Positions 1 through 64,000 of a stretch of 64,000 bases of DNA are shown piece after piece. Each line of letters opens with the position of its first letter. Positions within the stretch are counted from its first letter, which is position 1. A program made the translations under genes and the position numbers. The stretch is taken from NCBI GenBank assembly GCA_050329955.1, contig JBHJOH010000013.1, positions 988-64,987 of the forward strand. The letters are read 5' to 3'. The notes beneath the pieces were generated by a model. That model saw only the letters and a list, made by a program, of their open reading frames with translations. It was not told the DNA's origin and made no database searches. The DNA is from Acidimicrobiia bacterium. Its GTDB lineage: Bacteria > Actinomycetota > Acidimicrobiia > Spongiisociales > ZC4RG35.

Positions 1-1999
1 CGGAGATGGCCGGGATACGGTAGCTGGCCCAGTTGGAAGTGAGCAGGTTGCCCGCATCGTCGAAGATGACCTCTTCGAACAGGGCGTGGGTGATGCCGTG
101 GCTGACGCCGCCGATGATCTGGCCTTCGGTGATGATCGGGTTGATCACCCGGCCGATGTCGTCGACCGACACGTACTTGAGGATCTCGACCTCCCCGGTT
201 TCGGGGTGGATCTCCACCACGCAGAGATGGGTGCCGAACGGGAACACGCCGGCTCCTTCGGCGGTGAAGTCCACTTCTGCCTCGAGCCCGCCGGCGGCCG
301 CAGCCAGTTCCGCCATCGTCACCGACACGTCGGTTCCGGCCACTCTGGCGGTCCCGGCCTCCAACACGATGTCCTCCTTGGCGGCTTCCAGACGGTCGGC
401 GGCCAACTCGCGGAGCCGGTCGGCCACCTGCCCGGCAGCCAGGTGGGCGGCGTTGCCTGCCAGCGGCGCCGACCTCGATCCGGCTGTTCCCCACCCGCGG
501 GGGACCAGGGCGGTGTCGGAGGCGATCACAGTCACGTCTTCGAAGGCCACGCCCAAGCCGTCGGCGACGATCTGTGCCCAGGTGGTGCGATGGCCCTGAC
601 CATGCGGTGAGCTGCCGGTGAGGACCGTGACCTTGCCGTCGGCGTCCATCTCCACCGCCCCGAACTCGCCTCCGCGGGCAGTCACTTCGAGGTAGCTCGC
701 CAACCCGATGCCGATGATCCGGTCCGGCGATTCGGCCTGCATCCGGCGAAGCTCGTCGTATCCGGCCCGCTCCAGGGCAACCTCCAAACCATGGGCGTAG
801 CGTCCCGAATCGTAGATGGCGCCTACCTTGGTGGTGTGGGGGAAGTCGTCGGGTGCGATGAAGTTACGCCGTCGGAGCTCGGCGGGGTCCATGTCGAGAC
901 GACGGGCCAGATGGTCCATGATGCGTTCGATGGCGTAGGCCGCTTCCGGTCGCCCGGCGCCGCGGAACGCACCCAGTGCCGGGGTGTTGGTGAGGACTCC
1001 CAGCACTTCCATGTCGATCCGTGGGATCCGGTAACAGCCGGCGGCCATCAGCTGGGTACTGCCGAGGCACAGCCGCTGGTTCATGGCGGCGGCCCCCAGC
1101 TCTCCGACGGTGCGAATCGAGAGCCCCACGATCTCGCCGGCGTTGGTGGCGCCGATGGCGACGGTGGTGTCATGGCTGCGGGCGTGGCAGGTGGTGAGCA
1201 GATTCTCGGTGCGGGTTTCGATCCACTTGACCGGTCTACCCAGTTTCAGCGCCGCCGCCGCGATGAGCGGGTACTCGGGGTACACGAATCCGCCTTTGGC
1301 TCCGAAGCCGCCGCCCATGTCGGGCACGATGACCCTGACCTTGGCCGGGTCGAGGCTCAGGGTGGAGGCGATCAGATCCCGGAGCCGGAACGGCATCTGG
1401 TGGCCGCAGTACACGAGCAGCCCGTCGCCCTCGGGGATGGCCAGGATGGCGCGCGGTTCGAGCATCCCGGGGGCCATGCGATGGTTGTTGATGGTGTGCT
1501 CCACCACCACGTCGGCGCCTTCGAAGACGTCGCCGTCGGGTTCGACCCGGGACCGGTACACGGCGTTGGTGCCCATTTCCTCGTAGATCAGGGGCGCGTT
1601 CTCGGCCATCGCCCGGCGGGTGTCTGTGGCCGCGGGCCATTCGTCGTAGTCGACGAAGACCTCACCGGCGGCGTCGGCGGCGAGATGAGGGTCGGAAGCG
1701 AACACCACTGCCACCGCCTCCCCCTGGTAGCGCACGCGGCGGTCGGCGAGAGGCAACAACCGTGGCAGCTCGGGGATCATGTGTTCCCAGGAGATGTGAG
1801 CCACGTCGGCGTGGGTGAAGACGCTGATGCCTTCGGGTAGTCCCGAGACGTCGATGTTGGTGATCGCCCCGTTGGCGATCGGCGAGCGGACGAAAGCGGC
1901 GTGGAGCGTGCCTTCGGGTTCGATGTCGTCGACGAACCGGCCGCGCCCCGAGACCAGGTCGGCGTCTTCGACGCGGCGGGTCTTTGCTCCGAACTGCAT
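1..1999 (-). CDS. Xanthine dehydrogenase / aldehyde oxidase / CoxL-type molybdopterin-binding large subunit (N-terminal ~666 codons; 3' end lies beyond the window start)
   Basis: Absent from the ORF track because it has no in-window stop. My reverse-strand translation from ATG (1999..1997) reads MQFGAKTRRVEDADLVSGRGRFVDDI...PDMGGGFGAKG...GSSPHGQGHRTTWAQIVAD...VDDIGRVINPIITEGQIIGGVSHGITHALFEE. These are canonical XDH/CODH large-subunit motifs. The + strand ORFs 33..599, 86..610, 791..1840 and 1083..1586 are antisense shadows. Confidence 0.85.
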   Translation of the reverse strand, partial: MQFGAKTRRVEDADLVSGRGRFVDDIEPEGTLHAAFVRSPIANGAITNIDVSGLPEGISVFTHADVAHISWEHMIPELPRLLPLADRRVRYQGEAVAVVFASDPHLAADAAGEVFVDYDEWPAATDTRRAMAENAPLIYEEMGTNAVYRSRVEPDGDVFEGADVVVEHTINNHRMAPGMLEPRAILAIPEGDGLLVYCGHQMPFRLRDLIASTLSLDPAKVRVIVPDMGGGFGAKGGFVYPEYPLIAAAALKLGRPVKWIETRTENLLTTCHARSHDTTVAIGATNAGEIVGLSIRTVGELGAAAMNQRLCLGSTQLMAAGCYRIPRIDMEVLGVLTNTPALGAFRGAGRPEAAYAIERIMDHLARRLDMDPAELRRRNFIAPDDFPHTTKVGAIYDSGRYAHGLEVALERAGYDELRRMQAESPDRIIGIGLASYLEVTARGGEFGAVEMDADGKVTVLTGSSPHGQGHRTTWAQIVADGLGVAFEDVTVIASDTALVPRGWGTAGSRSAPLAGNAAHLAAGQVADRLRELAADRLEAAKEDIVLEAGTARVAGTDVSVTMAELAAAAGGLEAEVDFTAEGAGVFPFGTHLCVVEIHPETGEVEILKYVSVDDIGRVINPIITEGQIIGGVSHGITHALFEEVIFDDAGNLLTSNWASYRIPAIS

Positions 2000-2175
2000 G
2001 GGCTCCTCGATCGGACGGGTTCCCGATGATGGCACACGTCGCCTCGGTCGCGTACGCAGAAACGGGAACGGAGTTGAGTCCCCGGTCGCATGTCTTCCCA
2101 GATGAGACGATGCGGGCTCGAGTGCTCGCTCAAACCCTCCGAACCAACTGCGCCGCCGCGGGCGAGCGGGCGGTC

Positions 2176-2279
2176 TGTGTGCAAACCCGGACGCATTCCG
2201 CCCTCTTGTGCACACAGCCCGCCGCTGCTTCCGGGGTTGTGTGCAAACCCGGGCGGATTCCGTCCTCTGGGTGCACACA
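2176..2279. repeat. Two direct copies (2176..2216 and 2238..2279) of a ~41-nt unit with terminal inverted repeats TGTGTGCA...TGCACACA
   Basis: Read directly: tgtgtgcaaacccggacgcattccgccctcttgtgcacaca and tgtgtgcaaacccgggcggattccgtcctctgggtgcacaca. They sit in the ~600-bp non-coding gap upstream of the XDH-family gene. Confidence 0.7.
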
Positions 2280-2594
2280 CAACGGTGTGGGTACTCGATC
2301 GCGTCCCGTAGGGCGAGACATGGGTTCGGCGTCGAGGTCGCAGTACGTCCACGGCGTGATCATGTTCTCGTCGTCGCCGGAAGGCAGCCGGGGCCGCCGG
2401 CATCCCCACCAGCGACCACAGCATCGCCACCGTGACGACCAGGCTCACCCGATTGTTCGCACGACAGACTCCGCTCCGAAGGCTCCCCAACGTTAACCCA
2501 GGCACAATTGAGCCATAGTGGAGCAATGCGGGCGGTGGCGTACCATCGATCAGGGGGGTGCGACGCCCGGGATTGGAGAAGCCCGGGATCAGAT

Positions 2595-3044
2595 ATGAGG
2601 ACAGGCGTGATCATCGACTTCGGCTATGACCTGATGGGGAGCCGACTTCGTCGTATCGGTGACACGGGCATCGAGTACGACCAGCTCGGCCAGCGTCCCA
2701 TCAGGTTCGGGGCCAGAGACCTCGAGTACGACCTGCTTGGCACCCGGCTGCGCAGGATCGGTGAGTTCGAACTCGACTACGACCGTCTCGGTACCCGGGC
2801 CAGGAGCCTGGGCGAGCACGCCATCGACTACGACATGGTGGGCACCCGGGTCATTCGCATCGGTGGGGCCGCTCTCGGCTACGACATGGCCGGGAGTCGC
2901 GTCCGTCACATCGGTGCCGCCGCTCTCGACTATGACATGCTGGGGACCCGTCCCAAACGGCTCGAAGTGGCTGCCGAGGCGATCGCCGACGAAGCCTTGG
3001 TCGCGATCTTCTATGTGCTCGTGTTCGCTGCCAACGACGGCTGA
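2595..3044 (+). CDS. Tandem-repeat protein of unknown function (7 x 17-aa repeats, consensus [IL]-x-Y-D-x-[LM]-G-x-R-x-x-R-[IL]-G) with a hydrophobic C-terminus
   Basis: Part of track ORF 2508..3044. Start trimmed to ATG 2595 (MRTGVIIDFGYD...). The exact 51-bp periodicity at 2619..2975 is maintained in frame. The C-terminal VAIFYVLVFAA segment is hydrophobic. Confidence 0.55.
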   Translation: MRTGVIIDFGYDLMGSRLRRIGDTGIEYDQLGQRPIRFGARDLEYDLLGTRLRRIGEFELDYDRLGTRARSLGEHAIDYDMVGTRVIRIGGAALGYDMAGSRVRHIGAAALDYDMLGTRPKRLEVAAEAIADEALVAIFYVLVFAANDG

Positions 3045-3210
3045 CCGTCGAACGGTGTCCTCGGCCACCCGGCGCCTGACGCGGGGACGTCGAGTTCGGG
3101 TACTGCGAAGCGGTTCCCGGAGGTGTCTCCTGTGGGATCGTCGCGCTTGGGGTCGTGGCGTCGCCCGCAACGAATGGTTCTTCCCGTTTGCGTGCGGCTA
3201 CAGCCGTCAC

Positions 3211-3220
3211 TATATATATA
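3211..3220 (+). promoter_or_regulatory. TATATATATA box immediately upstream of the arsR start codon (candidate -10 element of a leaderless transcript)
   Basis: A run of 10 alternating T/A in otherwise GC-rich DNA, ending 4 nt before ATG 3225. No Shine-Dalgarno sequence fits in the gap. Confidence 0.3.
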
Positions 3221-3224
3221 CATC

Positions 3225-3557
3225 ATGATGTCTACAACGGTGTTCGAGACTCTGAGTGATCCCACCAGGCGCCGGATCGTCGAAGAGCTGCGTTTGGGCG
3301 AACGGGCGGTGGGGGAGCTGGTCGACACGGTCGAGATCGCCCAGAGTGGGGTGTCGAGACACCTCCGGATTCTCGCCGAGGCGGGCTTCGTGCGGGTTCG
3401 GGCCGAAGGACAACGACGCGTCTACTCCTTGCAACCCGAGCCATTCCAGGCGATCGATGCCTGGCTCGCCGACTACCGGCAGCTGTGGGAGGCACGTCTC
3501 GACCGTCTCGGGGTGGAGCTGGAACGCCGTGCCAGGACCAGATCGGAGAGCACATGA
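3225..3557 (+). CDS. ArsR/SmtB-family transcriptional regulator
   Basis: MMSTTVFETLSDPTRRRIVEELRLGERAVGELVDTVEIAQSGVSRHLRILAEAGFVRVRAEGQRRVY is a classic ArsR winged-HTH signature. Start trimmed from track ORF 3123..3557. Confidence 0.9.
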   Translation: MMSTTVFETLSDPTRRRIVEELRLGERAVGELVDTVEIAQSGVSRHLRILAEAGFVRVRAEGQRRVYSLQPEPFQAIDAWLADYRQLWEARLDRLGVELERRARTRSEST

Positions 3558-4042
3558 CCGCCAGACGAACCGTGGTGTTGGAACGCACCTATCCGGCCTC
3601 GCCGACCGAGGTGTGGGAGATGTGGACCACCCTCGAAGGCATCGAGTCGTGGTGGGGTCCCGACGGATTCGCGGTCGAGGTGCACGAGATCGAGGTGGTG
3701 ATCGGCGGGGTTCTCGACTACTCGATGAAGGCGCTCGGACCCGACCAGATCGAGTATCTCAACCACGCCGGCATGCCGCTCGCAACACGCCACTCCGTGG
3801 TGTTCACCGAGGTCGTCCCCGGGCGCCTGCTGGCATATCGCCACATGGCCGACTTCATTCCCGGCGTCGAGGCCTACGAAGTCGGCCACGTGGTGGAACT
3901 CACACCCACCGAGGACGGGACCCGCCTCACGCTCACCATCGACGCCATGCACGACCAGCACTGGACCGATCTGGCAGTGGCCGGTTGGGAAAGCGAACTC
4001 GAGCGGCTTCGCACCGCCCTCACACGAAAGGAACACGAATGA
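3554..4042 (+). CDS. SRPBCC / AHSA1 (Aha1-like) domain protein
   Basis: MTARRTVVLERTYPASPTEVWEMWTTLEGIESWWGP... is a typical Aha1/SRPBCC N-terminus. ATGA overlap with the arsR stop. ArsR-SRPBCC pairing is common. Confidence 0.85.
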   Translation: MTARRTVVLERTYPASPTEVWEMWTTLEGIESWWGPDGFAVEVHEIEVVIGGVLDYSMKALGPDQIEYLNHAGMPLATRHSVVFTEVVPGRLLAYRHMADFIPGVEAYEVGHVVELTPTEDGTRLTLTIDAMHDQHWTDLAVAGWESELERLRTALTRKEHE

Positions 4043-4494
4043 ACGCTCCCTATCCAATGTTGTGGTTCGACACCCAGGCCGAGCAGGCCGCCCAGCTCTA
4101 CACCTCGCTCATTCCCGACTCCCGGATCACGAACATCGAGCGCTACCCGGACGGCGTTCCCGGCCGGAGCGCCGGAGAAGTGCTGACGGTGGCCTTCACC
4201 CTGAACGGCGCTCCGTTCTCGGCGCTCAACGGCGGCCCTGATTTCCGCTTCTGGGAAGCCATCTCGGTTGTGATCGAATGCGAGGATCAGGCCGAGATCG
4301 ATCGGCTCTGGGACGCGTTGACCGCTGACGGTGGGGCCGAGTCGATGTGTGGATGGCTGGTCGACCGCTTCGGACTCTCCTGGCAGATCGTCCCCAGGAA
4401 CATCGCCGAACTGGTGGCACCCCCTGCCGCCATGCAGGCCATGCTCGGAATGAAGAAGCTGGACATCGCCGCGCTGGTGGCCGCCGCCGGCTGA
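4039..4494 (+). CDS. VOC-family (PhnB / 3-demethylubiquinone-9 methyltransferase-domain-like) protein
   Basis: C-terminal 152 aa of track ORF 3256..4494: MNAPYPMLWFDTQAEQAAQLYTSLIPDSRI...FTLNGAPFSALNGGPDFRF...MCGWLVDRFGLSWQIVP. ATGA overlap with the upstream gene. Confidence 0.8.
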   Translation: MNAPYPMLWFDTQAEQAAQLYTSLIPDSRITNIERYPDGVPGRSAGEVLTVAFTLNGAPFSALNGGPDFRFWEAISVVIECEDQAEIDRLWDALTADGGAESMCGWLVDRFGLSWQIVPRNIAELVAPPAAMQAMLGMKKLDIAALVAAAG

Positions 4495-4569
4495 CCCCGG
4501 TCGGTGATCACGGATCAACCGAACGGACGGCGCGGGTTCAGCCGCCCGGCTGATGCGAGGAAGGCCCGG

Positions 4570-4743
4570 ATGTTCGACAGTGTCGGCATGACACACACAT
4601 TCCTCGAGCTTCTCACCTGGCTGGGCCTGGTCATCGGATTCGCCGGCATGGTCCTGATCGTGTTCAGCGTGGCGGTGTCGGTGGCCGATGAAACCGGCAT
4701 CCTCGACCGAACGAACGGTCCGCTGCGCGGAGCCCACCCATGA
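4570..4743 (+). CDS. Small predicted membrane protein, translationally coupled to the sensor kinase
   Basis: One hydrophobic span (FLELLTWLGLVIGFAGMVLIVFSVAVSV). The stop overlaps the kinase ATG (ATGA at 4740). The start is uncertain (4504, 4570 or 4588). Confidence 0.35.
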   Translation: MFDSVGMTHTFLELLTWLGLVIGFAGMVLIVFSVAVSVADETGILDRTNGPLRGAHP

Positions 4744-5915
4744 CATACAGTGTCGACGTGACCGGCACACGCACCGAGCCACCCTCCCCGGTCGGTCGCC
4801 TGCCGGCGTGGGGGAACGGGATCGTCATCGCCATCGGGGTCATCGGAGCGGTCCTTGCCGTCGGGATCGATCTGTTCCTCGCCGACAGTGGCGGCCACCT
4901 GGTGCTGATGGCGTTCACCGGGCTGGCGATGTCGGCCGGTCTGCTCCTGTCATGGTGGGCGCCGGTTCCCGGAGCGGCGATGGCGATGGGATCCTCGGTC
5001 GCCGGATCGATCGTGACCAACTTCGCGGCCGGAAGGGACCCCTACTTCATATACACGCCGGGCGCCTACGAGTCCTTCATTCTCATCGCGCTCGCCTACG
5101 TCGTGGTGATGAAGGCGTCTCCGTTCTGGGGGGGTCTCACGGTGGTCGGCCTGGTCATCACCTCGGTGTTCTCGTGGGGGCTGGCGCTGCAGACTCAGCC
5201 GATTCTGTGGACCTTCGCCCCGATCCCGGTACTGGTCGTCGCCGGCATCGCCGGGATGATCCGGTTCGGCACCTGGCAGCGCGGCCGGGACGTGGTCGAC
5301 GCTCGTAACCTCGAACGCCTCGATCTCGCCCGCGAGTTGCACGACGTGATCGCCCACCACATGACCGGCATCGTGATTCAGGCGCAGGCCGGTCAGATGG
5401 TGGCTCGAACGGATCCGGAGAAGGCGGTGGCCACCTTCGACGCCATCGAGCAGGCGGGCGCCGGCGCTCTGGCATCGATGCGTCAGCTCGTGGCCAACCT
5501 CCGGGAGGGCTCCGACGTGGCTCCCACCACCACCGACGCCGCCGACGAGATCCGGGAATTGACGACGGGCTTCGGACTGCCCGGCGTCGAGGTCGACCTG
5601 CAGCTGGCACCATTCCCTCCCGAACTCGGGCCTACGCTCGTACGGCTCACCAGGGAGGCGCTCACCAACGTGGTTCGGCACGCAACGAATGTCACCAAGG
5701 TCGAGGTCGCCGTGATCGACGAAGGACAGGCACTGCGGTGGTCGGTACGCGACAACGGCACCACCTCGGGCTCCTCGGCTCAGGTCGACTCGGGGTTCGG
5801 GCTGGTGGGGATGCGCGAAAGGGTGGAGGCGCTGGGTGGCAGATTCAATGCTGGGCCTGGTTCCGTCGGCTGGGCTGTGGAAGCGGTGCTGCCCAAGCGG
5901 GTAACCCGTGTCTGA
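4740..5915 (+). CDS. Sensor histidine kinase (HisKA_3 / NarX-LiaS type) with a multi-TM N-terminus
   Basis: H-box ARELHDVIAHHMTGIVIQAQAG and an HATPase_c region (REALTNVVRHA...DNG...GFGLVGMRERVEALGG). Confidence 0.9.
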   Translation: MTYSVDVTGTRTEPPSPVGRLPAWGNGIVIAIGVIGAVLAVGIDLFLADSGGHLVLMAFTGLAMSAGLLLSWWAPVPGAAMAMGSSVAGSIVTNFAAGRDPYFIYTPGAYESFILIALAYVVVMKASPFWGGLTVVGLVITSVFSWGLALQTQPILWTFAPIPVLVVAGIAGMIRFGTWQRGRDVVDARNLERLDLARELHDVIAHHMTGIVIQAQAGQMVARTDPEKAVATFDAIEQAGAGALASMRQLVANLREGSDVAPTTTDAADEIRELTTGFGLPGVEVDLQLAPFPPELGPTLVRLTREALTNVVRHATNVTKVEVAVIDEGQALRWSVRDNGTTSGSSAQVDSGFGLVGMRERVEALGGRFNAGPGSVGWAVEAVLPKRVTRV

Positions 5916-6570
5916 CCCGATCGGAGTCCTCATCTGTGACGACCAGCCCATGGTCCGGGCCGGGTTGCGTGTGATCCTCGACACGCTCGGATTCGAGGTG
6001 GTGGGTGAGGCGGAGTCGGGTCTGGAAGCGGTGTCGAAGGCCCGGACCCTGAATCCCGACGTGGTGTTGATGGACATTCGCATGCCGGGCATGAACGGGC
6101 TCGACGCCACCGCCAGGCTGGCCGGTCCCGGCGTCGCCGATCCCATCGCCGTGGTCGTGGTCACCACCTTCGACCACGACGAGTACGTGCACTCCGCCAT
6201 CCGCAACGGCGCCAGCGGCTTCATCCTGAAGGACGTCGGCCCGGCGTTGTTGAAGGAGGCGATCGAGGCCGCCGCCCGCGGCGACGCCCTCATCTCGCCG
6301 TCGGTGACGGTCCGCCTCCTCGAGAAGCTGGCCGGCGTGAACCTGGATTCCGAGGCCCGACAGCCCGTCGACCCCCTCAGTGCCAGAGAGGAGGAGGTCC
6401 TCAAGCTCGTCGCCATCGGTCGGACCAACGAGGAGATCGCCTCCGAGCTCTACATCTCGTTCGCCACCGTCAAGAGCCATCTCTCGAATCTCTCCACCAA
6501 GATCGGCGCCCGCAACCGGGTGGAGCTGGCGGCCTGGACGTGGGACAGCGGCCGGATGCGCCAGCCCTGA
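5908..6570 (+). CDS. NarL/FixJ (LuxR-type HTH) response regulator
   Basis: Receiver domain (VLICDDQPMVRAGL...VVLMDIRMPGMNG) plus a LuxR HTH (LSAREEEVLKLVAIGRTNEEIASELYISFATVKSHLSNLSTKIG). Overlaps the kinase 3' end. Confidence 0.92.
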   Translation: MSDPIGVLICDDQPMVRAGLRVILDTLGFEVVGEAESGLEAVSKARTLNPDVVLMDIRMPGMNGLDATARLAGPGVADPIAVVVVTTFDHDEYVHSAIRNGASGFILKDVGPALLKEAIEAAARGDALISPSVTVRLLEKLAGVNLDSEARQPVDPLSAREEEVLKLVAIGRTNEEIASELYISFATVKSHLSNLSTKIGARNRVELAAWTWDSGRMRQP

Positions 6571-6591
6571 TCGACCCGCCAGCCTGCCGAT

Positions 6592-6646
6592 CCCGTTCTG
6601 GGGACGAGATCGACACTCTCGAAGTCGATTGTGTCCCCAGAACGGG
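6592..6646. terminator. Inverted repeat between convergent genes (14-bp arms cccgttctggggac / gtccccagaacggg with a nested atcgac/gtcgat pair)
   Basis: Read directly. It lies between the response-regulator stop (6570) and the quinone-reductase stop (6662). Confidence 0.5.
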
Positions 6647-6661
6647 GATTGGCGCTGACGG

Positions 6662-7594
6662 TCAGGGCTCGAGAACGATCTTGCCGGTGGTGTGGCCGGT
6701 GAGGATCTGCCGATGGGCTTCGGCCACCGAGTCGAGCGGATAGCGCTCGGCCACGAACACCCGGAGTCGCCCTTCCGTCACCAGCCGCACCAGTTCGAAG
6801 CGAGCGGCATTGCGGACCTCGGTGCCCGGGTCGGCTCCGGGGCCGCTGCCGAGCAGCTTGATACCGACCTCGCCGCCGCGGCCGAACGCCGCGATCGAGG
6901 CGATCCGGTGGCGATCGGCCACCAGCGTCAGCGACACGTCGACCGCTTCGTCGGTGCCCACCAGGTCGATGGCAGCGTCGATGCCGTCGGGGGCCAGTGC
7001 CTGCACCCGCTCGCTGAGACCCTCGCCGTAGCTGATGGGCTCGGCGCCGAGTCGGCGAAGTTGGTCGTGGTTGCGGGTGCTGGCGGTGCCGATCACCCTG
7101 GCTCCTCGTACTGCGGCCAGCTGGACCGCCATCAGCCCGACGCCGCCGGCCGCCCCGTGCACCAGCACCGTGTCGCCCGTCTTCACGTCGGTGGCGGTGA
7201 GGGCGTGGAAGGCTGTGGTGCCGGTGAGCATCAACCCGGCGGCCTCGCCCCAGTCCATACCGTCCGGCTTGGGTACCAGCGCCGACCCCGCCACGACCAT
7301 GCGGTCGGCGTAGGCGCCCGACACCGGAAAGGCGATCACCTCATCGCCAACCGTGACACCCGAATCCGAGCCCGCCTCGGTCACCACACCAGCCGCTTCG
7401 AATCCGAGGCGCAGCGGCAGCCTGGTGGGGTCGGTGCCGAACGCACCCGTGTACATCTTCACGTCGGCCGGGTTCACGCCCGCCGCTCTCACCTCGATCG
7501 CGGCCTGGTTCGGCGCCGGTGGAGCGAGTGTTTCCTCGACGAGGGTGAGCACTTCCGGGCCGCCGTAGGCGGTTGCGAGTACCTGACGGGTCAT
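6662..7594 (-). CDS. NADPH:quinone oxidoreductase / zinc-type alcohol dehydrogenase superfamily (MDR) protein
   Basis: EVRAAGVNPADVKMYTGAFG...VLVHGAAGGVGLMAVQLAAVRGARVIGTAS...GHTTGKIVLEP is a typical Qor-like MDR. Confidence 0.9.
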   Translation of the reverse strand: MTRQVLATAYGGPEVLTLVEETLAPPAPNQAAIEVRAAGVNPADVKMYTGAFGTDPTRLPLRLGFEAAGVVTEAGSDSGVTVGDEVIAFPVSGAYADRMVVAGSALVPKPDGMDWGEAAGLMLTGTTAFHALTATDVKTGDTVLVHGAAGGVGLMAVQLAAVRGARVIGTASTRNHDQLRRLGAEPISYGEGLSERVQALAPDGIDAAIDLVGTDEAVDVSLTLVADRHRIASIAAFGRGGEVGIKLLGSGPGADPGTEVRNAARFELVRLVTEGRLRVFVAERYPLDSVAEAHRQILTGHTTGKIVLEP

Positions 7595-7704
7595 GGAGAG
7601 AACCTACACGTGGATCCGGCGAAGGCGTCAGCGACTGATCGAACCGGCCGGTATCGGACCGTTAGGTAGAATTGCGGATCTCGCAGCACGAGGTGGTTCC
7701 GCCA

Positions 7705-8724
7705 ATGAGCCTTGATCGCATCCAGGCCGCCCTGCTCGGCGGTGCGGTCGGCGACGCCCTCGGTGCCGGCGTCGAGTTCTCGACCCTGGCCGACATCCGG
7801 GCTCGGTTCGGCCCGGCCGGGGTCACCGGCTTCGTGTCCGCCTACGGCCGGCTCGGGGCGATCACCGACGACACCCAGATGACACTGTTCACCGGCGAAG
7901 GGCTGATCCGGGCCTATCAGCGGTTCGGCGAGAAGGGCATCGTCGACCCGCCTTCGGTCATCCACCGTGCCTACCTGCGTTGGCTCGACACCCAGGGCAT
8001 CCAGGGTGACGGGTCCACCAGTTGGCTGGCTTCGACGCCGGACATGCGCCATCGCCGGGCCCCCGGCAACACCTGCCTGTCGGCGTTGCAGTCCGGCGTG
8101 ATGGGCACCCTCGACACCCCGATCAACAACTCGAAAGGATGCGGCGGCGTGATGCGGATCGCCCCCATCGGACTGGTGATCGACGACCCGTTCGACCTCG
8201 CCGCCGAAGCTGCCGCCATCACCCACGGCCACCCGTCGGGGTTCCTGTCGTCGGGTGCATTGGCGGTGATGTTGCGGGCGTTGGTGAAGGGCGGGACCCT
8301 GGCCGAAGCCGTGGGCGACGGGTTCCGTTCGCTCGACGGTCGTCCCGGCGCCGCCGAGACCATCGACGCCCTGGGAGCCGCCATCGCTCTGTCACAACAC
8401 GGAGCGCCGACGCCCGAGACAGTCGAGACCCTGGGGGGCGGATGGGTCGGGGAGCAAGCGCTCGCCATCGCCGTCTACTGCGCCCTGGTGGCCGAAGACT
8501 TCGACAGCGGCGTCATCCTGGCTGCCAACCACTCGGGCGACTCCGACTCCACCGCCTCGATCGCCGGGCAGCTGCTGGGGGCGGTGGGCGGGACGGAAGT
8601 CATCGCCGATCGTTGGCTGGAGCAGTTGGAGTTGCGGGCCGAGATCGAACGGATCGCCGCAGACCTTCATCGGTACCTGGTGTTGGAAGAGGAGATCCCA
8701 TGGGACGAGTATCCGGGCTCATGA
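7705..8724 (+). CDS. ADP-ribosylglycohydrolase family protein
   Basis: MSLDRIQAALLGGAVGDALGAGVEF...ITDDTQMTLF...GCGGVMRIAPIGL...THGHPSG...NHSGDSDSTASIAGQLLGA are family hallmarks. Start trimmed from 7672. Confidence 0.85.
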   Translation: MSLDRIQAALLGGAVGDALGAGVEFSTLADIRARFGPAGVTGFVSAYGRLGAITDDTQMTLFTGEGLIRAYQRFGEKGIVDPPSVIHRAYLRWLDTQGIQGDGSTSWLASTPDMRHRRAPGNTCLSALQSGVMGTLDTPINNSKGCGGVMRIAPIGLVIDDPFDLAAEAAAITHGHPSGFLSSGALAVMLRALVKGGTLAEAVGDGFRSLDGRPGAAETIDALGAAIALSQHGAPTPETVETLGGGWVGEQALAIAVYCALVAEDFDSGVILAANHSGDSDSTASIAGQLLGAVGGTEVIADRWLEQLELRAEIERIAADLHRYLVLEEEIPWDEYPGS

Positions 8725-9056
8725 CACCCGCCGACCTGTCCCGGGCATTCCTCGATGCCTACAACCGCCGTGACGCCGACACCATGCGGGGGTTGCTCGG
8801 CGCCGAGTTCAGCTACGTCCGTCCCGGGCCGGTGACGCTGGAGGGCGTCGACCGGGTGATGGACCGCTATGCCAAGGACTGGGAGGCCGTCGGCGCAACC
8901 CTTCGGGTGCGGCACCTGATGGAGGTTGGCCCCGAGGTGGTGATGGAGATCACCATCGACCGTCCGGACGGCGTCTCGATCGAGGCGGTGGTGCTTCACC
9001 GCTGGGAAAATGAGTGGTTGGTCCGCTACCGCTTGTACCGGGATGTGATCGACTGA
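8721..9056 (+). CDS. SnoaL-like / NTF2-fold protein
   Basis: MTPADLSRAFLDAYNRRDADTMRGLLGAEFSYVRPG... is a typical SnoaL-like N-terminus. ATGA overlap with the upstream stop. It is the C-terminal part of the over-extended track ORF 8022..9056. Confidence 0.7.
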   Translation: MTPADLSRAFLDAYNRRDADTMRGLLGAEFSYVRPGPVTLEGVDRVMDRYAKDWEAVGATLRVRHLMEVGPEVVMEITIDRPDGVSIEAVVLHRWENEWLVRYRLYRDVID

Positions 9057-9101
9057 TCCTGGCCCGAGGTCCGACATCGACTCCCTGGGGCTCACGCCGC
9101 C

Positions 9102-9362
9102 TTGTGTGCACTTTGGACCTACCGACGGGCACCTTCATGCGTCGACTCCTTGCCACCACGACTCTCGCGTCCCTGCGTGCCGGATGTTGATGTGTTCTCC
9201 GATGACATCGGGTCGGTCTTCGAGGCCGACATCAACCGGGTGGCTGCTGCCGGGGTGGCTCGTGGCTGCAACCCGCCTGCCAATGATGCGTTCTGTCCGG
9301 ACCAGGTGGTGACCCGGGGTCAGATGGCGGCGTTGCTGGTGCGGGGCTTCTTCACCGACTGA
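9102..9362 (+). pseudogene. Orphan single copy of an actinobacterial secreted-protein repeat (F-x-D-x(n)-F-x-x-D-I-x(n)-G-C-x(n)-F-C-P-x(n)-VTRGQMAA), a possible gene remnant
   Basis: FSDDIGSVFEADINRVAAAGVARGCNPPANDAFCPDQVVTRGQMAALLVRGF. There is no signal peptide and no further domains. Whether it is expressed is unknown. Confidence 0.3.
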
Positions 9363-9387
9363 TCCCGTCGCACGTCTTCCGTGCTGG

Positions 9388-10854
9388 TCAGCCCGAACCC
9401 AGGGTCGAATCCTGGGTTCGGGCCTCGCGAGCCTCGGCGGCGGCGACGATGCCACGCGCCATCCTCGGGAAGATCAGTCCGTGGAAGGGGACGAGGGCGT
9501 ACCAGTAGAGCCGGCCGAACAGGCCACGGGGAACGAACCACGCTGTCTGGACCAGGCTGCTGCCGGTGTCGGTCGGAGTCACCCGCCAGCTGAGCCAGGC
9601 CTCGCCCGGCAACAACATCTCGGCCTTGAGGTCGAGTGAGACACCCGGCTCGATGCCCACCACCCGCCAGAAGTCGAGCGGCTCGCCCATGTTCACCTGC
9701 TCCGGGTGGCGTCGTCCGCGCCGCAGGCCGGCGCCGCCGAACAGCTTGTCGACCAGCCCGCGGATGCTCCAGGCCCAGTTGGCGGCGTAGTAGCCGTTCA
9801 CCCCGCCCACCCGCATGAACGCCCATGCCACGTCGTCGGCGGATGCCGCCGCCTCGATGGTGCGGCGGTTACGCAGGATGGTCCCGAAGGCGTGGTCGGG
9901 GTCCGAGGGCATCGGATCGGACGGCTGCCACGAGCCCCGCCCCCACCGGGTGGGAATGTCCGAGCCGCGAGTGCGTTCCAAGGCAAGGTTGACCGCCTCG
10001 TCGTATCCGATCCGGACCAGCGGGATCAGCTCGTCGGCGGAAGGATCGGTTACCACCACCTCGTGTTGGAGGCTGTCGACCAGGTGGGCGGCGACCCCGT
10101 TGGAAAGGGGTGTGACGAGCCCGACCCAGCGGGCCGACAAGCCCAATGAGAGCACAGGGACCCTGATGAGCACCCGGCGTCGCAGGCCGGCCACTTTGGC
10201 GTATCGGTGCATCATGTCGGCGTAGCTCAACACATCGGGCCCGCCGATCTCGATGATGCGTCCGGCCGTGTCGGGATGGTCGAGCGCTCCGGCCAGGTAG
10301 GCCAGCACATCGCGGATGGCGATCGGCTGGCAGCGGGTGGTGACCCACTTGGGCGTCACCATCACCGGCAGCACCTCGGTGAGGTGGCGGGTCATCTCGA
10401 AGGACAGTGATCCCGACCCGATGATCACCGCCGCCCGGAATTCGGTCACCGGCACGCTGCTTTCGGAGAGGATACGCCCGACCTCCTGTCGGCTCGCCAG
10501 GTGCGGCGAGAGATCGCCCCGACCCAACCCCCCCAGATAGATGATGCGGCTCAGCCCCGCCGCGGCGGCCCCGTCGGCCAGGTTGATGGCGGCCTGGCGG
10601 TCGACATCTTCGAAGTCTGACCGTTCCATCGAATGCACCAGGTAGTAGGCGGCATCCATGCCCTCGAGGGCGCTGGCCAGGGAGTCCCGATCCAGCATGT
10701 CGGCCGAGACGACGTCGACTTCGGCTCGCCACGGATACGACCCGAGCGAAGCCGGGCGCCGTGTCACCGCTCTCACCGAGTGCCCGCGCTCGAGGAGCAG
10801 CGGGATCAAACGACCACCCACGTACCCACTGGCACCGAACACGACGACCTTCAT
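9388..10854 (-). CDS. NAD(P)-binding (NmrA/atypical SDR) protein with a DUF2867-like C-terminal domain
   Basis: MKVVVFGASGYVGGRLIPLLLERGHSVRAVTR is a Rossmann motif. The long C-terminal region resembles DUF2867 (recollection). Start trimmed from 10899 to ATG 10854, which has GAGG upstream. Confidence 0.8.
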   Translation of the reverse strand: MKVVVFGASGYVGGRLIPLLLERGHSVRAVTRRPASLGSYPWRAEVDVVSADMLDRDSLASALEGMDAAYYLVHSMERSDFEDVDRQAAINLADGAAAAGLSRIIYLGGLGRGDLSPHLASRQEVGRILSESSVPVTEFRAAVIIGSGSLSFEMTRHLTEVLPVMVTPKWVTTRCQPIAIRDVLAYLAGALDHPDTAGRIIEIGGPDVLSYADMMHRYAKVAGLRRRVLIRVPVLSLGLSARWVGLVTPLSNGVAAHLVDSLQHEVVVTDPSADELIPLVRIGYDEAVNLALERTRGSDIPTRWGRGSWQPSDPMPSDPDHAFGTILRNRRTIEAAASADDVAWAFMRVGGVNGYYAANWAWSIRGLVDKLFGGAGLRRGRRHPEQVNMGEPLDFWRVVGIEPGVSLDLKAEMLLPGEAWLSWRVTPTDTGSSLVQTAWFVPRGLFGRLYWYALVPFHGLIFPRMARGIVAAAEAREARTQDSTLGSG

Positions 10855-10969
10855 GGAGTGACCTCGGCCGGTACCAGGCGATTCAAATGACATGACCACC
10901 CCCCAACCCTACGACTGCCAGTGGCGAACCGTGCATCGCTTGCCCCGCTGATCTGCTGGAGTACGCCCC

Positions 10970-11482
10970 ATGACGATGGATCTGGACATCAGGCGCATCG
11001 ACTCCACATGCGGCCCCGAAGCCGTCGAGGTCATCAACACCGCCGCCGCCTGGTACGCCGAGTTCCTTCCGCCGGGTGAGTTCGACGGAATCGAGATGGA
11101 CCTGGAGCAGTGGCTCGCCGAGGGTCGAAGGCTCACCTGGTACGGAGCGTTTCGCGATGGGCGGTTGCTGGGCGTGATGGGGCTCGAATACGTGCGGGAG
11201 GTGGCGCTGTTCCGCCACGCCTACATCCTGCCCTCCGAGCAGCGCAGGGGGGTGGCGGCCGCGTTGCAGGCGCGGATCACCGAGGATCTTCGTCCGGTCG
11301 AGCGGGTGCTGGTCGGCACCTACGCCGCCAATCACAAGGCGCGTGGCGTGCTGGAGAAGGGCGGATACCGGTTGGTGGAGGACTCGGAGGCCGAGCTGCG
11401 CCGCTACTGGGACATTCCGGAGCACCGGCTGGCCTCGTCGGTTGTCTACGAGTTGAGAACCGATCTGAGACGATCGACGTAG
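10970..11482 (+). CDS. GNAT-family N-acetyltransferase
   Basis: The acetyl-CoA binding region YILPSEQRRGVAAALQARI...NHKARGVLEKGGYRLV is typical of GNATs. Confidence 0.8.
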   Translation: MTMDLDIRRIDSTCGPEAVEVINTAAAWYAEFLPPGEFDGIEMDLEQWLAEGRRLTWYGAFRDGRLLGVMGLEYVREVALFRHAYILPSEQRRGVAAALQARITEDLRPVERVLVGTYAANHKARGVLEKGGYRLVEDSEAELRRYWDIPEHRLASSVVYELRTDLRRST

Positions 11483-11808
11483 GCCGGATCGGATGTCCGT
11501 GCCTGGACGACGTCGATCGGCGCCTCCAAGCCGCCCGGTGAAGAGCAATAGGCGAAAACGCGCCACCAGGCCGTCGCCGAGGTCGCCGAGGTCGCCGACG
11601 CCGTGAGGTCCGCTCCAGACAGTTCGGTGTCGTTCCAGTGAGTCATCCGGTAGGAGACCTCGACATCCCAGTCCTGGTTCCGCCCTCGCCACCTGAAGGT
11701 GTCGTCGTACGGACACCAGGGAGGGGCCACCCGGTCCATCGGGGTGGCACCGGTGGCGGTGTCGAACGCCTCGTCGCAGACCTCGCAGATCGGTGGTTTC
11801 ACCACCAA
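11446..11808 (-). CDS. Hypothetical protein
   Basis: ORF only. The N-terminal half is protein-like (PPICEVCDEAFDTATGATPMDRVAPPWCPYDDTFRWRGRNQDWDVEVSY). The 3' end overlaps the convergent GNAT gene by ~37 bp. Confidence 0.3.
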   Translation of the reverse strand: MVVKPPICEVCDEAFDTATGATPMDRVAPPWCPYDDTFRWRGRNQDWDVEVSYRMTHWNDTELSGADLTASATSATSATAWWRVFAYCSSPGGLEAPIDVVQARTSDPAYVDRLRSVLNS

Positions 11809-11853
11809 CGAGCTACCGCCCGCATCCGGTCCCAGAACGAGAAAGAGAGCGGG

Positions 11854-12900
11854 TCAGCTCCTCAGGTTCGAGGCGAGCTGTTGGAGGAACTCGGCTGCTG
11901 GAGCACCGTCGACGAAGGCGTGATCGAACGTCAGCGACAGTGTCATCTGCGCCCCTACCGCCACCGTCCCGTCGGGGGTCACCACCGGGACCTTGCGGAT
12001 GGCGCCCATACCGAGGATGGCAACCTGCGGCAGGTTGATGACGGGCGTGAACCCGTCGACGCCGTATCCGCCCAGATTGGTGACGGTGAAGGTCCCGCCC
12101 TCGTAGTCGGCGTTGACCAGCGCCTTGTCCCGGGCGCGTTGGGCCAGCGCCCGGATCTCCTCGGCCACCTCGTCCACCGACTTGGCCGCCGGATCTCTCA
12201 GCACCGGTGCCACCAGTCCCTCATCGGTCTGGATCGCCACCGCCACGTGGGCGGTTGCGGCCGGCGTGAAGACGTCACCCTGGCGACGTCCGTTCAGATC
12301 AGGATGGTCCAACAGAACCTGGGCGGCGGCCCGCACCACCTTGGCGGTGACATTGGCGGGTGTGCTCGAACCCAACTCCACCGTGGCGAACAGTGTCACC
12401 GGCGCGGTCTCGGCCTGGCTCCGGCGCATGTTGCGGGCGATCACCGCCCGCAACGGCGTCATGGCGGTGGGGTCGGGCCCGGCTGAGGCGGCGTGGACGT
12501 CGGCCTCGGTGATGCGACCCCCAGGACCGCTCCCGGACACCGAGGCGATGTCCACCCCCAGTTCCCGGGCCAGTCGTTTGGCGGCGGGCGAAGCCGCCAC
12601 CGGCGGTGCGATCGGCGCAGCAACCGCCCCGGGGGTCGTCACCGCCGCCGGGGCGGGCGTTGTGACCGCGTCGACGATTCGGCAGATCGGTCGGCCCTGG
12701 GGGACCGGGTCGTTGATGACGACCCGGTCCACCACGTAGCCCGCCGATGGTGCCCGCACCTCGTCGGCCGTCTTCTCGGCCTGCACCTCGGCGATGAGCT
12801 GTCCCTCGGCACACGCCTGGCCGTCGTCGACGAACCAGGCGGTGACGACACCGTCCTCGCCTTCGCCGGTGATGACCGGCATCGTCACTTCCATGCTCAT
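11854..12900 (-). CDS. Dihydrolipoamide acyltransferase (E2) of a 2-oxoacid/acetoin dehydrogenase complex
   Basis: Lipoyl domain (LIAEVQAEKTADEVRAPSAGYV), E3/E1-binding domain (PAAKRLARELGVDIASVSGSGPGGRITEADV) and catalytic domain (LSLTFDHAFVDGAPAAEFL). Confidence 0.9.
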   Translation of the reverse strand: MSMEVTMPVITGEGEDGVVTAWFVDDGQACAEGQLIAEVQAEKTADEVRAPSAGYVVDRVVINDPVPQGRPICRIVDAVTTPAPAAVTTPGAVAAPIAPPVAASPAAKRLARELGVDIASVSGSGPGGRITEADVHAASAGPDPTAMTPLRAVIARNMRRSQAETAPVTLFATVELGSSTPANVTAKVVRAAAQVLLDHPDLNGRRQGDVFTPAATAHVAVAIQTDEGLVAPVLRDPAAKSVDEVAEEIRALAQRARDKALVNADYEGGTFTVTNLGGYGVDGFTPVINLPQVAILGMGAIRKVPVVTPDGTVAVGAQMTLSLTFDHAFVDGAPAAEFLQQLASNLRS

Positions 12901-12903
12901 CGC

Positions 12904-13923
12904 TCAGCCCGAGACCAGTGCCCTGGCAGCCGCAGTGATCCGGTCGACCGACGGCAATGCCCATGTCTCCAACGGATGGCTGTAGGGGATGGGCGTGTCG
13001 GGCGTCGCCACCCGCACCGGGGGAGCGTCGAGATAGTCGAAGGCTCCCTCGACCACGGTGGTGATGACCTCGCCGGTCATCCCGAAGCTCTGGTAGTCCT
13101 CGTCGACGACCATCAGTCGATGGGTCTTCTGGACGCTGGCGACGATCGCCTCCCGATCGAGCGGGACCAACGAACGCAGGTCGATGACCTCTGCCGAGAT
13201 CCCCTCGGAGGCCAACTGCTCGGCGGCATCGAGCGCCTTGTGGACCGACAGTCCGACGGTGACGATCGAGAGGTCGGTGCCCTCCCGGGCGATGGCCGCC
13301 TTGCCGATCTCCACCTCGTAGGCCTCCTCGGGAACGACCCCGGTCGCCCGCGGGTTGTTGACCATCCATCCGAGGCCCAACACGCCCTTGTGGAACATGT
13401 AGACCACCGGGTTGTCGTCGCGAATGGCTGCGATCATCAGGCCCTTGGCGTCGTAGGGATTGGAGGGCACCACCACCTTCATCCCAGGGAGGTGGGCGAA
13501 CGTCCCCCACAAGGTCTGGGAGTGTTGCCCGGCGTCGGAGTACCCGCCGCCCACCGCGGTGGTGAGCACCATCGGCACCGTGATGTTGCCGCCGCTGAAG
13601 TAGTGGATCTTGGCCATGTTGTTGTAGATCTGGTCCATGCACACGCCGAAGAAGTCGACGAACATGAGCTCGACCACCGGCCGCAGCCCGTTGATGGCCG
13701 CCCCGACGGCGGCGCCGATGAAGGCCGTCTCCGAGATCGGGGTGTCCTTGACGCGCTCGGGGCCGTGGGTATTGAGCAGGCCCTCGGTGGCACCGAAGAT
13801 GCCGCCGTACACTCCCACGTCCTCGCCCATCACGAACACGGAGTCGTCGACCGCCATCTCCTGGGAGATCGCCTCGGCGATTGCCTTCTGGGTTGTGAGC
13901 TTGCGATCGGTCATGGCGGTCAT
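12904..13923 (-). CDS. 2-oxoacid (acetoin-type) dehydrogenase E1 beta subunit
   Basis: C-terminal 340 aa of track ORF 12904..14412: MTAMTDRKLTTQKAIAEAISQEMAVDDSVFVMGEDVG...RVKDTPISETAFIGAAVGAA. The start shares one base with the E1alpha stop (TGATG). Confidence 0.92.
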   Translation of the reverse strand: MTAMTDRKLTTQKAIAEAISQEMAVDDSVFVMGEDVGVYGGIFGATEGLLNTHGPERVKDTPISETAFIGAAVGAAINGLRPVVELMFVDFFGVCMDQIYNNMAKIHYFSGGNITVPMVLTTAVGGGYSDAGQHSQTLWGTFAHLPGMKVVVPSNPYDAKGLMIAAIRDDNPVVYMFHKGVLGLGWMVNNPRATGVVPEEAYEVEIGKAAIAREGTDLSIVTVGLSVHKALDAAEQLASEGISAEVIDLRSLVPLDREAIVASVQKTHRLMVVDEDYQSFGMTGEVITTVVEGAFDYLDAPPVRVATPDTPIPYSHPLETWALPSVDRITAAARALVSG

Positions 13924-14972
13924 CACGTCACCGTCCTGGGTGCGAACACGTCCTCGAGCGTCGACTCGGGAGCGGGGTAGGGGCTGTTCATGGCGAAGCT
14001 GATCGCTTCCTCGACCTCGGCATGCATGCGGCCCTGGATGTCCGCCATGTCCGCTTCGTTGAGCACACCCTCGTCCGACAGCCGCCGCCCGAACACCAGG
14101 AGGGGATCGCGGTCGTTCATCTCGGTCTTGAAGGCGTCGGAGCGGTAGGCATCGGCGTCGCCCTCGAAGTGCCCCCACAGTCGATCCGTCTTCACCTCGA
14201 TCAGGCTGGGGCCATCGCCCCGCCGCGCCCGGGCGATGGCTCCACCCATCACCTCGTAGACGGCGACCGGATCGTTCTCGGAAACCAGCACTCCGGGGAT
14301 GCCGTAGGCCGACGCCCGGTCGCTGTTGTCGGCTACGGCGGTCGATGCCGACTTGGGCACCGAGATGGCGTAGGCGTTGTCCTCGCAGATGAACACCACC
14401 GGGAGGGTCCACAGGGCGGCGAGGTTGAGCGACTCGTGGAATGCGCCCTGGTTGGCGGCGCCCTCACCGAAGAACGAAAGCGCCACGTTGTCGGTCTTGC
14501 GGTACTTGAAGGCCATGGCCGCCCCCACCGCCACCGGCATGCCCTCGCCGATGATGCCCGAGCATCCGAAGTTGGGCTGGATGGAGAACAGGTGCATGTG
14601 CCCGCCCTTGCCCCGACCCAATCCGGTCTCGCGGCCGAAGATCTCGGCTGCCATCCGGTTGAGGTCGACGCCCTGGGCGATGGCGACGTGGTGCGGCCGG
14701 TGGGTGGCGGTGATGGCATCGCCGGGCTTCAGATGCGGTCGCATACCGACGGCCACCGGTTCCTGTCCGGCGGCGAGATGCATCTCTCCGGGAATGAGCC
14801 CGGCTGCGATGTCGAAGGCAGGGAGCTTGTCGGCGAAGTAGAGCTCCCGGATCCGCTCCTCGAAGCGACGGATCTTCACCATCGTGGAATACATGTCGAC
14901 CAGGTGTTCACGGGGGATGTCCACGAACGGCCCTCCTCTCTTCAGGGCCGGCACCCGGGCGGCATCGGCCAT
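13923..14972 (-). CDS. Thiamine-diphosphate-dependent dehydrogenase E1 alpha subunit (AcoA/PdhA-like)
   Basis: MYSTMVKIRRFEERI...HLAAGQEPVAVG...GKGGHMH...FFGEGAANQGAFHESLNLAALW are E1alpha TPP motifs. Confidence 0.92.
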   Translation of the reverse strand: MADAARVPALKRGGPFVDIPREHLVDMYSTMVKIRRFEERIRELYFADKLPAFDIAAGLIPGEMHLAAGQEPVAVGMRPHLKPGDAITATHRPHHVAIAQGVDLNRMAAEIFGRETGLGRGKGGHMHLFSIQPNFGCSGIIGEGMPVAVGAAMAFKYRKTDNVALSFFGEGAANQGAFHESLNLAALWTLPVVFICEDNAYAISVPKSASTAVADNSDRASAYGIPGVLVSENDPVAVYEVMGGAIARARRGDGPSLIEVKTDRLWGHFEGDADAYRSDAFKTEMNDRDPLLVFGRRLSDEGVLNEADMADIQGRMHAEVEEAISFAMNSPYPAPESTLEDVFAPRTVT

Positions 14973-15018
14973 CCGATTCGGAACCTACCCCTACCGACAG
15001 CGGGGTGTCGGACCCAGC

Positions 15019-15936
15019 TCACGGAAGTGCACGGTCGAGATCGATCACCCTGGGGCCTTTCACCACCCGAGCCTGACCGCCCGCGGCCGGGAGGCGGCGC
15101 TCGCCGTCCAGCGCTACCAATCCGGCGGCGGGGTCGATCTGGAGCACACTGCCGAGGGAAAGGTCCTCGTGTCCGGCGACGGGAATGTCGAGCACCACGC
15201 CGGGGCCGAACACCGCAGACACGGTCCCCGTCCCGCCGAAGCGGATCCACCGGGCATTGCCCGGCTGAAGGGGACCGAGGGCGGCGGCGATCGAGGCGAT
15301 GCCCACGGCTGTGCGTCGAGCCGACGTCACCAAGCCTTCGACCAGCGACGCCGGGTCGAGGATGGCACCGGCACCCACCCAGCGGTCGCGTACGGCGACG
15401 GCGTCGATCACCGCCAGTGCCCTTCCGACAGTGGTGTCGACTTCCACGGCAGTGGTGGGCACGAACGCATCGAGGCCGCCCACCAGGGCACGGGCGGTGG
15501 CAAACCCGATCACGGTTGGTTCGTGGGTGAGGGCGAAGGCGTTGTTGGTCCCGGCGGCGAGCGGCACCAGCGGCGCTTCCGGCCAGCCTTCAGCTGCGGC
15601 CCTGACGGTGCCGTCTCCGCCCACGGTGACGAGGGCAGCGGCGCCAGTGGCTTGGAGTAGTCGGGCCGCCGTGCGGGTGTCGGCCTCGACTCCCTCGGCC
15701 ACCACGTCGAGAAACCCGAGGCTCGCCCCGGCCGACCCGGCCAGGCGGGCGGCCCGTCTCACCAGTCCGGCGGCATCGTCGAGGGCGATGACCTCGATGT
15801 CGGTGATCGAGCCGAGTCCGACCAGGAGCCGAGCGACCAGGTTTGCCTTCTCCTCGATGTCCATTACCCGGGCGAGACCGGTGAGGCGTCGAATGTCCTT
15901 GGACGACGCCGGGTTGGCGATGAGGCCGACATGCAT
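15019..15936 (-). CDS. ATP-NAD kinase-like protein (AcoX-like), first gene of the E1/E2 operon
   Basis: MHVGLIANPASSKDIRRL...VTVGGDGTVRAAA is the NAD-kinase/diacylglycerol-kinase GGDGT motif. Trimmed from track ORF 15019..16575, whose 5' extension runs antisense through dps. Confidence 0.75.
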   Translation of the reverse strand: MHVGLIANPASSKDIRRLTGLARVMDIEEKANLVARLLVGLGSITDIEVIALDDAAGLVRRAARLAGSAGASLGFLDVVAEGVEADTRTAARLLQATGAAALVTVGGDGTVRAAAEGWPEAPLVPLAAGTNNAFALTHEPTVIGFATARALVGGLDAFVPTTAVEVDTTVGRALAVIDAVAVRDRWVGAGAILDPASLVEGLVTSARRTAVGIASIAAALGPLQPGNARWIRFGGTGTVSAVFGPGVVLDIPVAGHEDLSLGSVLQIDPAAGLVALDGERRLPAAGGQARVVKGPRVIDLDRALP

Positions 15937-16044
15937 GAGCGACACCCTAGAGCTGAGCACCGGCTCAGGGCCGGGGAGCAAGCCGGGGTTTGGTGAACCG
16001 CCATCGGTGGGTAGGTGGCGCCCGTCCGAAGGAAGGATCTCTCC

Positions 16045-16599
16045 ATGGAATCGCCCAAGTTCACCGTACCGGGTATCACCCACGAGGATGCCGGCACCCT
16101 CATCGACACCCTCGCCGATCGGCTCGTCTCGCTCATCGACCTCTCGCTCGCCCTCAAACACATCCACTGGAACGTGGTGGGCCCCCAGTTCATCGCGGTA
16201 CACGAGTTGCTCGATCGGCAGGTCGACGCAGCCCGCCGGATGTCCGACGCCGTGGCGGAACGGATCGCCACACTCGGCGGGACCCCCGTCGGGACACCGG
16301 GTCATCTGGTGGCGAGCCGATCCTGGGACGACTACTCCGTCGGCAAGGCGACGGTGCCGGTGCATCTCGCCGCTCTCGATCTCGTATACAGCGGGTTGAT
16401 CCTGGACCATCGCCGGGCGCAGGAGACGGCCGCCGGACTCGACCCCGTCACCGAGGATCTGCTGCTCGGCCAGCTCGGTGTGCTCGAGCAGTTCCAATGG
16501 TTCGTTCGTGCCCACCTCGAGAACGCGGCAGGTGAGCTGGTCACCCCGGCGCCGACCGAGCTCGAGGTCGATCAACCAGCCAACGACGTCTACGTCTGA
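16045..16599 (+). CDS. dps: Dps-family DNA-protection/ferritin-like protein
   Basis: LIDLSLALKHIHWNVVGPQFIAVHELLDRQVDAARRMSDAVAERIATLGG is the Dps ferroxidase-site signature. GAAGGAAGGA Shine-Dalgarno sequence before ATG 16045. Confidence 0.9.
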   Translation: MESPKFTVPGITHEDAGTLIDTLADRLVSLIDLSLALKHIHWNVVGPQFIAVHELLDRQVDAARRMSDAVAERIATLGGTPVGTPGHLVASRSWDDYSVGKATVPVHLAALDLVYSGLILDHRRAQETAAGLDPVTEDLLLGQLGVLEQFQWFVRAHLENAAGELVTPAPTELEVDQPANDVYV

Positions 16600-16643
16600 T
16601 GTGTCTACGTCTGATGTGACCTCCCGACGCCAAGGAAGTTGAG

Positions 16644-17129
16644 ATGTCGTTCGATCCCGCCCCCGGTTCTTCTGGTGTTTCGGCCCACACGTCCAGCCGC
16701 CCCGATCCCGCCCGCGAGGTACGGGAGATGGCGCGATTGCTGGTCGACTCCGCCGAACGATTGGCCGCCGCCTCCGACCTGGTCGTGAACGCAGCGACCG
16801 CTCGCTCGCTCGGCGAGATGGGGCAGATGCGTCGGACGGCCTCCGACACGGTGATCGCCCTGGCAGCCGATGCCGGTGTTGTGGTCCGCAATGACGCCAC
16901 CGGCTCAGCCGGTGGCGTCATGGACCAGTCCACCCTCGGATTGCCGACGGGAGACGACTCGGTGGTGATCGAAGTCCTCCTGGCGAGAGATGACCGGTTG
17001 GTGGTTCGCCTCGATGCCGCTCAGGGCGGGGACCTGCCGCCGATGGTGAAGGAGCAGCTGCGGCTCACGGGAGCTCAGGTGCGCGATGGTCTGAGATCCA
17101 TGGCCACCTGGGTCGGCAGCGGCTCATGA
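16644..17129 (+). CDS. Hypothetical protein
   Basis: ORF with plausible protein composition. No family recognised. Confidence 0.4.
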   Translation: MSFDPAPGSSGVSAHTSSRPDPAREVREMARLLVDSAERLAAASDLVVNAATARSLGEMGQMRRTASDTVIALAADAGVVVRNDATGSAGGVMDQSTLGLPTGDDSVVIEVLLARDDRLVVRLDAAQGGDLPPMVKEQLRLTGAQVRDGLRSMATWVGSGS

Positions 17130-17214
17130 GGCTCCTGCTCTGGTCCGTGCTCGGGGAGTCGTTAGCCGGACACTGGACAAGCGGCTCCGGGAGCGTTGGC
17201 GGAGTGACCCTCCG

Positions 17215-17715
17215 ATGACGGCGTATCGTGCCGGGGGAGCCGGGAAGCAAGCCGACAACCAGGACGACGACAACGAACTCGACGATGCCTTTCGGGCAGT
17301 GATGGAGGGACTGCGTACCACCCTCCCCGGAGTGCAGGTGCTGTTCGCATTCCTGCTCACCATGCCCCTGCAACCCGGGTTCGCCGAGCTGGACAGCCTC
17401 GACCGGGATGTGTTCTACCTGGCGTTCGCCTCGTCCGCCCTGGCCTCGGTCCTCCTCATCACTCCGAGCGTGCACCAACGTATCCGGGCTCCGATCTCGG
17501 GTCTGCGAAGACGGACCGCCCGTCACGTGTTCGTGGCGATTCGGATCGCAAATGCCGGGACCGTGATCGCAGCGGTGGCCCTGTCGGCGTCGGTCTACCT
17601 GGTGACGTCGTTGGTGTTCGGGGACCGGGCCGGGGCCGTCGCCGCCGGGGTCCTGGCGCTGGTCACGGCGTGGGCCTGGTTCTACCTCCCGATGGTGGCC
17701 TTCCGTCACAGATGA
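17215..17715 (+). CDS. Membrane protein (DUF6328-like)
   Basis: An acidic N-terminus followed by ...LPGVQVLFAFLLTMPLQPGF... and further TM spans, matching my recollection of the DUF6328 layout. Confidence 0.65.
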   Translation: MTAYRAGGAGKQADNQDDDNELDDAFRAVMEGLRTTLPGVQVLFAFLLTMPLQPGFAELDSLDRDVFYLAFASSALASVLLITPSVHQRIRAPISGLRRRTARHVFVAIRIANAGTVIAAVALSASVYLVTSLVFGDRAGAVAAGVLALVTAWAWFYLPMVAFRHR

Positions 17716-17885
17716 CACTTCGTGCCCATGTGGGATCGGCGGGGAGCGGATGTTTCGGGCCTGGGTGTATCCGGGTAGACGGCGAGGTGAAAGCGACCTG
17801 GAAGCGGGGGTGGGCCGTGGGAAGGTCGCCCGAGAGAATCGGACAAGAGGAACAGGTTCGACCAGAAGAGCCGTCGAGGGATCGA

Positions 17886-18263
17886 GTGGAGACGCGGCTG
17901 TTCAGGCGCGACGAGCGGGCGCCTTCCGCCGTGCGCCGTCTGGTGGCGATGGTCGTCGCCGGCTGGGCGGTCGGCCCCGTGATGCTCGCCGCCAGCGAGA
18001 TCACCACCAACGCCGTGAAGTACGGAGAGCCGGACTCGCCCGATCTGGTGAAGGCCACCGTGAGTCAGCAGTCTGGGGCTGTGTCGGTGGAAGTGGTGGG
18101 ACGCGGGAGGTTCGCCCCGGGGAAGCATCAGCGTGAAGGCCCAGGAGGTTTCGGACTGGGGATCGTCGACGAGATCGCCTCGGCCTGGGGCGTTGAGCAG
18201 CACGGACGAAACGTCCGGGTCTGGTTCACGGTTGAGGCTACCGATCCCCGAAACGCAGACTGA
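17886..18263 (+). CDS. RsbW/SpoIIAB-like anti-sigma factor (HATPase_c_2)
   Basis: AVRRLVAMVVAGWAVGPVMLAASEITTNAVKYG...GPGGFGLGIVDEIASAWGVEQHGRNVRVWF. Start placed at GTG 17886, which has GAGGGA upstream. The start is uncertain (the track ORF begins at 17670). Confidence 0.7.
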   Translation: METRLFRRDERAPSAVRRLVAMVVAGWAVGPVMLAASEITTNAVKYGEPDSPDLVKATVSQQSGAVSVEVVGRGRFAPGKHQREGPGGFGLGIVDEIASAWGVEQHGRNVRVWFTVEATDPRNAD

Positions 18264-18597
18264 TGCGGTACTCGTGACTCGACCGTACGACGGTATGTCC
18301 CGGTGCCAACGTGTCGAGCGCTACCGTGAGCAGGTCGATCCCGTCGTCCTGGTGGTCGATGTCCCTACCCGTGCCCACCACGTCGACTGCGATGGACTCG
18401 GGGCCGGTGGTGCCGTTCACGGAGACGCCCGTCACGCCGGGAGCCGTGGCCACCGCCAGGGTGGCCTCGTCGAGCACCAGGCTCAGATCCGCCAGGTCGC
18501 TGGCGTTCTCGAGACGTCCGGCCGCCGTCACCACGACGGTGCGGGGTACGTGGAGCCAACGGGGGTCGGCGGGGACATCGACTCTGAAAGAGGTCAT
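18238..18597 (-). CDS. Degenerate RsbW-like (anti-sigma-kinase-fold) protein
   Basis: FRVDVPADPRWLHVPRTVVVTAAGRL...DLSLVLDEATLAVATA follows the N-terminal pattern of HATPase_c_2 anti-sigma factors. I see no clear G-boxes. Confidence 0.45.
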   Translation of the reverse strand: MTSFRVDVPADPRWLHVPRTVVVTAAGRLENASDLADLSLVLDEATLAVATAPGVTGVSVNGTTGPESIAVDVVGTGRDIDHQDDGIDLLTVALDTLAPGHTVVRSSHEYRISLRFGDR

Positions 18598-18632
18598 GAG
18601 CTGATGATACGATCGATGGAGGTGGAGGTGTC

Positions 18633-18971
18633 ATGCTGCTGAATGTGACTCGGACCGAGAACGAGCGTGGGTGGACCATGCTCTCGGTCAAGGGCGAAAT
18701 CGACATCGCCACAGCCGGGATACTGGATGAGGCGATCGAGCAGGCCGTGACGGATGGTCGGACCCGGATTGCGGTCGACCTCGAGGGGGTTTCATTCATG
18801 GACTCGACCGGTCTCCGGACCCTGATCGTCGCTCATCGGCGACTGGGCGACGTCGGGGGGACGCTCGCCGTGATACCGGGTTCAGGGCCCATCAGGCGAC
18901 TCCTCGAGGTGGCAGGTGTGGTCGACACGCTCGAGATCGTGACTGTGGCAGGCGATCTGCCTCCGGCGTGA
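18633..18971 (+). CDS. STAS-domain anti-sigma-factor antagonist (RsbV/SpoIIAA-like)
   Basis: LSVKGEIDIATAGILDEAIEQAV...IAVDLEGVSFMDSTGLRTLIVAHRRL carries the conserved phosphorylatable Ser in DST. Confidence 0.9.
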   Translation: MLLNVTRTENERGWTMLSVKGEIDIATAGILDEAIEQAVTDGRTRIAVDLEGVSFMDSTGLRTLIVAHRRLGDVGGTLAVIPGSGPIRRLLEVAGVVDTLEIVTVAGDLPPA

Positions 18972-19309
18972 ACGTGGCACGGATCGTTCTCGACGGGGCC
19001 GCCGAGAACGTCGTGTTGGCGCGGGCCTTCGCGGCGGCGACGCTCCACGTGCTGGGGGTGCCTGACGACGATGTCGAAGGCGTTCGACTGATCGTGTCCG
19101 AGCTGGTCACGGCGCTCATCACCGATGGTGCCGACCGGGTGTTGATCGAGGTCATCGATGGTGACCAACCGGCCCTGCGCATCGGCTCCGACGGGACGTT
19201 GCCCAGCTTGACGGCGCCGGCGGGCCGGATCGTGGAAGCTTCTCTCGGGGTGGGCCTCGACGTGGCAGATGGCTGCTGGCGGGTCCCTCTCCGTGTGTTC
19301 CGGTCATGA
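18968..19309 (+). CDS. Degenerate RsbW-like protein
   Basis: GTGA overlap with the STAS gene. NVVLARAFAAATLHVLGVPDDDVEGVRLIVSELVTALITDG follows the anti-sigma-kinase N-terminal pattern. ATP-lid motifs are not evident. Confidence 0.55.
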   Translation: MNVARIVLDGAAENVVLARAFAAATLHVLGVPDDDVEGVRLIVSELVTALITDGADRVLIEVIDGDQPALRIGSDGTLPSLTAPAGRIVEASLGVGLDVADGCWRVPLRVFRS

Positions 19310-20382
19310 GTGACCGGCTCGTTCTCGAGGCCGATCGGCGTGCTCCGCAGCGGGCCAGGAAGTGGATGACCGCCAACGTGAGCCTCGATCCGATCCGTCG
19401 GGCCGAAGCGGCGCTGCTGCTCTCCGATCTGGTGACTCTGGTGGTGGCTCCCTCCGAGCCGATCACCGGGGCTGCGGTTGTGATCTCGGTACGGCCCGGG
19501 CCCACCGGTGTGGTGTTCTCGGTGAAGGGGTCGGAGGGACCGGTGGTCGACGACCTGATGGAACGGCTGCTCGACCAGGTGGCACGGCGCTGGGGGTCGG
19601 AGGAACACCCCGATGGCCGGCTGGTCTGGTTCGAGGTGCGACGCCCCGGCACGCTGGAGCCGGCGCTGTCGGCGCTGTCGACCGAAGAAGTCTTGGCCCG
19701 GGCACCCGGTGACCCGGACGCCCGCGACGAGGTGATCCGGCGGTTCAAGCCGTTGGCCCTGTCCCAGGCCCGTCGCTATCGCGGCAAGGGGATCTCGGAG
19801 GGAGACCTGGAGCAGGTCGCGCTGCTCGGCATGCTGAGGGCGTTGGATCGCTACGACCCGGAGTTCGGGGCTTTCGATCCCTTCGCCTCACGAACCATAT
19901 CGGGCGAGCTGAAGCGGCATTTCCGGGATCGAGCCTGGTCGGTGCGGGTACCCCGGGCCCTCCAGGAGCGGGTGCTCGATGTCGCCCGGGTCGGCCAGGA
20001 GCTGAGCCAGCGACTGGGCAGGGTTCCAACCCCCGCCGAGATAGCAGCCGTCCTCGACGTTGCCGCCGAAGATGTTCTCGAGGCCATGGGGGCTTCCCGT
20101 GCCTATTCGTCGATCTCGCTGGACACGCCCGACGAGGACACCGGATGGACGGTGGGTGATGCCCTCGGAGTCGAGGACATGGAGTTGGCCCTCACCGACC
20201 GTCGGCAGGGATTGGCCCCCGCCATGGCCGCGCTCCCCGAACGTGAGCGCCACATCCTCTATCTACGGTTCGTCGAGGACCTGACCCAGACCGAGATCGC
20301 CGACGCGGTGGGGATATCGCAGATGCACGTGTCCCGCCTGCTGGCACGGGCACTCGACAAACTCCGGGCGACCGTCGAATGA
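19306..20382 (+). CDS. SigB/SigF-type (group 3) sigma-70 factor with a ~135-aa N-terminal RsbW-like extension
   Basis: Sigma regions 2-4: DLEQVALLGMLRALDRYDPEFGAFDPFASRTISGELKRHFRDRAWSVRVPR ... LPERERHILYLRFVEDLTQTEIADAVGISQMHVSRLLARAL. The N-terminus LVLEADRRAPQRARKWM...AEAALLLSDLVTLVV...GRLVWFEV resembles the neighbouring RsbW-like proteins. Confidence 0.9.
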   Translation: MSDRLVLEADRRAPQRARKWMTANVSLDPIRRAEAALLLSDLVTLVVAPSEPITGAAVVISVRPGPTGVVFSVKGSEGPVVDDLMERLLDQVARRWGSEEHPDGRLVWFEVRRPGTLEPALSALSTEEVLARAPGDPDARDEVIRRFKPLALSQARRYRGKGISEGDLEQVALLGMLRALDRYDPEFGAFDPFASRTISGELKRHFRDRAWSVRVPRALQERVLDVARVGQELSQRLGRVPTPAEIAAVLDVAAEDVLEAMGASRAYSSISLDTPDEDTGWTVGDALGVEDMELALTDRRQGLAPAMAALPERERHILYLRFVEDLTQTEIADAVGISQMHVSRLLARALDKLRATVE

Positions 20383-20642
20383 GCACTCAGGTTGCGGCCT
20401 CGGAGACCGAAGAGACCACCGTGAACATGCGATCGAGTGCCGTGGTCCTGAGCGGGTCCTCGAGCACGCCCGGGCCGACCACCCCCAACCTGGTGGTGCG
20501 TGAGGGGTCCGCCTGGTGGGCCGCCACCCCGCACACGGGGGTGTGGCCGGTCACGTTCCCAGCCGGTCCCATTGCGGAAGCAGGTCCCGATGTACGACCG
20601 GATGAGGTTTGCCTTGTATCTGCGGGGATCGCGCTACCGTGA
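20379..20642 (+). CDS. Hypothetical small protein, translationally coupled to the sigma factor
   Basis: ATGA overlap with the sigma-factor stop. GC-rich third codon positions over most of its length. No family recognised. Confidence 0.35.
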   Translation: MSTQVAASETEETTVNMRSSAVVLSGSSSTPGPTTPNLVVREGSAWWAATPHTGVWPVTFPAGPIAEAGPDVRPDEVCLVSAGIALP

Positions 20643-20670
20643 TCGGAGGGGTCCAAGGAACGTTGGAGCC

Positions 20671-21048
20671 ATGGCATCGTCGCCGGTACACAAGGTGATC
20701 ACCCACCGACTCGAGGTAGATCCTTCGGCGCCGGGCCGGGCGCGAAGGTTGGTCGCCGAGGCACTGGCACACCACCCTCGGATCGACGACATCCTCCTCG
20801 CCACCAGTGAGCTGGTCACCAACGTGGTGCGTCATGGCCGAGAGCTGACTCATGCCGAGCTCACGCTGGATCACCTCGACGGCTCGGTGACGGTGGGGGT
20901 CCGCCAGCGCGGTGGCCAGTTCGACCGTGTGCAGCACCTGGCCACCGATCCGCACGGTCGCGGGCTGTCGATCGTCGAGGCGGTGACCGATCGGTGGGGC
21001 GTCGAAGACGACGCGGACCTGCTGGTCTGGTTCGAAGTCTCGGGCTGA
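20671..21048 (+). CDS. RsbW-like anti-sigma factor (HATPase_c_2)
   Basis: LEVDPSAPGRARRLVAEALAHHPRIDDILLATSELVTNVVRHG...GRGLSIVEAVTDRWGVEDDADLLVWFEV. Trimmed from track ORF 20500..21048. Confidence 0.8.
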   Translation: MASSPVHKVITHRLEVDPSAPGRARRLVAEALAHHPRIDDILLATSELVTNVVRHGRELTHAELTLDHLDGSVTVGVRQRGGQFDRVQHLATDPHGRGLSIVEAVTDRWGVEDDADLLVWFEVSG

Positions 21049-21140
21049 GGACGCCCGGAGGCGAACGATCAGTCTGAGTTCGAGCGAAGAGACCTGGGTG
21101 ACCAAGCCTTCACAACAACTCCAGCGGCGTGGTCGTGGGG

Positions 21141-23282
21141 TCACCGCCCCTGCCCGGAGGTGAGACTGATAACCAGGATGGTGGCGTCGTCGTCGGCCTC
21201 GTCCGCTAGTTTGACCAGGTCGTCGGTGATCACGGCGACATTGCACGGCAGCGTCTCCAGACGGCTGCGCAGCGCCTGCAACGAAGCGTCGATATCCCGA
21301 TCGCGCCGTTCCACGACTCCGTCGGTGTACATGACCAGACAGTGCTCGGGCTCGAGGGTGATGACGTGGTCACCCCCGCCGAGCTCGCCCACGCCGAGCG
21401 GGGGAGCGAGCGGAACGTCGATGGTCTTCACCAGTCCGTGGCCCACCATGACCGGGGGGAGGTGACCGGCCGATGCCAGGGTCACGGTGCCGCGTTCGGG
21501 GTCGACTTCGGCGCACAGCATCGTCGAGGCGAGTGCGCTGCGATCGTTGGAGGCGAAGACGCTCAACGCTGTCAGGACCTCGGTTGGGCTGCGCCCCTCG
21601 GAGATGAGCAATCGAGCCGACTGGCGGAGTTGCGCCATCGTCGCCACCGCCTCCAGGCCTCGGCCCACCACGTCGCCGATGACATACATGGCGGTGCCCC
21701 GGGGCGTGGCGACCACGTCATACCAGTCGCCCCCGACCGAGCCCTCTCCGGCCGGCCGGTAGAAGGCGGCTGCATCCACCCGGTCACAGCTGACCTCGAC
21801 CGGTGGGGCCAACGCCGCCTGCAGGGTCTCGGCCACGGTGTTGATACGATCGAACAGGCTGCTGCGTTCCAAGGCCACGCCGACATGCTGGGCGATGGAG
21901 TCGAGGAGTCGTCGCTCCCCGGCCGGGAACGCATGGTCGGTCGCCCCCACGAACCCGATCGCCCCCAGGAGGCCCCGGGCTCCGTACAGCGGAACGGCGG
22001 CGAACGACCCGGATGGCACCGTGGTCATCACCTCGGCCAGGTTCGGAAACCGGTTCACCAACTCGCCCACCGTTTCGTAGTACACCGGCTCCCCTCCCAG
22101 AATGGCCTCGTTGAACGGGCCGGGCTGGCGGAGGGTGGGGGCCATCGCCGTCAGGCGCCCGGGGTCATAACCGGCGCTGGCCACGATTCGAGGGCCGTCC
22201 TCTGTGCTGAGGACCACCGCTCCCCGGTCGGCGGTGGTGGCTGCGATGGCCCGTTCGATGGCGGTCTGGGCGACCTCCCGGATCGTCGATGCCTTGGACA
22301 GCCCTGAGATCACCTCCTGCAGGTTGGCGAGTTGCGATGAGGTGCGCTCCGCCCGCCTTCGGGCGGACTCGGCTTCCTCCCACAACCGGGCGGTCTCGAT
22401 CGCCATCCCTGCCCGTCGGCCGAGGTCCTCGGCGAAGCTCACGTCCTCGGGTCCGAAGCGGTAGGGGGTTTCGGCGCAGATCAGCGTCATCAGCCCTACC
22501 ACCCGACCCCTTCCGAGCAGGGGTGCCACGATCGCCGAGCGCAACCCGAGCGATCGCATCACTTCGTAGTGGTGGTCATCGACGGCTCCGGCCCGAACCA
22601 TCTCGTCGGTCACATGCGCGATCAGCACCGGACGTCGGGTGGCCACTGCTTCGGCGCCGACCCCGGCGGGTTCCACCGGTGCCGGGTACTCGTGCTGTAG
22701 CCGCCTGGCGAGGTCCTCCCGGGCCGGGTCGTGGTGCGCCACTGTGGGCGGACGGTCCATGTCGAAGACTTCCACCACGCACCAGTCGGAGAGGTCCGCC
22801 ACCAGCAGACGGGTGATCCGCTCGACGGTCTCATCGACGGTGAGTCCCTGGGCCAGGATCTCACCGGCGATGACGAGGAATCGGTCCTGTTCGTGTCGGC
22901 GCTTGCGACCGGTTATGTCCGACATGACACCCACCATGCGATGGGCGGTGCCCTGGTCGTCGACCACCACGTGACCCCGGCTCGAGATCCAGTGGATCGA
23001 GCCGTCCGCCCAGGGCACCCGGAACTCGGTTTCGAAGTCGCCCTTGCTCGCCAGGGCTAGATCGAGTGCCTCCTGCACGGCGACCCGGTCGTCGGGGTGG
23101 ACAGACTCCAGCACGACCGCATAGGAAGCGGGCTGGTACCCGCGCTCATGGCCGAACAGAGGTCCGGTGTTGGCCGACCAGCGGATCGACCCGGTTCCGA
23201 GATCCCACACCCAGGCGGCGGTATCGGTACCTTCCAGAGCCTCGAGGACTTCGAGAACTGAAGCGAGCTGTGTGGTGTGCAT
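21141..23282 (-). CDS. PAS-GAF-GAF-PP2C (SpoIIE/RsbU-type) serine phosphatase
   Basis: PAS (WVWDLGTGSIRWSANTGPLFG...FRVPWADGSIHWISSRGHVV), two GAF-like segments, and C-terminal PP2C motifs (GGDWYDV...VIGDVVGRGLEAVATMAQLR...YTDGVVERRD). Start trimmed to MHTTQL (23282). Confidence 0.9.
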   Translation of the reverse strand: MHTTQLASVLEVLEALEGTDTAAWVWDLGTGSIRWSANTGPLFGHERGYQPASYAVVLESVHPDDRVAVQEALDLALASKGDFETEFRVPWADGSIHWISSRGHVVVDDQGTAHRMVGVMSDITGRKRRHEQDRFLVIAGEILAQGLTVDETVERITRLLVADLSDWCVVEVFDMDRPPTVAHHDPAREDLARRLQHEYPAPVEPAGVGAEAVATRRPVLIAHVTDEMVRAGAVDDHHYEVMRSLGLRSAIVAPLLGRGRVVGLMTLICAETPYRFGPEDVSFAEDLGRRAGMAIETARLWEEAESARRRAERTSSQLANLQEVISGLSKASTIREVAQTAIERAIAATTADRGAVVLSTEDGPRIVASAGYDPGRLTAMAPTLRQPGPFNEAILGGEPVYYETVGELVNRFPNLAEVMTTVPSGSFAAVPLYGARGLLGAIGFVGATDHAFPAGERRLLDSIAQHVGVALERSSLFDRINTVAETLQAALAPPVEVSCDRVDAAAFYRPAGEGSVGGDWYDVVATPRGTAMYVIGDVVGRGLEAVATMAQLRQSARLLISEGRSPTEVLTALSVFASNDRSALASTMLCAEVDPERGTVTLASAGHLPPVMVGHGLVKTIDVPLAPPLGVGELGGGDHVITLEPEHCLVMYTDGVVERRDRDIDASLQALRSRLETLPCNVAVITDDLVKLADEADDDATILVISLTSGQGR

Positions 23283-23479
23283 GGCCCTTGTGGTGAACCT
23301 ACTCGTACGCCAAGACCCTCTCTGCAGCACGAGCCTACCGACGATCCCGCGGCTCGGGACCCGGCCGGTGTGAAGCGCCGACCGCCCGGAGCCGGCGCTC
23401 GCCGCGGCCGCCGACTTGGAACAGGGCGTCGCGCGGAAACTCCCCGGTCGCCACCCGCTCCGTGCCCTACATTCGGGGC

Positions 23480-24508
23480 ATGTTCACTCCCATCCCCACC
23501 GATCGTCTTTTGATCAGAGCGTTCGCCGCCGACGACGCCCAGGGCTTGTGGGAACGGCGCAACGATCCCGAGGTGGCCCGCCATCAGAACTGGACCGTGC
23601 CGTTCCCGAGGGATGAGGTCGACACGCTGGTGGCCGAGCTGATCGCCATGGACGGGCCTACCAACGATGAGTGGTGGATGGCTGTCGTCGCCGACGCCAT
23701 CACCGGTGAGGTGTACGGCGACGTGGCGCTGCACCTGGGTTCGCAGGGCCGCATCGCCGAGGTGGGATACACCTTCGCGGCGGCGCACTGGGGAAAGGGG
23801 TACGCCGCCGAGGCCGTGCAAGGCCTGGTCGACCACCTGTTCGAAGTGGTGGGCGTAACGAGGGTGTTCGGGATGCTCCACCCCGACAACCGGTCGTCGG
23901 CGATGGTGCTGGAGCGGGTCGGATTCCTGTTCGAGGGGCACACGCGGCTCTCGTTCTGGCTGGGGGACGAGAACTCCGACGATCACATCTACGGGATGAT
24001 CCGACCGGACTGGGAAGCCTGGCGAAACCGTCCCCGCACGCCACCATCCGAGCTGCGCCTCGTCCCGGTCGCCGCCGACAGCTCGGGTGCGGTGCTGGGG
24101 CTGTCGACGCACAAGACCCAGGAGGCCTTTGTCGCCCCCATGCTCGATTCGTTTGCCGACGCCCTCTTCCCCGAGGTGGTGGACGGCGCTGCGGTGGTGC
24201 CGTGGATGCGGGCGATCGAGGCCGATGGCGAGACCGTGGGGTTCATGATGGTGGCCCTCACCACCGAGCACCATCCCGAGCCGTATCTGTGGAGGCTGCT
24301 GATCGATCGGGTGCACCAGCGCCGGGGTATCGCCTCCCGGACGCTCGATCTGCTCGCGAACGAGTTGCGGGCGATGGGGGACACCACCGTCCTGGTGAGC
24401 TGGGTGGAAGGTAAGGGCTCCCCCGATCGCTTCTACCTGGCGCGGGGATTCGAGCCGACCGGCACCATCGTCGACGGTGAGATCGAGGCTCGTAAGCGGT
24501 TGGTGTGA
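23480..24508 (+). CDS. Tandem GNAT-domain N-acetyltransferase (RimJ/RimL-like N-domain plus a second GNAT)
   Basis: TDRLLIRAFAADDAQGLWERRNDPEV...IAEVGYTFAAAHWGKGYAAEAV (domain 1) and LWRLLIDRVHQRRGIASRTLDLL...FYLARGFEPTG (domain 2). Confidence 0.85.
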   Translation: MFTPIPTDRLLIRAFAADDAQGLWERRNDPEVARHQNWTVPFPRDEVDTLVAELIAMDGPTNDEWWMAVVADAITGEVYGDVALHLGSQGRIAEVGYTFAAAHWGKGYAAEAVQGLVDHLFEVVGVTRVFGMLHPDNRSSAMVLERVGFLFEGHTRLSFWLGDENSDDHIYGMIRPDWEAWRNRPRTPPSELRLVPVAADSSGAVLGLSTHKTQEAFVAPMLDSFADALFPEVVDGAAVVPWMRAIEADGETVGFMMVALTTEHHPEPYLWRLLIDRVHQRRGIASRTLDLLANELRAMGDTTVLVSWVEGKGSPDRFYLARGFEPTGTIVDGEIEARKRLV

Positions 24509-24554
24509 CCGACGCCTATCGTCTCGTCGGAGCACACACGAGAGGATCGATCTC

Positions 24555-24920
24555 ATGGCCACCCTGCACATGCGCGCCGGCGAGCTCGCCACCACCGAGA
24601 TGGAGGACTGGGGTCCTCTGGAGCTGCCGTTGGCCTCCGCACTTGGCGAGCCCATGCCAACCCACGGACTGTCGCTCTACGAAACAGTCGACGGCGCCCT
24701 CATGACCGGCACCTGGCAGTGCGGCCCGGGTGAGAGCCGCTGGGGCTTCACCGACAACGCCGAGTTCATCCACGTGCTGTCGGGTTCGATGACCTGCGTC
24801 GAGGACGACGGCACCGTGACCGAGGTCACACCCGGGTCGACCGTGGTGTTCCCCAAGGGCTGGGCGGGCACGTGGACCATCCACGAAACCCTGCGCAAGG
24901 TCTACGTCATCTTCGCCTGA
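24555..24920 (+). CDS. Cupin-fold protein (DUF861/EutQ-like)
   Basis: GTWQCGPGESRWGFTDNAEFIHVLSGSMTCVEDDGTVTEVTPGSTVVFPKGWAGTWTIHETLRKVYV is the characteristic cupin_3 pattern. Confidence 0.75.
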   Translation: MATLHMRAGELATTEMEDWGPLELPLASALGEPMPTHGLSLYETVDGALMTGTWQCGPGESRWGFTDNAEFIHVLSGSMTCVEDDGTVTEVTPGSTVVFPKGWAGTWTIHETLRKVYVIFA

Positions 24921-24940
24921 GCGGTTCGCGGTACGCTGTC

Positions 24941-25708
24941 TCAGGCCGGCACGAGGGTGCCGGCGAACACCTGCCAGGCGAGGGCGGACTTGGCCGCCAG
25001 GCTGAGCACGATGTAGGTGCGCTCGCCGGTCAGATAGCTCTTCCAACGTCCCACCTGCCGGTACTGAAGCCACTGGGTGAGGGCGAAGCTGTTGAAGAAC
25101 AGGAACAGCGAAAAGAAGATGCCGTACACGAAGCCGGGCGCCTGGGCGTCGCTACCGGGCGAGGCCAGATACACCCCGATGGCGATCCACGGCACCACCC
25201 CGAGGACGCACCCCATCCAGAACGGCCACAACGAGCCGCCCGGCGCCTCGTAGCGTTCCTGTACCGACCCGAAGAAGATCATGCCGGCGTTGACGCCGAA
25301 CAACGCCACCAACGCGGCGATGTCGGTGATCCCGGGGAGTGCCGCGATGAGCACGATCATGATCGACGACGAAAGCGAGTACTCGATCCAGCGGAACTGG
25401 TTCTGGCCCCGCGACAGCTGGTCGCGGTAGCGGGCGGGGAACACGCCTGCGATCAGAAAATGGAACAGCGCCGACAGGAACAGGAACCCCGCCACCCCCC
25501 ACGCCACCGACAGGTCGAAGAGCACCGTCGGGTCCGAGGCCGGCGTGCCGGGCGGGCCCTCGATGTTGGAGATCGTCACCGGTAGCGTGAAATCGGTGGC
25601 GAGGGCCACAACCCCCAACCCCTGGGCGGCGTGGAGCGCACCCATCACCCAGTTGGCCCGTCGGAGGCGCCCAAAATCGTGATCGGTCACTTGAACCGTG
25701 CTGGCCAT
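24941..25708 (-). CDS. Heliorhodopsin (7-TM retinal protein)
   Basis: Strong resemblance to my recollection of heliorhodopsin 48C12: FRWIEYSLSSSIMIVLIA (counterion Glu, E109, codon 25382..25384), GFVYGIFFSLFLFFNSFALTQWLQY, and ERTYIVLSLAAKSALAWQVFAGTLVPA with the Schiff-base Lys (K240, codon 24989..24991). 255 aa. Confidence 0.9.
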   Translation of the reverse strand: MASTVQVTDHDFGRLRRANWVMGALHAAQGLGVVALATDFTLPVTISNIEGPPGTPASDPTVLFDLSVAWGVAGFLFLSALFHFLIAGVFPARYRDQLSRGQNQFRWIEYSLSSSIMIVLIAALPGITDIAALVALFGVNAGMIFFGSVQERYEAPGGSLWPFWMGCVLGVVPWIAIGVYLASPGSDAQAPGFVYGIFFSLFLFFNSFALTQWLQYRQVGRWKSYLTGERTYIVLSLAAKSALAWQVFAGTLVPA

Positions 25709-25955
25709 GTTCCTGTGCCTGACTTTTGTGGATTCCGGCCCACCCTACGCCGACTGGCGGCCTTGTTCTCATCGACGTGGGGTGGGGGGTTCGAAAGCCC
25801 GTGCGAGAACGCCCGATCAGCTCGCGACGGAGATGCCCTACGCCTCCGCTTGACCCCATGGCTTCGCCTGGGCCGATGGACCCGTTCATGGAAGACCACT
25901 TTTTCGCGGGGCGGACAGGTCGATAGGAACCCTCGTGGCGTCGAGGGGATGTGTT

Positions 25956-28900
25956 GTGAAACGGAAGATCGTGGCGGCCTTTGCCGCCTTCGCAGTCGGT
26001 GTGTCGCTGGTGTCGCTGTTCGGTGTCGAGCCGGTCTCGGCCGGCGGGACGCCGGACATCACGCTCCAAAAGAGCATGCCGGCGGAAACGCTGTACGGCG
26101 ACACCACTGCCGTCACGCTCACGGCATCCAACGCCACCGGCACCGACGGGTACAACCTGAGCTTCAACGACGTGCTTCCTCCGGGTGTCACCCTCGCCTC
26201 GTCGTCGCCCACCCCGTCGAGCTCCTTCACCGACGGATCGGGCAACCTGGTGCTCATCTGGGAGAACGTCGCCGACTTGCAGGCCGGGACCACCTACTCG
26301 GTCTCCTACGAGTTCACGGCCGGCTCCGGTACCTACGACGTGGGCGACACCGTCGCCAACACCGCCGGTGCCTTTGTCAGCGCCGACCCCCGGTTCGTTC
26401 CCGACTTCGACCCTGCCACCGGTGCGGCCATCGACGACTTCGACGGGTGGGCCACTGACACCGCCACCACCGAGCTGGTGCCGTTCATGCTCGAGAAGTC
26501 CGAGCCGAACGCCGAGGCGGAGCTGCTGCGGGGTGTGCACGACCATCAGACCGTGTACACGCTGACGGTCACCAACAACCTGGTCGGTCCGACCACCGCC
26601 TTCGAGATCGAGGACTTCCTGCCGCCCGGGCTCGAGTTCCTGGGATGCGGGACCACCGACAACACCACTTCCGGCGAGGAGTATCCCGGCGCAGGCGTGA
26701 TCAACCCGGGCAACGCCCCCACCCTCACCCACCCCTGCCCCACCCCCTCCACGGTCGAGACGGTCACCACCGACCCGGACGGTGCCGGTCCGATGCCGAA
26801 CGACGTCTACACCCGCGTGGTGTGGACCGCAGCAGACCTGACCGCGGCGCTCGGCTCCGCCAACCTTGCTGCGTCGGGAACCTTCTCGATCGACTACGTC
26901 GCCGCCATCCCACTCCGTGAGAACGTGATGTTCCCCGGGGGGACGCCCACCGACGGGACCCAGGGATCGAACCTCGACAACAACACCGGTTCGCTCACTG
27001 CTGACGAGCAGAGCCTCGAGAACCTCGCTACCGCCGAGGGCACCTACTCGGGGACCGTCTACGCCGACTCCGACACCTTCGTGGTCAGCGCCGAGGACGT
27101 GTCGATCCACAAGTCGGTGGACACGGCCGAGATCGAGCAGACCGGTGTGAGCACCTGGACGTTGCTGGTGGAGACCTCGGAGTACGCCACCAGCACCACC
27201 GACATCGTGGTCACCGATACCCTGCCGGACGGCCTGTGTCCGGTTGTGCCCGGCACCCCCTGTTCCGGATCCGCGGCTGCACCCAGCCCGGCCGCCGCAT
27301 CGGTCACCGGGAACGGCGACGGGACCTGGACACTCGTCTGGAACCTGGCCGACCTGCCGGCGCCGAACTCGACCTCGACCGTGACCTTCCGGTCGGTGGC
27401 CGAGGCCGCCTACGAGAACGGCGAGCCGGTGGCGGCCAACGACTCGTGGACCAACACCGTTGAGCTCACGTCCACGTCGGACGTCATCACCGCCAACGAC
27501 GGCTCCACCACTTCGCTTCCGATCCCCGACGCCTCCTCTGCCGGGCAGAGCGCCGGGGGCATCACCATCCAGAAGTCCATCTCCGAGCCGGTGGTCGGCA
27601 CCCTCACCTGCGGCGATGGCTCCACCGTCACCTGGGATCCCGCCCAGGCCGGCGACTTCCGACCAGGTGATCGGGTGTGCTGGAGACTGGTTATGAACTT
27701 CCCCGGCCTGCTCGACACCGTCGACGTCGCAGTCACCGACTTCCTCCCGGCCGGATTCGAGTTCGAGTCCACCACCTTCGGGGCCAACCACGACGCCGTC
27801 GGGTTCGCCTTCGACGCCGGCGCCGCCCTCCCCACCTGGACCAACCCCGGTGTCGACATCGGCGGTCAGACCTTCGAGGCCATCGTCTCGACCGTCATCG
27901 CCGACCCCGAGGCGGCCGGCGACGGCGACATCCTCGCCAACCTCATGAAGGTCACCTACGAGAACACCGCCGGGAACGTGTTCCAACTGCGGGACCAGGC
28001 CGATGCCACCTGGATCGAGCCCGAGCCCGTGCTCACCAAGGGCGTCATCGAGGTCGACGGAGCCGCCGTGGCCGGCGCTCCCGCCGACGGCGTCGAGATC
28101 CAGGCCGGCGATGTGGTCACCTACCGGGTGTCGGTCGCCAACGGGGGATCGCTCGATGCCGACGCCACCAGTGTTCGTGACGTGCTGCCGGCAGGGATCA
28201 CCTGCGCAGAGGTGTCGAACATCGACAACGGGGGTGCCTGCTCGGTCGGCAACAACTGGATTCAGTGGGACGGCCTGACCGTGGCCGCCGCCGGTTCGGT
28301 GAACCTCACCTATGACATCACCTATCCCACCGACATCGCCCCCGGCGAAGATTTCGACAACACCGCCGGCGTACGCAGCTACCGATCCGACACCAACCGG
28401 TCGGCGCCCGACAACGTCTTCACCTATGTGCCGTCGTCCAACATCGATCCGTCCCTCGAGGTCGACGCCAACGTCGGCCCGATCGAGGATCCGTCGGACG
28501 TGTTCGTGGCGGACGCCTCGATCGCCAAGGTGCGGTCGACCTCGGTGACCGAGTCGGGGAACACCAATGGCCAGGCCACCATCGGGGAGACCATCACCTA
28601 CACGGTGACGGCGGTCATCCCCGAAGGCAGCACCCTGCACGGTGGAGCCACCGTGACCGACTCGATCTCGACGCGCACGACCCACACGGCGGGGACCGCC
28701 ACGGTCACCCTCAACGGCGCCGCCCTGCCCGGTGGCTTCACGGTGAGCGATCTCGCAGGCAGCATCACGGTGACCTTCCCCGACCCCTACGTGAACCTGC
28801 CCGATTCGGGCGATGACACCCTGGTGATCGTGTTCACCGCCACCGTCGACGACGAGGCCGCCAACACCAGGACGTCGTCGTCGATCCCGAACTCGGCGAC

Positions 28901-31900
28901 CGTGGCCTGGGACGACTCGGCCGGGTCGCCGTCGAGTCGCAGCGCCTCCGTCACCACCCAGGTGGTGGAACCCAACCTCACCATCACCAAAGCCGACAAC
29001 GACGCCGACGGCGTGGTCGACCCCGGACAAACCGTCACCTACACGGTCACCGCCACCAACACCGCCGGTACCCGGGTCTCGGTTGCCAACGACCTCGAGA
29101 TCACAGACGTGGTCCCCGAGTCGTTGACTCCCGTCGAGCCGATCGCTGACGGCGGGACCTGGGATCTACCCAGCCGCACCATCACCTGGACCGTGGCCAG
29201 TCTCGCCCCCGGCTCTTCGACGGTGCGGACCTACCAGGCCACCGCCAGCGACCCGCTGGTTGGAGCGAGCCAACTCGTCAACACCGCGGCGGTGGAGGGC
29301 TCGTCGCTGGCGGGCACCGTCGCCGGCGAACGTGATGCCGGCTCCCCCCACGGAGGACCCGGGACGGGCTACCAGGCATCGGTCGACAACATGCTCATCG
29401 CTCCGACGATGCGGGTGACCAAGGCCGTCACTCCGGCGTCGGCCACGGTGGGCGAGGTCGCCACCTACACCCTCGACGTCACCATTCCCGCCGACGTCAT
29501 CCTCTACGACACCACCGTGCTCGATGACCTGCCTGCCGGCCTGGTCTACATCGACACCGTTTCGACGTCGTGTCTGCAGGGCGGCGGGGCCTGTTCGCCC
29601 GCCATCACGGTTGCCGATCTGGGAAGCAACGGCGATTTTGCGGCCTGGTTCCTCGGGGATCTGGCGACCGCGGCGGCACAGGACCGGGTGGTGACCATCG
29701 TCTACGAGGCTTACCTCGACGACGCAGTCGCTGTGGTCGACGGCGCCACGCTCACCAACACCGCCAATGTGTACGGCAATCAGACCAACCTCGTGGCCGG
29801 GACACCCGGGACGATTCCCGACGCCGGCGACTTCGATGTCGACGGCACCCCCGATGATGCCGACCTCGACGTGGTGGAGCCGACGCTCACCATCGACAAG
29901 GACGTTGTGGGCCAGGTCGGCGACTCCGACACCCGCCGGGCCGTGCCCGGTGAGACCCTCACCTACACCCTGGTGATCGCCAACACCGGTTCTGCGCCGG
30001 CCTACGACATCGAGGTGGTCGACACTCCTGACGCTCGTATGCAGCTCGGCGCGGTGAACGCCGGCACCGGATACACCGTGATCGACGGAAACCCGAGCGA
30101 CGGCACCCTGGAATGGTCGATCGACGGGCCGATCGCGCCGGCCGGCACGCTCACCATCACCTATGACCTGGTGGTCCCTGTCACCCTCGACGAGACCGAT
30201 GAGGTGGTGGGTCCCGAGATCACCGACACCGCCGACATCCCCTCGTACTGGGGGGTCCCGTCGGGTAGCCATGACCCGTCCCTTCCCTACCGCGAGTACG
30301 ACGACGTGACGCCCGACACCGTCACGATCGAGCTCGACCTCGCTTCGATCGGCAACCGGGTCTGGTTCGACGTCGACGGCGACGGCGTCCAGGACGTGGG
30401 CGAGCCGGACCTGGCCGGGGTCGATGTCACCGTCACCTATCTCGGGGCCGACAACACCTTCGGCACCGCCGACGACGAGGTGTTCACCGACACCACCGAC
30501 GCCTCGGGCCTGTACCTGATCGAGGACCTCCCCGGTGGGTTGTACCGGGTGGTGGTCGACGCCACCGACATCCCCGGGGGACTGGAACCCAGCTTCGATC
30601 TCGATGACGGTCTGGTCGGCCCAGACGGCATCTGGAACGGGACTCTGGGCCAGGACGAGGCCAAACGCGACGTCGACTTCGGCTACACCGGAACCAGCTC
30701 GATCGGAGACACGGTGTGGTTCGACCACGACGGCGACGGCACCGTCAACGGTCCCGAGGTGGGTATCGCAGACGTGACCGTCACGGTCACCTGGCTCGGG
30801 TTCGATGGCCTGCCGGGAGGCGGCGACGACATCGAATACCCGGCGACCACCAACGGATCCGGCTTGTACCTGGCCGACAACCTCCCTGCCGGTGAGTACA
30901 CCGTGACGGTCGATACCGACGATCTGCCGGTCGGGTTCACCCAGGTGTTCGACCCCGACTCGACTATGGATGATGCAACCGCCGTCACTCTGGGCGATGG
31001 CGAGGACCATGTCGATGCCGACTTCGGCTACCGCGGGACGGGCTCAATCGGGGACCTGGTGTGGCTCGACATCAACGGCGACGGCGACCGCGATGCCGGC
31101 GAGCCCGGCATCGAGGGCGTGTTCGTGGACGTGGTGTGGCACGGCCCCGACGGAAGCGCCGGTGGCGGTGACGATGTCACCTTCACGGTCGAGACCGACC
31201 TCGACGGCGACTATCTGGTCGACTTCCTCCCGGCCGGCTCCTATCAGGTGACCGTCACCGGCGGGCTGCCGGACGGTGTCACCAACAGCTACGACGAGGA
31301 CCTCGACGGAGACTCCACCACCCCGGTGACTCTCGGCAACGGCGAGGATCATCTCACCGCCGACTTCGGCTACTTCGGGACCACCTCGCTCGGTGACCGG
31401 GTGTGGTGGGACCTCGATGCTGACGGTGTCCAGGATGCGGGTGAACCCGGTCTGGCAGGGGTGGAGGTCACGGTGACCTTCGCCGGGGCCGACGACACCT
31501 TCGGGACCATCGACGACGAGGTGTTCGTGCGGGTCACCGACTCCGACGGCGACTATCTGGTGTCGGGATTGGCGGACGGTGACTATCGGGTCGAGGTGAC
31601 CGGCGGGATGGCGGCCGGGTTCGTCAACACCTACGACGAGGACGACGGCATCGTCTCGCCTGATGCGGCGACGCTCGTCTCGGGATTGATCGGTGCCGCC
31701 CACCTGACCGCCGACTTCGGGTACGTGGGATCGGGGTCGATCGGCGACCGGCTCTGGTTCGACGTCGACGGCGACGGCGTCGACGACGCCGGTGAGGCCG
31801 GACTGGCCGGTGTCACCGTGATCCTCACCTGGTTTGGTTCCGACGGGGTGGCCGGTGGTGGCGACGACATCGAGTTGATCACCGAGACCGACGCCACCGG

Positions 31901-33515
31901 CGGGTACCTCTTCGAGGGTCTGCCGGCCGGGACCTTCCTGGTGGCGGTCGATGCTTCGACCCTGCCCCCGGGTCTCACCAACTCCTACGACCTCGACGAC
32001 AACGGTGATGGTGCGGCGGAGGTGCCGCTCACCGATGGCCAGGATCGCACCGACGTGGACTTCGGCTACACCGGCACCGGTTCCATCGGCGACACCGTGT
32101 GGCTCGACCTCAACGCCGACCATGCCCTCACGCCGGGAGAGCCCGGCATACCCGGTGTCGGTGTGACCCTGACGTGGGCGGGCTTCGACGGTGTGCTGGG
32201 GACCGGCGACGACATCACCTATGAGGACACCACCAACGGGTCCGGCCGCTACCTCTTCGAGCTGCTCCCGGCCGGTCTCTTCGACGTGTCGCTCGATGGA
32301 CTTCCGGCAGGTGTCACCCAGACGGCCGACCCCGACGGTGGGGCGGATTCGAGATCCGAGCTCACCCTGGCCGCCGGCGGCGACGACCTCGAGCAGGACT
32401 TCGGCTACGTGGGGTCGGCCGCGGTCGGTGATCTGGTGTGGCTCGACTTCGACGACGATGGTGTCCAGGATGCCGGTGAGCCGGGCCTGCCCGGAGTGAC
32501 CGTCACCGTTACCTCGGCCGGCGTCGACGGTGTCATCGGGACCGCCGACGACATCACCATCAGCGTCGACACCGACGCCGATGGCGGCTATCACGTTTCC
32601 GGGCTTCCAGCGGGCGAGACAAGGGTCTCCTACGACCGCGACGACCTCCCGGCCGGGCTCAGCCCCTCGGGCGATGTCGACGGAGGGAGCCCTGTGAGCT
32701 CCACCGTGACTCTCGCCACCGACGAGGACCGGCGTGACGTCGACTACCCCGTCATCGGCACGGCCTCGCTGTCGGGCATCGTCTGGTTCGATCCCGACGG
32801 CGACGGCGTCAGGGAGAACGGTGAGGATCCGATCGCTGGTGCCACCGTGATCATCACCTGGGACGGGCCGGAAGGCCCCATCACCATCGAGGTCGTCACC
32901 GGCCCCGACGGTCGCTGGGCTCTCGACAACATCCCGGCCGGGGACTACACCGCCGTGCTCGACATCTCCACCGTACCCGCCGGGTTGGTGGCTTCGACCC
33001 CATTGTCGGTGTCGGTCACGGTGCCGATCGGCGGCGCCGGATTCGTCGAACACGGAGTCACCGAGCCCGCCTCGATCGGTTCGCTGGTGTGGATCGACCG
33101 TGATCGTGACGGAGTCCAGGACCCGGGTGAGCCCGGCATCCCCGGCGTGTGGGTGACCTTGTACGACGAGAACGGGGACGTGGTCGCTTCGATGGTCACC
33201 GACGCCAATGGAGCCTATCTGTTCGAGGGTCTGGTGCCCGGCACCTACACCGTGCGCATCGTCCCGGATTCGCTCCCCGAGGGTCTGGTCCAGGTCAGCG
33301 ATCCCGACGGCACCCTCGACCTCGAGACCACCGTGACCGTGGGCGGCGGCCAAACCATCCTCATCGCCAACTTCGGTCTCGACGAAGCCGATCCAAGGTT
33401 GCCGTTCACCGGGTTCGACCTGACCACGTATGTGGCGTTCGGACTGGCCGTCCTGCTGGCGGGCTTCGCCCTGCTCGCGTTCGGACGCCGGCGGGAAGGG
33501 CGACATTCGGAGTAG
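25956..33515 (+). CDS. Giant LPXTG-anchored cell-surface protein (DUF11-like repeat region plus 9 SdrD-B/Cna-B-like repeats)
   Basis: Signal peptide VKRKIVAAFAAFAVGVSLVSLFGVEPVSAGG (GTG 25956; alternative start 25935). DUF11-like segments (TYTLTVTN...IEDFLPPGLEF, TYTVTATNTAG...). Nine IGDxVWxDxDGDGxQDxGEPG...LPAGxYxV repeats. C-terminal sorting signal LPFTG (33399..33413) plus a TM segment plus RRREGR. Confidence 0.9.
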   Translation: MKRKIVAAFAAFAVGVSLVSLFGVEPVSAGGTPDITLQKSMPAETLYGDTTAVTLTASNATGTDGYNLSFNDVLPPGVTLASSSPTPSSSFTDGSGNLVLIWENVADLQAGTTYSVSYEFTAGSGTYDVGDTVANTAGAFVSADPRFVPDFDPATGAAIDDFDGWATDTATTELVPFMLEKSEPNAEAELLRGVHDHQTVYTLTVTNNLVGPTTAFEIEDFLPPGLEFLGCGTTDNTTSGEEYPGAGVINPGNAPTLTHPCPTPSTVETVTTDPDGAGPMPNDVYTRVVWTAADLTAALGSANLAASGTFSIDYVAAIPLRENVMFPGGTPTDGTQGSNLDNNTGSLTADEQSLENLATAEGTYSGTVYADSDTFVVSAEDVSIHKSVDTAEIEQTGVSTWTLLVETSEYATSTTDIVVTDTLPDGLCPVVPGTPCSGSAAAPSPAAASVTGNGDGTWTLVWNLADLPAPNSTSTVTFRSVAEAAYENGEPVAANDSWTNTVELTSTSDVITANDGSTTSLPIPDASSAGQSAGGITIQKSISEPVVGTLTCGDGSTVTWDPAQAGDFRPGDRVCWRLVMNFPGLLDTVDVAVTDFLPAGFEFESTTFGANHDAVGFAFDAGAALPTWTNPGVDIGGQTFEAIVSTVIADPEAAGDGDILANLMKVTYENTAGNVFQLRDQADATWIEPEPVLTKGVIEVDGAAVAGAPADGVEIQAGDVVTYRVSVANGGSLDADATSVRDVLPAGITCAEVSNIDNGGACSVGNNWIQWDGLTVAAAGSVNLTYDITYPTDIAPGEDFDNTAGVRSYRSDTNRSAPDNVFTYVPSSNIDPSLEVDANVGPIEDPSDVFVADASIAKVRSTSVTESGNTNGQATIGETITYTVTAVIPEGSTLHGGATVTDSISTRTTHTAGTATVTLNGAALPGGFTVSDLAGSITVTFPDPYVNLPDSGDDTLVIVFTATVDDEAANTRTSSSIPNSATVAWDDSAGSPSSRSASVTTQVVEPNLTITKADNDADGVVDPGQTVTYTVTATNTAGTRVSVANDLEITDVVPESLTPVEPIADGGTWDLPSRTITWTVASLAPGSSTVRTYQATASDPLVGASQLVNTAAVEGSSLAGTVAGERDAGSPHGGPGTGYQASVDNMLIAPTMRVTKAVTPASATVGEVATYTLDVTIPADVILYDTTVLDDLPAGLVYIDTVSTSCLQGGGACSPAITVADLGSNGDFAAWFLGDLATAAAQDRVVTIVYEAYLDDAVAVVDGATLTNTANVYGNQTNLVAGTPGTIPDAGDFDVDGTPDDADLDVVEPTLTIDKDVVGQVGDSDTRRAVPGETLTYTLVIANTGSAPAYDIEVVDTPDARMQLGAVNAGTGYTVIDGNPSDGTLEWSIDGPIAPAGTLTITYDLVVPVTLDETDEVVGPEITDTADIPSYWGVPSGSHDPSLPYREYDDVTPDTVTIELDLASIGNRVWFDVDGDGVQDVGEPDLAGVDVTVTYLGADNTFGTADDEVFTDTTDASGLYLIEDLPGGLYRVVVDATDIPGGLEPSFDLDDGLVGPDGIWNGTLGQDEAKRDVDFGYTGTSSIGDTVWFDHDGDGTVNGPEVGIADVTVTVTWLGFDGLPGGGDDIEYPATTNGSGLYLADNLPAGEYTVTVDTDDLPVGFTQVFDPDSTMDDATAVTLGDGEDHVDADFGYRGTGSIGDLVWLDINGDGDRDAGEPGIEGVFVDVVWHGPDGSAGGGDDVTFTVETDLDGDYLVDFLPAGSYQVTVTGGLPDGVTNSYDEDLDGDSTTPVTLGNGEDHLTADFGYFGTTSLGDRVWWDLDADGVQDAGEPGLAGVEVTVTFAGADDTFGTIDDEVFVRVTDSDGDYLVSGLADGDYRVEVTGGMAAGFVNTYDEDDGIVSPDAATLVSGLIGAAHLTADFGYVGSGSIGDRLWFDVDGDGVDDAGEAGLAGVTVILTWFGSDGVAGGGDDIELITETDATGGYLFEGLPAGTFLVAVDASTLPPGLTNSYDLDDNGDGAAEVPLTDGQDRTDVDFGYTGTGSIGDTVWLDLNADHALTPGEPGIPGVGVTLTWAGFDGVLGTGDDITYEDTTNGSGRYLFELLPAGLFDVSLDGLPAGVTQTADPDGGADSRSELTLAAGGDDLEQDFGYVGSAAVGDLVWLDFDDDGVQDAGEPGLPGVTVTVTSAGVDGVIGTADDITISVDTDADGGYHVSGLPAGETRVSYDRDDLPAGLSPSGDVDGGSPVSSTVTLATDEDRRDVDYPVIGTASLSGIVWFDPDGDGVRENGEDPIAGATVIITWDGPEGPITIEVVTGPDGRWALDNIPAGDYTAVLDISTVPAGLVASTPLSVSVTVPIGGAGFVEHGVTEPASIGSLVWIDRDRDGVQDPGEPGIPGVWVTLYDENGDVVASMVTDANGAYLFEGLVPGTYTVRIVPDSLPEGLVQVSDPDGTLDLETTVTVGGGQTILIANFGLDEADPRLPFTGFDLTTYVAFGLAVLLAGFALLAFGRRREGRHSE
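30348..33390 (+). repeat. Intragenic tandem array of 9 SdrD-B-like (~100-110 aa) repeats
   Basis: Repeat heads read from the translation: IGNRVWFDVDGDGVQD, IGDTVWFDHDGDGTVN, IGDLVWLDINGDGDRD, LGDRVWWDLDADGVQD, IGDRLWFDVDGDGVDD, IGDTVWLDLNADHALT, VGDLVWLDFDDDGVQD, LSGIVWFDPDGDGVRE, IGSLVWIDRDRDGVQD. Confidence 0.85.
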
Positions 33516-33552
33516 CCAGCGTGCGTCCGGCGTAGCCCGGTCTGCGCAAGGA

Positions 33553-33594
33553 CAAAGAGAAGCGGGGTGGCATTCGCCACCCCGCTTCTCTTTG
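33553..33594. terminator. Bidirectional intrinsic-terminator-like hairpin (perfect 19-bp stem, 4-nt loop)
   Basis: caaagagaagcggggtggc-attc-gccaccccgcttctctttg, read directly. It lies between the convergent stops at 33515 (+) and 33611 (-). Confidence 0.8.
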
Positions 33595-33610
33595 CTGCTG
33601 AGACGCGCGA

Positions 33611-34591
33611 TCAGCGCAGGTTCGGAATCACTTCCTTGCCGAGCAGTTCGATCGTCTCGAACCAGCGGTCGTAACTCAGCCGGGTGTCGAACACGAGGTG
33701 GTCGACACCGACATCGGCGAACTTGAGCGTCTGGGGGATCACCTGGTCGGGGGTCCCGGCGATCAGCGAACCCTCGATGTCGGCGGCGGTCTCGAATACT
33801 CCCGATTCGGGCTTGACCCACCACTTACCGCGATCGTTGGCCCACTTGAGCAGGCCTTCGAGGCTGGTACCGGCCCAGGCCTCATCCTCGGTGAGGGCGA
33901 TGGTGGTGGGCGGCACCACACCTACCGTCGGCATCGGCCGACCGTTCTCGGCAACGATGCCCTTCATGGCCGCGACCCGCCTCTCGATGGTCTTGAGCGT
34001 GATCCGCCCCGGCATCCAACCGTCGCAGTACTCCGCCGCCCGGCGGGCCGACGCAGGAGTGGCGCCGCCGTACCAGAAGGGGATCTTGCCGGTCGGCTTC
34101 GGGTACAGGTTCACGTCGGTGAACGAGTAGTGGTCGTCTTGGTAGTCGGCGTGATCGTTGTTCCACACCAGCTCGGAGATGCGGGCGTTGGACTCGACCA
34201 GGTCGGGTCGGAAGATCCCGCTCATGCCGACGGCGTCGAACTCGTGGTCGAAGGTGCCCGCACCCCAACCGGCGATGACGCGCGGCCCGAACATGTGCGT
34301 CATCGAGGCCAACGTGAACGCCGTCACCAGCGGATGCCGGTAGGGGATCAGCGTGGCGGTGCCGAGCGTGATGCTCTCGGTGACCGCCCCGACGGCGGTG
34401 AGCACTGTGAGCGGCTCGAAGAAGTCCTTCGCCGCCGACTCGAACTCGCCGTGCGGCTCGAAGAGCAGGTGATCGCGAACCCACAACGAGTCGAATCCGA
34501 GCTCCTCTGCCTGCCGGGCGCCTTTGAGGATCAAGTCCCGATCGGCGAACTCTCCGAAGTGCGGGAGAAGTAGTCCGAATTTCATTGCCAT
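33611..34591 (-). CDS. LLM-class (luciferase-like) flavin/F420-dependent oxidoreductase
   Basis: MAMKFGLLLPHFGEFADRDLILKGARQAEELGFDSLWVRDHLLFEPHG... Start trimmed from 34774 to ATG 34591, which has GGAAGG upstream. Confidence 0.85.
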   Translation of the reverse strand: MAMKFGLLLPHFGEFADRDLILKGARQAEELGFDSLWVRDHLLFEPHGEFESAAKDFFEPLTVLTAVGAVTESITLGTATLIPYRHPLVTAFTLASMTHMFGPRVIAGWGAGTFDHEFDAVGMSGIFRPDLVESNARISELVWNNDHADYQDDHYSFTDVNLYPKPTGKIPFWYGGATPASARRAAEYCDGWMPGRITLKTIERRVAAMKGIVAENGRPMPTVGVVPPTTIALTEDEAWAGTSLEGLLKWANDRGKWWVKPESGVFETAADIEGSLIAGTPDQVIPQTLKFADVGVDHLVFDTRLSYDRWFETIELLGKEVIPNLR

Positions 34592-34596
34592 GGGTT

Positions 34597-35970
34597 TCAA
34601 CCTTCCATTGTTGGGATCGCCAACTTGCCGTGACCGGGCTGTCCGGTCACCTCTCCGTCCACCCACACGTCGGTGCCACGCACCAGGGTGCGGACGACTG
34701 CGCCTTTGATGGTGCGACCGTGATACGGCGTCCAGCCGATCTTCGAGAGCACCGATTCGTTGGTGATCTCCCACTCGCGGTCCACGTCGAGCAACGCGAT
34801 GTCGGCGTCACAGCCCACTGCGATGCGGCCCTTCTGCTCGAGCCCGAATACGTCGGCGGGAGCGGTGGAGACCAGGTCCACCATCCGGTCGAAGGTGATG
34901 TGGCCGTTGTGGACCGCATCGATCATCAGGGGCAGCTGATACTGGATGCCGGGGGTGCCGGTGTGGGCGGCCCAGGCGTCGGTCCAGCCCAGTTCCTTCT
35001 CCTCCCGGGTGTGGGGGGCGTGGTCGGAGGCGATCATCTCGACCGCACCCGACTGCAGTGCTTCCCACAGAGCCTCGCGGTGGTGGTCGGGGACGTAGTA
35101 GGACAGCACATAGGAGCCCTGCTCCTCGATGTCGGACATCCGGCCGAGGAACAGCGCCCAGTGGTTGACCTCGCCGCTGACGTCGATGCCGCGCTCCCTT
35201 GCTTGGAGCAGCATCTCGATCTGGCGGATGGTCTGGACGTGAACGATGTGCAGCGGGCAGCCGGTTGCCTCCGACATCCTGATGAGGGTGGCGGTGGCGG
35301 TGTCCCAGATGATGCCCTCGTCCATCGCCAGCGTCTCGCCGTAGGCACGAGGTGAGCGGTCTCCCTTGGCCCAGTACGACTGCTCCACCACGTCCATGAG
35401 CGACTGGTCGTGGGGGTGGACCATGAGCCGCTTGCCGGTGGGGGCGATCGCCTTCATCAGCTTGTAGAGGTCCCCGTGATCGTGCACCCCGATCGCCGAT
35501 GGGTGCGGATAGGAGCGACCGGTGTCCACCACCATGTAGATCTTGTAGGCGGCGATGCCACGCTCGGCCATCGGCACGATCTCGTCGACGAGCTTGGCCG
35601 CCGGGTTGTGGTTGTAGTCGATGATGCTCTTGGTGGCGTAGAGCTCCATGACCTCGTCGAGCGACTCCGCCGTCATCGTGGGCGGATCGAGGTTGGGCAT
35701 GCCGAAGATGGTGGTGTAGCCACCGGCCGCCGCCGCCCGGGTGCAGGTGATGAGGTCCTCTTTGTGGGTGTAGCCGGGATCGCGGGTGTGGACGTGGGGG
35801 TCGACACCGCCGGGGATCGCCACCAGACCGGAGGCGTCGATGACCTCGGCATCCGAGGGGCCGGTTCCCCGGGCGACCAGCCCGGCGATGGTCTCGCCTT
35901 CGATGACGATGTCGAGGGGGCGCAGGTCTCCTTCGGAGAAGACGTCGGCGCCTGTGATCACTCGCTTCAT
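34597..35970 (-). CDS. Cyclic amidohydrolase (dihydroorotase / hydantoinase / allantoinase family)
   Basis: AIPGGVDPHVHTRDPG (HxH metal site), AAYKIYM (candidate carboxylated Lys), IASDHAPH, AVGCDADIALLD. Trimmed from track ORF 34597..36789. AAGGAGA Shine-Dalgarno sequence before ATG 35970. Confidence 0.85.
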   Translation of the reverse strand: MKRVITGADVFSEGDLRPLDIVIEGETIAGLVARGTGPSDAEVIDASGLVAIPGGVDPHVHTRDPGYTHKEDLITCTRAAAAGGYTTIFGMPNLDPPTMTAESLDEVMELYATKSIIDYNHNPAAKLVDEIVPMAERGIAAYKIYMVVDTGRSYPHPSAIGVHDHGDLYKLMKAIAPTGKRLMVHPHDQSLMDVVEQSYWAKGDRSPRAYGETLAMDEGIIWDTATATLIRMSEATGCPLHIVHVQTIRQIEMLLQARERGIDVSGEVNHWALFLGRMSDIEEQGSYVLSYYVPDHHREALWEALQSGAVEMIASDHAPHTREEKELGWTDAWAAHTGTPGIQYQLPLMIDAVHNGHITFDRMVDLVSTAPADVFGLEQKGRIAVGCDADIALLDVDREWEITNESVLSKIGWTPYHGRTIKGAVVRTLVRGTDVWVDGEVTGQPGHGKLAIPTMEG

Positions 35971-36896
35971 GGTGTCTCCTTCAGCACTTCGATGCCGGAT
36001 GGGGTGATCGCTTCGACCGATCCGGTCGAGAGGTATGTCTTGAACCAGTCGACGATGGTCGGACGAACGGCTTCGCCGTGTTGCTCGTATGCGGCGTAGT
36101 GGGTGGTCATCCGCTGCATGATGAGCTTCTTGGGCTCGGGTGCGGCCTCGTAGAGGGCGAACGAGTGGTCGGTGGGTGTGGTGGCGTCCTCCTCTACTCC
36201 GATCAACAGCAGGTTGCGGGCACGGTGGGCGACGTCGATCGGTTTGTAGGCGATGATCTCGTCGGCGGCGGCAAGCGGAACCGAGTCGGGGACCCGGCCG
36301 TCGACGTCCTTCTTCAGGTTCGTGGTCTTGCGCTCGGGAGTGGGCACCATGATCTCTTCCCGGGGATGCACCATCTCTCCGGTCCCGCCGCTGACCCGCT
36401 TCTTGCGGTCGACGTCGAGGCGGGCGAGGAACTCGTACCACTCGTACTCCCGCCGCATCCGGCGCAACCAGTCTTCGCCGTCGGACACGGGGTTCTGGCT
36501 GACGGCGCATTTGATGCGCTTGTCGAGGGCGGCGAGCAGGACGGCGTTGCCGCCGCCGGTGCCGCCCGAGCCGAACACCCCGAGGCGGTGCGACATGATG
36601 TCGTCCCTGGTCTCCAGATAGGTGACGGCGTTGATGAGGTCCTCGAGCTGGATCTTCGGAGACAGGGTGTTGCGGTCCCCGTCGGAGTCCCCGAAGCCGC
36701 GGTAGTCGAAGACGAGCAGGGCGAACCCGGCGTCGGTGAGCGCCTGGTGATAGGGGACGTAGAACTTGGCGTCCTTGAGGCCCAACCATCCGGGGCCCTG
36801 CACGATCCCGGGCCAGGGGCCTTCGGTATCCGGCAGGCGCATCAGCCCCGCCACCCGTGTTCCTTCCGAGAAGAACTCGACCTGAATCTCTCTCAT
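35967..36896 (-). CDS. Alpha/beta-hydrolase-fold protein
   Basis: LLVFDYRGFGDSDG and the nucleophile elbow GVFGSGGTGGGNA. ATGA overlap with the downstream amidohydrolase. Confidence 0.8.
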   Translation of the reverse strand: MREIQVEFFSEGTRVAGLMRLPDTEGPWPGIVQGPGWLGLKDAKFYVPYHQALTDAGFALLVFDYRGFGDSDGDRNTLSPKIQLEDLINAVTYLETRDDIMSHRLGVFGSGGTGGGNAVLLAALDKRIKCAVSQNPVSDGEDWLRRMRREYEWYEFLARLDVDRKKRVSGGTGEMVHPREEIMVPTPERKTTNLKKDVDGRVPDSVPLAAADEIIAYKPIDVAHRARNLLLIGVEEDATTPTDHSFALYEAAPEPKKLIMQRMTTHYAAYEQHGEAVRPTIVDWFKTYLSTGSVEAITPSGIEVLKETP

Positions 36897-37197
36897 GGCA
36901 ACTTCACCGGCACCTCCCGTTGGGTATCAGGTGCAGCCGCCTCCGGTGGTCGACCCGAGCCCCGGCTGCGAGGTGCCGCCGGCCGCGTCGGGGGTCCGAC
37001 GCCTTCGCTTGGCGGCCTCGCCTGCACACCTGGCAGAAGCATAGACCCATAGGAATAACGTTGTCGGTATACAGTGCTACAGAAAGTTGTCGATTTGTGG
37101 TGAGCGGAGGGGTGTTGGTCTCTAGCGTCCCCCGCACGTCCCCAGCGAAGTAACCCTCTACTACGGGAAGGACATCAAATGAGGATTCCGAAATCCT

Positions 37198-37287
37198 GTG
37201 ACATTGCTTGTTGTGTTGGGCTTGTTGGCGGCGGCGTGTGGCTCGGGTGAGGCCGAGACCGATACCACTGCCGAGGGTTCGTCCTAG
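37198..37287 (+). pseudogene. Isolated lipoprotein signal peptide (lipobox LAAAC) ending in a stop after 29 codons; a remnant of a truncated lipoprotein gene
   Basis: My translation from GTG 37198: VTLLVVLGLLAAACGSGEAETDTTAEGSS*. This is not the frame listed in the ORF track. Confidence 0.35.
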
Positions 37288-37289
37288 GG

Positions 37290-37598
37290 ACATCCAACTT
37301 CGTTGCGACGATCGACGAAGCGATGCTCGATCGCATGGACTTGGCTGTAGAGATTCAACCCCCGCCAGTGCCGGAGATCGAGTCGATCCTACGGGACACC
37401 ATGGCGGAGCTCCCTGCAGCCGGGATCAGCGAGGCGGAGTACCGGGACCTCGCTGGCACGCTCCTGGGCCGCTCCGGGCGCGACATCCGCAAGCTCGTGC
37501 TCGAAGCGATCGTCACCCGTGAAGGGCCCATCGATAGTGAGCTGACTGCCGCTCATGTCGAACGGGCACTCGCGAGGGGCAGGTTCGGACATGGATGA
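37290..37598 (+). pseudogene. C-terminal fragment of an AAA+ ATPase (sensor-2/lid region) with no Walker-motif-bearing N-terminus
   Basis: In-frame read TSNFVATIDEAMLDRMDLAVEIQPPPVPEIESILRDT...GRSGRDIRKLVLEAI...AHVERAL. The frame opens only at 37251, directly behind the lipoprotein remnant. Confidence 0.5.
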
Positions 37599-38793
37599 GC
37601 AGGCAGGTTCTGAAGCCGTTTGCGGACCGAAGAGTGATGTGAAGGGCTGGTTAGGCGATGTGAGGTCCAAGCCCCACGTGAATGCGTGGTTGGTCTACCT
37701 GGTGGGACCACTCGCATTCACGGGGGTCCAGCTGATCGCTCCGACGCTGCCGCTGATGCAGGCGGACCTGGGGCTATCGAACTCGCAGCTGGCGCTGGTA
37801 TCGAGCGTGTACCTGCTGCCTGCTGCCGTTTTCGCACTGCCTGCTGGCTTCCCGGCTGATCGATGGGGGCGTCGACTCGTACTCGGGTTCTCTCTCCTCG
37901 TGTTCGGTATATGTGGCGTCCTATACAGCGCGGTCACTGCCTCGTTCCCAGCCTCTTTGGCCGTGCGACTCGTTCAGGGACTCGCCTTCGCTGCGATTCT
38001 TCCGCTCACCATCACGATCCTGGGAGACAGCTATCGCGGCGCCGAGCTCGTTCGGGCTCAGGGGTTCCGCACCGTTTCGCTCGGAATCGGCGAAGCCGCC
38101 TGGCCGATCATCGGCGGGATACTGGCATCGATCGCTTGGGAGATAGCCTGGGTGGTGCAGAGTCTCGCGATCCCCGTGGGCCTCATCGTGCTCGTGCTGA
38201 TGACGGACGTGCCCTTGAGCGCTTCCAAGCAGGTTGGTGGAGTCGGCCGCGATCTTGTGGTTCTCCTCCGCTCGCCCTTCATCGCCGCCCTTCAATGGGT
38301 GGGGGTCCAGCGAATGTTCGTGAAGTTCGCCCTGCTGGCGTTCCTTCCGGTGTATCTGGTCGGCACACGCGGGTTCAGCCCCGAGTCCGCGGGCTTGGTG
38401 ATTGGGCTGGCGGCGGCAACAGGGGTCGTGGTGGCCACCTTCGCTTCCCGGATCACTCGGCGTGGATCTTTGCCGGTGTGGATCGGCGCCAGCATGCCTG
38501 TGGTTGCGGCCACCCTGGTGGTCTCCGTGACGGCGACCGAACCGTGGGTGATCCTTGTGTTCGCCGTTCTCCATGGCGCCGCTGACGGCATCACCGGTAT
38601 TCTGTCGAATTCCCTCGTGGCCGTTGCATGCACCGGCGACCTGAGGGCGACCTTTGTTGCCGCCACGGGTGCCCTTCGGAACCTGGCCAAGTTCCTGGCG
38701 CTGGGGGTGCTGGCCGGTGCCGGGTCAGGCGACGCTGCTTGGCTCTCGCCACTTGAGAAGAAGCTGAGTGAGCCCTCACCGAGGAGAAGCTGA
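37591..38793 (+). CDS. MFS transporter
   Basis: About 12 hydrophobic spans. MFS loop motif GFPADRWGRRLVL. The start is ATG 37591 (ATGGATGA overlap with the fragment stop) or 37555. Confidence 0.85.
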   Translation: MDEQAGSEAVCGPKSDVKGWLGDVRSKPHVNAWLVYLVGPLAFTGVQLIAPTLPLMQADLGLSNSQLALVSSVYLLPAAVFALPAGFPADRWGRRLVLGFSLLVFGICGVLYSAVTASFPASLAVRLVQGLAFAAILPLTITILGDSYRGAELVRAQGFRTVSLGIGEAAWPIIGGILASIAWEIAWVVQSLAIPVGLIVLVLMTDVPLSASKQVGGVGRDLVVLLRSPFIAALQWVGVQRMFVKFALLAFLPVYLVGTRGFSPESAGLVIGLAAATGVVVATFASRITRRGSLPVWIGASMPVVAATLVVSVTATEPWVILVFAVLHGAADGITGILSNSLVAVACTGDLRATFVAATGALRNLAKFLALGVLAGAGSGDAAWLSPLEKKLSEPSPRRS

Positions 38794-39511
38794 ATTGGCG
38801 CGAAGTGACGAGATCGAAACCAGAGGGGAGGACTCCCCTCCCGACCACCGCAAGACGATCGACCGTTTGACCGAAGCAGCACGAGAACGGTACCGGACGG
38901 CTGAGGATCAAGCACTTCATGTGCTGAGGTCAGCAATCGAGATCGGGTTGTTTCAACCCGGCGAATGGCTGAGGCAGGATCAGCTCGCGTCTCTGATCGG
39001 TACGAGCCGAATGCCTGTCCGGGCGGCGTTGCGGCAGTTGGACTCGGAAGGACTCGTAACGCTCGAGCCCCACCGCGGCGCAATGGTACGGGTTGTCCTG
39101 GAAGACGAGATCCGGGATCTCTACGAGCTCAGGATCATTGTCGAGTCATTCGCGATCCGACGCGTGGCGCACGGCGCAAGTGAAGACGATATTCGGCGGC
39201 TCGACGACATTGCCGAGCGAATTGATGGTGCCTCGACTGATGCGGAACGCGGCGCATTGACGGATGATTTCTATCGTCGGCTCTATGGATTGGGCAACTC
39301 GGGTCGGGTTGTCGCTCTGGTCATGCAGCTTCGTTCGGAAGTCAACCGCCATGGGTCGACGGCCCCCTATGGAAAGGACACCCACCGGGAACTCCTCGAC
39401 GCTCTCGCCTTGGACGATGCCGACTTGGCAGCAGCGTGGCTCGCCGCTCACTTGAGGCGGCTCGCCATGTGGGCGATGGCGGAGCGGAGTCACGACGGTT
39501 CTCCCAGTTGA
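38768..39511 (+). CDS. GntR-family regulator with an FCD (FadR C-terminal) domain
   Basis: LRSAIEIGLFQPGEWLRQDQLASLIGTSRMPVRAALRQLDSEGLVTLEPHRGAMV plus a helical FCD region. Start approximate. Confidence 0.85.
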   Translation: MSPHRGEAELARSDEIETRGEDSPPDHRKTIDRLTEAARERYRTAEDQALHVLRSAIEIGLFQPGEWLRQDQLASLIGTSRMPVRAALRQLDSEGLVTLEPHRGAMVRVVLEDEIRDLYELRIIVESFAIRRVAHGASEDDIRRLDDIAERIDGASTDAERGALTDDFYRRLYGLGNSGRVVALVMQLRSEVNRHGSTAPYGKDTHRELLDALALDDADLAAAWLAAHLRRLAMWAMAERSHDGSPS

Positions 39512-39911
39512 GATCCGGCTCTTGGCGGCCGCTGTCGGCTTGAAGACTCTTGTCCCGATCCGGGAGCGCTGTGCTTCCCTTCGGTCGTCGCCGTCCTTCG
39601 GCCAGAACTTCCGTTGCCATGGGAGTGAAGAGATCGTGGTGGCATCGCCTGGGACGGCCGATGATCGTGGACGTGACACCGCTCCGGCGCTCACGGGAGT
39701 ACCGTTGACTCTACTCGGGCTTTGCCTCGCTTCGGTCGCCAGATGACGGTCGTGGCAGTGCCGTACCAAGTACGAGCTCACCGGTCGCGAGCCTGGCCGA
39801 TGTTGTCTCTGCTGTGTTTCGCACGACGATCTTGCAGCTATCGGTACCGGACTCATTGCGAGGGCGCCTGTCTGGTGGGAACAACGCGGTCGTGTCCGCG
39901 GGGCGCCGAGG

Positions 39912-40067
39912 CTTGGAGATCTCGAGGCGGGTGTCGTCGGCTCGCTGACCTCCGTTCAATTCTCGGTTGTCTCAGGAGGGCTCGCATGCGTGGTTGGAGC
40001 ACTGGCAATCGCACGTCTGATGCCAGAGCTGGCCCGATATCGCTTCGGTGGTGGCGAAGCCCATTAG
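39912..40067 (+). pseudogene. Possible C-terminal remnant of an MFS-type transporter
   Basis: My translation: LGDLEAGVVGSLTSVQFSVVSGGLACVVGALAIARLMPELARYRFGGGEAH*. It looks like the last TM helix and tail of an actinobacterial MFS protein. The upstream frame loses coding character. Confidence 0.25.
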
Positions 40068-40280
40068 CGAGGGCGCCCCACCTCAGTTCTCAGTCTTTCG
40101 CCACGCCGGCGCAGACCTGCTCGTCAGTCTACGAAGCCCCCTAGCGCTAGCGATCTGGGGAGCGCAAGATCGGCGGGCGAAGGCCTTCTCAGGCAAGGCC
40201 ACATCCGACGCCGACGCCCACATGTCTCGCCATCCGGATAGCATGACGACGTGGTTTCTCCTCAGACAACGGATGACCAG

Positions 40281-40988
40281 ATGTCGCCGCGGCTCCGCGA
40301 CGGCATGGTGAACCCTCGGAGCGTCGAAGAATCGGTGACCGATACCTTGCGGGACGCGATCCTGCGAGGCGACCTGCAGCCGGGCCAAAGGCTCGCGCAG
40401 GTAGAGTTCGCAGCAGAGCTCGGGGTATCCCGCGTCCCGTTGCGGGACGCCCTTCGCCGCTTGGAGGCGGAAGGGCTCGTCGAAATCGGGCGTCGCGGAG
40501 CAAGGGTGTCGTCACTCAGCGCTGATGACGTGAACGAGACCTACGAGATGCGGATGATGCTCGAGCCCGAGTGTGCATTGAGGGCGATCAAGGCTCTCGA
40601 TGACGAAGCCGCAGAACGCCTGATCGAGCTTTCGCTCGACATGGACCGCACAGCGGCCGACCCGAATGTGGGAGCCCAGGCTCGGCAGCAGTTCTATGCG
40701 GAGTTCTACCGCTACGCAGAACGGCCGCGCATGTGGGCCATGATCAACCAGTTGCGAGCGTTGGTCCAGCGCTATCACCTCCTCGGCGAGAGTGTTGACG
40801 AGCCTCATGGGCACGAGGCATTGAGAGCTTGTATCAGGACACGGGATGCGGAGACGGCTGCTGCGATCGTGCGTGCCCACCTCGAAGCCGCCCGGAACGA
40901 CCTGATGGCGACTTTGGTCGGTAGCGCGTCGAAGTCGGTCTCGGCAAACAGCGGTGGCAGGACCGACGAACCAGGGTCGGATGACTGA
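40281..40988 (+). CDS. GntR-family regulator with an FCD domain (paralogue of 38768..39511)
   Basis: VTDTLRDAILRGDLQPGQRLAQVEFAAELGVSRVPLRDALRRLEAEGLVEIGRRGARV plus an FCD region. Start options are 40251, 40281 and 40305. Confidence 0.85.
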   Translation: MSPRLRDGMVNPRSVEESVTDTLRDAILRGDLQPGQRLAQVEFAAELGVSRVPLRDALRRLEAEGLVEIGRRGARVSSLSADDVNETYEMRMMLEPECALRAIKALDDEAAERLIELSLDMDRTAADPNVGAQARQQFYAEFYRYAERPRMWAMINQLRALVQRYHLLGESVDEPHGHEALRACIRTRDAETAAAIVRAHLEAARNDLMATLVGSASKSVSANSGGRTDEPGSDD

Positions 40989-41088
40989 TCGAGGGCTCGG
41001 GGGTCGTCTCTAGCCGGTCTAAGCCCCGAGGGTTCCGGGACTGCTCCAGATCCTGCCAGTGACACCTCGGCCACTCCGCTGCGCAGAC

Positions 41089-42753
41089 TCACTTGATCCG
41101 GGTCCCGCCGATCTCGTTGGCCAACACCCAGGCGGCCACGGTCCCGATCTCGATCCCCTCGGGCAGGTAGCTGTCGATCGTCACACCCGCTGACCCCGGT
41201 TGGGCGGCCCCGAGCGCGGCGCGGCGCATCCGGAGGAAGCGGTCCTGCCAGCGGCGTGCGTTCGAATCCCGCAGATCGACCCAGCCTTTGTCCGCCCACC
41301 GGTCGCGAGCGTTGTCGTCGAGAGCCACCCGGTCGGCGTCGGCCACCTCGGGTATCCGTATGAACGGCCCCCGCACGAGCGTCGTCCCGTCCCGCCACAG
41401 AATGGGGAGGCCCAGTGAGGTGATCGTGTCGACCATCTCCGGTCGGCTGTCGAGCATCGCTGTCCACGCCGCCGCCAATTCGCCGGGGTCGGCCGCCAGT
41501 ACGCCGGTCACCGTTCCCACCGCCAGCCGGATCAGCTCGGCCTCCCACAGCAGCTTCGACAGCTCGGGGGGACCGAGCTGTCCGAGGGCCACCGAGTGGG
41601 TGCCGGTCTCGACTTCGAGACGTCCCAGCTGTTCGAGAGCGCGCAAACGCACCACTCCGCCCCGGTAGGAGGGTGGGAGCACCGCCGAGTCGATGGCGGC
41701 GATGACGTCGTTGCCGGTTGCGCCGCCTCGTATCTCGATAACGCACAGGGCGGCGATCTCCTCCGGGGTCACCATCTCCATCTGGCCGATGGCGGTGATC
41801 GCTTCGAACTCACCCTTGGTGAACACGCCGTTCTCGCCGGTGTCGACCACCGGCATCACCAACTCGCCGATCTGCTCCAGGCCATGGCGGCGCAGCACCA
41901 GTTCGGGCCCGAGGTGCTCGGTCATCGCACGGAAGCGATGGACGGGTTCGCCTTTGTACTTCACGGGCCGGTTGTCGACCCCTGCGTAACCGATGAGGGC
42001 GGCCGGCTTCACCTCCTTGATGAGCGGCCCACCCGCGGTGCGGGCCGCCAGGAAGAGCAGCCCGGTGTGGGCGAAAGCTACGGCGGTCTTGGTCATGAGT
42101 TGGGCCGACGGGCGGTCCTCGGAGTGGGTGTAGGGGATGTCGAGTCCCATCCCGCCGGTGCCGGTGGTGCCGATCTTGATGTAGAGCCGGGTGCCCACCT
42201 CGGTCAGGGCGCGGTGCAGGATCCGAACGTGGCGGATCAGCTGGGGCGTCGCCTGCGACAGGATTAGGGTCTCGACCGAGCTGGCCAGCCCGGAATGGTC
42301 GCCCGACTCCTCGGACGCTTCCAACTGGTGCTTTGCGATCACCGAGGCGGTGTACACGTCCTGATAGCTGATGGCGGTGGCGGTGTTGATCGAGTCGACC
42401 ACCACTTCGGGCCGGTAGCGACGAACCAGGGCGGTGAGCATCGCCCGCTCGTAGGCGGCGTCGAAGGGGCCGAGGATGTCCTCGAACACGCCTTCCCGGG
42501 TACCGGCCTCTGCCAGCAGCTGCGACCGCGGGGTGGATGCGTACTCCTCCCGCACGAACACGTCGCCCCACTCGCCCACCAGCTCGACACCCGGAAGCAG
42601 GCGCCGCAGGTCGTCGAGGGCACGCGACACCAACGGTTCGGTGAGCGCCGCCACCACGATCCGATCCGGCTCGAGCTCGGTCCCGACCCGGTAGGCCACC
42701 TGGAATCCCACCAGGCCCGCCCCGCCGAGCAAGAGATATGTGCCACCGGGCAC
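41089..42753 (-). CDS. 554-aa protein of unknown function with an N-terminal Rossmann-type dinucleotide-binding motif
   Basis: MPGGTYLLLGGAGLVGFQVAYRV... and the conserved-looking block IKIGTTGTGGMGLDIPYTHSEDRPS. I cannot assign a family. Confidence 0.7.
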   Translation of the reverse strand: MPGGTYLLLGGAGLVGFQVAYRVGTELEPDRIVVAALTEPLVSRALDDLRRLLPGVELVGEWGDVFVREEYASTPRSQLLAEAGTREGVFEDILGPFDAAYERAMLTALVRRYRPEVVVDSINTATAISYQDVYTASVIAKHQLEASEESGDHSGLASSVETLILSQATPQLIRHVRILHRALTEVGTRLYIKIGTTGTGGMGLDIPYTHSEDRPSAQLMTKTAVAFAHTGLLFLAARTAGGPLIKEVKPAALIGYAGVDNRPVKYKGEPVHRFRAMTEHLGPELVLRRHGLEQIGELVMPVVDTGENGVFTKGEFEAITAIGQMEMVTPEEIAALCVIEIRGGATGNDVIAAIDSAVLPPSYRGGVVRLRALEQLGRLEVETGTHSVALGQLGPPELSKLLWEAELIRLAVGTVTGVLAADPGELAAAWTAMLDSRPEMVDTITSLGLPILWRDGTTLVRGPFIRIPEVADADRVALDDNARDRWADKGWVDLRDSNARRWQDRFLRMRRAALGAAQPGSAGVTIDSYLPEGIEIGTVAAWVLANEIGGTRIK

Positions 42754-42883
42754 CGGTCACCTCCTTTCGGCCGAGCCTATGCGCCAGCCGACTGCTGTGG
42801 GGGTGTGGCGGCGCCGACGACATCCTCCCTTTTCGCCCCCACAGGCCGATTCGCATCAGCCTGACGTGACGTAGCCTGCGCCG

Positions 42884-43796
42884 ATGCGAGTCACCTCAAC
42901 CATCGGAACCGAGTCGGTCGGGATCCCGTCATCGCCGTCGGCGGTTGTCGAGGCGGCGGCGGCGGCGGAGCGTCAGGGTTTTCGATCCGCCTGGTGCACG
43001 CACTTCAGCCGGGGGATCGACTCACTCACCGTTTTGGCCGCGGCCGCCACCGCCACAACGTCCATCGAGCTCGGGGTCGGCGTGATCCCGACCTTCCCCC
43101 GCCACCCGGTGGCGCTCGCCCAGTCGGCTGCCACCGTCCAGTCGCTCTCGGGTGGCCGACTGGTGCTCGGAGTGGGTGTGTCGCATCGCCCGGTCATCGA
43201 GGCCATGCACGGACTCGATTACTCCGATCAACTCGGGCACATGCGCGAGTATCTGACCGTGCTCGGCGGTCTTCTCACCGACGGTGCCATCAGCTTCCAG
43301 GGTACGCACTACCGCGTCGATGCCTCGATTCACATTCCTGCTGCCAGCGCGGTGCCGGTGGTGGTCGGTGCGTTGGCAGAGGGGATGAGTCGGGTGGCGG
43401 GCGAGTTCGCCGATGGTGTCACGACCTGGCTGGCCGGGCCCCGTTCCCTCGAACAGGTGGTGGTACCCGCCGTCACCGACGGTGCTGTCCGAGCGGGCCG
43501 CCGGGATCCGCGCGTCGTGGCTGCGGTGCCAGTAGCCGTGGACAGCGACGCCGCCCGGGCGGCGGAGGCCGCCGACCGGGTGTTCGCGCTCTACGGAACC
43601 CTCGCCAATTACCAGCGCTTGTTCGAACGCGAAGGCGTCGACAGGCCCTCCCAGCTCGCCGTCGTGGGGTCGGAGGAGACGGTGACGGCCGGGCTCGGGG
43701 CGTTGTTCGCGGCGGGCGCCACCGATGTGTGGGCGATCCCCTTCGACACCGGAAACGGCACCGACGCCACCCAGTCGCTCCTCGCCCGACTGGCCG

Positions 43797-43804
<8 letters not shown>
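42884..43804 (+). CDS. LLM-class F420-dependent oxidoreductase
   Basis: AERQGFRSAWCTHFSRGIDSLTVLAAAA...GRLVLGVGVSHRPVIE...YQRLFEREG is the typical luciferase-like/F420 family layout. Confidence 0.85.
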
Positions 43805-48265
<4,461 letters not shown>

Positions 48266-48269
<4 letters not shown>

Positions 48270-49066
48270 GTGAACGTCCTTGCCAGGTCGGATGGCTTGA
48301 ACTCGCCACGTCGTACACCGAGCGGATCGATTCGGCGAACCAAGGCGATGTGGTCGGGGTCCGGATCGGGCACGCTGCTCAGATCTTCGGCGACGACGAA
48401 GTCGAAGCCTGTGGCTGCCACCACCTCGTCGAGTGACACATCAGGAAACATCCGACGTAGCCGGATCTCGCCCTCCGGGTAGTCGAACACGCCCAGTTCT
48501 GTCACCAGCCACTGAGGGCCGCCGCCGGTGTAGCCGAGTTCGGCGCGGGTGCCGGCCGGGGTGCGATGACCGAGATCTGTGATGAAGTCGCAGGTCTCCA
48601 CCAGACAGCGGCCGCTGCGGTGGTTGGTAGTCCACACGGTCAGGTTGCGGATGGTGGCGGACAGGTTGCAGCCACCACCGCCGCCGCCGAGCTTGACCTT
48701 GGGCCCAGGCATTCCGCCGATGGCGGTGACGTTGGTGTTGCCGTGGCGGTCGATCTGTCCACCCGAGAGGAACATGCGATCGACGTCGCCCCGCACCGCC
48801 GAGTCGAAGAACTCCTCGAACCGCATCGAGTAGGCCGATCCCTTCTTGAGGGCGAGATCGTTGCCGGAGGGGGGGATGAAATCGGGCGTCGGATCGATGG
48901 CGTACATGGCGCCTTCGACCAGCATCATCGAAGGGGCGTGTGTTTGTTTGGCGAGGTGCATGGCCACCTGGGCGCAGGGGCTGCCGAAGCCGTGGAACAC
49001 CACTTCGCCGTCGGCGATCGTGCCGGCGAGGGCCACCACGAACCATTCATCGAGGGTCCAGCTCAT
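48266..49066 (-). CDS. CoA-transferase subunit B (family I, glutaconate/3-oxoacid CoA-transferase type)
   Basis: FLSGGQIDRHGNTNVTAIGG...KLGGGGGGCNL. Start placed at MSWTL (49066), giving an ATGA overlap with subunit A (the track start is 49084). Confidence 0.85.
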
Positions 49067-49977
49067 GCGAACACCTCCATCCAACGGTCGGTCGACTCGT
49101 GATAGCCGGTGATGGCCTCGAGTCGGCTCTCGCCGATCATCCGCCGGTACTCGTCTTCATCGGTGCCGAGCACGTAGCGGGCCAGATAGGTGGATGCTCC
49201 CTCGGCGGTGGCCGCCGCCCTCACGTACTCGGCGATGTGGGTGCGGTCGTAGGCGTACCCGGGGTAGCACGACGTCGGATGTGCACCGAACGGTGCTTCC
49301 ACGATCGCCGCCACCCGGTAGCCGGGAACGGTGATGCCGGCACTCGCCACCTCTTCGGTTGTGACGATCCGGTCGACGGTGGCGATCACCGCCGCCGATG
49401 CCATGGCGAAGCGTTCGTCGAGGACGTAGGGCTGCTCGAGGTGCAGGTTGCCGGCGGCGTCGCCGATCGGGGCGTGGAGCAGCGCCACGTCGGGCCGAAT
49501 CGCCGGGACCACGGTGAGTGTCTCACCGGTGAAGGGGCACTCCACCTCGGCGTATTCGGGGTGGAGGGCGCGGATGTCGGTCCCTCGAACACCTCGCACC
49601 GGGATGAACGGGATGCCCATCTCGGCTGCCCGCAACTGGTTGAGCATGGTGTCACAACAGCTCTCGCGGATCTCCAGCGACTGGGACTCTGCCGCTCGCC
49701 GGAAGGCCGGGGCCAGCCCGTGATCCTGTTCGAACCCGACGTAGCTCTCCTCGCTCACCGCCAACAGTCCGGCGGCGATGAGGAGGTCGACATCGATGGA
49801 ATGGGCCGAGCCAACCGCGTGGAGGCCGCCGATTCCGGAGCGGATCAGCTGTCGGACCAGCGCCATCGGCAGCCTGGCGGAGAGGCCGCCTCCCAACGCA
49901 ACCACCGAGCCTGGAGAGACCAGGCGAGCGGCCGAGGCGAGGTCGATGAGTTTGTCGGTGCCCAGATGGAACGGCAT
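49063..49977 (-). CDS. CoA-transferase subunit A
   Basis: KLIDLASAARLVSPGSVVALGG...LRAAEMGIPFIPVRG...DVALLHAPIGDAAGNL is the typical family I CoA-transferase A subunit. Confidence 0.85.
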   Translation of the reverse strand: MPFHLGTDKLIDLASAARLVSPGSVVALGGGLSARLPMALVRQLIRSGIGGLHAVGSAHSIDVDLLIAAGLLAVSEESYVGFEQDHGLAPAFRRAAESQSLEIRESCCDTMLNQLRAAEMGIPFIPVRGVRGTDIRALHPEYAEVECPFTGETLTVVPAIRPDVALLHAPIGDAAGNLHLEQPYVLDERFAMASAAVIATVDRIVTTEEVASAGITVPGYRVAAIVEAPFGAHPTSCYPGYAYDRTHIAEYVRAAATAEGASTYLARYVLGTDEDEYRRMIGESRLEAITGYHESTDRWMEVFA

Positions 49978-49984
49978 CAGAACC

Positions 49985-50752
49985 TCACTGTGCGGTCATG
50001 CCGCCGTCGACCGCGAATATCGAGCCGGTCACGAAGCTGGCGTCGTCGGAAGCGAGATAGAGCGCAGCCTGGGCGATCTCCATCGGCACACCGATCCGGC
50101 CGATCGGGTACTTGAGGGCGGTCTTGGCGAGTCCTGCCTCGAGGTCGCCGTCGCCGCGCATCCGCATGAGGGGCTCCATCAGGGGGGTGTACACCGTCCC
50201 GGGACAGAGAGCGTTCACACGGATCTTGCGGGGGGCGAGGTCGATCGCCATCGATTTGGTCAGTGACACGACCGCTCCCTTGGCGGCGCAATAGGCGGCG
50301 AAACCGGCCACGGCCACCAGTGCCGCCACCGACGCCTGATTGACGATGGCGCCGCCTCCGGAAGCGTCCAGGTGGGGAATGGCGGCCTTGGAGGTGAGGA
50401 ACGTGCCCTTGACGTTCACATCGAAGCAGCGGTCCCAGTCGCTCTCGTCGGCATCGGCGACGCTTCCCTTGGAGTTGACCCCGGCGTTGTTGTAGACGAT
50501 GTCGAGCCTGCCGAGGCCGGCGGCGGCTTCGTTCACCGCTCGGGAGATGTCGGTGGCGTCGGCCACGTTGCCGGACACGGCAATGGCGGTTCCTCCGGCG
50601 CGGCTGACGATCGCCGCCGTTTCCTGAGCGGCCGCCAGATCGATGTCGACCACCGCAACCGACGCACCCTCGGACGCGAACAACTCGGCGGCCGCTCGTC
50701 CGATTCCCGATCCGCCCCCGGTGATGAGTGCAGCCTTGCCTTCCAGTCTCAT
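49985..50752 (-). CDS. Short-chain dehydrogenase/reductase (candidate hydroxyalkyl-CoM dehydrogenase)
   Basis: MRLEGKAALITGGGSGIGRA, NNAG, S...YCAAK catalytic set, C-terminal FAVDGGMTAQ. Trimmed from track ORF 49985..50887. Confidence 0.88.
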   Translation of the reverse strand: MRLEGKAALITGGGSGIGRAAAELFASEGASVAVVDIDLAAAQETAAIVSRAGGTAIAVSGNVADATDISRAVNEAAAGLGRLDIVYNNAGVNSKGSVADADESDWDRCFDVNVKGTFLTSKAAIPHLDASGGGAIVNQASVAALVAVAGFAAYCAAKGAVVSLTKSMAIDLAPRKIRVNALCPGTVYTPLMEPLMRMRGDGDLEAGLAKTALKYPIGRIGVPMEIAQAALYLASDDASFVTGSIFAVDGGMTAQ

Positions 50753-50768
50753 GCGATTCCTTTCTTGG

Positions 50769-52121
50769 TCATGCCGGTTGTTTGGTCGCGGCCTGTGCGG
50801 CGCGCAGGATCGGGTCGTAGACCGGTGCATAGGGAGGGGCGTAGGAGAGATCGAGGGCGCCGAGATCGTCGACGTCGAAACCTGCATGGAGGGCGGTGGC
50901 CACCACGTCGATGCGTTTGGCAGTGGCAGGGTCGGTCGAGATCATCTGGGCACCGAGAAGTCGTCCGCCCGGCTCGTGTACCAGCCGGGTCCAGGTCGGT
51001 GCCGCGCCCGGGTAGTACTTCGCACGGGATCCGGCAGTGGAGTCCGACGCCATCGCCTCGAGCCCGGCAACCCTCGATTCCGACAGCGTGAGGCCGGTGC
51101 GCGCAACGGTCAGATCGAAGATCTTGGCGACGGCCGTCCCCACCATTCCCCCGAAACGGGCGTCACCACCGGCAGCAACGATGCCCGCCACCCGCCCGGT
51201 CTTGTTGGCGGTTGGCCCCAGCGCGATGTGGGCCGGGGCCCCCAGCACCAGATGGTGGACTGCGGCACAGTCTCCGGCGGCGAAGACGTTGGGAAGCGAG
51301 GTCCGCATCCGGTCGTCGACCTCGAGAGCGCCGTTCGAATGCGTGGACGCCCCCGCATTGGCGGCGAGCCCACCCCCGGGGCGGATACCGACCGCCATCA
51401 CCACGGCGTCGAAGGTCCGCACGCTGCCATCCGAGAGGGCGGCGGTGGAGCCATCCCACCCGGTGAGCCCGATACCCGTCAGCAGCTCGCAGTGCGAGGA
51501 GACCTCAGCCTCGACCCGGGCAGCAGCGTCGGGGTCGAGGTTGGGCATCACCCGGTCGGCTGCTTCGACCACGGTGACCCTGCACCCCGCTTCGGTGAGG
51601 GCATCGGCCATCTCGAGCCCGATGTAGCCGCCGCCAACCACCAGGACCGAACGAACGGCGCCGGAGATGACGTCCTCACGGAGGGTGATGGCGCCCTCGA
51701 GTGTTCGCACGGTGTGCACGCCCGGCCCGTCGACGCCCGGTATCGGAGGCAGCGCCGGTGAGGCCCCGGCGGCGACGATCAGCGTGGTGTACGTGATGGC
51801 GTCGTCGCCCGCTGCGGAGCGAAGGGTCACTCGCTGGTCGCTCGCATCGATGGAGACGACCCGGGTGTGGAGCCGGAGATCTATACCCCGCTTGGTGCGG
51901 AAGTCATCGGGAGGAACGCTGACGAGGTCGAGTGGATCGGAGACCAACCCCGCCACGTAGTACGGGATCCCGCACAGACCCCAGGCGGCAAACCCGGAGG
52001 CCTCGGCCACTACGATCTCGAGGTCGCCGTCGAACCGCCGCGCCGAGGACGCGGCGGACATGCCGGCGGCGCCACCTCCGATCACAACGAGACGATCCGT
52101 CACGGACTCCGGCTCCTCCAT
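50769..52121 (-). CDS. CoA-disulfide-reductase/NADH-oxidase-like single-cysteine pyridine-nucleotide-disulfide oxidoreductase
   Basis: LVVIGGGAAGMSAA; active-site-type FAAWGLCGIPYYV (Cys50 codon 51972..51974); a second dinucleotide fold VLVVGGGYIGLEMA; AAGDCA; a dimerisation domain. Confidence 0.85.
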   Translation of the reverse strand: MEEPESVTDRLVVIGGGAAGMSAASSARRFDGDLEIVVAEASGFAAWGLCGIPYYVAGLVSDPLDLVSVPPDDFRTKRGIDLRLHTRVVSIDASDQRVTLRSAAGDDAITYTTLIVAAGASPALPPIPGVDGPGVHTVRTLEGAITLREDVISGAVRSVLVVGGGYIGLEMADALTEAGCRVTVVEAADRVMPNLDPDAAARVEAEVSSHCELLTGIGLTGWDGSTAALSDGSVRTFDAVVMAVGIRPGGGLAANAGASTHSNGALEVDDRMRTSLPNVFAAGDCAAVHHLVLGAPAHIALGPTANKTGRVAGIVAAGGDARFGGMVGTAVAKIFDLTVARTGLTLSESRVAGLEAMASDSTAGSRAKYYPGAAPTWTRLVHEPGGRLLGAQMISTDPATAKRIDVVATALHAGFDVDDLGALDLSYAPPYAPVYDPILRAAQAATKQPA

Positions 52122-52240
52122 CGAGAACGCTGCGAAGCGTACGGTCGGGGTCGTCGCCTAACCCATGGCCTCCCGGGGGGAAGTTCCCCCCGGGAGTGGT
52201 CCTGTGAGGCCACATGATGGGCGCTCGGAGCGGCCGGTGC

Positions 52241-53281
52241 TCAGATTTCGGATCGCACCAGTTCGACGGCCTTGCCCATGTTGCGGAGCTTGCCATAAGC
52301 GACCGTTCGGCTGAAGTATCCGAGCCCGCAGTCGGGGGAAATCAGCAACCGGTCGGGCGGAACGATGTCGAGCCCCTTCCGGATCCGCTCGGCGATCTGC
52401 TCGGGTGGCTCGACCATCGTGTTCTTTGCGTCGACCACGCCGATGCCGAGTACCTTGTCGGCTGGGAATCCGCGGAGTGCCTCCAGCTCGCTGAAGTCCT
52501 TGTTGCAGGTCTCGATGTGGATCACGTCGACTGGCGACTCTCTGAACAGGCCGAGCATGCTGGCGGCATGGTCGTCGTAGACATCTCGCTGACCGTCGAC
52601 GCTTCCGTAACACACATGCCAGAACTTCAGTGCTTCGACACCTTCGAACATCGTGTGCTGTACTTCGATTTGCCACAGGTCGTTGGTATATGGCGGGAGC
52701 ACGTCAATCAACTGGATGGCCTCGAGTCCCTGATCCACCAGGTACTTGAGCTCCCTGTTGAGGGCCACCGCAATGTCGCGTGCCAGCGCGATGTTGTCCT
52801 CGTAGAATTCGTTGTGCAGGATCACGCTCTGCTGGGCGGGACCGAGCATGGCCACCTTGAAGGGCTGGTCGGTGGCACGCTTCATGGCGTAGACCACGCC
52901 CTCGAAGATGGACCGAACCCACTCGACCTTGTCGTGCACGACACCCTTGTAGAAGGGCGCATACTTCGCCCCGTCGCCGGGAGGTCCGTAGGGAGCGATG
53001 CCACCGAGCATTTCAGGGATGTAGTGGAAGATCGGCTCGAGCTGGAAACCCGGCGCCTCCCATTCGTAGTACTGGGCACCATCGCACAGGACGTCGAGGC
53101 CCGCCTCCTCCTGCTCGACAGCGCAGAGTTTGACGGCATCTTCATAGGCCACCCGCAGATTGTGGCTGCGATAGGTGGGCTCGGTACGGCTGCCGAACAC
53201 CCGCCCCTGGAGCCAGTGGGGCCTAGGGAAGGCAGAAACCGCCGAGCTGGGGAGTAGTACGTCCTCACCGCGGATCTCCAT
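52241..53281 (-). CDS. MetE-C-terminal-like (cobalamin-independent methionine synthase family) zinc alkyltransferase, paralogue 1; candidate thiol (CoM) alkyltransferase
   Basis: MEIRGEDVLLPSSAVSAFPRPHWL. Zinc-ligand motif FWHVCYG (52610..52618) and LLISPDCGLG (Cys 52327..52329). GGAGGTG Shine-Dalgarno sequence before ATG 53281. The track's 556-aa version (to 53911) is an over-extension. Confidence 0.85.
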   Translation of the reverse strand: MEIRGEDVLLPSSAVSAFPRPHWLQGRVFGSRTEPTYRSHNLRVAYEDAVKLCAVEQEEAGLDVLCDGAQYYEWEAPGFQLEPIFHYIPEMLGGIAPYGPPGDGAKYAPFYKGVVHDKVEWVRSIFEGVVYAMKRATDQPFKVAMLGPAQQSVILHNEFYEDNIALARDIAVALNRELKYLVDQGLEAIQLIDVLPPYTNDLWQIEVQHTMFEGVEALKFWHVCYGSVDGQRDVYDDHAASMLGLFRESPVDVIHIETCNKDFSELEALRGFPADKVLGIGVVDAKNTMVEPPEQIAERIRKGLDIVPPDRLLISPDCGLGYFSRTVAYGKLRNMGKAVELVRSEI

Positions 53282-53450
53282 GCGCACCTCCGGTTTCGAA
53301 CCACGTGTCCCGTCCGTCGGGCACGTTTCGTGACGATAGGTACGGCTGCTCCCCCACGCCTCCTGTGGTCGCGGTCGGAGTCGAAGACCGTCCTGTCGGG
53401 GTGAAAGCCGCCTTGGTACCTTGGCTCGGGAGGATGAACGGCTGACGGTC

Positions 53451-55112
53451 TCAGTTCTGCCGGAGCGCTCGCAAGGTCTCCCAGGCACGGCAGGCGAGCT
53501 GAAGGTTGAAGCGGGTGTCAGGATGGTTGAGGTCGTATCCGCTGATCTCGCGGATGCGTTGCAATCGGTACTTGAGCGTCGATCGGTGGATGAACAGCGT
53601 CGCCGACGTCTCGTCATAGTTGCCGCCGCACTCGAGGTAACGAGACAACGTGTCGACGAGGCCGGCGTTTCGTTTCGTGTCGTACTCGAGCAGGGAGCCG
53701 AGCCAGCGCCGAACGTATCCCTCCGTGGCCGAGGGGTCTTCGACTTCGGCGAGGAGCTGGAATACCCCGAGATCGTCGTAACACGTCGCTTGGTCCTCCC
53801 AGGCAGCCGCCCGTTGAACCTTGAGAGCCGACTCGGCCTGGCGGAGCGAGCGGGGAAGCTCCGATACGGACTCGCAGCTCTGGCCGACGCCCACGCGGCA
53901 GCGTCCCCCACGTAGCTCGGCGAGGATCGCGGTCCTGAACTGGTTCCAGTCGGTATCGCGATCGGCCAACACCACCACTTGGGCTCCGCGGCGGATCAAG
54001 AGCGAGCCCACCGGCATGTCGCGTGCAACCCTCCTCACGGTGTGGAGGAATGCTTCGCCGTCATCGGCACCGGTGGCGCCTTCGACGATCACCACGCGAT
54101 GCGGCCGTTCTAGGTCGTATCGGAGGGCCTGCGCCCGACGCAGGGCACTCTCCTCGTCCGTCCCGGCGAGGAGCTCCTCCACCAGGTCGCGCCGTACCCG
54201 GAGTTCGCTCTCGGCGAGGCTCCGTAGTCGGGCGGTCTCCATGGCGAGCACGGTGAGCCCGTGCTCGAGGGCGGTGAGCTGCTGGTCGGTGGCCGTACCC
54301 TCCGGGTCGATCAACACCAGTGCGGCGATGACGTCGGGTTGTGGCTCGGTCACCCCCATCCAGCGGTCCTCCACCCGGATCGGCCGGGATTCCTTGAGTG
54401 CCCGTCGCAGGAGCTGTTCGCGCCGGGCGGCCGCTTGTTTTGGATAGGGGTCCGGGCGTCCGGGTCCCGCCCAGGCCCGGAGGTTGCCGAAGCGATCCTC
54501 GATCGCCACCGGCAGGCCTGTGAGGTCGTGGACGGCCCGGGCTATGCCGTCGCGGCCCTCGCCGGATGCTGCCACCGCCGTCAAACGGGCATGGATCTCC
54601 ATGCTGCGCTGCAACACGCCGAGGGTGTGATGGAGTTGTCCGTTCGCCCGCTCCGCCTCGGCGACGGCCCGCTGTTCCTGTTCGTGGAGTCGCCGGTTGG
54701 CGATGGCGGCGCCGGCATGCTGCGCCAGCGCTCGCAGCAGGAAGTGTTCCTCATCGGAGGGATCAGGCACGCAATGTGCCACGAGCCATCCGGCGTGTCC
54801 GTGGCCCGAGTGCACCGGGTAGGCCCAGGCCATCGCCCCATCGGACATGCTCACGTGCCCTCCGGCCGCACCGGCATGATCGAGAATGTCCGAGACCGTG
54901 AGCTCACCCACGGGGACCGGGTCGTCGTCGAGTTCGAAGCGGGCCCACGTGCATGGGGCGAGCGATCGAGCGGCCCCGGCGGCCAGCTGCAGGATCTGCT
55001 CCTCGTTGGTGCTCTCCATCATCAGCTGGGCCAGGACCAGCAGGCTGCGGAGGCGGGACAGCGAGTCTCTGTGGGCGGCACCGCTCTCCATCGATGCGCC
55101 CGCGTCGATCAC
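53451..55112 (-). CDS. PucR/CdaR-family transcriptional regulator with an N-terminal GAF-like sensor region
   Basis: C-terminal PucR HTH TSATLFIHRSTLKYRLQRIREISGYDLNHPDTRFNLQLA. The N-terminal ~150 aa are GAF-like. Confidence 0.85.
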   Translation of the reverse strand: MIDAGASMESGAAHRDSLSRLRSLLVLAQLMMESTNEEQILQLAAGAARSLAPCTWARFELDDDPVPVGELTVSDILDHAGAAGGHVSMSDGAMAWAYPVHSGHGHAGWLVAHCVPDPSDEEHFLLRALAQHAGAAIANRRLHEQEQRAVAEAERANGQLHHTLGVLQRSMEIHARLTAVAASGEGRDGIARAVHDLTGLPVAIEDRFGNLRAWAGPGRPDPYPKQAAARREQLLRRALKESRPIRVEDRWMGVTEPQPDVIAALVLIDPEGTATDQQLTALEHGLTVLAMETARLRSLAESELRVRRDLVEELLAGTDEESALRRAQALRYDLERPHRVVIVEGATGADDGEAFLHTVRRVARDMPVGSLLIRRGAQVVVLADRDTDWNQFRTAILAELRGGRCRVGVGQSCESVSELPRSLRQAESALKVQRAAAWEDQATCYDDLGVFQLLAEVEDPSATEGYVRRWLGSLLEYDTKRNAGLVDTLSRYLECGGNYDETSATLFIHRSTLKYRLQRIREISGYDLNHPDTRFNLQLACRAWETLRALRQN

Positions 55113-55708
55113 GATGATCGGGCCAGGAACTGGTCGGGTTCGACGTACCAGGGGTTGTCGACGACCATGCCCGACATCAGCACCTTCGGGTGGGTGTGGA
55201 GGATGTCGATGAGCACTTGGCCGTCGGTGAACTGCTCGAGGTCATAGAGACAGAGGATGGTCTGGGGGTACTTGGGGAGGAATCGGTTGAGCTCGGCTTC
55301 ATAGGCGACGAGCAACTCGACCCCGGGGAGGTCTTTGAGGGCCCAGGTCATTTCGCCGGCGGCGCGCATGAACTCGTATCCGTCGTCGTCGAATGCTGCT
55401 CGTGCTGCTTCCGCCCAGAACGAGAGCATCTGATCCGGGCAGAAGAATCCACCAAAGAGGTAGGAATCCTCCGAACGAAGGACCGAGAGCTGGCCGCGGA
55501 CTCGGCGGGCTTCGCCCACGATCATCTTGGCGTGTTCAGGGTCGCCCCGGTCGAGCACGCACACGCAGCGGTCGCCCGCTTCGAGTCCTGCCCGGAGGTA
55601 CGGGAACAGGATCTGATCCCGCTGGTCGTCGCCGCGATAGAACGCGCAGATGTGGTCTCCGACGTGCATCTCCACGCCGGGCAGACCCGTCGATACAGAC
55701 AGTCGCAT
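55109..55708 (-). CDS. MEDS-domain (methanogen/methylotroph DcmR sensory) protein
   Basis: GDHICAFYRGDDQRDQILFPYLRAGLEAGDRCVCV...ILCLYDLEQF...ILHTHPKV matches my recollection of the MEDS pattern. The stop overlaps the PucR start. Alternative start 55750. Confidence 0.75.
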   Translation of the reverse strand: MRLSVSTGLPGVEMHVGDHICAFYRGDDQRDQILFPYLRAGLEAGDRCVCVLDRGDPEHAKMIVGEARRVRGQLSVLRSEDSYLFGGFFCPDQMLSFWAEAARAAFDDDGYEFMRAAGEMTWALKDLPGVELLVAYEAELNRFLPKYPQTILCLYDLEQFTDGQVLIDILHTHPKVLMSGMVVDNPWYVEPDQFLARSS

Positions 55709-55925
55709 TGCTCCGCTCCCGAGCTTGCGTTGGGTGGCGAAGCGTATCAACGGCTGGATATCTACGGCTCGTCACAGCAGGATTACTTCCGTCGAGAATC
55801 CTGACCTTGGAGGACAGGGTCTGCTCGCGGGTGACTCCGTAGCGTTCCAGGACACCCCAGCAGGTGCCGGTGGCCGGATCACCGACCGGCTCAGACCGGG
55901 CCGGATGTCTCCCAGGAGGTTTGCC

Positions 55926-56657
55926 ATGGAACGTCGGACAGCGGTCGTGACCGGTGGGGGATCGGGGATCGGTTTCGCCACCTCCGAACGTCTCAGGGCC
56001 GATGGGTTCATAGTGGTTGTGCTCGACCTCGACGGTGCCGCGGCCGGACGGGCCGCCGGGGATGGATTGGGAATCGAGACCGATGTCTCCGATCCGGGAT
56101 CGGTAGAGGCGGCCTTCCGACGGATCGCCGAGGAGGTGGGGCCGGTGGACGTGCTCGTCAACAATGCCGGCATCACCGGTTCGCAGCAGGCGACCCGCCT
56201 GCACGAGACGCCTTTGATCGATTGGGACCTGGTCACCGCCGTCAACATTCGGGGTCCATACCTCTGCTCACGGGCCGTGCTGCCCTCGATGGTCGAGCGC
56301 CGCTCGGGCCACATCATCATCATTGCGTCGGTAGCCGGCCTCAATCCGTTTCCGGGCCGGTCCGCCTATTCCACATCGAAGGGCGCTGCCTTGATCATGG
56401 CAAAGTCGATAGCCATCGACTATGCCGCTGATGGCATCCGCGCCAACGCGGTGTGTCCCGGCATGGTGGAGACGCCGATGACCCAGTGGCGACTCGACCA
56501 GCCGGATCTGAGGGCCGCAGTCGAGTCGCAGGTGCCACTGGGCAGGGTTGCCCAGCCCGAGGACATCGCCGACGCTGTCGCAGTTCTCGCTTCTGGCCAC
56601 TTGTCCTATATGACCGGGCATGCCCTGGTGGTGGACGGTGGGTGGACCGCCAGGTGA
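55926..56657 (+). CDS. Short-chain dehydrogenase/reductase with R-hydroxypropyl-CoM-dehydrogenase-like arginine placement
   Basis: MERRTAVVTGGGSGIGFA, NNAG, S...Y148STSK152, with Arg at Y-3 (R145, 56358..56360) and at Y+41 (R189, 56490..56492). Trimmed from track ORF 55650..56657. Confidence 0.88.
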   Translation: MERRTAVVTGGGSGIGFATSERLRADGFIVVVLDLDGAAAGRAAGDGLGIETDVSDPGSVEAAFRRIAEEVGPVDVLVNNAGITGSQQATRLHETPLIDWDLVTAVNIRGPYLCSRAVLPSMVERRSGHIIIIASVAGLNPFPGRSAYSTSKGAALIMAKSIAIDYAADGIRANAVCPGMVETPMTQWRLDQPDLRAAVESQVPLGRVAQPEDIADAVAVLASGHLSYMTGHALVVDGGWTAR

Positions 56658-56878
56658 CGTCCGGCAACTTGCACCGTCAGTGGGTGCGGCCCGGTCCTGT
56701 CAGGACAGGTTTCCCGGCCGGGTTCGCCCTCCCATCACGTCGCCGTTGACCGGTCCTCGACATAGCGTCGCCTCATCGCCGAGTCGGTTCGAGGAGGTGG
56801 AGGCAGCGCTGACGGAAGGCCTGAACCCCGGGACACGCCAGAAAGGCGGCCCGAGTCGTTCGATTTCGGAGGAGAGAT

Positions 56879-57988
56879 ATGCAGATTCGTGGTGAAGAGG
56901 TAACGATTCCGACCTCGATGGTGGGCAACTATCCGAACCCCCGGTGGTGGGACGCCCACTGTGTACGGGACTGGACCGGTGACCAGGAGCCGCCGGACGC
57001 GTTCAACCGGGAGGCGTTGCAGGACGCCATGGCCGCACTGGTGACCGACCAGGAACAGGCCGGGCTCGACATCATCACAGATGGTCGTCTCCATGGTGAC
57101 AACTACGCCGACCAAGCGTTGTACTACTACTACAAGCGACTCGGGTACGACCTCAAGGGCGGATTCCTGGGCTTCCCCATTTACAGCCGTCTGCATGCCG
57201 CCAGCGCCACCCAGGAAGTCAAGCGCCGTGGGGCGATCATGGTCGAGCAGGCCAGAGCGCTGAAGCGGGCGACCAACAAAGCCACCAAGGTTCAGTACAC
57301 GGGTATCCAGGTGCTCGGACAGGCCACCAACGACCTTTTCTACGAGTCGGGACGCGACCGGGCCATGGCCATCGCCGCCGCCATCAACGAGGACATCCTC
57401 GAGGTCGATGCCATGGGGATCGACTTCATCCAGCTCGACGAATTCACCTGGCCGTACTTCTACGAGGACTGGGCGATCGAGGCCTTCAACCGCGCCGTGC
57501 AGGGTGTCAAGAACGCCAAGATCATCGTCCACATCTGCTGGGGCAACTGGGGCGGCACCCCCGCTTACTACCCGGATGAGACCGCCGAGGCCGGTGAGAT
57601 CTTCGACCTCACCCAGCGCAAGGGCGAAGCGCCGTCGGCGACCGCCTCGGTGATTCCGAAGTCCTACGAGGCCAACATCAACGTGTTGAACCTAGAGAAC
57701 TGCGGCCGGCGCGCTGACGACCTCAGCGGGCTCGACGTCATCAAGACCCACCCGTTGCCCGAGAACGTCCAGTTCTGGGCGGGTGTGATCGATGTGAAGT
57801 CGACCATCACCGAGACCGCCGAGGAGGTGGCGGATCGCATCCGCAGACTCCTCGAGTTCGTGCCGGCGGATCGCCTCGGCGTGACCACCGACTGCGGCCT
57901 CATCCTCCTGCAGCGGTACATCGCCGTCGACAAGCTCCACGCCCTGGTCGAGGGAACCAAGATCGTCCGGCGCGAGCTCGGCGTCTGA
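56879..57988 (+). CDS. MetE-C-terminal-like zinc alkyltransferase, paralogue 2; epoxyalkane:CoM transferase (EaCoMT/XecA/EtnE)-like
   Basis: MQIRGEEVTIPTSMVGNYPNPRWW. Zinc motif IIVHICWGNW (H218/C220, 57530..57538) and GVTTDCGL (C339, 57893..57895). 369 aa. GGAGGAGAG Shine-Dalgarno sequence upstream. Confidence 0.88.
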   Translation: MQIRGEEVTIPTSMVGNYPNPRWWDAHCVRDWTGDQEPPDAFNREALQDAMAALVTDQEQAGLDIITDGRLHGDNYADQALYYYYKRLGYDLKGGFLGFPIYSRLHAASATQEVKRRGAIMVEQARALKRATNKATKVQYTGIQVLGQATNDLFYESGRDRAMAIAAAINEDILEVDAMGIDFIQLDEFTWPYFYEDWAIEAFNRAVQGVKNAKIIVHICWGNWGGTPAYYPDETAEAGEIFDLTQRKGEAPSATASVIPKSYEANINVLNLENCGRRADDLSGLDVIKTHPLPENVQFWAGVIDVKSTITETAEEVADRIRRLLEFVPADRLGVTTDCGLILLQRYIAVDKLHALVEGTKIVRRELGV

Positions 57989-58060
57989 CACAGCATCGGG
58001 GGTGGTGGAGGCCGGTAGCTCGGCCCCACCACCCTTGGTGTTCGAGAGGAGAGCGTTCGT

Positions 58061-59476
58061 ATGGTCACCGACACGAAACCCGACGCCGCCGCTGAGATCG
58101 CTGAGATCGTCGGGCGCGCCCGGCGGGCTCAGGCCGCCGTTGCCGACTACAGCCAGGCGCAGGTCGACGAGCTCGTCACCGCCGTCGCCTGGTCGGTTGG
58201 TCGCGACGACCGGGCCGAGTCGCTCGCCCGGACCGCCGTCGACGAGGGCGGGTTCGGTACCTACGACGACAAAGTGACGAAGATCAAGCGCCGGGTGTTC
58301 GGTGCCCTCGCCGACATGCGCCACGTCAGGACCGTCGGCGTCGTCGAGGAGGACCCGGAACGGGGACTGGTGAAGATCGCCAAACCGGTTGGCGTGGTGG
58401 CAGCGCTCATCCCCACCACCGGCCCGGACGCCACACCCCCCATGAAGGCCATGTTCGCGTTGAAAGGCCGCAACGCCATCGTGATCGCAGCGCACCCGCG
58501 CACTCAGGGGAGCTCTCGAGCGGTGGTCGACGTGATGCGGGCGGCCTGCGAACAGGTAGGCGCCCCGGCCGATCTGATCCAGATCGTCGAACGACCGTCG
58601 ATCGCCAAGACCCAGGCCCTCATGGCCCAGGTCGATCTGGTGGTCGCCACTGGCGGTGCCGCCATGGTGAAGGCCGCCTACTCGTCGGGGACCCCCGCCT
58701 ATGGGGTCGGGGTGGGCAACTCGGTGCATGTGGTCGACGAAACCGCCGACATCGACGATGCCGCCGCCATGATCGCCGCCGCCAAGACATTCGACCTCGC
58801 CACCAGCTGCCTGGCCGACAATGCCGTGGTGGCCGAGGCCGCGATCGCCGACCAGCTCATGGAGGGACTCGTCGCCCGGGGCGGGCACCGGTGCGACGAT
58901 CACGAGAAGGCGCTCCTCCAGAAGGCCATGTGGCCCGACGGAGGGCACATCCCCACCATCGACGTCATCGCCAAGCCCGCCGCACACATCGCATCATTGG
59001 CCGGTTTCGACATCCCCGCCGACCGCACCTTCCTGATCGTCGATGAGGACGGCGCCGGCCCCGACCATCCGTTCTCCGGTGAGAAGCTGTCGGTGGTCCT
59101 GGCCTTCTACACCTACCGCGGTGGCATCGGAGGTGCGGTCGAGATCGTCAACGCCATCACCGACTACCAGGGACTCGGCCACACCTGTGGGATCCACACC
59201 TCGAGTGATTCCAACGTCGACGCACTCGCCACCGGCACCCGCACCGCCCGGGTGATGGTGAATCAGAACCTCAACGAGGGCGCCGGCAGCGCTCGCAACG
59301 GATTGCCATTCACGCTGTCGCTCTCGTGCGGGACCTGGGGCGGGAACGTCACCACCGAAAACGTCAACGCCCGCCACTTCGTGAACCTCACCTGGGTGTC
59401 CCGTACCATTCCGCCCAAGGCGATCGACGAGTCCGAGCTATTCGCCGTACACTGGGATCGATACGGACGTGGCTGA
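58061..59476 (+). CDS. CoA-acylating aldehyde dehydrogenase (SucD / EutE-PduP / SauS-like branch of the ALDH superfamily)
   Basis: KPVGVVAALIPTTGPDATPPMKAMFALKGRNAIVIAAHPR, GGAAMVKAAYSSGTPAYGVGVGN, catalytic Cys in KTFDLATSCLADN, and C-terminal GTWGGN. Confidence 0.85.
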   Translation: MVTDTKPDAAAEIAEIVGRARRAQAAVADYSQAQVDELVTAVAWSVGRDDRAESLARTAVDEGGFGTYDDKVTKIKRRVFGALADMRHVRTVGVVEEDPERGLVKIAKPVGVVAALIPTTGPDATPPMKAMFALKGRNAIVIAAHPRTQGSSRAVVDVMRAACEQVGAPADLIQIVERPSIAKTQALMAQVDLVVATGGAAMVKAAYSSGTPAYGVGVGNSVHVVDETADIDDAAAMIAAAKTFDLATSCLADNAVVAEAAIADQLMEGLVARGGHRCDDHEKALLQKAMWPDGGHIPTIDVIAKPAAHIASLAGFDIPADRTFLIVDEDGAGPDHPFSGEKLSVVLAFYTYRGGIGGAVEIVNAITDYQGLGHTCGIHTSSDSNVDALATGTRTARVMVNQNLNEGAGSARNGLPFTLSLSCGTWGGNVTTENVNARHFVNLTWVSRTIPPKAIDESELFAVHWDRYGRG

Positions 59477-60383
59477 CCTACCGACTCCGAACGCACGGTC
59501 ACACCCCTACCGAGGGTTGTCGGTTCAGCATGTCGATCAGACCCCCGATCCCGACTTCATGCGCTCCTACCTGCTCGGACGGGAGGTCTACCGGCGGTCC
59601 GACTACATCGCCCTCATCCATGGTGACGATGTCGGTTTGGCCACCGTGTCGAAAGAGTCCACCGAACCGCTGTTCTCGCCCGTGACCGAGGTGGAGGTGT
59701 GGGCCGGGCCGGATCGCATGCTGATGGTCGAGGATCCGAGCTGCGACGTCGGCAACGCCACCGCACTCGCCCGAACTGCATTGGCCAATGCGCGACCTGG
59801 CGTATCGGGATATCTCATCAAGGGCCAGTTCGAGCACATCAACTTCATCTGGGAGCCGGCGCCGATCCGCATCCATGTCACCGAGGTCACGCCCCCGGAT
59901 CCGCCCAAACTGTTCGTGCAGGCAACGCAGGTGGTTGCCTTCGATGAAGATCTCCAACCGATCGACTTGGTGGTCGAGGCCGTCACCTTCCCGGATCTGG
60001 CCGACTCGGCTCCACCATCCGACGCCTATCTGCTTCCCTGCCGGGGTTCCGGGGCCGATCTCCCGGGAGAGGTGGCGTTCCTCGACACCCGTCCGGCAGA
60101 TCGCCTCGACTGGACCCTGATCGGATGTGAACGCTCGATGCAGTTCCATCGTCACTTCTACGGCGACGAGCCGCGTCAGGTGGACATCTGCCCCAAGGTC
60201 CGGGTGGCCGGGGAGGATCCGGAAGGTCTGTGGCTGGTCAAGTGCTGCCTGATCGAGCGGGGCATCGAGTACGAGCGGGGGAGAGCCGTGGTGCCGTGGG
60301 GTTCGAACCTCGACGAAGTGCGGTCGGCTCTCAGGTTGCTCACCGGCATCGACCAGCCGGCTGATTCGTTCGCCTGGACGTGA
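59469..60383 (+). CDS. Hypothetical protein, translationally coupled on both sides within the CoM operon
   Basis: ORF only, no family recognised. GTG 59469 overlaps the ALDH stop, and its own stop overlaps the GTG of the next gene (GTGA at 60380). The Cys/His-rich C-terminal part reads LIGCERSMQFHRHFYGDEPRQVDICPKV...LVKCCLIERG. The start is uncertain. Confidence 0.6.
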   Translation: MADLPTPNARSHPYRGLSVQHVDQTPDPDFMRSYLLGREVYRRSDYIALIHGDDVGLATVSKESTEPLFSPVTEVEVWAGPDRMLMVEDPSCDVGNATALARTALANARPGVSGYLIKGQFEHINFIWEPAPIRIHVTEVTPPDPPKLFVQATQVVAFDEDLQPIDLVVEAVTFPDLADSAPPSDAYLLPCRGSGADLPGEVAFLDTRPADRLDWTLIGCERSMQFHRHFYGDEPRQVDICPKVRVAGEDPEGLWLVKCCLIERGIEYERGRAVVPWGSNLDEVRSALRLLTGIDQPADSFAWT

Positions 60384-61726
60384 GCATCCACCTCGCCGAC
60401 TCCCGGGTGTACGGACACCTGTGGGCCACCGATGAGGCGCGTGCCATCCTCGGCGAGGAGGCGCGGTTCGGTGCCTGGCTCGATGTGCTCGCCATGCTCG
60501 CCGAGGCCCAGGCGGAGGTCGGCCTGGTCCCGTCCGAAGCCGCCGCCGGCATTCGTGCCCACGCCGACCTCTCCTTGATCGACCTCGATCGCGTCGCCGC
60601 CGAGACCCGTGCCAGCGGACACTCCACTCTCGGGTTGATTCGGGTGCTTCGATCTGTCCTCCCGGAAGACGCTCGCGAGTGGGTCTATTACGGCGCCACC
60701 GTCCAGGACCTCACCGACACCTGGACGTCACTGGTCATGCGCCGGGTTGGCGATCTGCTCGAACGGGACCTGGCCCGAATCGAGGCAGCCTGTCTGCTGC
60801 TGGGACAGGTCCACCGGGATACCCCGATGTTGGGGCGGACCCACGCCCAGCCCGGGCTGCCGATCACCTTCGGGTTCAAGGTGTCGGTGTGGGCAGCCGA
60901 GGTCCGCCGTCACCGCCGACGGCTGGCGGAGGGCCGGGTCCGGTGGGAGCTGGTCCAACTGGGCGGGGCCCTGGGCACGATGGAGTTCTGGGGATCCCAG
61001 GCGATACCGATGCTGGAGGCGTTCGGTCGGCGCAGCGGGCTCGGCGTCCCCACCATCGCCTGGATCACCTCCCGGGACGGAGTGGCCGAGTTCACTCACC
61101 TGTTGGCGATGGCGGCCAGCACGATCGCCAAGATCGGCAACGAGATCATGGAGTTGCAGCGGCTCGAGATGGGCGAGCTCCGGGAGGGGTTCATCGCCGG
61201 GACCGTGGGCAGCATCACCATGCCCCACAAACGGAACCCCGAGATCTCCGAGCACCTCGACACGCTGGCGCGTCTGGTCCGTTCCAACGCCGCCGTTGTG
61301 ACAGAAGGCATGGTTCAGCTCCACGAGCGCGACGGGCGGGCATGGAAGGCCGAATGGATCGCGGTGCCTGAGGCGTGCGCCATGACCCTCGCCGCCACCG
61401 GCTTCGCCGTGACGCTGCTCGAGGGTCTGGAAGTGATGTTCGAACGGATGGCCCACAACATCGATGCCCAGAACGGGTACATCTTCTCGGAGCCTGTCAT
61501 GCGGGCCCTCGCCGACATCATCGGCAAACACACCGCGCACGACGTCGTCTACGCCGCGGCCATGAACGGATTCGAAGCGGGCGTGTCACTGGTCGACGCC
61601 CTCCAGGCCGATCCCCGGGTGTCCGGCCATCTCGGCAGAGATCAGATCGAGGCCCTTCTCGATGTCGGGAAGGCGACCGGGTCGGCGCCCGCCTTCGTTG
61701 ACCGGGTTGCCGAGGCCCTCAGATGA
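60380..61726 (+). CDS. Aspartase/fumarase-superfamily lyase (adenylosuccinate-lyase / 3-carboxymuconate-cycloisomerase-like); XcbC/XcbD-type candidate
   Basis: GATVQDLTDTW, GRTHAQPGLPITFG, and the signature loop GSITMPHKRNPEISEHL. Confidence 0.88.
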   Translation: MSIHLADSRVYGHLWATDEARAILGEEARFGAWLDVLAMLAEAQAEVGLVPSEAAAGIRAHADLSLIDLDRVAAETRASGHSTLGLIRVLRSVLPEDAREWVYYGATVQDLTDTWTSLVMRRVGDLLERDLARIEAACLLLGQVHRDTPMLGRTHAQPGLPITFGFKVSVWAAEVRRHRRRLAEGRVRWELVQLGGALGTMEFWGSQAIPMLEAFGRRSGLGVPTIAWITSRDGVAEFTHLLAMAASTIAKIGNEIMELQRLEMGELREGFIAGTVGSITMPHKRNPEISEHLDTLARLVRSNAAVVTEGMVQLHERDGRAWKAEWIAVPEACAMTLAATGFAVTLLEGLEVMFERMAHNIDAQNGYIFSEPVMRALADIIGKHTAHDVVYAAAMNGFEAGVSLVDALQADPRVSGHLGRDQIEALLDVGKATGSAPAFVDRVAEALR

Positions 61727-62679
61727 GAGCAGGCACCGCGCCCCGGATCTCTCTGGCGCTGCTCCCCACTCCTTTGGTGCCCGCTCCTCGTCTCTCGGCC
61801 GAGATCGGCGTGGAGGTGTGGTTCAAGCGCGACGACCTGACCGGTCTCGGGCTCGGGGGCAACAAGGTCCGTGCGCTGGAGTTTCTCATCGGTGCCGCCG
61901 AAGCCGCCGGTTCGGATTGCCTCATCACCGGCGGCGGCCCGCAATCGAACTGGGTGATGCTCGCCGCGCTGGCCGCCATCACCCGGGGACTCGACGCTCA
62001 TGTCGTCTACTTCGGACCGGAGGTGGAATCCACCGGGAACCTTCAACTCCTGCGCAGCCTTCCAGGCATCGAGATCACCTTCACGGGCGACCCGGTGCGC
62101 GCCTCGGTCGATCCCGTCCTCGACGCCGTGGCCGGTCGCCTGTCCTCGGCCGGCCACCACCCATTCCTCATCGGGAGAGGCGGCGCCGGGCCCATCGGCG
62201 GGCTGGGGTATCTCCACGCCACACTCGAGATCGACCGGCAGGCCGAACAAACCGGATTCGCAACGGTCTGGACCGCCACTGGGTCGTGTGGGACCCAGGC
62301 CGGGCTGGTGGCAGGACACGCCGTCTCAACTCATCGCCGCCGCGTGGTGGGGGTGTCGGTGCACCGACCGGTCGAGGAATGTGTGGAGCGCATCGGGGCG
62401 ATCGCCCGGGGAACGCTCGAGTTGTACGGCGCCTCCGCTGCCCCTCATCCGGATTGGGAGGTGCTCGGAGGCCAACTGGGACGCGACCCGGCCGCCGAGC
62501 GTCGGGTGGAAGAGGCGGCACGGCTGGTGGCGAGGACCGAAGGAGTGTTCCTCGACCCCGAGTTTGCCGCCCCGGCGATGGCCGAGCTCGTCGCCCGGGC
62601 GGCGGAAGTCGAGGGCCCGGTGCTGTTCCTGGTCTCCGGGGGCGGTCCCACCCTGCTGACCGAGGGGGCGTTCGCATGA
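61723..62679 (+). CDS. PLP-dependent ACC-deaminase / D-cysteine-desulfhydrase-family enzyme; XcbE-type candidate
   Basis: LPTPLVPAPRLSAEIGVEVWFKRDDLTGLGLGGNKVRALEFL (PLP Lys in GGNK), GGGPQSNW, TGSCGTQAGL. ATGA overlaps on both sides. Confidence 0.88.
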   Translation: MRAGTAPRISLALLPTPLVPAPRLSAEIGVEVWFKRDDLTGLGLGGNKVRALEFLIGAAEAAGSDCLITGGGPQSNWVMLAALAAITRGLDAHVVYFGPEVESTGNLQLLRSLPGIEITFTGDPVRASVDPVLDAVAGRLSSAGHHPFLIGRGGAGPIGGLGYLHATLEIDRQAEQTGFATVWTATGSCGTQAGLVAGHAVSTHRRRVVGVSVHRPVEECVERIGAIARGTLELYGASAAPHPDWEVLGGQLGRDPAAERRVEEAARLVARTEGVFLDPEFAAPAMAELVARAAEVEGPVLFLVSGGGPTLLTEGAFA

Positions 62680-64000
62680 CCACCCCGCCCCCCGGGTACC
62701 TGGGCGCTGCGGGACGCGTCGCATCGGGCCCGGCTGCTTCATTGGTCGACACCGGCTATCGCCTCGAGATCGAGGATGCCGGACTGCTCCATCGGGGGTT
62801 GGGACTGGCCGACCTGGCCCACCTCCACGAGTTGGAGGGAATTGGTGTGGTCCCGCCCGCCGCCGCCGCCGCCCTCGGGTCGGAATTGCTCGTCATTCAC
62901 GAGACGCCCGCCGACCGGTTCCCCTACGACGCCGTCTACGGCGATGCCTACAACAGTCGGGAACGTGAGCTGGAACGGCGACTCGGAGCGTTGGCAGGGT
63001 GGTTACACACCGGGCGAACCCGACGCGAAGCCGGCCGAATCGCTTTTCGGATCGCCACGAGATCCTCGCTGCTCGATCTTCACGATGCGGTGGCTCGCTT
63101 CGGCTCCTCATTGACCACCTTGGCCCGGGCGCAGGCCACGGCGCCGTGGAACGACACCACGTATCTCCAACCCGCCCAGCCGTCCACCTTCGGCCATTAC
63201 CTGTCGGGCTTCGCCGAGCAGGTGACCCGCGATCTGGAACGAATCACCGTCGCCCACCGGCTTGTGAATCGGTCCCCAGCCGGTGTCGGCGGAGTCGCCG
63301 GTTCGTCCATTCCCCTCGACCGCCATCGGCTTTCCACCGCCCTCGGGTTCGATGAGCCCGCCGCGCACACCCGCGATGCCATGTGGTCGGTCGACTGGCT
63401 CACCGACGTGATGGTGGCCGCCACTCAGGCCGTCATCACCGCCGATCGGCTGGCAGAGGACCTGGAGATATTCGCCAGTCCCCAGTTCGGCTACGTGGTG
63501 CTCTCGGGCTCGGCCACCCGGGCTTCGGTGCTGCTTCCTCAGAAGCGGAACCCTTATGCCCTGGCGGTCATCCGAGGTGGTGCCGGGACCTTGATCGGTC
63601 GAACCACCGGGGTCATGGTCACGCAGCGGACCCCATCGGCTCGCACCGACAACTGGCTTCACGCCTATGGCGAGGTGCTTCGCTCCGTCGACCTGGCCCG
63701 ACGCCTCCTGATCCTGGCGACTGATGTGGTCGAAGGTCTCGAAGTCGATGTGAGAGCGCTGACAGCGTCGGCCGGCGCCAACTTCTCGATCTCGGCCGAC
63801 CTCACCGAACGGCTGGTGCTCGACCGGGGTCTCGACTACCGCACGGCCTACCGCGTGGTCGGTCGGGCCGTGGCCGATGCGGTTGGGTCCGGCGGCTCCC
63901 ACCTCGAACCTGGGTCGCTCGACCGTGCCGCCGCCGCTCTCGGTCTCGGCGGAATCGACGACCTCGACGGCGTGCTGGCGGCGGTCAACGATCCCGCTGC
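62676..64000 (+). CDS. Aspartase/fumarase-superfamily lyase (argininosuccinate-lyase-like), partial (3' end beyond the window); XcbC/XcbD-type candidate
   Basis: Not in the ORF track (no in-window stop). My translation from ATG 62676: MTTPPPGYLGAAGRV...TYLQPAQPSTFGHYL...GVGGVAGSSIPLDR...SATRASVLLPQKRNPYALAVIRG..., an ASL-type layout and signature loop. Confidence 0.85.
   Translation, partial: MTTPPPGYLGAAGRVASGPAASLVDTGYRLEIEDAGLLHRGLGLADLAHLHELEGIGVVPPAAAAALGSELLVIHETPADRFPYDAVYGDAYNSRERELERRLGALAGWLHTGRTRREAGRIAFRIATRSSLLDLHDAVARFGSSLTTLARAQATAPWNDTTYLQPAQPSTFGHYLSGFAEQVTRDLERITVAHRLVNRSPAGVGGVAGSSIPLDRHRLSTALGFDEPAAHTRDAMWSVDWLTDVMVAATQAVITADRLAEDLEIFASPQFGYVVLSGSATRASVLLPQKRNPYALAVIRGGAGTLIGRTTGVMVTQRTPSARTDNWLHAYGEVLRSVDLARRLLILATDVVEGLEVDVRALTASAGANFSISADLTERLVLDRGLDYRTAYRVVGRAVADAVGSGGSHLEPGSLDRAAAALGLGGIDDLDGVLAAVNDPA

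Follow-up and report, generated by a model that had tools for sequence, protein, structure and literature searches.

The window, a stretch of 64,000 nucleotides from an Acidimicrobiia bacterium, contains two intact Meth_synt_2 (PF01717) genes, hereinafter designated Para1 and Para2. Para1 (52,241–53,281, minus strand) encodes 346 aa beginning MEIRGEDVLL, and Para2 (56,879–57,988, plus strand) encodes 369 aa beginning MQIRGEEVTI. The two proteins pass the Pfam gathering cut-off of 21 bits with 76 and 68 bits, respectively, and each gene has a GGAGG ribosome-binding site 6–7 nt 5' of its start codon. Both open reading frames are as described in an earlier note on this DNA, which took them for clearly diverged MetE-like paralogues; their identity over the full length is 28% (E = 4e-44). 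The M-x-IRGE-x-V start pointed out in that note is present in both but is not peculiar to them, as an M-x-I/V-R-G-x-x-V/I start is common to all EaCoMT (epoxyalkane:CoM transferase), Para1 and Para3 proteins.

Para1 is the first catabolic gene of its strand, and is preceded on the same strand by genes for a MEDS-domain protein (55,109–55,750; Pfam MEDS) and a PucR/CdaR-type HTH regulator (53,451–55,112; Pfam GGDEF_2 and HTH_30), with a gap of 169 bp. Para2 is the second plus-strand gene, 221 bp 3' of an SDR gene (55,926–56,657; Pfam). These positions slightly correct the description of the paralogues as heading the two operons. Pfam and NCBIfam place a CoA-disulfide-reductase-like (CoADR-like) flavoprotein (50,769–52,121) directly downstream of Para1, followed on the minus strand by an SDR (49,985–50,752), CoA-transferase A/B (49,063–49,977 and 48,266–49,084), an ADP-forming acyl-CoA synthetase (46,224–48,269), a 2-KPCC orthologue (44,654–46,222) that keeps the signature residues C82/C87/H137/F501/H506, and ComA/XcbB (43,797–44,657). 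The Para2 operon continues on the plus strand with a SauS-like acylating aldehyde dehydrogenase (58,061–59,476; Pfam, NCBIfam) and, assigned by Pfam, NCBIfam and tblastn, DUF7714/XcbA (59,469–60,383), ADSL-like XcbC (60,380–61,726), the PLP enzyme XcbE (61,723–62,679) and ASL-like XcbD (62,688 to the window end at 64,000, where it is truncated); the roles of XcbA-E have been described (PMC9457059).

The minus-strand set at 43,797–52,121 is syntenic with pNOCA01 of Nocardioides sp. JS614. Specifically, the genes following Para1 for the CoADR-like protein, SDR, CoA-transferase A/B and ADP-forming acyl-CoA synthetase share 49–67% identity with the EtnE system of JS614, and the MEDS and PucR pair is also present in the JS614 etn cluster. 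In JS614, however, the MetE-like gene is EtnE, which lies after the synthetase and is followed by etnABCD, whereas the window has neither an EtnE-type gene nor a monooxygenase and the set is headed by Para1 instead. An alkene monooxygenase, which would supply epoxides, is absent from the 64-kb window and was seen in only one of 51 related loci, a point against the reading proposed below.

The H-x-C…C zinc pattern reported for both paralogues is confirmed, and it extends to the fourth MetE ligand, a Glu equivalent to E. coli E665. In Para1 (minus strand, 52,328–52,618) the ligand codons are H222 (52,616–52,618), C224 (52,610–52,612), E257 (52,511–52,513) and C318 (52,328–52,330), at alignment positions that correspond to H641/C643/E665/C726 of E. 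coli MetE. In Para2 (plus strand, 57,530–57,895) they are H218 (57,530–57,532), C220 (57,536–57,538), E273 (57,695–57,697) and C339 (57,893–57,895). The earlier coordinates are correct for WHVC, VHIC and the Para2 cysteine; the position of 52,327 for the Para1 cysteine is off by one base. Para2 H218/C220/C339 align with H218/C220/C341 of XecA, the same numbers that the earlier note gives for Xanthobacter EaCoMT.

By sequence and context, Para2 is a canonical zinc epoxyalkane:CoM transferase, because it is 80% identical to the biochemically characterised XecA of Xanthobacter autotrophicus Py2 (Xaut_5047, EC 4.4.1.23), falls inside the XecA clade with a bootstrap of 100, contains the EaCoMT-specific residues N17/R22/R70/R116 and adjoins a complete pathway of a 2-KPCC orthologue, SDRs and XcbA-E CoM biosynthesis genes. 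Identity to the protein in the EtnE position of JS614 is 49%, and close relatives of Para2 carry the source name '2-hydroxypropyl-CoM lyase'. XecA and Para2 share length class, zinc ligands and neighbours (SDR, 2-KPCC and Xcb genes), and differ in that the host of Para2 is an Acidimicrobiia MAG with no alkene monooxygenase on the contig. Para2 is thus the paralogue that fits the expectation of one probable epoxide:CoM transferase at this locus. The accompanying premise that known systems have a single EaCoMT is not borne out: pXAUT01 has two 2-hydroxypropyl-CoM lyase genes, as also stated in PMC11507031, and at least two MetE-like genes lie within 10 kb in 48 of 80 related loci, with at least three in eight.

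Para1 and Para2 are different enzymes rather than variants of a single one. Para1 is only 28–30% identical to Para2, XecA and EtnE (29% to XecA, and 29–30% to EtnE of the ethene and vinyl-chloride oxidisers JS614 and Mycolicibacterium spp.). In the phylogeny, Para2 groups with XecA and Para1 forms a separate clade, each with a bootstrap of 100. The EaCoMT clade has a bootstrap of 100 and the union of Para1 with Para3 one of 98; in the neighbour-joining tree Para1 and Para3 together appear, weakly (bootstrap 64), as the sister group of EaCoMT. Members of the Para1 family share 63–82% identity and were found in 135 species genomes, mostly of soil Actinomycetes, and also in Burkholderiales, Alphaproteobacteria and Chloroflexota MAGs; Para1 itself matches P0001 of an Acidimicrobiia MAG at 100% identity. 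Cultured carriers include Actinomycetospora endophytica, Nocardioides marmoriginsengisoli and Kineosporia sp. R_H_3. Among 1.84 billion representatives only 32 match Para1 at E ≤ 1e-30, and scores drop from 449 bits for its own cluster to at most 266 bits for the full-length relatives that come next. H222/C224/E257/C318 are invariant across the family, alignment columns average 75% identity over orders and phyla, and the AF2 model (pLDDT 88.8) has a MetE/MesD barrel (TM 0.79), so that Para1 has the marks of a functional zinc enzyme.

Grouping of both proteins with housekeeping MetE, which would have spoken against the earlier proposal, is not seen. Neither reaches any NCBIfam methionine-synthase cut-off (Para1 scores 178 bits at best, where 406 are required), and the homocysteine-binding Ser/Glu/Asp triad is absent from both in the alignment, with MetE S433/E484/D599 (roles in PMC7857596) replaced by A17/A69/I192 in Para1. 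Similarly, EaCoMT N17/R22/R70/R116/D187 correspond to Para1 A17/H22/A69/W121/I192, and the basic residues R22, R/K70 and R116 conserved in EaCoMT are missing from the Para1 alignment, although R20 and K106 are present. The thiol side of the predicted Para1 pocket is thus lined unlike that of MetE and EaCoMT. On the electrophile side the likeness to EaCoMT is confined to two tyrosines: Y107 and P197-Y198 do not vary in either Para1 or EaCoMT, but this constancy does not extend to Para3 or the remaining MetE-like proteins, an argument that draws on gap-rich alignment columns and on analogy with epoxide hydrolases. Judged from these comparisons, Para1 belongs to neither the EaCoMTs nor the methionine synthases but to an undescribed, narrow, tightly conserved family specific to CoM clusters. 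We found no literature on this family, and no orthologue on pNOCA01, pXAUT01 or the NBB4 plasmid.

In other genomes Para1 keeps exclusive company. CoM-pathway markers are present in 50 of the 51 Para1 loci with full 10-kb flanks, and 59 of 74 loci have a PDH-type E1α/E1β pair directly upstream, E1β on the same strand; the E1β-Para1 gap has a median of 87 bp when measured from tblastn hits and is 11–17 bp where genes were called. The MEDS and PucR pair flanks this E1α-E1β-Para1 module in most related loci. Para3c likewise occurs in ComA-Para3c-E1α-E1β operons, and Para3a/b lie beside a non-homologous 587-aa thiamine-diphosphate (TPP) enzyme of the ALS/Xsc/HACL family in six of six loci. No dedicated E1αβ adjoins Para1 in the window, where the sole E1αβ/E2 set (11,836–14,921) is 38 kb away and 34–44% identical to the Para1-linked type; coupling to a TPP enzyme therefore cannot be obligatory.

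Four other readings of Para1 have to be weighed. As a very divergent EaCoMT isozyme, it would redundantly perform the Para2 reaction on CoM and epoxyethane or epoxypropane, consistent with the shared fold, zinc site, gene clusters and two tyrosines found otherwise only in EaCoMT, and it could be the entry enzyme in L058/L091, L087 and L008, whose 10-kb surroundings show no EaCoMT. The low identity, the separate clade and the replacement of every EaCoMT-specific pocket residue make this unlikely, as does a TPP-enzyme coupling not seen for EaCoMT in classical systems; moreover, because most loci have one or two bona fide EaCoMTs alongside Para1, which is nevertheless conserved at 63–82%, a non-redundant role is indicated. 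A further reading, to which we give a similarly small chance, has Para1 cleave a C-S bond, or act on a thioether rather than a free thiol: zinc would coordinate sulfur either in a CoM thioether or in an intermediate that E1αβ has formed on TPP, and Para1 would release or recycle CoM as a 'lyase' partner. The close spacing of E1β and Para1, with probable translational coupling, the insertion of Para1 between E1β and E2 in L004/L005, and the formal status of EaCoMT as a lyase, with the name 2-hydroxypropyl-CoM lyase in use, fit such a role. Para1 occurs, however, with no adjoining TPP enzyme in the window, L008, L035, L058 and L087, and we know of no precedent for physiological C-S cleavage in the MetE family.

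Because R22, R/K70 and R116, the obvious sulfonate-binding candidates, are missing, CoM may not be the thiol of Para1, or may be bound differently. Alkylation of CoA, mycothiol, cysteine or a protein thiol by a parallel epoxide or electrophile detoxifier merely travelling with CoM clusters would also agree with the CoA-disulfide-reductase-family flavoprotein directly after Para1 in the window and with loci of the L010/L016 type, where genes for CoM biosynthesis are absent from the surrounding 10 kb. Against it stand the CoM-pathway genes in nearly all full-flank loci and, in several loci, a single operon of Para1 with CoM biosynthesis (E1α-E1β-Para1-XcbD). For mycothiol in particular, the family extends to Burkholderiales, Alphaproteobacteria and Chloroflexota, which are not known to make it, and we regard a non-CoM thiol as quite improbable. 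Identification of Para1 as a folate-independent 'core' methionine synthase (MesA-D-like) present in the cluster by chance is hardly credible. Its size, its best PDB and NCBIfam matches (3rpd MesD, 87 bits; PRK04326, 178 bits) and the MetE label given to its relatives by JGI pipelines suggest it, and Para1 indeed resembles MesD (PDB 3rpd) and the MetE C-terminal domain in its (βα)8 barrel (TM 0.77–0.79), His/Cys/Glu/Cys site and single domain of about 340–350 aa. But A17, A69 and I192 replace S/E/D residues that the majority of the other core MetE-like proteins aligned retain, the scores of both window proteins are below all curated thresholds, no MesX/DUF1852 or corrinoid protein is seen beside Para1, and its context is CoM-specific.

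We infer instead, with about an even chance of being right as a whole, that Para2 is the EaCoMT and Para1 a second, non-redundant CoM-linked zinc thiol alkyltransferase feeding a TPP-dependent step; action on another electrophile, stereoisomer or thiol is plausible, and the separate family, the altered pocket lining and the tie to CoM clusters point broadly that way. In Para2, a zinc-bound CoM thiolate would open the epoxide to a 2-hydroxyalkyl-CoM, to be processed by the neighbouring SDRs and 2-KPCC orthologue. S-alkylation of an activated thiol is most likely the chemistry of Para1 as well, since the modelled MetE-type barrel and the zinc site are kept, and that thiol is most probably CoM, given the exclusive genomic company. 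Para1 would attach CoM either to an electrophile outside the range of EaCoMT or to one that EaCoMT converts with different regiochemistry. A second kind of epoxide, the alternative carbon of the epoxide ring and a carbonyl compound with an alpha substituent are the candidate targets. The resulting thioether, at the carbonyl oxidation level, would then be the substrate of the TPP enzyme, in most genomes the PDH-type E1αβ translationally adjacent to Para1, which by analogy, and with chemical precedent, may eliminate the thiolate from the beta position of the TPP enamine to give acyl-TPP and free CoM. The analogy, a mechanistic one, is with Xsc and with PDH E1 acting on 3-fluoropyruvate, where a TPP enamine has a beta-leaving group, here beside a sulfonate-bearing C2 unit; the partner enzyme reaches no curated family threshold, and its leaving group would be a thiolate (CoM) rather than sulfite or fluoride. 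The TPP enzyme linked to Para3 belongs to the same ALS/Xsc/HACL superfamily as Xsc, and the aldehyde dehydrogenase of the cluster is SauS-like. In the window, the genes next to Para1 on its strand are instead the CoADR-like, SDR, CoA-transferase and acyl-CoA synthetase set.

Two intact open reading frames of the Meth_synt_2 (MetE-like) family lie where the earlier note had placed them. Para1 is encoded on the minus strand at 52241-53281 (346 aa, N-terminus MEIRGEDVLL) and Para2 on the plus strand at 56879-57988 (369 aa, N-terminus MQIRGEEVTI). Both pass the Pfam gathering score, each is preceded by a GGAGG ribosome-binding site, and the two proteins share 28% identity. The zinc ligands of Para1 are H222 and C224 (within 52610-52618), C318 (52328-52330), and E257, while those of Para2 are H218 and C220 (within 57530-57538), C339 (57893-57895), and E273. 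The glutamate, which is the fourth ligand in MetE, is kept in both paralogues. The ligand coordinates read initially from the sequence are correct within one base, the C318 codon of Para1 being the one that is off, and the ligand numbering quoted for Xanthobacter XecA (H218/C220/C341) is that of the protein. The description of the two genes as heading operons is approximate, in that Para1 starts 169 bp after the same-strand MEDS-PucR pair and Para2 starts 221 bp after an SDR gene.

The minus-strand genes are, in order, MEDS, PucR, Para1, a CoA-disulfide-reductase-like flavoprotein, an SDR, CoA-transferase A and B, an ADP-forming acyl-CoA synthetase, a 522-aa disulfide oxidoreductase, and ComA. 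The plus strand carries an SDR, Para2, a SauS-like acylating aldehyde dehydrogenase, DUF7714, an ADSL-like lyase, a PLP enzyme, and an ASL-like lyase, the last of which is incomplete and continues past the window end. This gene content is that of the coenzyme M (CoM) alkene/epoxide clusters on Nocardioides JS614 pNOCA01 and Xanthobacter Py2 pXAUT01. With 66% identity to XecC, the 522-aa oxidoreductase retains C82, C87, H137, and the F501/H506 dyad, the signature of a 2-KPCC orthologue; this carboxylase-specific dyad is described in PMC8358701. XcbA-E constitute a complete bacterial pathway of CoM biosynthesis (PMC9457059), and homologues of all five are present in the window (the DUF7714, ADSL-like, PLP, and ASL-like proteins, together with ComA). 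Because that pathway is already complete, Para1 is unlikely to participate in CoM biosynthesis.

The ORFs scanned across the 64-kb window include no alkene monooxygenase of the soluble di-iron or copper type, and etnABC occurs within 10 kb in only one of 51 related loci (L066). An evident supplier of the epoxide is therefore lacking on the contig and, within 10 kb, in nearly all related loci. CoM clusters lacking a monooxygenase have been reported in methanotrophs, and the window cluster resembles them (PMC11507031).

A search for an operator shared by the upstream regions of both paralogues yielded only the 9-mer CGGGACACG and CAGGAC half-sites, which are expected at about chance level in DNA of 67% G+C, and a shared operator was therefore rejected. 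A perfect 6-1-6 palindrome, GTCCTG-T-CAGGAC, lies at 56694-56706 (plus strand), ~175 bp upstream of Para2, and CAGGAC half-sites reappear in other intergenic regions of the cluster.

Several other genes of the window deserve mention. A TIGR03564 F420-dependent LLM oxidoreductase gene (42884-43804, plus strand) adjoins ComA, and the same family borders the JS614 etn cluster (L001 35341-35902) and recurs in a Para1-bearing locus (L088 3771-4688). Next to it lies the gene of a 554-aa protein (41089-42753, minus strand) that has no Pfam or NCBIfam match in our scans; a precomputed PF27054 match is listed for this protein type in locus L006. The window also contains a heliorhodopsin gene (24941-25708, minus strand; PF18761, 322 bits) and, at 25935-33515 (plus strand), an ORF of 2526 aa whose predicted product, with its nine SdrD B-like repeats, DUF11, and related Ig-like domains, is a giant surface or adhesin-type protein.

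The earlier note held it probable that one of the paralogues is the epoxyalkane:CoM transferase (EaCoMT), and by sequence and gene context this is Para2. Para2 is 80% identical to the biochemically characterised XecA and 49% identical to the JS614 protein at the EtnE position, and several sources label its close relatives 2-hydroxypropyl-CoM lyase. A neighbour-joining tree built from 73 MetE-like sequences (vectorised Kimura distances, 100 bootstraps) places Para2 inside the XecA clade (100/100 bootstraps), itself within the EaCoMT clade (100). H218, C220, E273, and C339 align with the zinc ligands of XecA and MetE, and the residues at the homocysteine positions (E. coli S433/E484/D599) are N/R/D. 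The neighbours include SDRs, the 2-KPCC orthologue with its F501/H506 dyad, and the XcbA-E homologues. Judged by its sequence, Para2 is an ordinary, canonical EaCoMT orthologue. The premise that known systems carry a single EaCoMT does not stand, as pXAUT01 has two (see also PMC11507031); among the 80 related loci, 48 have at least two MetE-like genes and eight have three or four.

Para1 shares only 28-30% identity with Para2, XecA, and EtnE, and in the same tree its family is monophyletic with a bootstrap of 100. Para2 groups with XecA/EtnE and Para1 does not, lying outside in its own clade. The related Para3 types, MetE-like proteins from the same loci with 35-40% identity to Para1, join it in a clade with a bootstrap of 98 that is adjacent to but outside the EaCoMT clade (100); the union of the two clades has a bootstrap of 64. 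Metagenomes contain hundreds of Para1 relatives at 63-82% identity, nearly always 346 aa long. P0001, from an Acidimicrobiia MAG, is 100% identical to Para1, and the window itself is an Acidimicrobiia MAG contig. When 1.84 billion cluster representatives were searched exhaustively with HMMER, only 32 hits to Para1 reached E<=1e-30; the representative of Para1's own cluster scored 449 bits and the next full-length proteins, with ~40% identity, at most 266 bits, and hits as a whole lay mainly at ~30% identity. In a scan of one genome per species, a Para1 relative was present in 135 species, of which 80 loci were retrieved. The carriers are mostly MAGs of soil Actinomycetes, with a few MAGs of Burkholderiales, Alphaproteobacteria, and Chloroflexota. 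Cultured carriers are Actinomycetospora endophytica and two more Actinomycetospora strains, Nocardioides sp. CPCC 206347, N. marmoriginsengisoli, and Kineosporia sp. R_H_3. Two variants (P0032 and P0119) are C-terminal frameshifts. The 72,556 plasmids searched, among them pNOCA01, pXAUT01, and the NBB4 plasmid, contain no Para1 orthologue. The open-access texts consulted mention neither such a second family nor a link between EaCoMT and thiamine diphosphate (TPP) enzymes, a silence that does not show that none has been described.

The zinc ligands are invariant in every MetE-like group aligned, H222/C224/E257/C318 of Para1 included. The AlphaFold (AF2) model of Para1, a MetE-type barrel predicted with confidence (pLDDT 88.8), superimposes on MesD and MetE C-terminal domains with TM scores of 0.77-0.79 (0.79 to MesD, 3rpd); there is no EaCoMT structure in the PDB. 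E. coli MetE residues S433, E484, and D599 bind homocysteine in MetE and MesD (PMC7857596). The corresponding columns are S, E, and D in most other core MetE-like proteins, N, R or K, and D in EaCoMT, and A, A, and I in Para1. On the thiol-binding side, the invariant, EaCoMT-specific residues N17, R22, R/K70, R116, and D187 (Para2 numbering), of which basic residues R22, R/K70, and R116 are conserved only in EaCoMT, are replaced in Para1 by A17, H22, A69, W121, and I192, which are invariant or almost so across the Para1 family. Para1 bears R20 and K106 of its own in place of the EaCoMT basic residues. Y107 and P197-Y198 occur without exception in the Para1 family and in the EaCoMTs but are not conserved in Para3 or other MetE-like proteins. 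The best NCBIfam methionine-synthase scores are 178 bits for Para1 and 171 bits for Para2, both below the cut-off of 406. By the earlier note, a grouping of both proteins with housekeeping MetE-like enzymes would have told against its reading; on the replaced homocysteine residues, the missed curated thresholds, and the gene context, a housekeeping methionine synthase was rejected for both genes. Judged by these features Para1 is not a methionine synthase, and a core enzyme of that kind, with which it shares the fold and the zinc site, is an extremely unlikely identity for it.

Gene neighbourhoods were analysed by searching the 80 species loci with 24 query proteins (tblastn). Of the 51 loci with full 10-kb flanks, 50 carry one or more CoM-pathway markers, and 45 contain a PDH-type E1α/E1β pair, which belongs to the TPP enzymes. 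In 59 of the 74 loci with sufficient upstream sequence, the gene immediately preceding Para1 on its strand is E1β, in a translationally adjacent arrangement with 11-17 bp between the called genes; an EtnE-type EaCoMT stands between the two in about nine loci. E2 follows Para1 only in the Solirubrobacterales-type locus, and in almost all loci the E1α/E1β pair comes without E2. The commonest layout comprises MEDS-PucR-2KPCC-SDR-SDR, then PucR-E1α-E1β-Para1-MEDS, an opposite-strand aldehyde dehydrogenase, and finally the CoADR-like protein, CoA-transferases, acyl-CoA synthetase, EtnE-type EaCoMT, ComA, and further genes. Examples of the E1α/E1β pair adjoining Para1 (loci L008-L087) are L088 7960-11041 and L003 7963-11041. 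An apparent natural E1β-Para1 fusion (P0010, 540 aa) was rejected as Rosetta-stone evidence, since it stems from a gene call at a contig end that ran through the intergenic spacer. On plasmids, no orthologue of the Para1-linked E1β was found above 60% identity.

The window belongs to the minority of loci, with L008, L035, L058, and L087, in which the adjacent E1αβ is missing. A complete E1α/E1β/E2 operon at 11836-14921 (minus strand) was considered as a dedicated partner of Para1 and rejected, since its identity to the Para1-linked E1αβ is no more than 34-44% and it includes an E2 of its own; it probably encodes a general, housekeeping 2-oxoacid dehydrogenase.

The Para3 genes have TPP-enzyme neighbours as well. 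Para3c is found in ComA-Para3c-E1α-E1β operons, while in each of the six loci with Para3a/b the neighbour is a TPP enzyme of 587 aa from the ALS/Xsc/HACL superfamily, which is unrelated to E1αβ. Thus, the whole clade of Para1 and Para3 is coupled to TPP enzymes of two non-homologous folds, unlike EaCoMT on the classical plasmids, for which no such coupling is seen. Para3a/b represent a third MetE-like type (35-39% identity to Para1; L093 3311-6161, and also L009, L010, L016, L045, L054, and L055), and the 587-aa enzyme next to them scores below every curated family threshold. In the Para3a/b loci two SDRs flank an α/β-hydrolase, and an α/β-hydrolase also adjoins Para1 in Kineosporiaceae (L091 8746-9651).

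Taken together, the Para1 family is new within the EaCoMT/MetE-like zinc alkyltransferases and has a new conserved partner. It is specific to CoM clusters and usually co-transcribed with a TPP enzyme, and Para1 itself is probably an active, conserved zinc enzyme of a distinct family. As a general statement, there is about an even chance that Para1 is a non-redundant CoM-linked alkyltransferase. It would activate a thiol, most economically CoM, and alkylate it with an electrophile, or at a position, other than that used by EaCoMT; the tyrosines common to Para1 and EaCoMT hint at an epoxide. The suggestion in the earlier note that the second paralogue may act on another electrophile or thiol is thus reasonable and gains in motivation. 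Those tyrosines, and the shared fold, zinc site, and kind of gene cluster, would also fit a redundant EaCoMT isozyme, which is unlikely in view of the separate clade, the family-wide replacement of the EaCoMT-specific residues, and the presence of bona fide EaCoMTs beside Para1 in most loci. The same replacements would suit a transferase for another thiol, a reading we judge very unlikely; the family keeps to CoM clusters.

The conserved partner suggests a continuation of the alkyltransferase reading, in which the carbonyl form of the Para1 product would be the substrate of the TPP enzyme. One option is an Xsc-like beta-elimination of the thiolate, giving acyl-TPP and free CoM, which would be a carboxylation-independent alternative to 2-KPCC. 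This specific TPP-elimination pathway is possible but unlikely. Close spacing to E1β would also fit a Para1 that is itself the C-S-cleaving partner of the TPP enzyme; this, too, is improbable. Returning to Para1 as a transferase, we tentatively propose, as a speculative reading, that the Para1/Para3 clade and the adjoining TPP enzymes make up a second branch of bacterial CoM metabolism that has so far gone unrecognised. In this branch the zinc transferase would make a CoM thioether, and the TPP partner, a PDH-type E1αβ or, interchangeably, an ALS/Xsc-family enzyme, would free CoM from the 2-oxo(aldehyde) thioether by beta-elimination, so that the acyl unit would arise directly and no carboxylation or reductive cleavage would be needed.

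To our knowledge, bacterial CoM chemistry has been known from one transferase type, EaCoMT, in a handful of cultured alkene oxidisers. The Para1 family is a second, strongly conserved zinc-enzyme family built into CoM clusters, and its carriers number well above a hundred soil actinobacterial species, most of them uncultured. Its members are routinely mis-annotated as methionine synthase, and surveys that use etnE/EaCoMT as the only marker overlook part of the CoM-linked gene repertoire. The repeated pairing with thiamine-dependent enzymes of two unrelated folds is a testable lead to new CoM-dependent reactions, and the existence of several cultured carriers makes enzyme expression and gene knockout possible. 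The pairing of Para1 with a TPP enzyme may bear on downstream steps of ethene and vinyl chloride assimilation. If it is real, the second branch would supply the unproven steps from 2-oxoethyl-CoM to acetyl-CoA in ethene/vinyl-chloride-type pathways and would widen the range of electrophiles handled via CoM in soil Actinomycetes.

Follow-up and report, generated by a model that had tools for sequence, protein, structure and literature searches.

A probable coenzyme M biosynthesis operon, xcbA-xcbD-xcbE-xcbC, inside an epoxide/alkene assimilation island of an Acidimicrobiia bacterium

The window examined here, a stretch of 64,000 nucleotides from contig JBHJOH010000013.1 of an Acidimicrobiia bacterium, carries two divergent gene strings related to coenzyme M (CoM). 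The relevant features are the following:

43797..44657, minus strand: comA/xcbB, phosphosulfolactate synthase, step 1 of CoM synthesis (TIGR03849, 300.8 bits; cutoff 280)
44654..46222, minus strand: 2-KPCC-like NAD(P)H:disulfide oxidoreductase (Pyr_redox_2 and Pyr_redox_dim; 66% identity to Xaut_4867)
46224..48269, minus strand: ADP-forming acyl-CoA synthetase (NCBIfam match)
48266..49084 and 49063..49977, minus strand: CoA-transferase subunits (NCBIfam matches)
49985..50887, minus strand: SDR (NCBIfam match)
50769..52121, minus strand: CoA-disulfide-reductase-like (CoADR-like) protein (NCBIfam match)
52241..53281, minus strand: second MetE/EtnE-like protein (NCBIfam match; start checked with orthologues)
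53451..55112, minus strand: EtnR1-like regulator, CdaR/PucR-HTH (HTH_30, 83 bits; GGDEF_2, 77 bits)
55109..55750, minus strand: EtnR2-like regulator (MEDS, 146 bits), heading the minus-strand string together with the EtnR1-like gene
55926..56657, plus strand: SDR, first of the plus-strand string (adh_short_C2, 205 bits over residues 105-333)
56879..57988, plus strand: epoxyalkane:CoM transferase, EtnE/XecA type (Meth_synt_2; 80% identity to Xaut_4865)
58061..59476, plus strand: SauS-like CoA-acylating aldehyde dehydrogenase, ALDH (NF047625, 514 bits; cutoff 600)
59469..60383, plus strand: xcbA, 304 aa, GTG start, predicted [2Fe-2S] sulfoethanethioaldehyde reductase (XcbA/DUF7714)
60380..61726, plus strand: xcbD, 448 aa, predicted ADSL-like 3-sulfopropionylcysteine synthase (L-cysteine + sulfoacrylate), aspartase/fumarase superfamily
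61723..62679, plus strand: xcbE, 318 aa, PLP enzyme of the D-cysteine desulfhydrase/ACC deaminase family, predicted to release sulfoethanethioaldehyde
62676..>64000, plus strand: xcbC, 441 codons with no stop, the 3' end lying beyond the window; predicted ASL-like phosphosulfolactate phosphate-lyase, giving sulfoacrylate

Direct reading of the junctions placed the last four plus-strand frames exactly at these coordinates, joined by 4-nt start/stop overlaps (GTGA at xcbA/xcbD, ATGA at xcbD/xcbE and xcbE/xcbC); the ALDH/xcbA junction, GTGGCTGA, is an 8-nt overlap. The layout, the overlaps and the motifs quoted in a first-pass annotation of this DNA were all found, including the XcbD signature loop GSITMPHKRNPE in the 60380..61726 product, the GGNK lysine motif in the xcbE product, and LLPQKRNPY. 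Third-position GC in the four frames is 0.79-0.86, in line with genuine genes at a genomic GC of 67%, and the strong profile matches of all four products lie far beyond what chance frames would give. The start of the first SDR is uncertain, as its frame opens at 55650 and homology begins around residue 93.

The 304-aa product had been described as an uncharacterised protein matching no family. That description does not hold. In profile searches, the NCBIfam model NF052538 (“XcbA family”) gave 368.2 bits against a cutoff of 150, with residues 6-293 aligned to profile positions 5-290 of 293, and the Pfam model PF24830 (DUF7714) gave 277 bits against a cutoff of 25 (E = 1.9e-82), so that the protein matches its family over the full length. 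By tblastn, identity is 57-60% to the counterparts in Nocardioides sp. JS614 and Mycolicibacterium chubuense NBB4, and 46.5% (best place) or 42% (best segment) to the Xanthobacter autotrophicus Py2 locus xcbA1, the enzyme assayed in the literature being a second Py2 copy (PMC9457059). The same conserved hypothetical gene was flagged in Mycolicibacterium in 2021 (PMC8727900). Judged by its sequence, the gene is an ordinary member of XcbA, a family whose role has been known since 2022 and for which a named NCBI model exists. The earlier proposal of an additional CoM-pathway component is thus borne out, XcbA being the fifth component, and its guess at a reductive last step agrees with the activity reported by Wu et al. 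2022 (PMC9457059). The other role offered, sulfur delivery, found no support.

Wu et al. 2022 reported no recognisable motif in XcbA (PMC9457059). An alignment of 51 sequences reaching down to 24% identity reveals a strict cysteine signature, PC...GC...CP...CC, in which four positions never vary (C191, C220, C241 and C259) and conservation of C260 is 90% or more. The motifs PCR, GCERS, CP and KCC are also visible in the Xanthobacter xcbA1 locus. Family-wide conservation of H227 and H229 was not found in this alignment, only the cysteines being conserved; a metal site rich in cysteine and histidine, as had been suggested for the C-terminal part, therefore stands for its cysteines, in keeping with the published [2Fe-2S] cluster (PMC9457059), and falls for its histidines. 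We predict that C191, C220, C241 and C259 are the cluster ligands, and regard C260, which adjoins C259, as a candidate for a redox-active or proton-donating thiol. Mutagenesis of the cluster site can now be aimed at five residues: C191, C220, C241, C259 and C260. The AF2 model of the window protein is confident (pLDDT 92), and no PDB relative was found either by sequence or by the fold of this model. Because its fold has no solved relative, XcbA is a sensible choice for structure determination.

The three genes that follow had been read as a lyase-PLP-lyase trio of the bacterial CoM pathway, and best NCBIfam matches and synteny uphold their identification as xcbD, xcbE and xcbC. The xcbD product passes its own model (NF052536, 673.4 bits; cutoff 600) and stays below those for purB (256.8; cutoff 326.2) and pcaB (264; cutoff 356). 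The best match of the xcbE product is XcbE (NF052537) with 233.4 bits, under the cutoff of 450, followed by CuyA (191 bits) and D-cysteine desulfhydrase (179 bits); a counterpart lies after xcbD in 72 of 83 loci, and identity to JS614 and NBB4 is 52-53%. The xcbC product, whose gene is incomplete at the 3' end, matches XcbC best (NF052535, 364.7 bits; cutoff 575) over profile positions 9-399 of 495, scores 214.5 bits with argH (cutoff 279.5), and is 66% identical to the JS614 and NBB4 proteins. As both scores fall under narrow NCBIfam “exception” cutoffs, XcbE and XcbC are identified by best match and synteny; 61723..62679 is accordingly assigned as the XcbE orthologue on synteny and not on a curated cutoff.

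The first-pass annotation had placed comA some 15 kb away, as the last gene of the divergent operon and beside a 2-KPCC gene. The distance to xcbA is 14.8 kb, the minus-strand string does end with comA, and the start of comA is overlapped by the stop of the 2-KPCC-like gene (GTGA). Window ComA is 59% identical to Xanthobacter XcbB (Xaut_4872) and only 30-38% identical to the products of comA genes adjoining xcbA in other Actinomycetota. A displaced comA is common to 11 Acidimicrobiia genomes; the arrangement is typical of the clade and not peculiar to the window.

Around these genes lies an island with EtnE, the SauS-like ALDH, SDRs, CoA-transferase, acyl-CoA synthetase, CoADR-like and 2-KPCC-like proteins, and EtnR1/EtnR2-type regulators. 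The setting of the operon is a CoM-using pathway, as EtnE (whose relative Xaut_4865 is annotated as 2-hydroxypropyl-CoM lyase), the 2-KPCC-like protein and the regulators show. The catabolic minus-strand genes at 46224..53281 show 51-68% identity to JS614 and NBB4. Sequence relationships show the cluster to be a mosaic, in which EtnE, 2-KPCC and ComA are of Xanthobacter type and the XcbADEC and CoA-transferase genes are actinobacterial. A scan of window ORFs detected no alkene monooxygenase among those covered. The EtnR1/EtnR2-type regulators sit between the two gene strings; in NBB4, EtnR1 and EtnR2 are an epoxide-responsive activator pair (PMC11197473). It is plausible that genes for CoM synthesis and utilisation belong to one putative regulon.

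In a collection with one genome per species, at least 199 stretches encode an XcbA relative. The gene directly after xcbA is xcbD in 72 of 75 related loci, and 58 of the 63 loci with enough sequence have the full set of xcbD, xcbE and xcbC; synteny of comA and EtnE with the xcb genes is conserved as well across loci from the 199 stretches. Homologues lacking any association with CoM genes, which the first-pass annotation had named as evidence against its proposal, are therefore not the pattern: xcbD, xcbE and xcbC almost always follow. In the window itself, xcbA is linked to overlap-coupled xcbD, xcbE and xcbC, and comA lies within the same island. The complete bacterial CoM pathway thus appears to be widespread together with epoxide:CoM transferase; among the 199 stretches are those of sponge-symbiont Acidimicrobiia and of many soil Actinomycetota without known alkene metabolism.

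Altogether, 59469..>64000 is very probably an xcbA-xcbD-xcbE-xcbC operon for bacterial CoM biosynthesis, set in an island for CoM-dependent assimilation of epoxides or alkenes, with XcbA and its [2Fe-2S] cluster acting in the last step. The pathway steps are taken from the Xanthobacter enzymes and applied to the window genes by homology. ComA/XcbB would join sulfite and PEP into phosphosulfolactate, from which XcbC would eliminate phosphate to give sulfoacrylate. Addition of the L-cysteine thiol by XcbD would yield 3-sulfopropionylcysteine, and the PLP enzyme XcbE would then decarboxylate and cleave this compound, producing sulfoethanethioaldehyde. The 304-aa XcbA, with a redox-active [2Fe-2S] cluster, would reduce the thioaldehyde to 2-mercaptoethanesulfonate (CoM). 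Py2 XcbA shows a [2Fe-2S] EPR signal with an Em of -372 mV and converts sulfoethanethioaldehyde to CoM; the enzymology of XcbB-E is also established in Xanthobacter, and the published XcbA assay left the physiological electron donor undefined (PMC9457059).

Other explanations deserve consideration. A distinctly unlikely one gives the XcbA-like protein the part of an Fe-S electron carrier, of a sulfur handler or of a chaperone that guards the reactive product of XcbE, and leaves the reduction to chemistry (a thiol) or to another enzyme. In the published assay, CoM was formed without added reductant and the cluster was not visibly reduced by cysteine; however, it was the addition of XcbA to the XcbE filtrate that yielded CoM (PMC9457059). 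A one-electron [2Fe-2S] centre is also an unusual choice for catalysing a reduction by two electrons, although the invariant CC pair (with C260 nearly invariant) could provide the second electron. The strict linkage of xcbA, xcbD and xcbE fits a dedicated pathway enzyme, whereas distant DUF7714 members adjoin other C-S PLP enzymes and have no xcb genes nearby. That the SauS-like ALDH carries out the last step of CoM synthesis or helps in it, XcbA having a different role here, seems less likely still. Its 8-nt translational overlap with xcbA would fit, as would the cluster of Methylohalobius crimeensis, which has this ALDH and no XcbA, and for which the ALDH has been suggested to stand in functionally for XcbA (PMC11507031). 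Yet the ALDH gene lies near xcbA (within 10 kb) in only 24 of 83 loci, adjacent to it only in the window and in one soil genome (L004), 5.6-8.7 kb away in JS614 and NBB4, and is absent from sponge Acidimicrobiia loci that keep xcbADEC. The protein is 72-83% identical to the products in JS614, NBB4 and L004, and its profile score points to a CoA-acylating dehydrogenase, in keeping with a catabolic oxidation of 2-oxoethyl-CoM; it probably belongs to the catabolism of epoxides and CoM adducts and not to CoM synthesis. The unusual translational coupling of its gene with xcbA might signal that the two act together, possibly in salvaging sulfoacetaldehyde released when the thioaldehyde is hydrolysed.

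An explanation by housekeeping genes, with PurB and ArgH for the lyases, D-cysteine desulfhydrase for the PLP enzyme, and the 304-aa frame as an unrelated hitch-hiker or a spurious high-GC ORF, has a chance close to nil. A general family resemblance (Lyase_1, PALP) is all that speaks for it. Against it, and in favour of the earlier proposal, which had listed such housekeeping identity as a possible objection, the PurB (TIGR00928) and ArgH (TIGR00838) scores are under cutoff while XcbD passes its own; xcbA has a GC3 of 0.79 and matches DUF7714, and comA and EtnE keep their synteny with these genes from locus to locus. Profile scores, GC3, the DUF7714 match and synteny effectively refute both the housekeeping and the spurious-ORF explanation.

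Beyond XcbA proper, a distant DUF7714 branch with 24-30% identity keeps all four cysteines, and no xcb genes were found near it at its four loci. Two of the four adjoin PLP genes of cysteine/transsulfuration type, one with PALP, Hexapep and CysRS fragments and the other with a CBS-domain PALP and Cys_Met_Meta_PP. A single AsnC/TRASH-type regulator weakly hints that the branch is of archaeal origin. A rather improbable speculation is that DUF7714 is broader than a CoM reductase, being a structurally unprecedented Fe-S family that partners PLP-dependent C-S lyases and reduces reactive thio-carbonyl or persulfide products.

When the window is compared with known systems, the archaeal CoM pathways (ComA-ComE and ComF/MMP16 CoM synthase) share with it only ComA and the end product; their later steps use unrelated enzymes, and XcbA has no counterpart in them (PMC9457059). 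Py2 XcbA has in common with the window protein the NF052538/DUF7714 assignment, a similar length, the motifs PCR, GCERS, CP, KCC and VPWG, and genomic linkage to xcbB-E and epoxide carboxylase genes. The Xanthobacter order is A-B-C-D-E, whereas that of the window is A-D-E-C with comA elsewhere; the Xanthobacter copy lies on a linear megaplasmid and the window copy in a chromosome-like, high-GC context, and the window protein has 6 cysteines compared with 9 reported for the Py2 protein.

The A-D-E-C order is the actinobacterial norm, found with identical coupling in the known ethene/vinyl-chloride degraders JS614 (pNOCA01) and NBB4 (pMYCCH.01/.02). Identity over the xcb proteins is 57-66%, the XcbE value of 52-53% being lower, and the companions are those of the window: CoADR-like protein, SDR, CoA-transferase, acyl-CoA synthetase, SauS-like ALDH and an F420/LLM oxidoreductase. 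In both strains the annotation of xcbA goes no further than hypothetical protein. Directly upstream of it lies a comA of another lineage (33-35% to window ComA), a position occupied in the window by EtnE and the ALDH. The architecture of the window recurs in Acidimicrobiia/Ca. Spongiisociaceae MAG loci (L005-L026, L079, L081) and in the soil MAG MFD09779.bin.1.206 (L004): xcbADEC is preceded by EtnE (84-92% identity), and the opposite-strand string ends with the 2-KPCC-like gene (74-80%) followed by comA (59-63%). As in the window, the ALDH gene separates EtnE from xcbA in L004, while most MAG loci lack it. The distance from comA to xcbA is 8.3-9.3 kb in the MAG loci compared with 14.8 kb in the window, and an identity of 64-73% between their XcbA proteins and that of the window marks the latter as a distinct lineage.

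The 304-aa open reading frame at 59469..60383 had been described in the first-pass annotation as matching no family. Over practically its whole length, it does match Pfam DUF7714 (PF24830; 277 bits, E = 1.9e-82) and the 'XcbA family protein' model of NCBIfam (NF052538; 368 bits against a cutoff of 150). The xcbA-E cluster of Xanthobacter autotrophicus Py2 has XcbA as its fifth gene. The purified protein is reddish-brown, displays a reduction-dependent [2Fe-2S]1+ EPR signal (g = 1.89, 1.96 and 2.03), has a potential of -372 mV and turns the XcbE product, sulfoethanethioaldehyde, into CoM; nine cysteines and 'no conserved motifs' were reported (Wu et al. 2022, PMC9457059). The same conserved hypothetical gene had been singled out in 2021 as a candidate for the missing CoM enzyme by comparative genomics of vinyl-chloride-degrading Mycolicibacterium (PMC8727900). 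The suggestion that the frame might encode the reductive last step and carry a Cys-rich metal site thus agrees with the XcbA of Wu et al. As the frame is XcbA, whose enzymology was published in 2022, the inference was correct in substance but a rediscovery, and its novelty does not stand. The residual value of the locus lies in the cysteine signature, the lack of a solved structural relative, the wide distribution and the mosaic architecture.

A look-up for sequences identical to the window XcbA returned no recorded match, tblastn of XcbA against phage genomes gave none, and no paper turned up in the literature under 'DUF7714'. In the Py2 plasmid pXAUT01 (CP000782), xcbA1 lies beside xcbB1 at 7914..8845, split over two frames (7914..8483 and 8246..8845) and without annotation in that record. 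The locus tag and primer sequence of XcbA in Wu et al. differ from those of this xcbA1; hence, another Py2 copy was presumably used in that study.

The frame belongs to a plus-strand string with the order SDR, EtnE, SauS-like ALDH, xcbA, xcbD, xcbE, xcbC. The relevant genes are as follows:

Genes of the plus-strand string from the ALDH onwards
58061..59476 (+): SauS-like ALDH, directly upstream of xcbA
59469..60383 (+): xcbA, 304 aa, GTG start in the ORF listing
60380..61726 (+): xcbD, 448 aa; NF052536, 673 bits (cutoff 600)
61723..62679 (+): xcbE, 318 aa; top match XcbE, 233 bits (cutoff 450)
62676..>64000 (+): xcbC, 441 codons, frame open to the window end; top match XcbC, 365 bits (cutoff 575)

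The frames and overlaps named at first reading were all present in the ORF listing and in the junctions, which were read directly, and the quoted loops (GSITMPHKRNPE, GGNK and LLPQKRNPY) were found as well. The ALDH gene ends in ...GTGGCTGA, a sequence that contains the GTG of xcbA and makes an 8-nt overlap; the xcbA/xcbD, xcbD/xcbE and xcbE/xcbC junctions are GTGA, ATGA and ATGA, respectively. GC3 is 0.79-0.86 in these frames, in a region of 66-69% GC. The possibility that the lyases are housekeeping PurB and ArgH finds no support in the profile scores: the XcbD product reaches 257 bits with purB and the XcbC product 214 bits with argH, both under the respective cutoffs, and the 365 bits of XcbC come from a gene cut by the window end. 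The score of XcbE is under its narrow cutoff, yet above those of CuyA and D-cysteine desulfhydrase. The EtnE of the window is 80% identical to the 2-hydroxypropyl-CoM lyase of Xanthobacter. The locus is a further instance of an etn/xec-type epoxide island that carries the bacterial xcb pathway for CoM. In the 221-nt gap between the SDR gene and EtnE (56658..56878), a short inverted repeat, CCTGTC-AG-GACAGG, was spotted by eye only.

The association between xcbA and CoM genes was examined in the GTDB collection, with one genome per species, where 199 stretches encode XcbA relatives. Eighty of these and three plasmid loci were compared by tblastn with the window proteins. Homologues devoid of such an association would have spoken against a role in CoM synthesis; instead, xcbD was immediately downstream of xcbA in 72 of the 75 loci whose sequence extends at least 1.4 kb beyond xcbA, the exceptions being Xanthobacter (order A-B-C-D-E) and two further loci (L037 and L056). 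All three of xcbD, xcbE and xcbC were found in 58/63 loci where the downstream sequence runs on for 5.3 kb or more. Plasmid pNOCA01 of Nocardioides JS614 and M. chubuense NBB4 share the A-D-E-C order of the window, and their xcbA is annotated as 'hypothetical protein'. Four Acidimicrobiia MAGs (L010, L012, L014 and L018) have xcbA-D-E, and xcbC was not detectable within the 10 kb downstream (coverage of at least 50%, E ≤ 1e-20); it is present in their sister genomes. Among the related loci L004-L083, EtnE accompanies complete xcb clusters in Acidimicrobiia that live as sponge symbionts (Ca. Spongiisociaceae) and in numerous Actinomycetota from soil, such as Kribbella, Haloechinothrix, Pseudonocardiaceae, Geodermatophilaceae and Mycobacterium sp. 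SM1. We know of no reported alkene or epoxide user among these organisms.

A scan of 1.84 billion representatives yielded 437 DUF7714 clusters at the 50% identity level (E ≤ 1e-3). In an alignment of 51 full-length members, down to 24% identity, P142, P143, C191, G219, C220, C241 and C259 are invariant, and C260 is conserved in at least 90%. The resulting signature, P-C ... G-C ... C-P ... C-C, is also visible in the Xanthobacter xcbA1 locus. From this conservation we propose that C191, C220, C241 and C259 bind the [2Fe-2S] cluster and that C260 may serve as a second residue for redox chemistry or proton donation. H227 and H229 were considered as cluster ligands and dropped because their conservation in the same alignment ends outside the close clade. 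The AlphaFold2 model of XcbA is confident (pLDDT 92.1, pTM 0.88). Foldseek of the full model against the PDB returned RsmE and DJ-1 with E of at least 1.3e-3 and TM 0.14-0.25, which we judged not meaningful; the C-terminal Cys domain alone had no meaningful relative in the PDB (best E 0.13, TM ≤0.27), and a profile built from the 51-sequence alignment found nothing above noise among PDB sequences (E > 0.5).

The contigs of five distant members were also looked up. In L085 (30% identity), the distant member lies among comA, two Lyase_1 genes and one PALP gene. The DUF7714 proteins of four metagenome contigs (L084, L087, L088 and L089; 24-30% identity) keep all four cysteines and have no xcb gene in their neighbourhood. 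Two of the four adjoin cysteine/transsulfuration-type PLP genes: the neighbours are PALP, Hexapep and CysRS fragments in L084, and an AsnC/TRASH regulator, a CBS-domain PALP enzyme and a Cys_Met_Meta_PP enzyme in L087. Neither of the remaining two offers a hint of this kind; DUF2085 is shared by L087 and L089. These neighbourhoods hint at a broader role for the DUF7714 fold, five loci being too few for a conclusion.

On the minus strand, comA lies away from the xcb genes and beside a 2-KPCC-like gene, as had been noticed at first reading:

Selected genes of the minus-strand string
43797..44657 (-): comA; TIGR03849, 300.8 bits (cutoff 280)
44654..46222 (-): 2-KPCC-like oxidoreductase, 66% identical to Xaut_4867
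52241..53281 (-): second MetE/EtnE-like protein, 346 aa, ATG at 53281, 28% identical to the window EtnE
53451..55750 (-): EtnR1-like (GGDEF_2 + PucR HTH) and EtnR2-like (MEDS) pair, overlap-coupled

The first two genes are joined by a GTGA overlap. The string also encodes an ADP-forming acyl-CoA synthetase, two CoA-transferase subunits, an SDR and a CoA-disulfide-reductase-like protein. Six further actinobacterial xcb loci (L044, L061, L065, L074, L075 and L078) carry orthologues of the second MetE/EtnE-like protein (69-76% identity); this protein would form a third putative CoM-transferase lineage. The regulator pair heads the string and faces the SDR-EtnE-ALDH-xcb string. Its CdaR/PucR-HTH and MEDS domain make-up is that of EtnR1/EtnR2, two activators of M. 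chubuense NBB4 that work as a pair and respond to epoxide (PMC11197473), and by analogy the pair in the window is likely an epoxide sensor. An F420/LLM-type oxidoreductase gene (42884..43804) abuts comA; between it and a GntR regulator sits a 554-aa frame (41089..42753, minus strand) with a strong coding signal (GC3 0.88) and no Pfam match.

The rest of the window is ordinary chromosomal DNA, with genes for 2-oxoacid dehydrogenase E1/E2, a sigma-70 factor, a two-component system and a xanthine-dehydrogenase-type molybdoenzyme. A heliorhodopsin gene (24941..25708, minus strand; PF18761, 322 bits) lies beside that of a 2526-aa SdrD-B/DUF11 repeat surface protein (25935..33515, plus strand). The scanned ORFs of the window included no alkene monooxygenase, and the whole window had no Rfam match at the gathering cutoffs. 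A known plasmid was rejected as the source: megablast of 56800..64000 against PLSDB returned 77-78% single-gene matches only (pNOCA01 and pXAUT01). Judged by its closest relatives, the host is probably an actinobacterium related to the Acidimicrobiia.

Two arrangements of comA were detected. In 49 loci, including JS614, NBB4, Pseudonocardiaceae, Kribbella and Geodermatophilaceae, comA is immediately upstream of xcbA and shares no more than 30-38% identity with the ComA of the window. The plan of the window recurs in 11 Acidimicrobiia / Ca. Spongiisociaceae genomes: EtnE is immediately upstream of xcbA, and comA (59-63% identical) lies 8.3-9.3 kb off on the opposite strand, after the 2-KPCC-like gene. 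The closest locus, from a soil MAG (L004; XcbA 73%, EtnE 92% identical), shares with the window the ALDH between EtnE and xcbA. EtnE, 2-KPCC and ComA are 80%, 66% and 59% identical to their Xanthobacter counterparts, versus 51%, 55% and 33-35% for JS614/NBB4. XcbA, D, E and C show the opposite trend, with 57%, 58%, 52% and 66% identity to JS614 versus 42%, 45%, 38% and 41% to Xanthobacter. From the two architectures and this identity pattern, the displacement of comA is therefore a lineage trait, and a copy carried along with the 2-KPCC module may have replaced the xcbA-adjacent comA. Judged by these identities, the island looks like a mosaic, with EtnE, 2-KPCC and ComA nearer to Xanthobacter and XcbADEC nearer to JS614.
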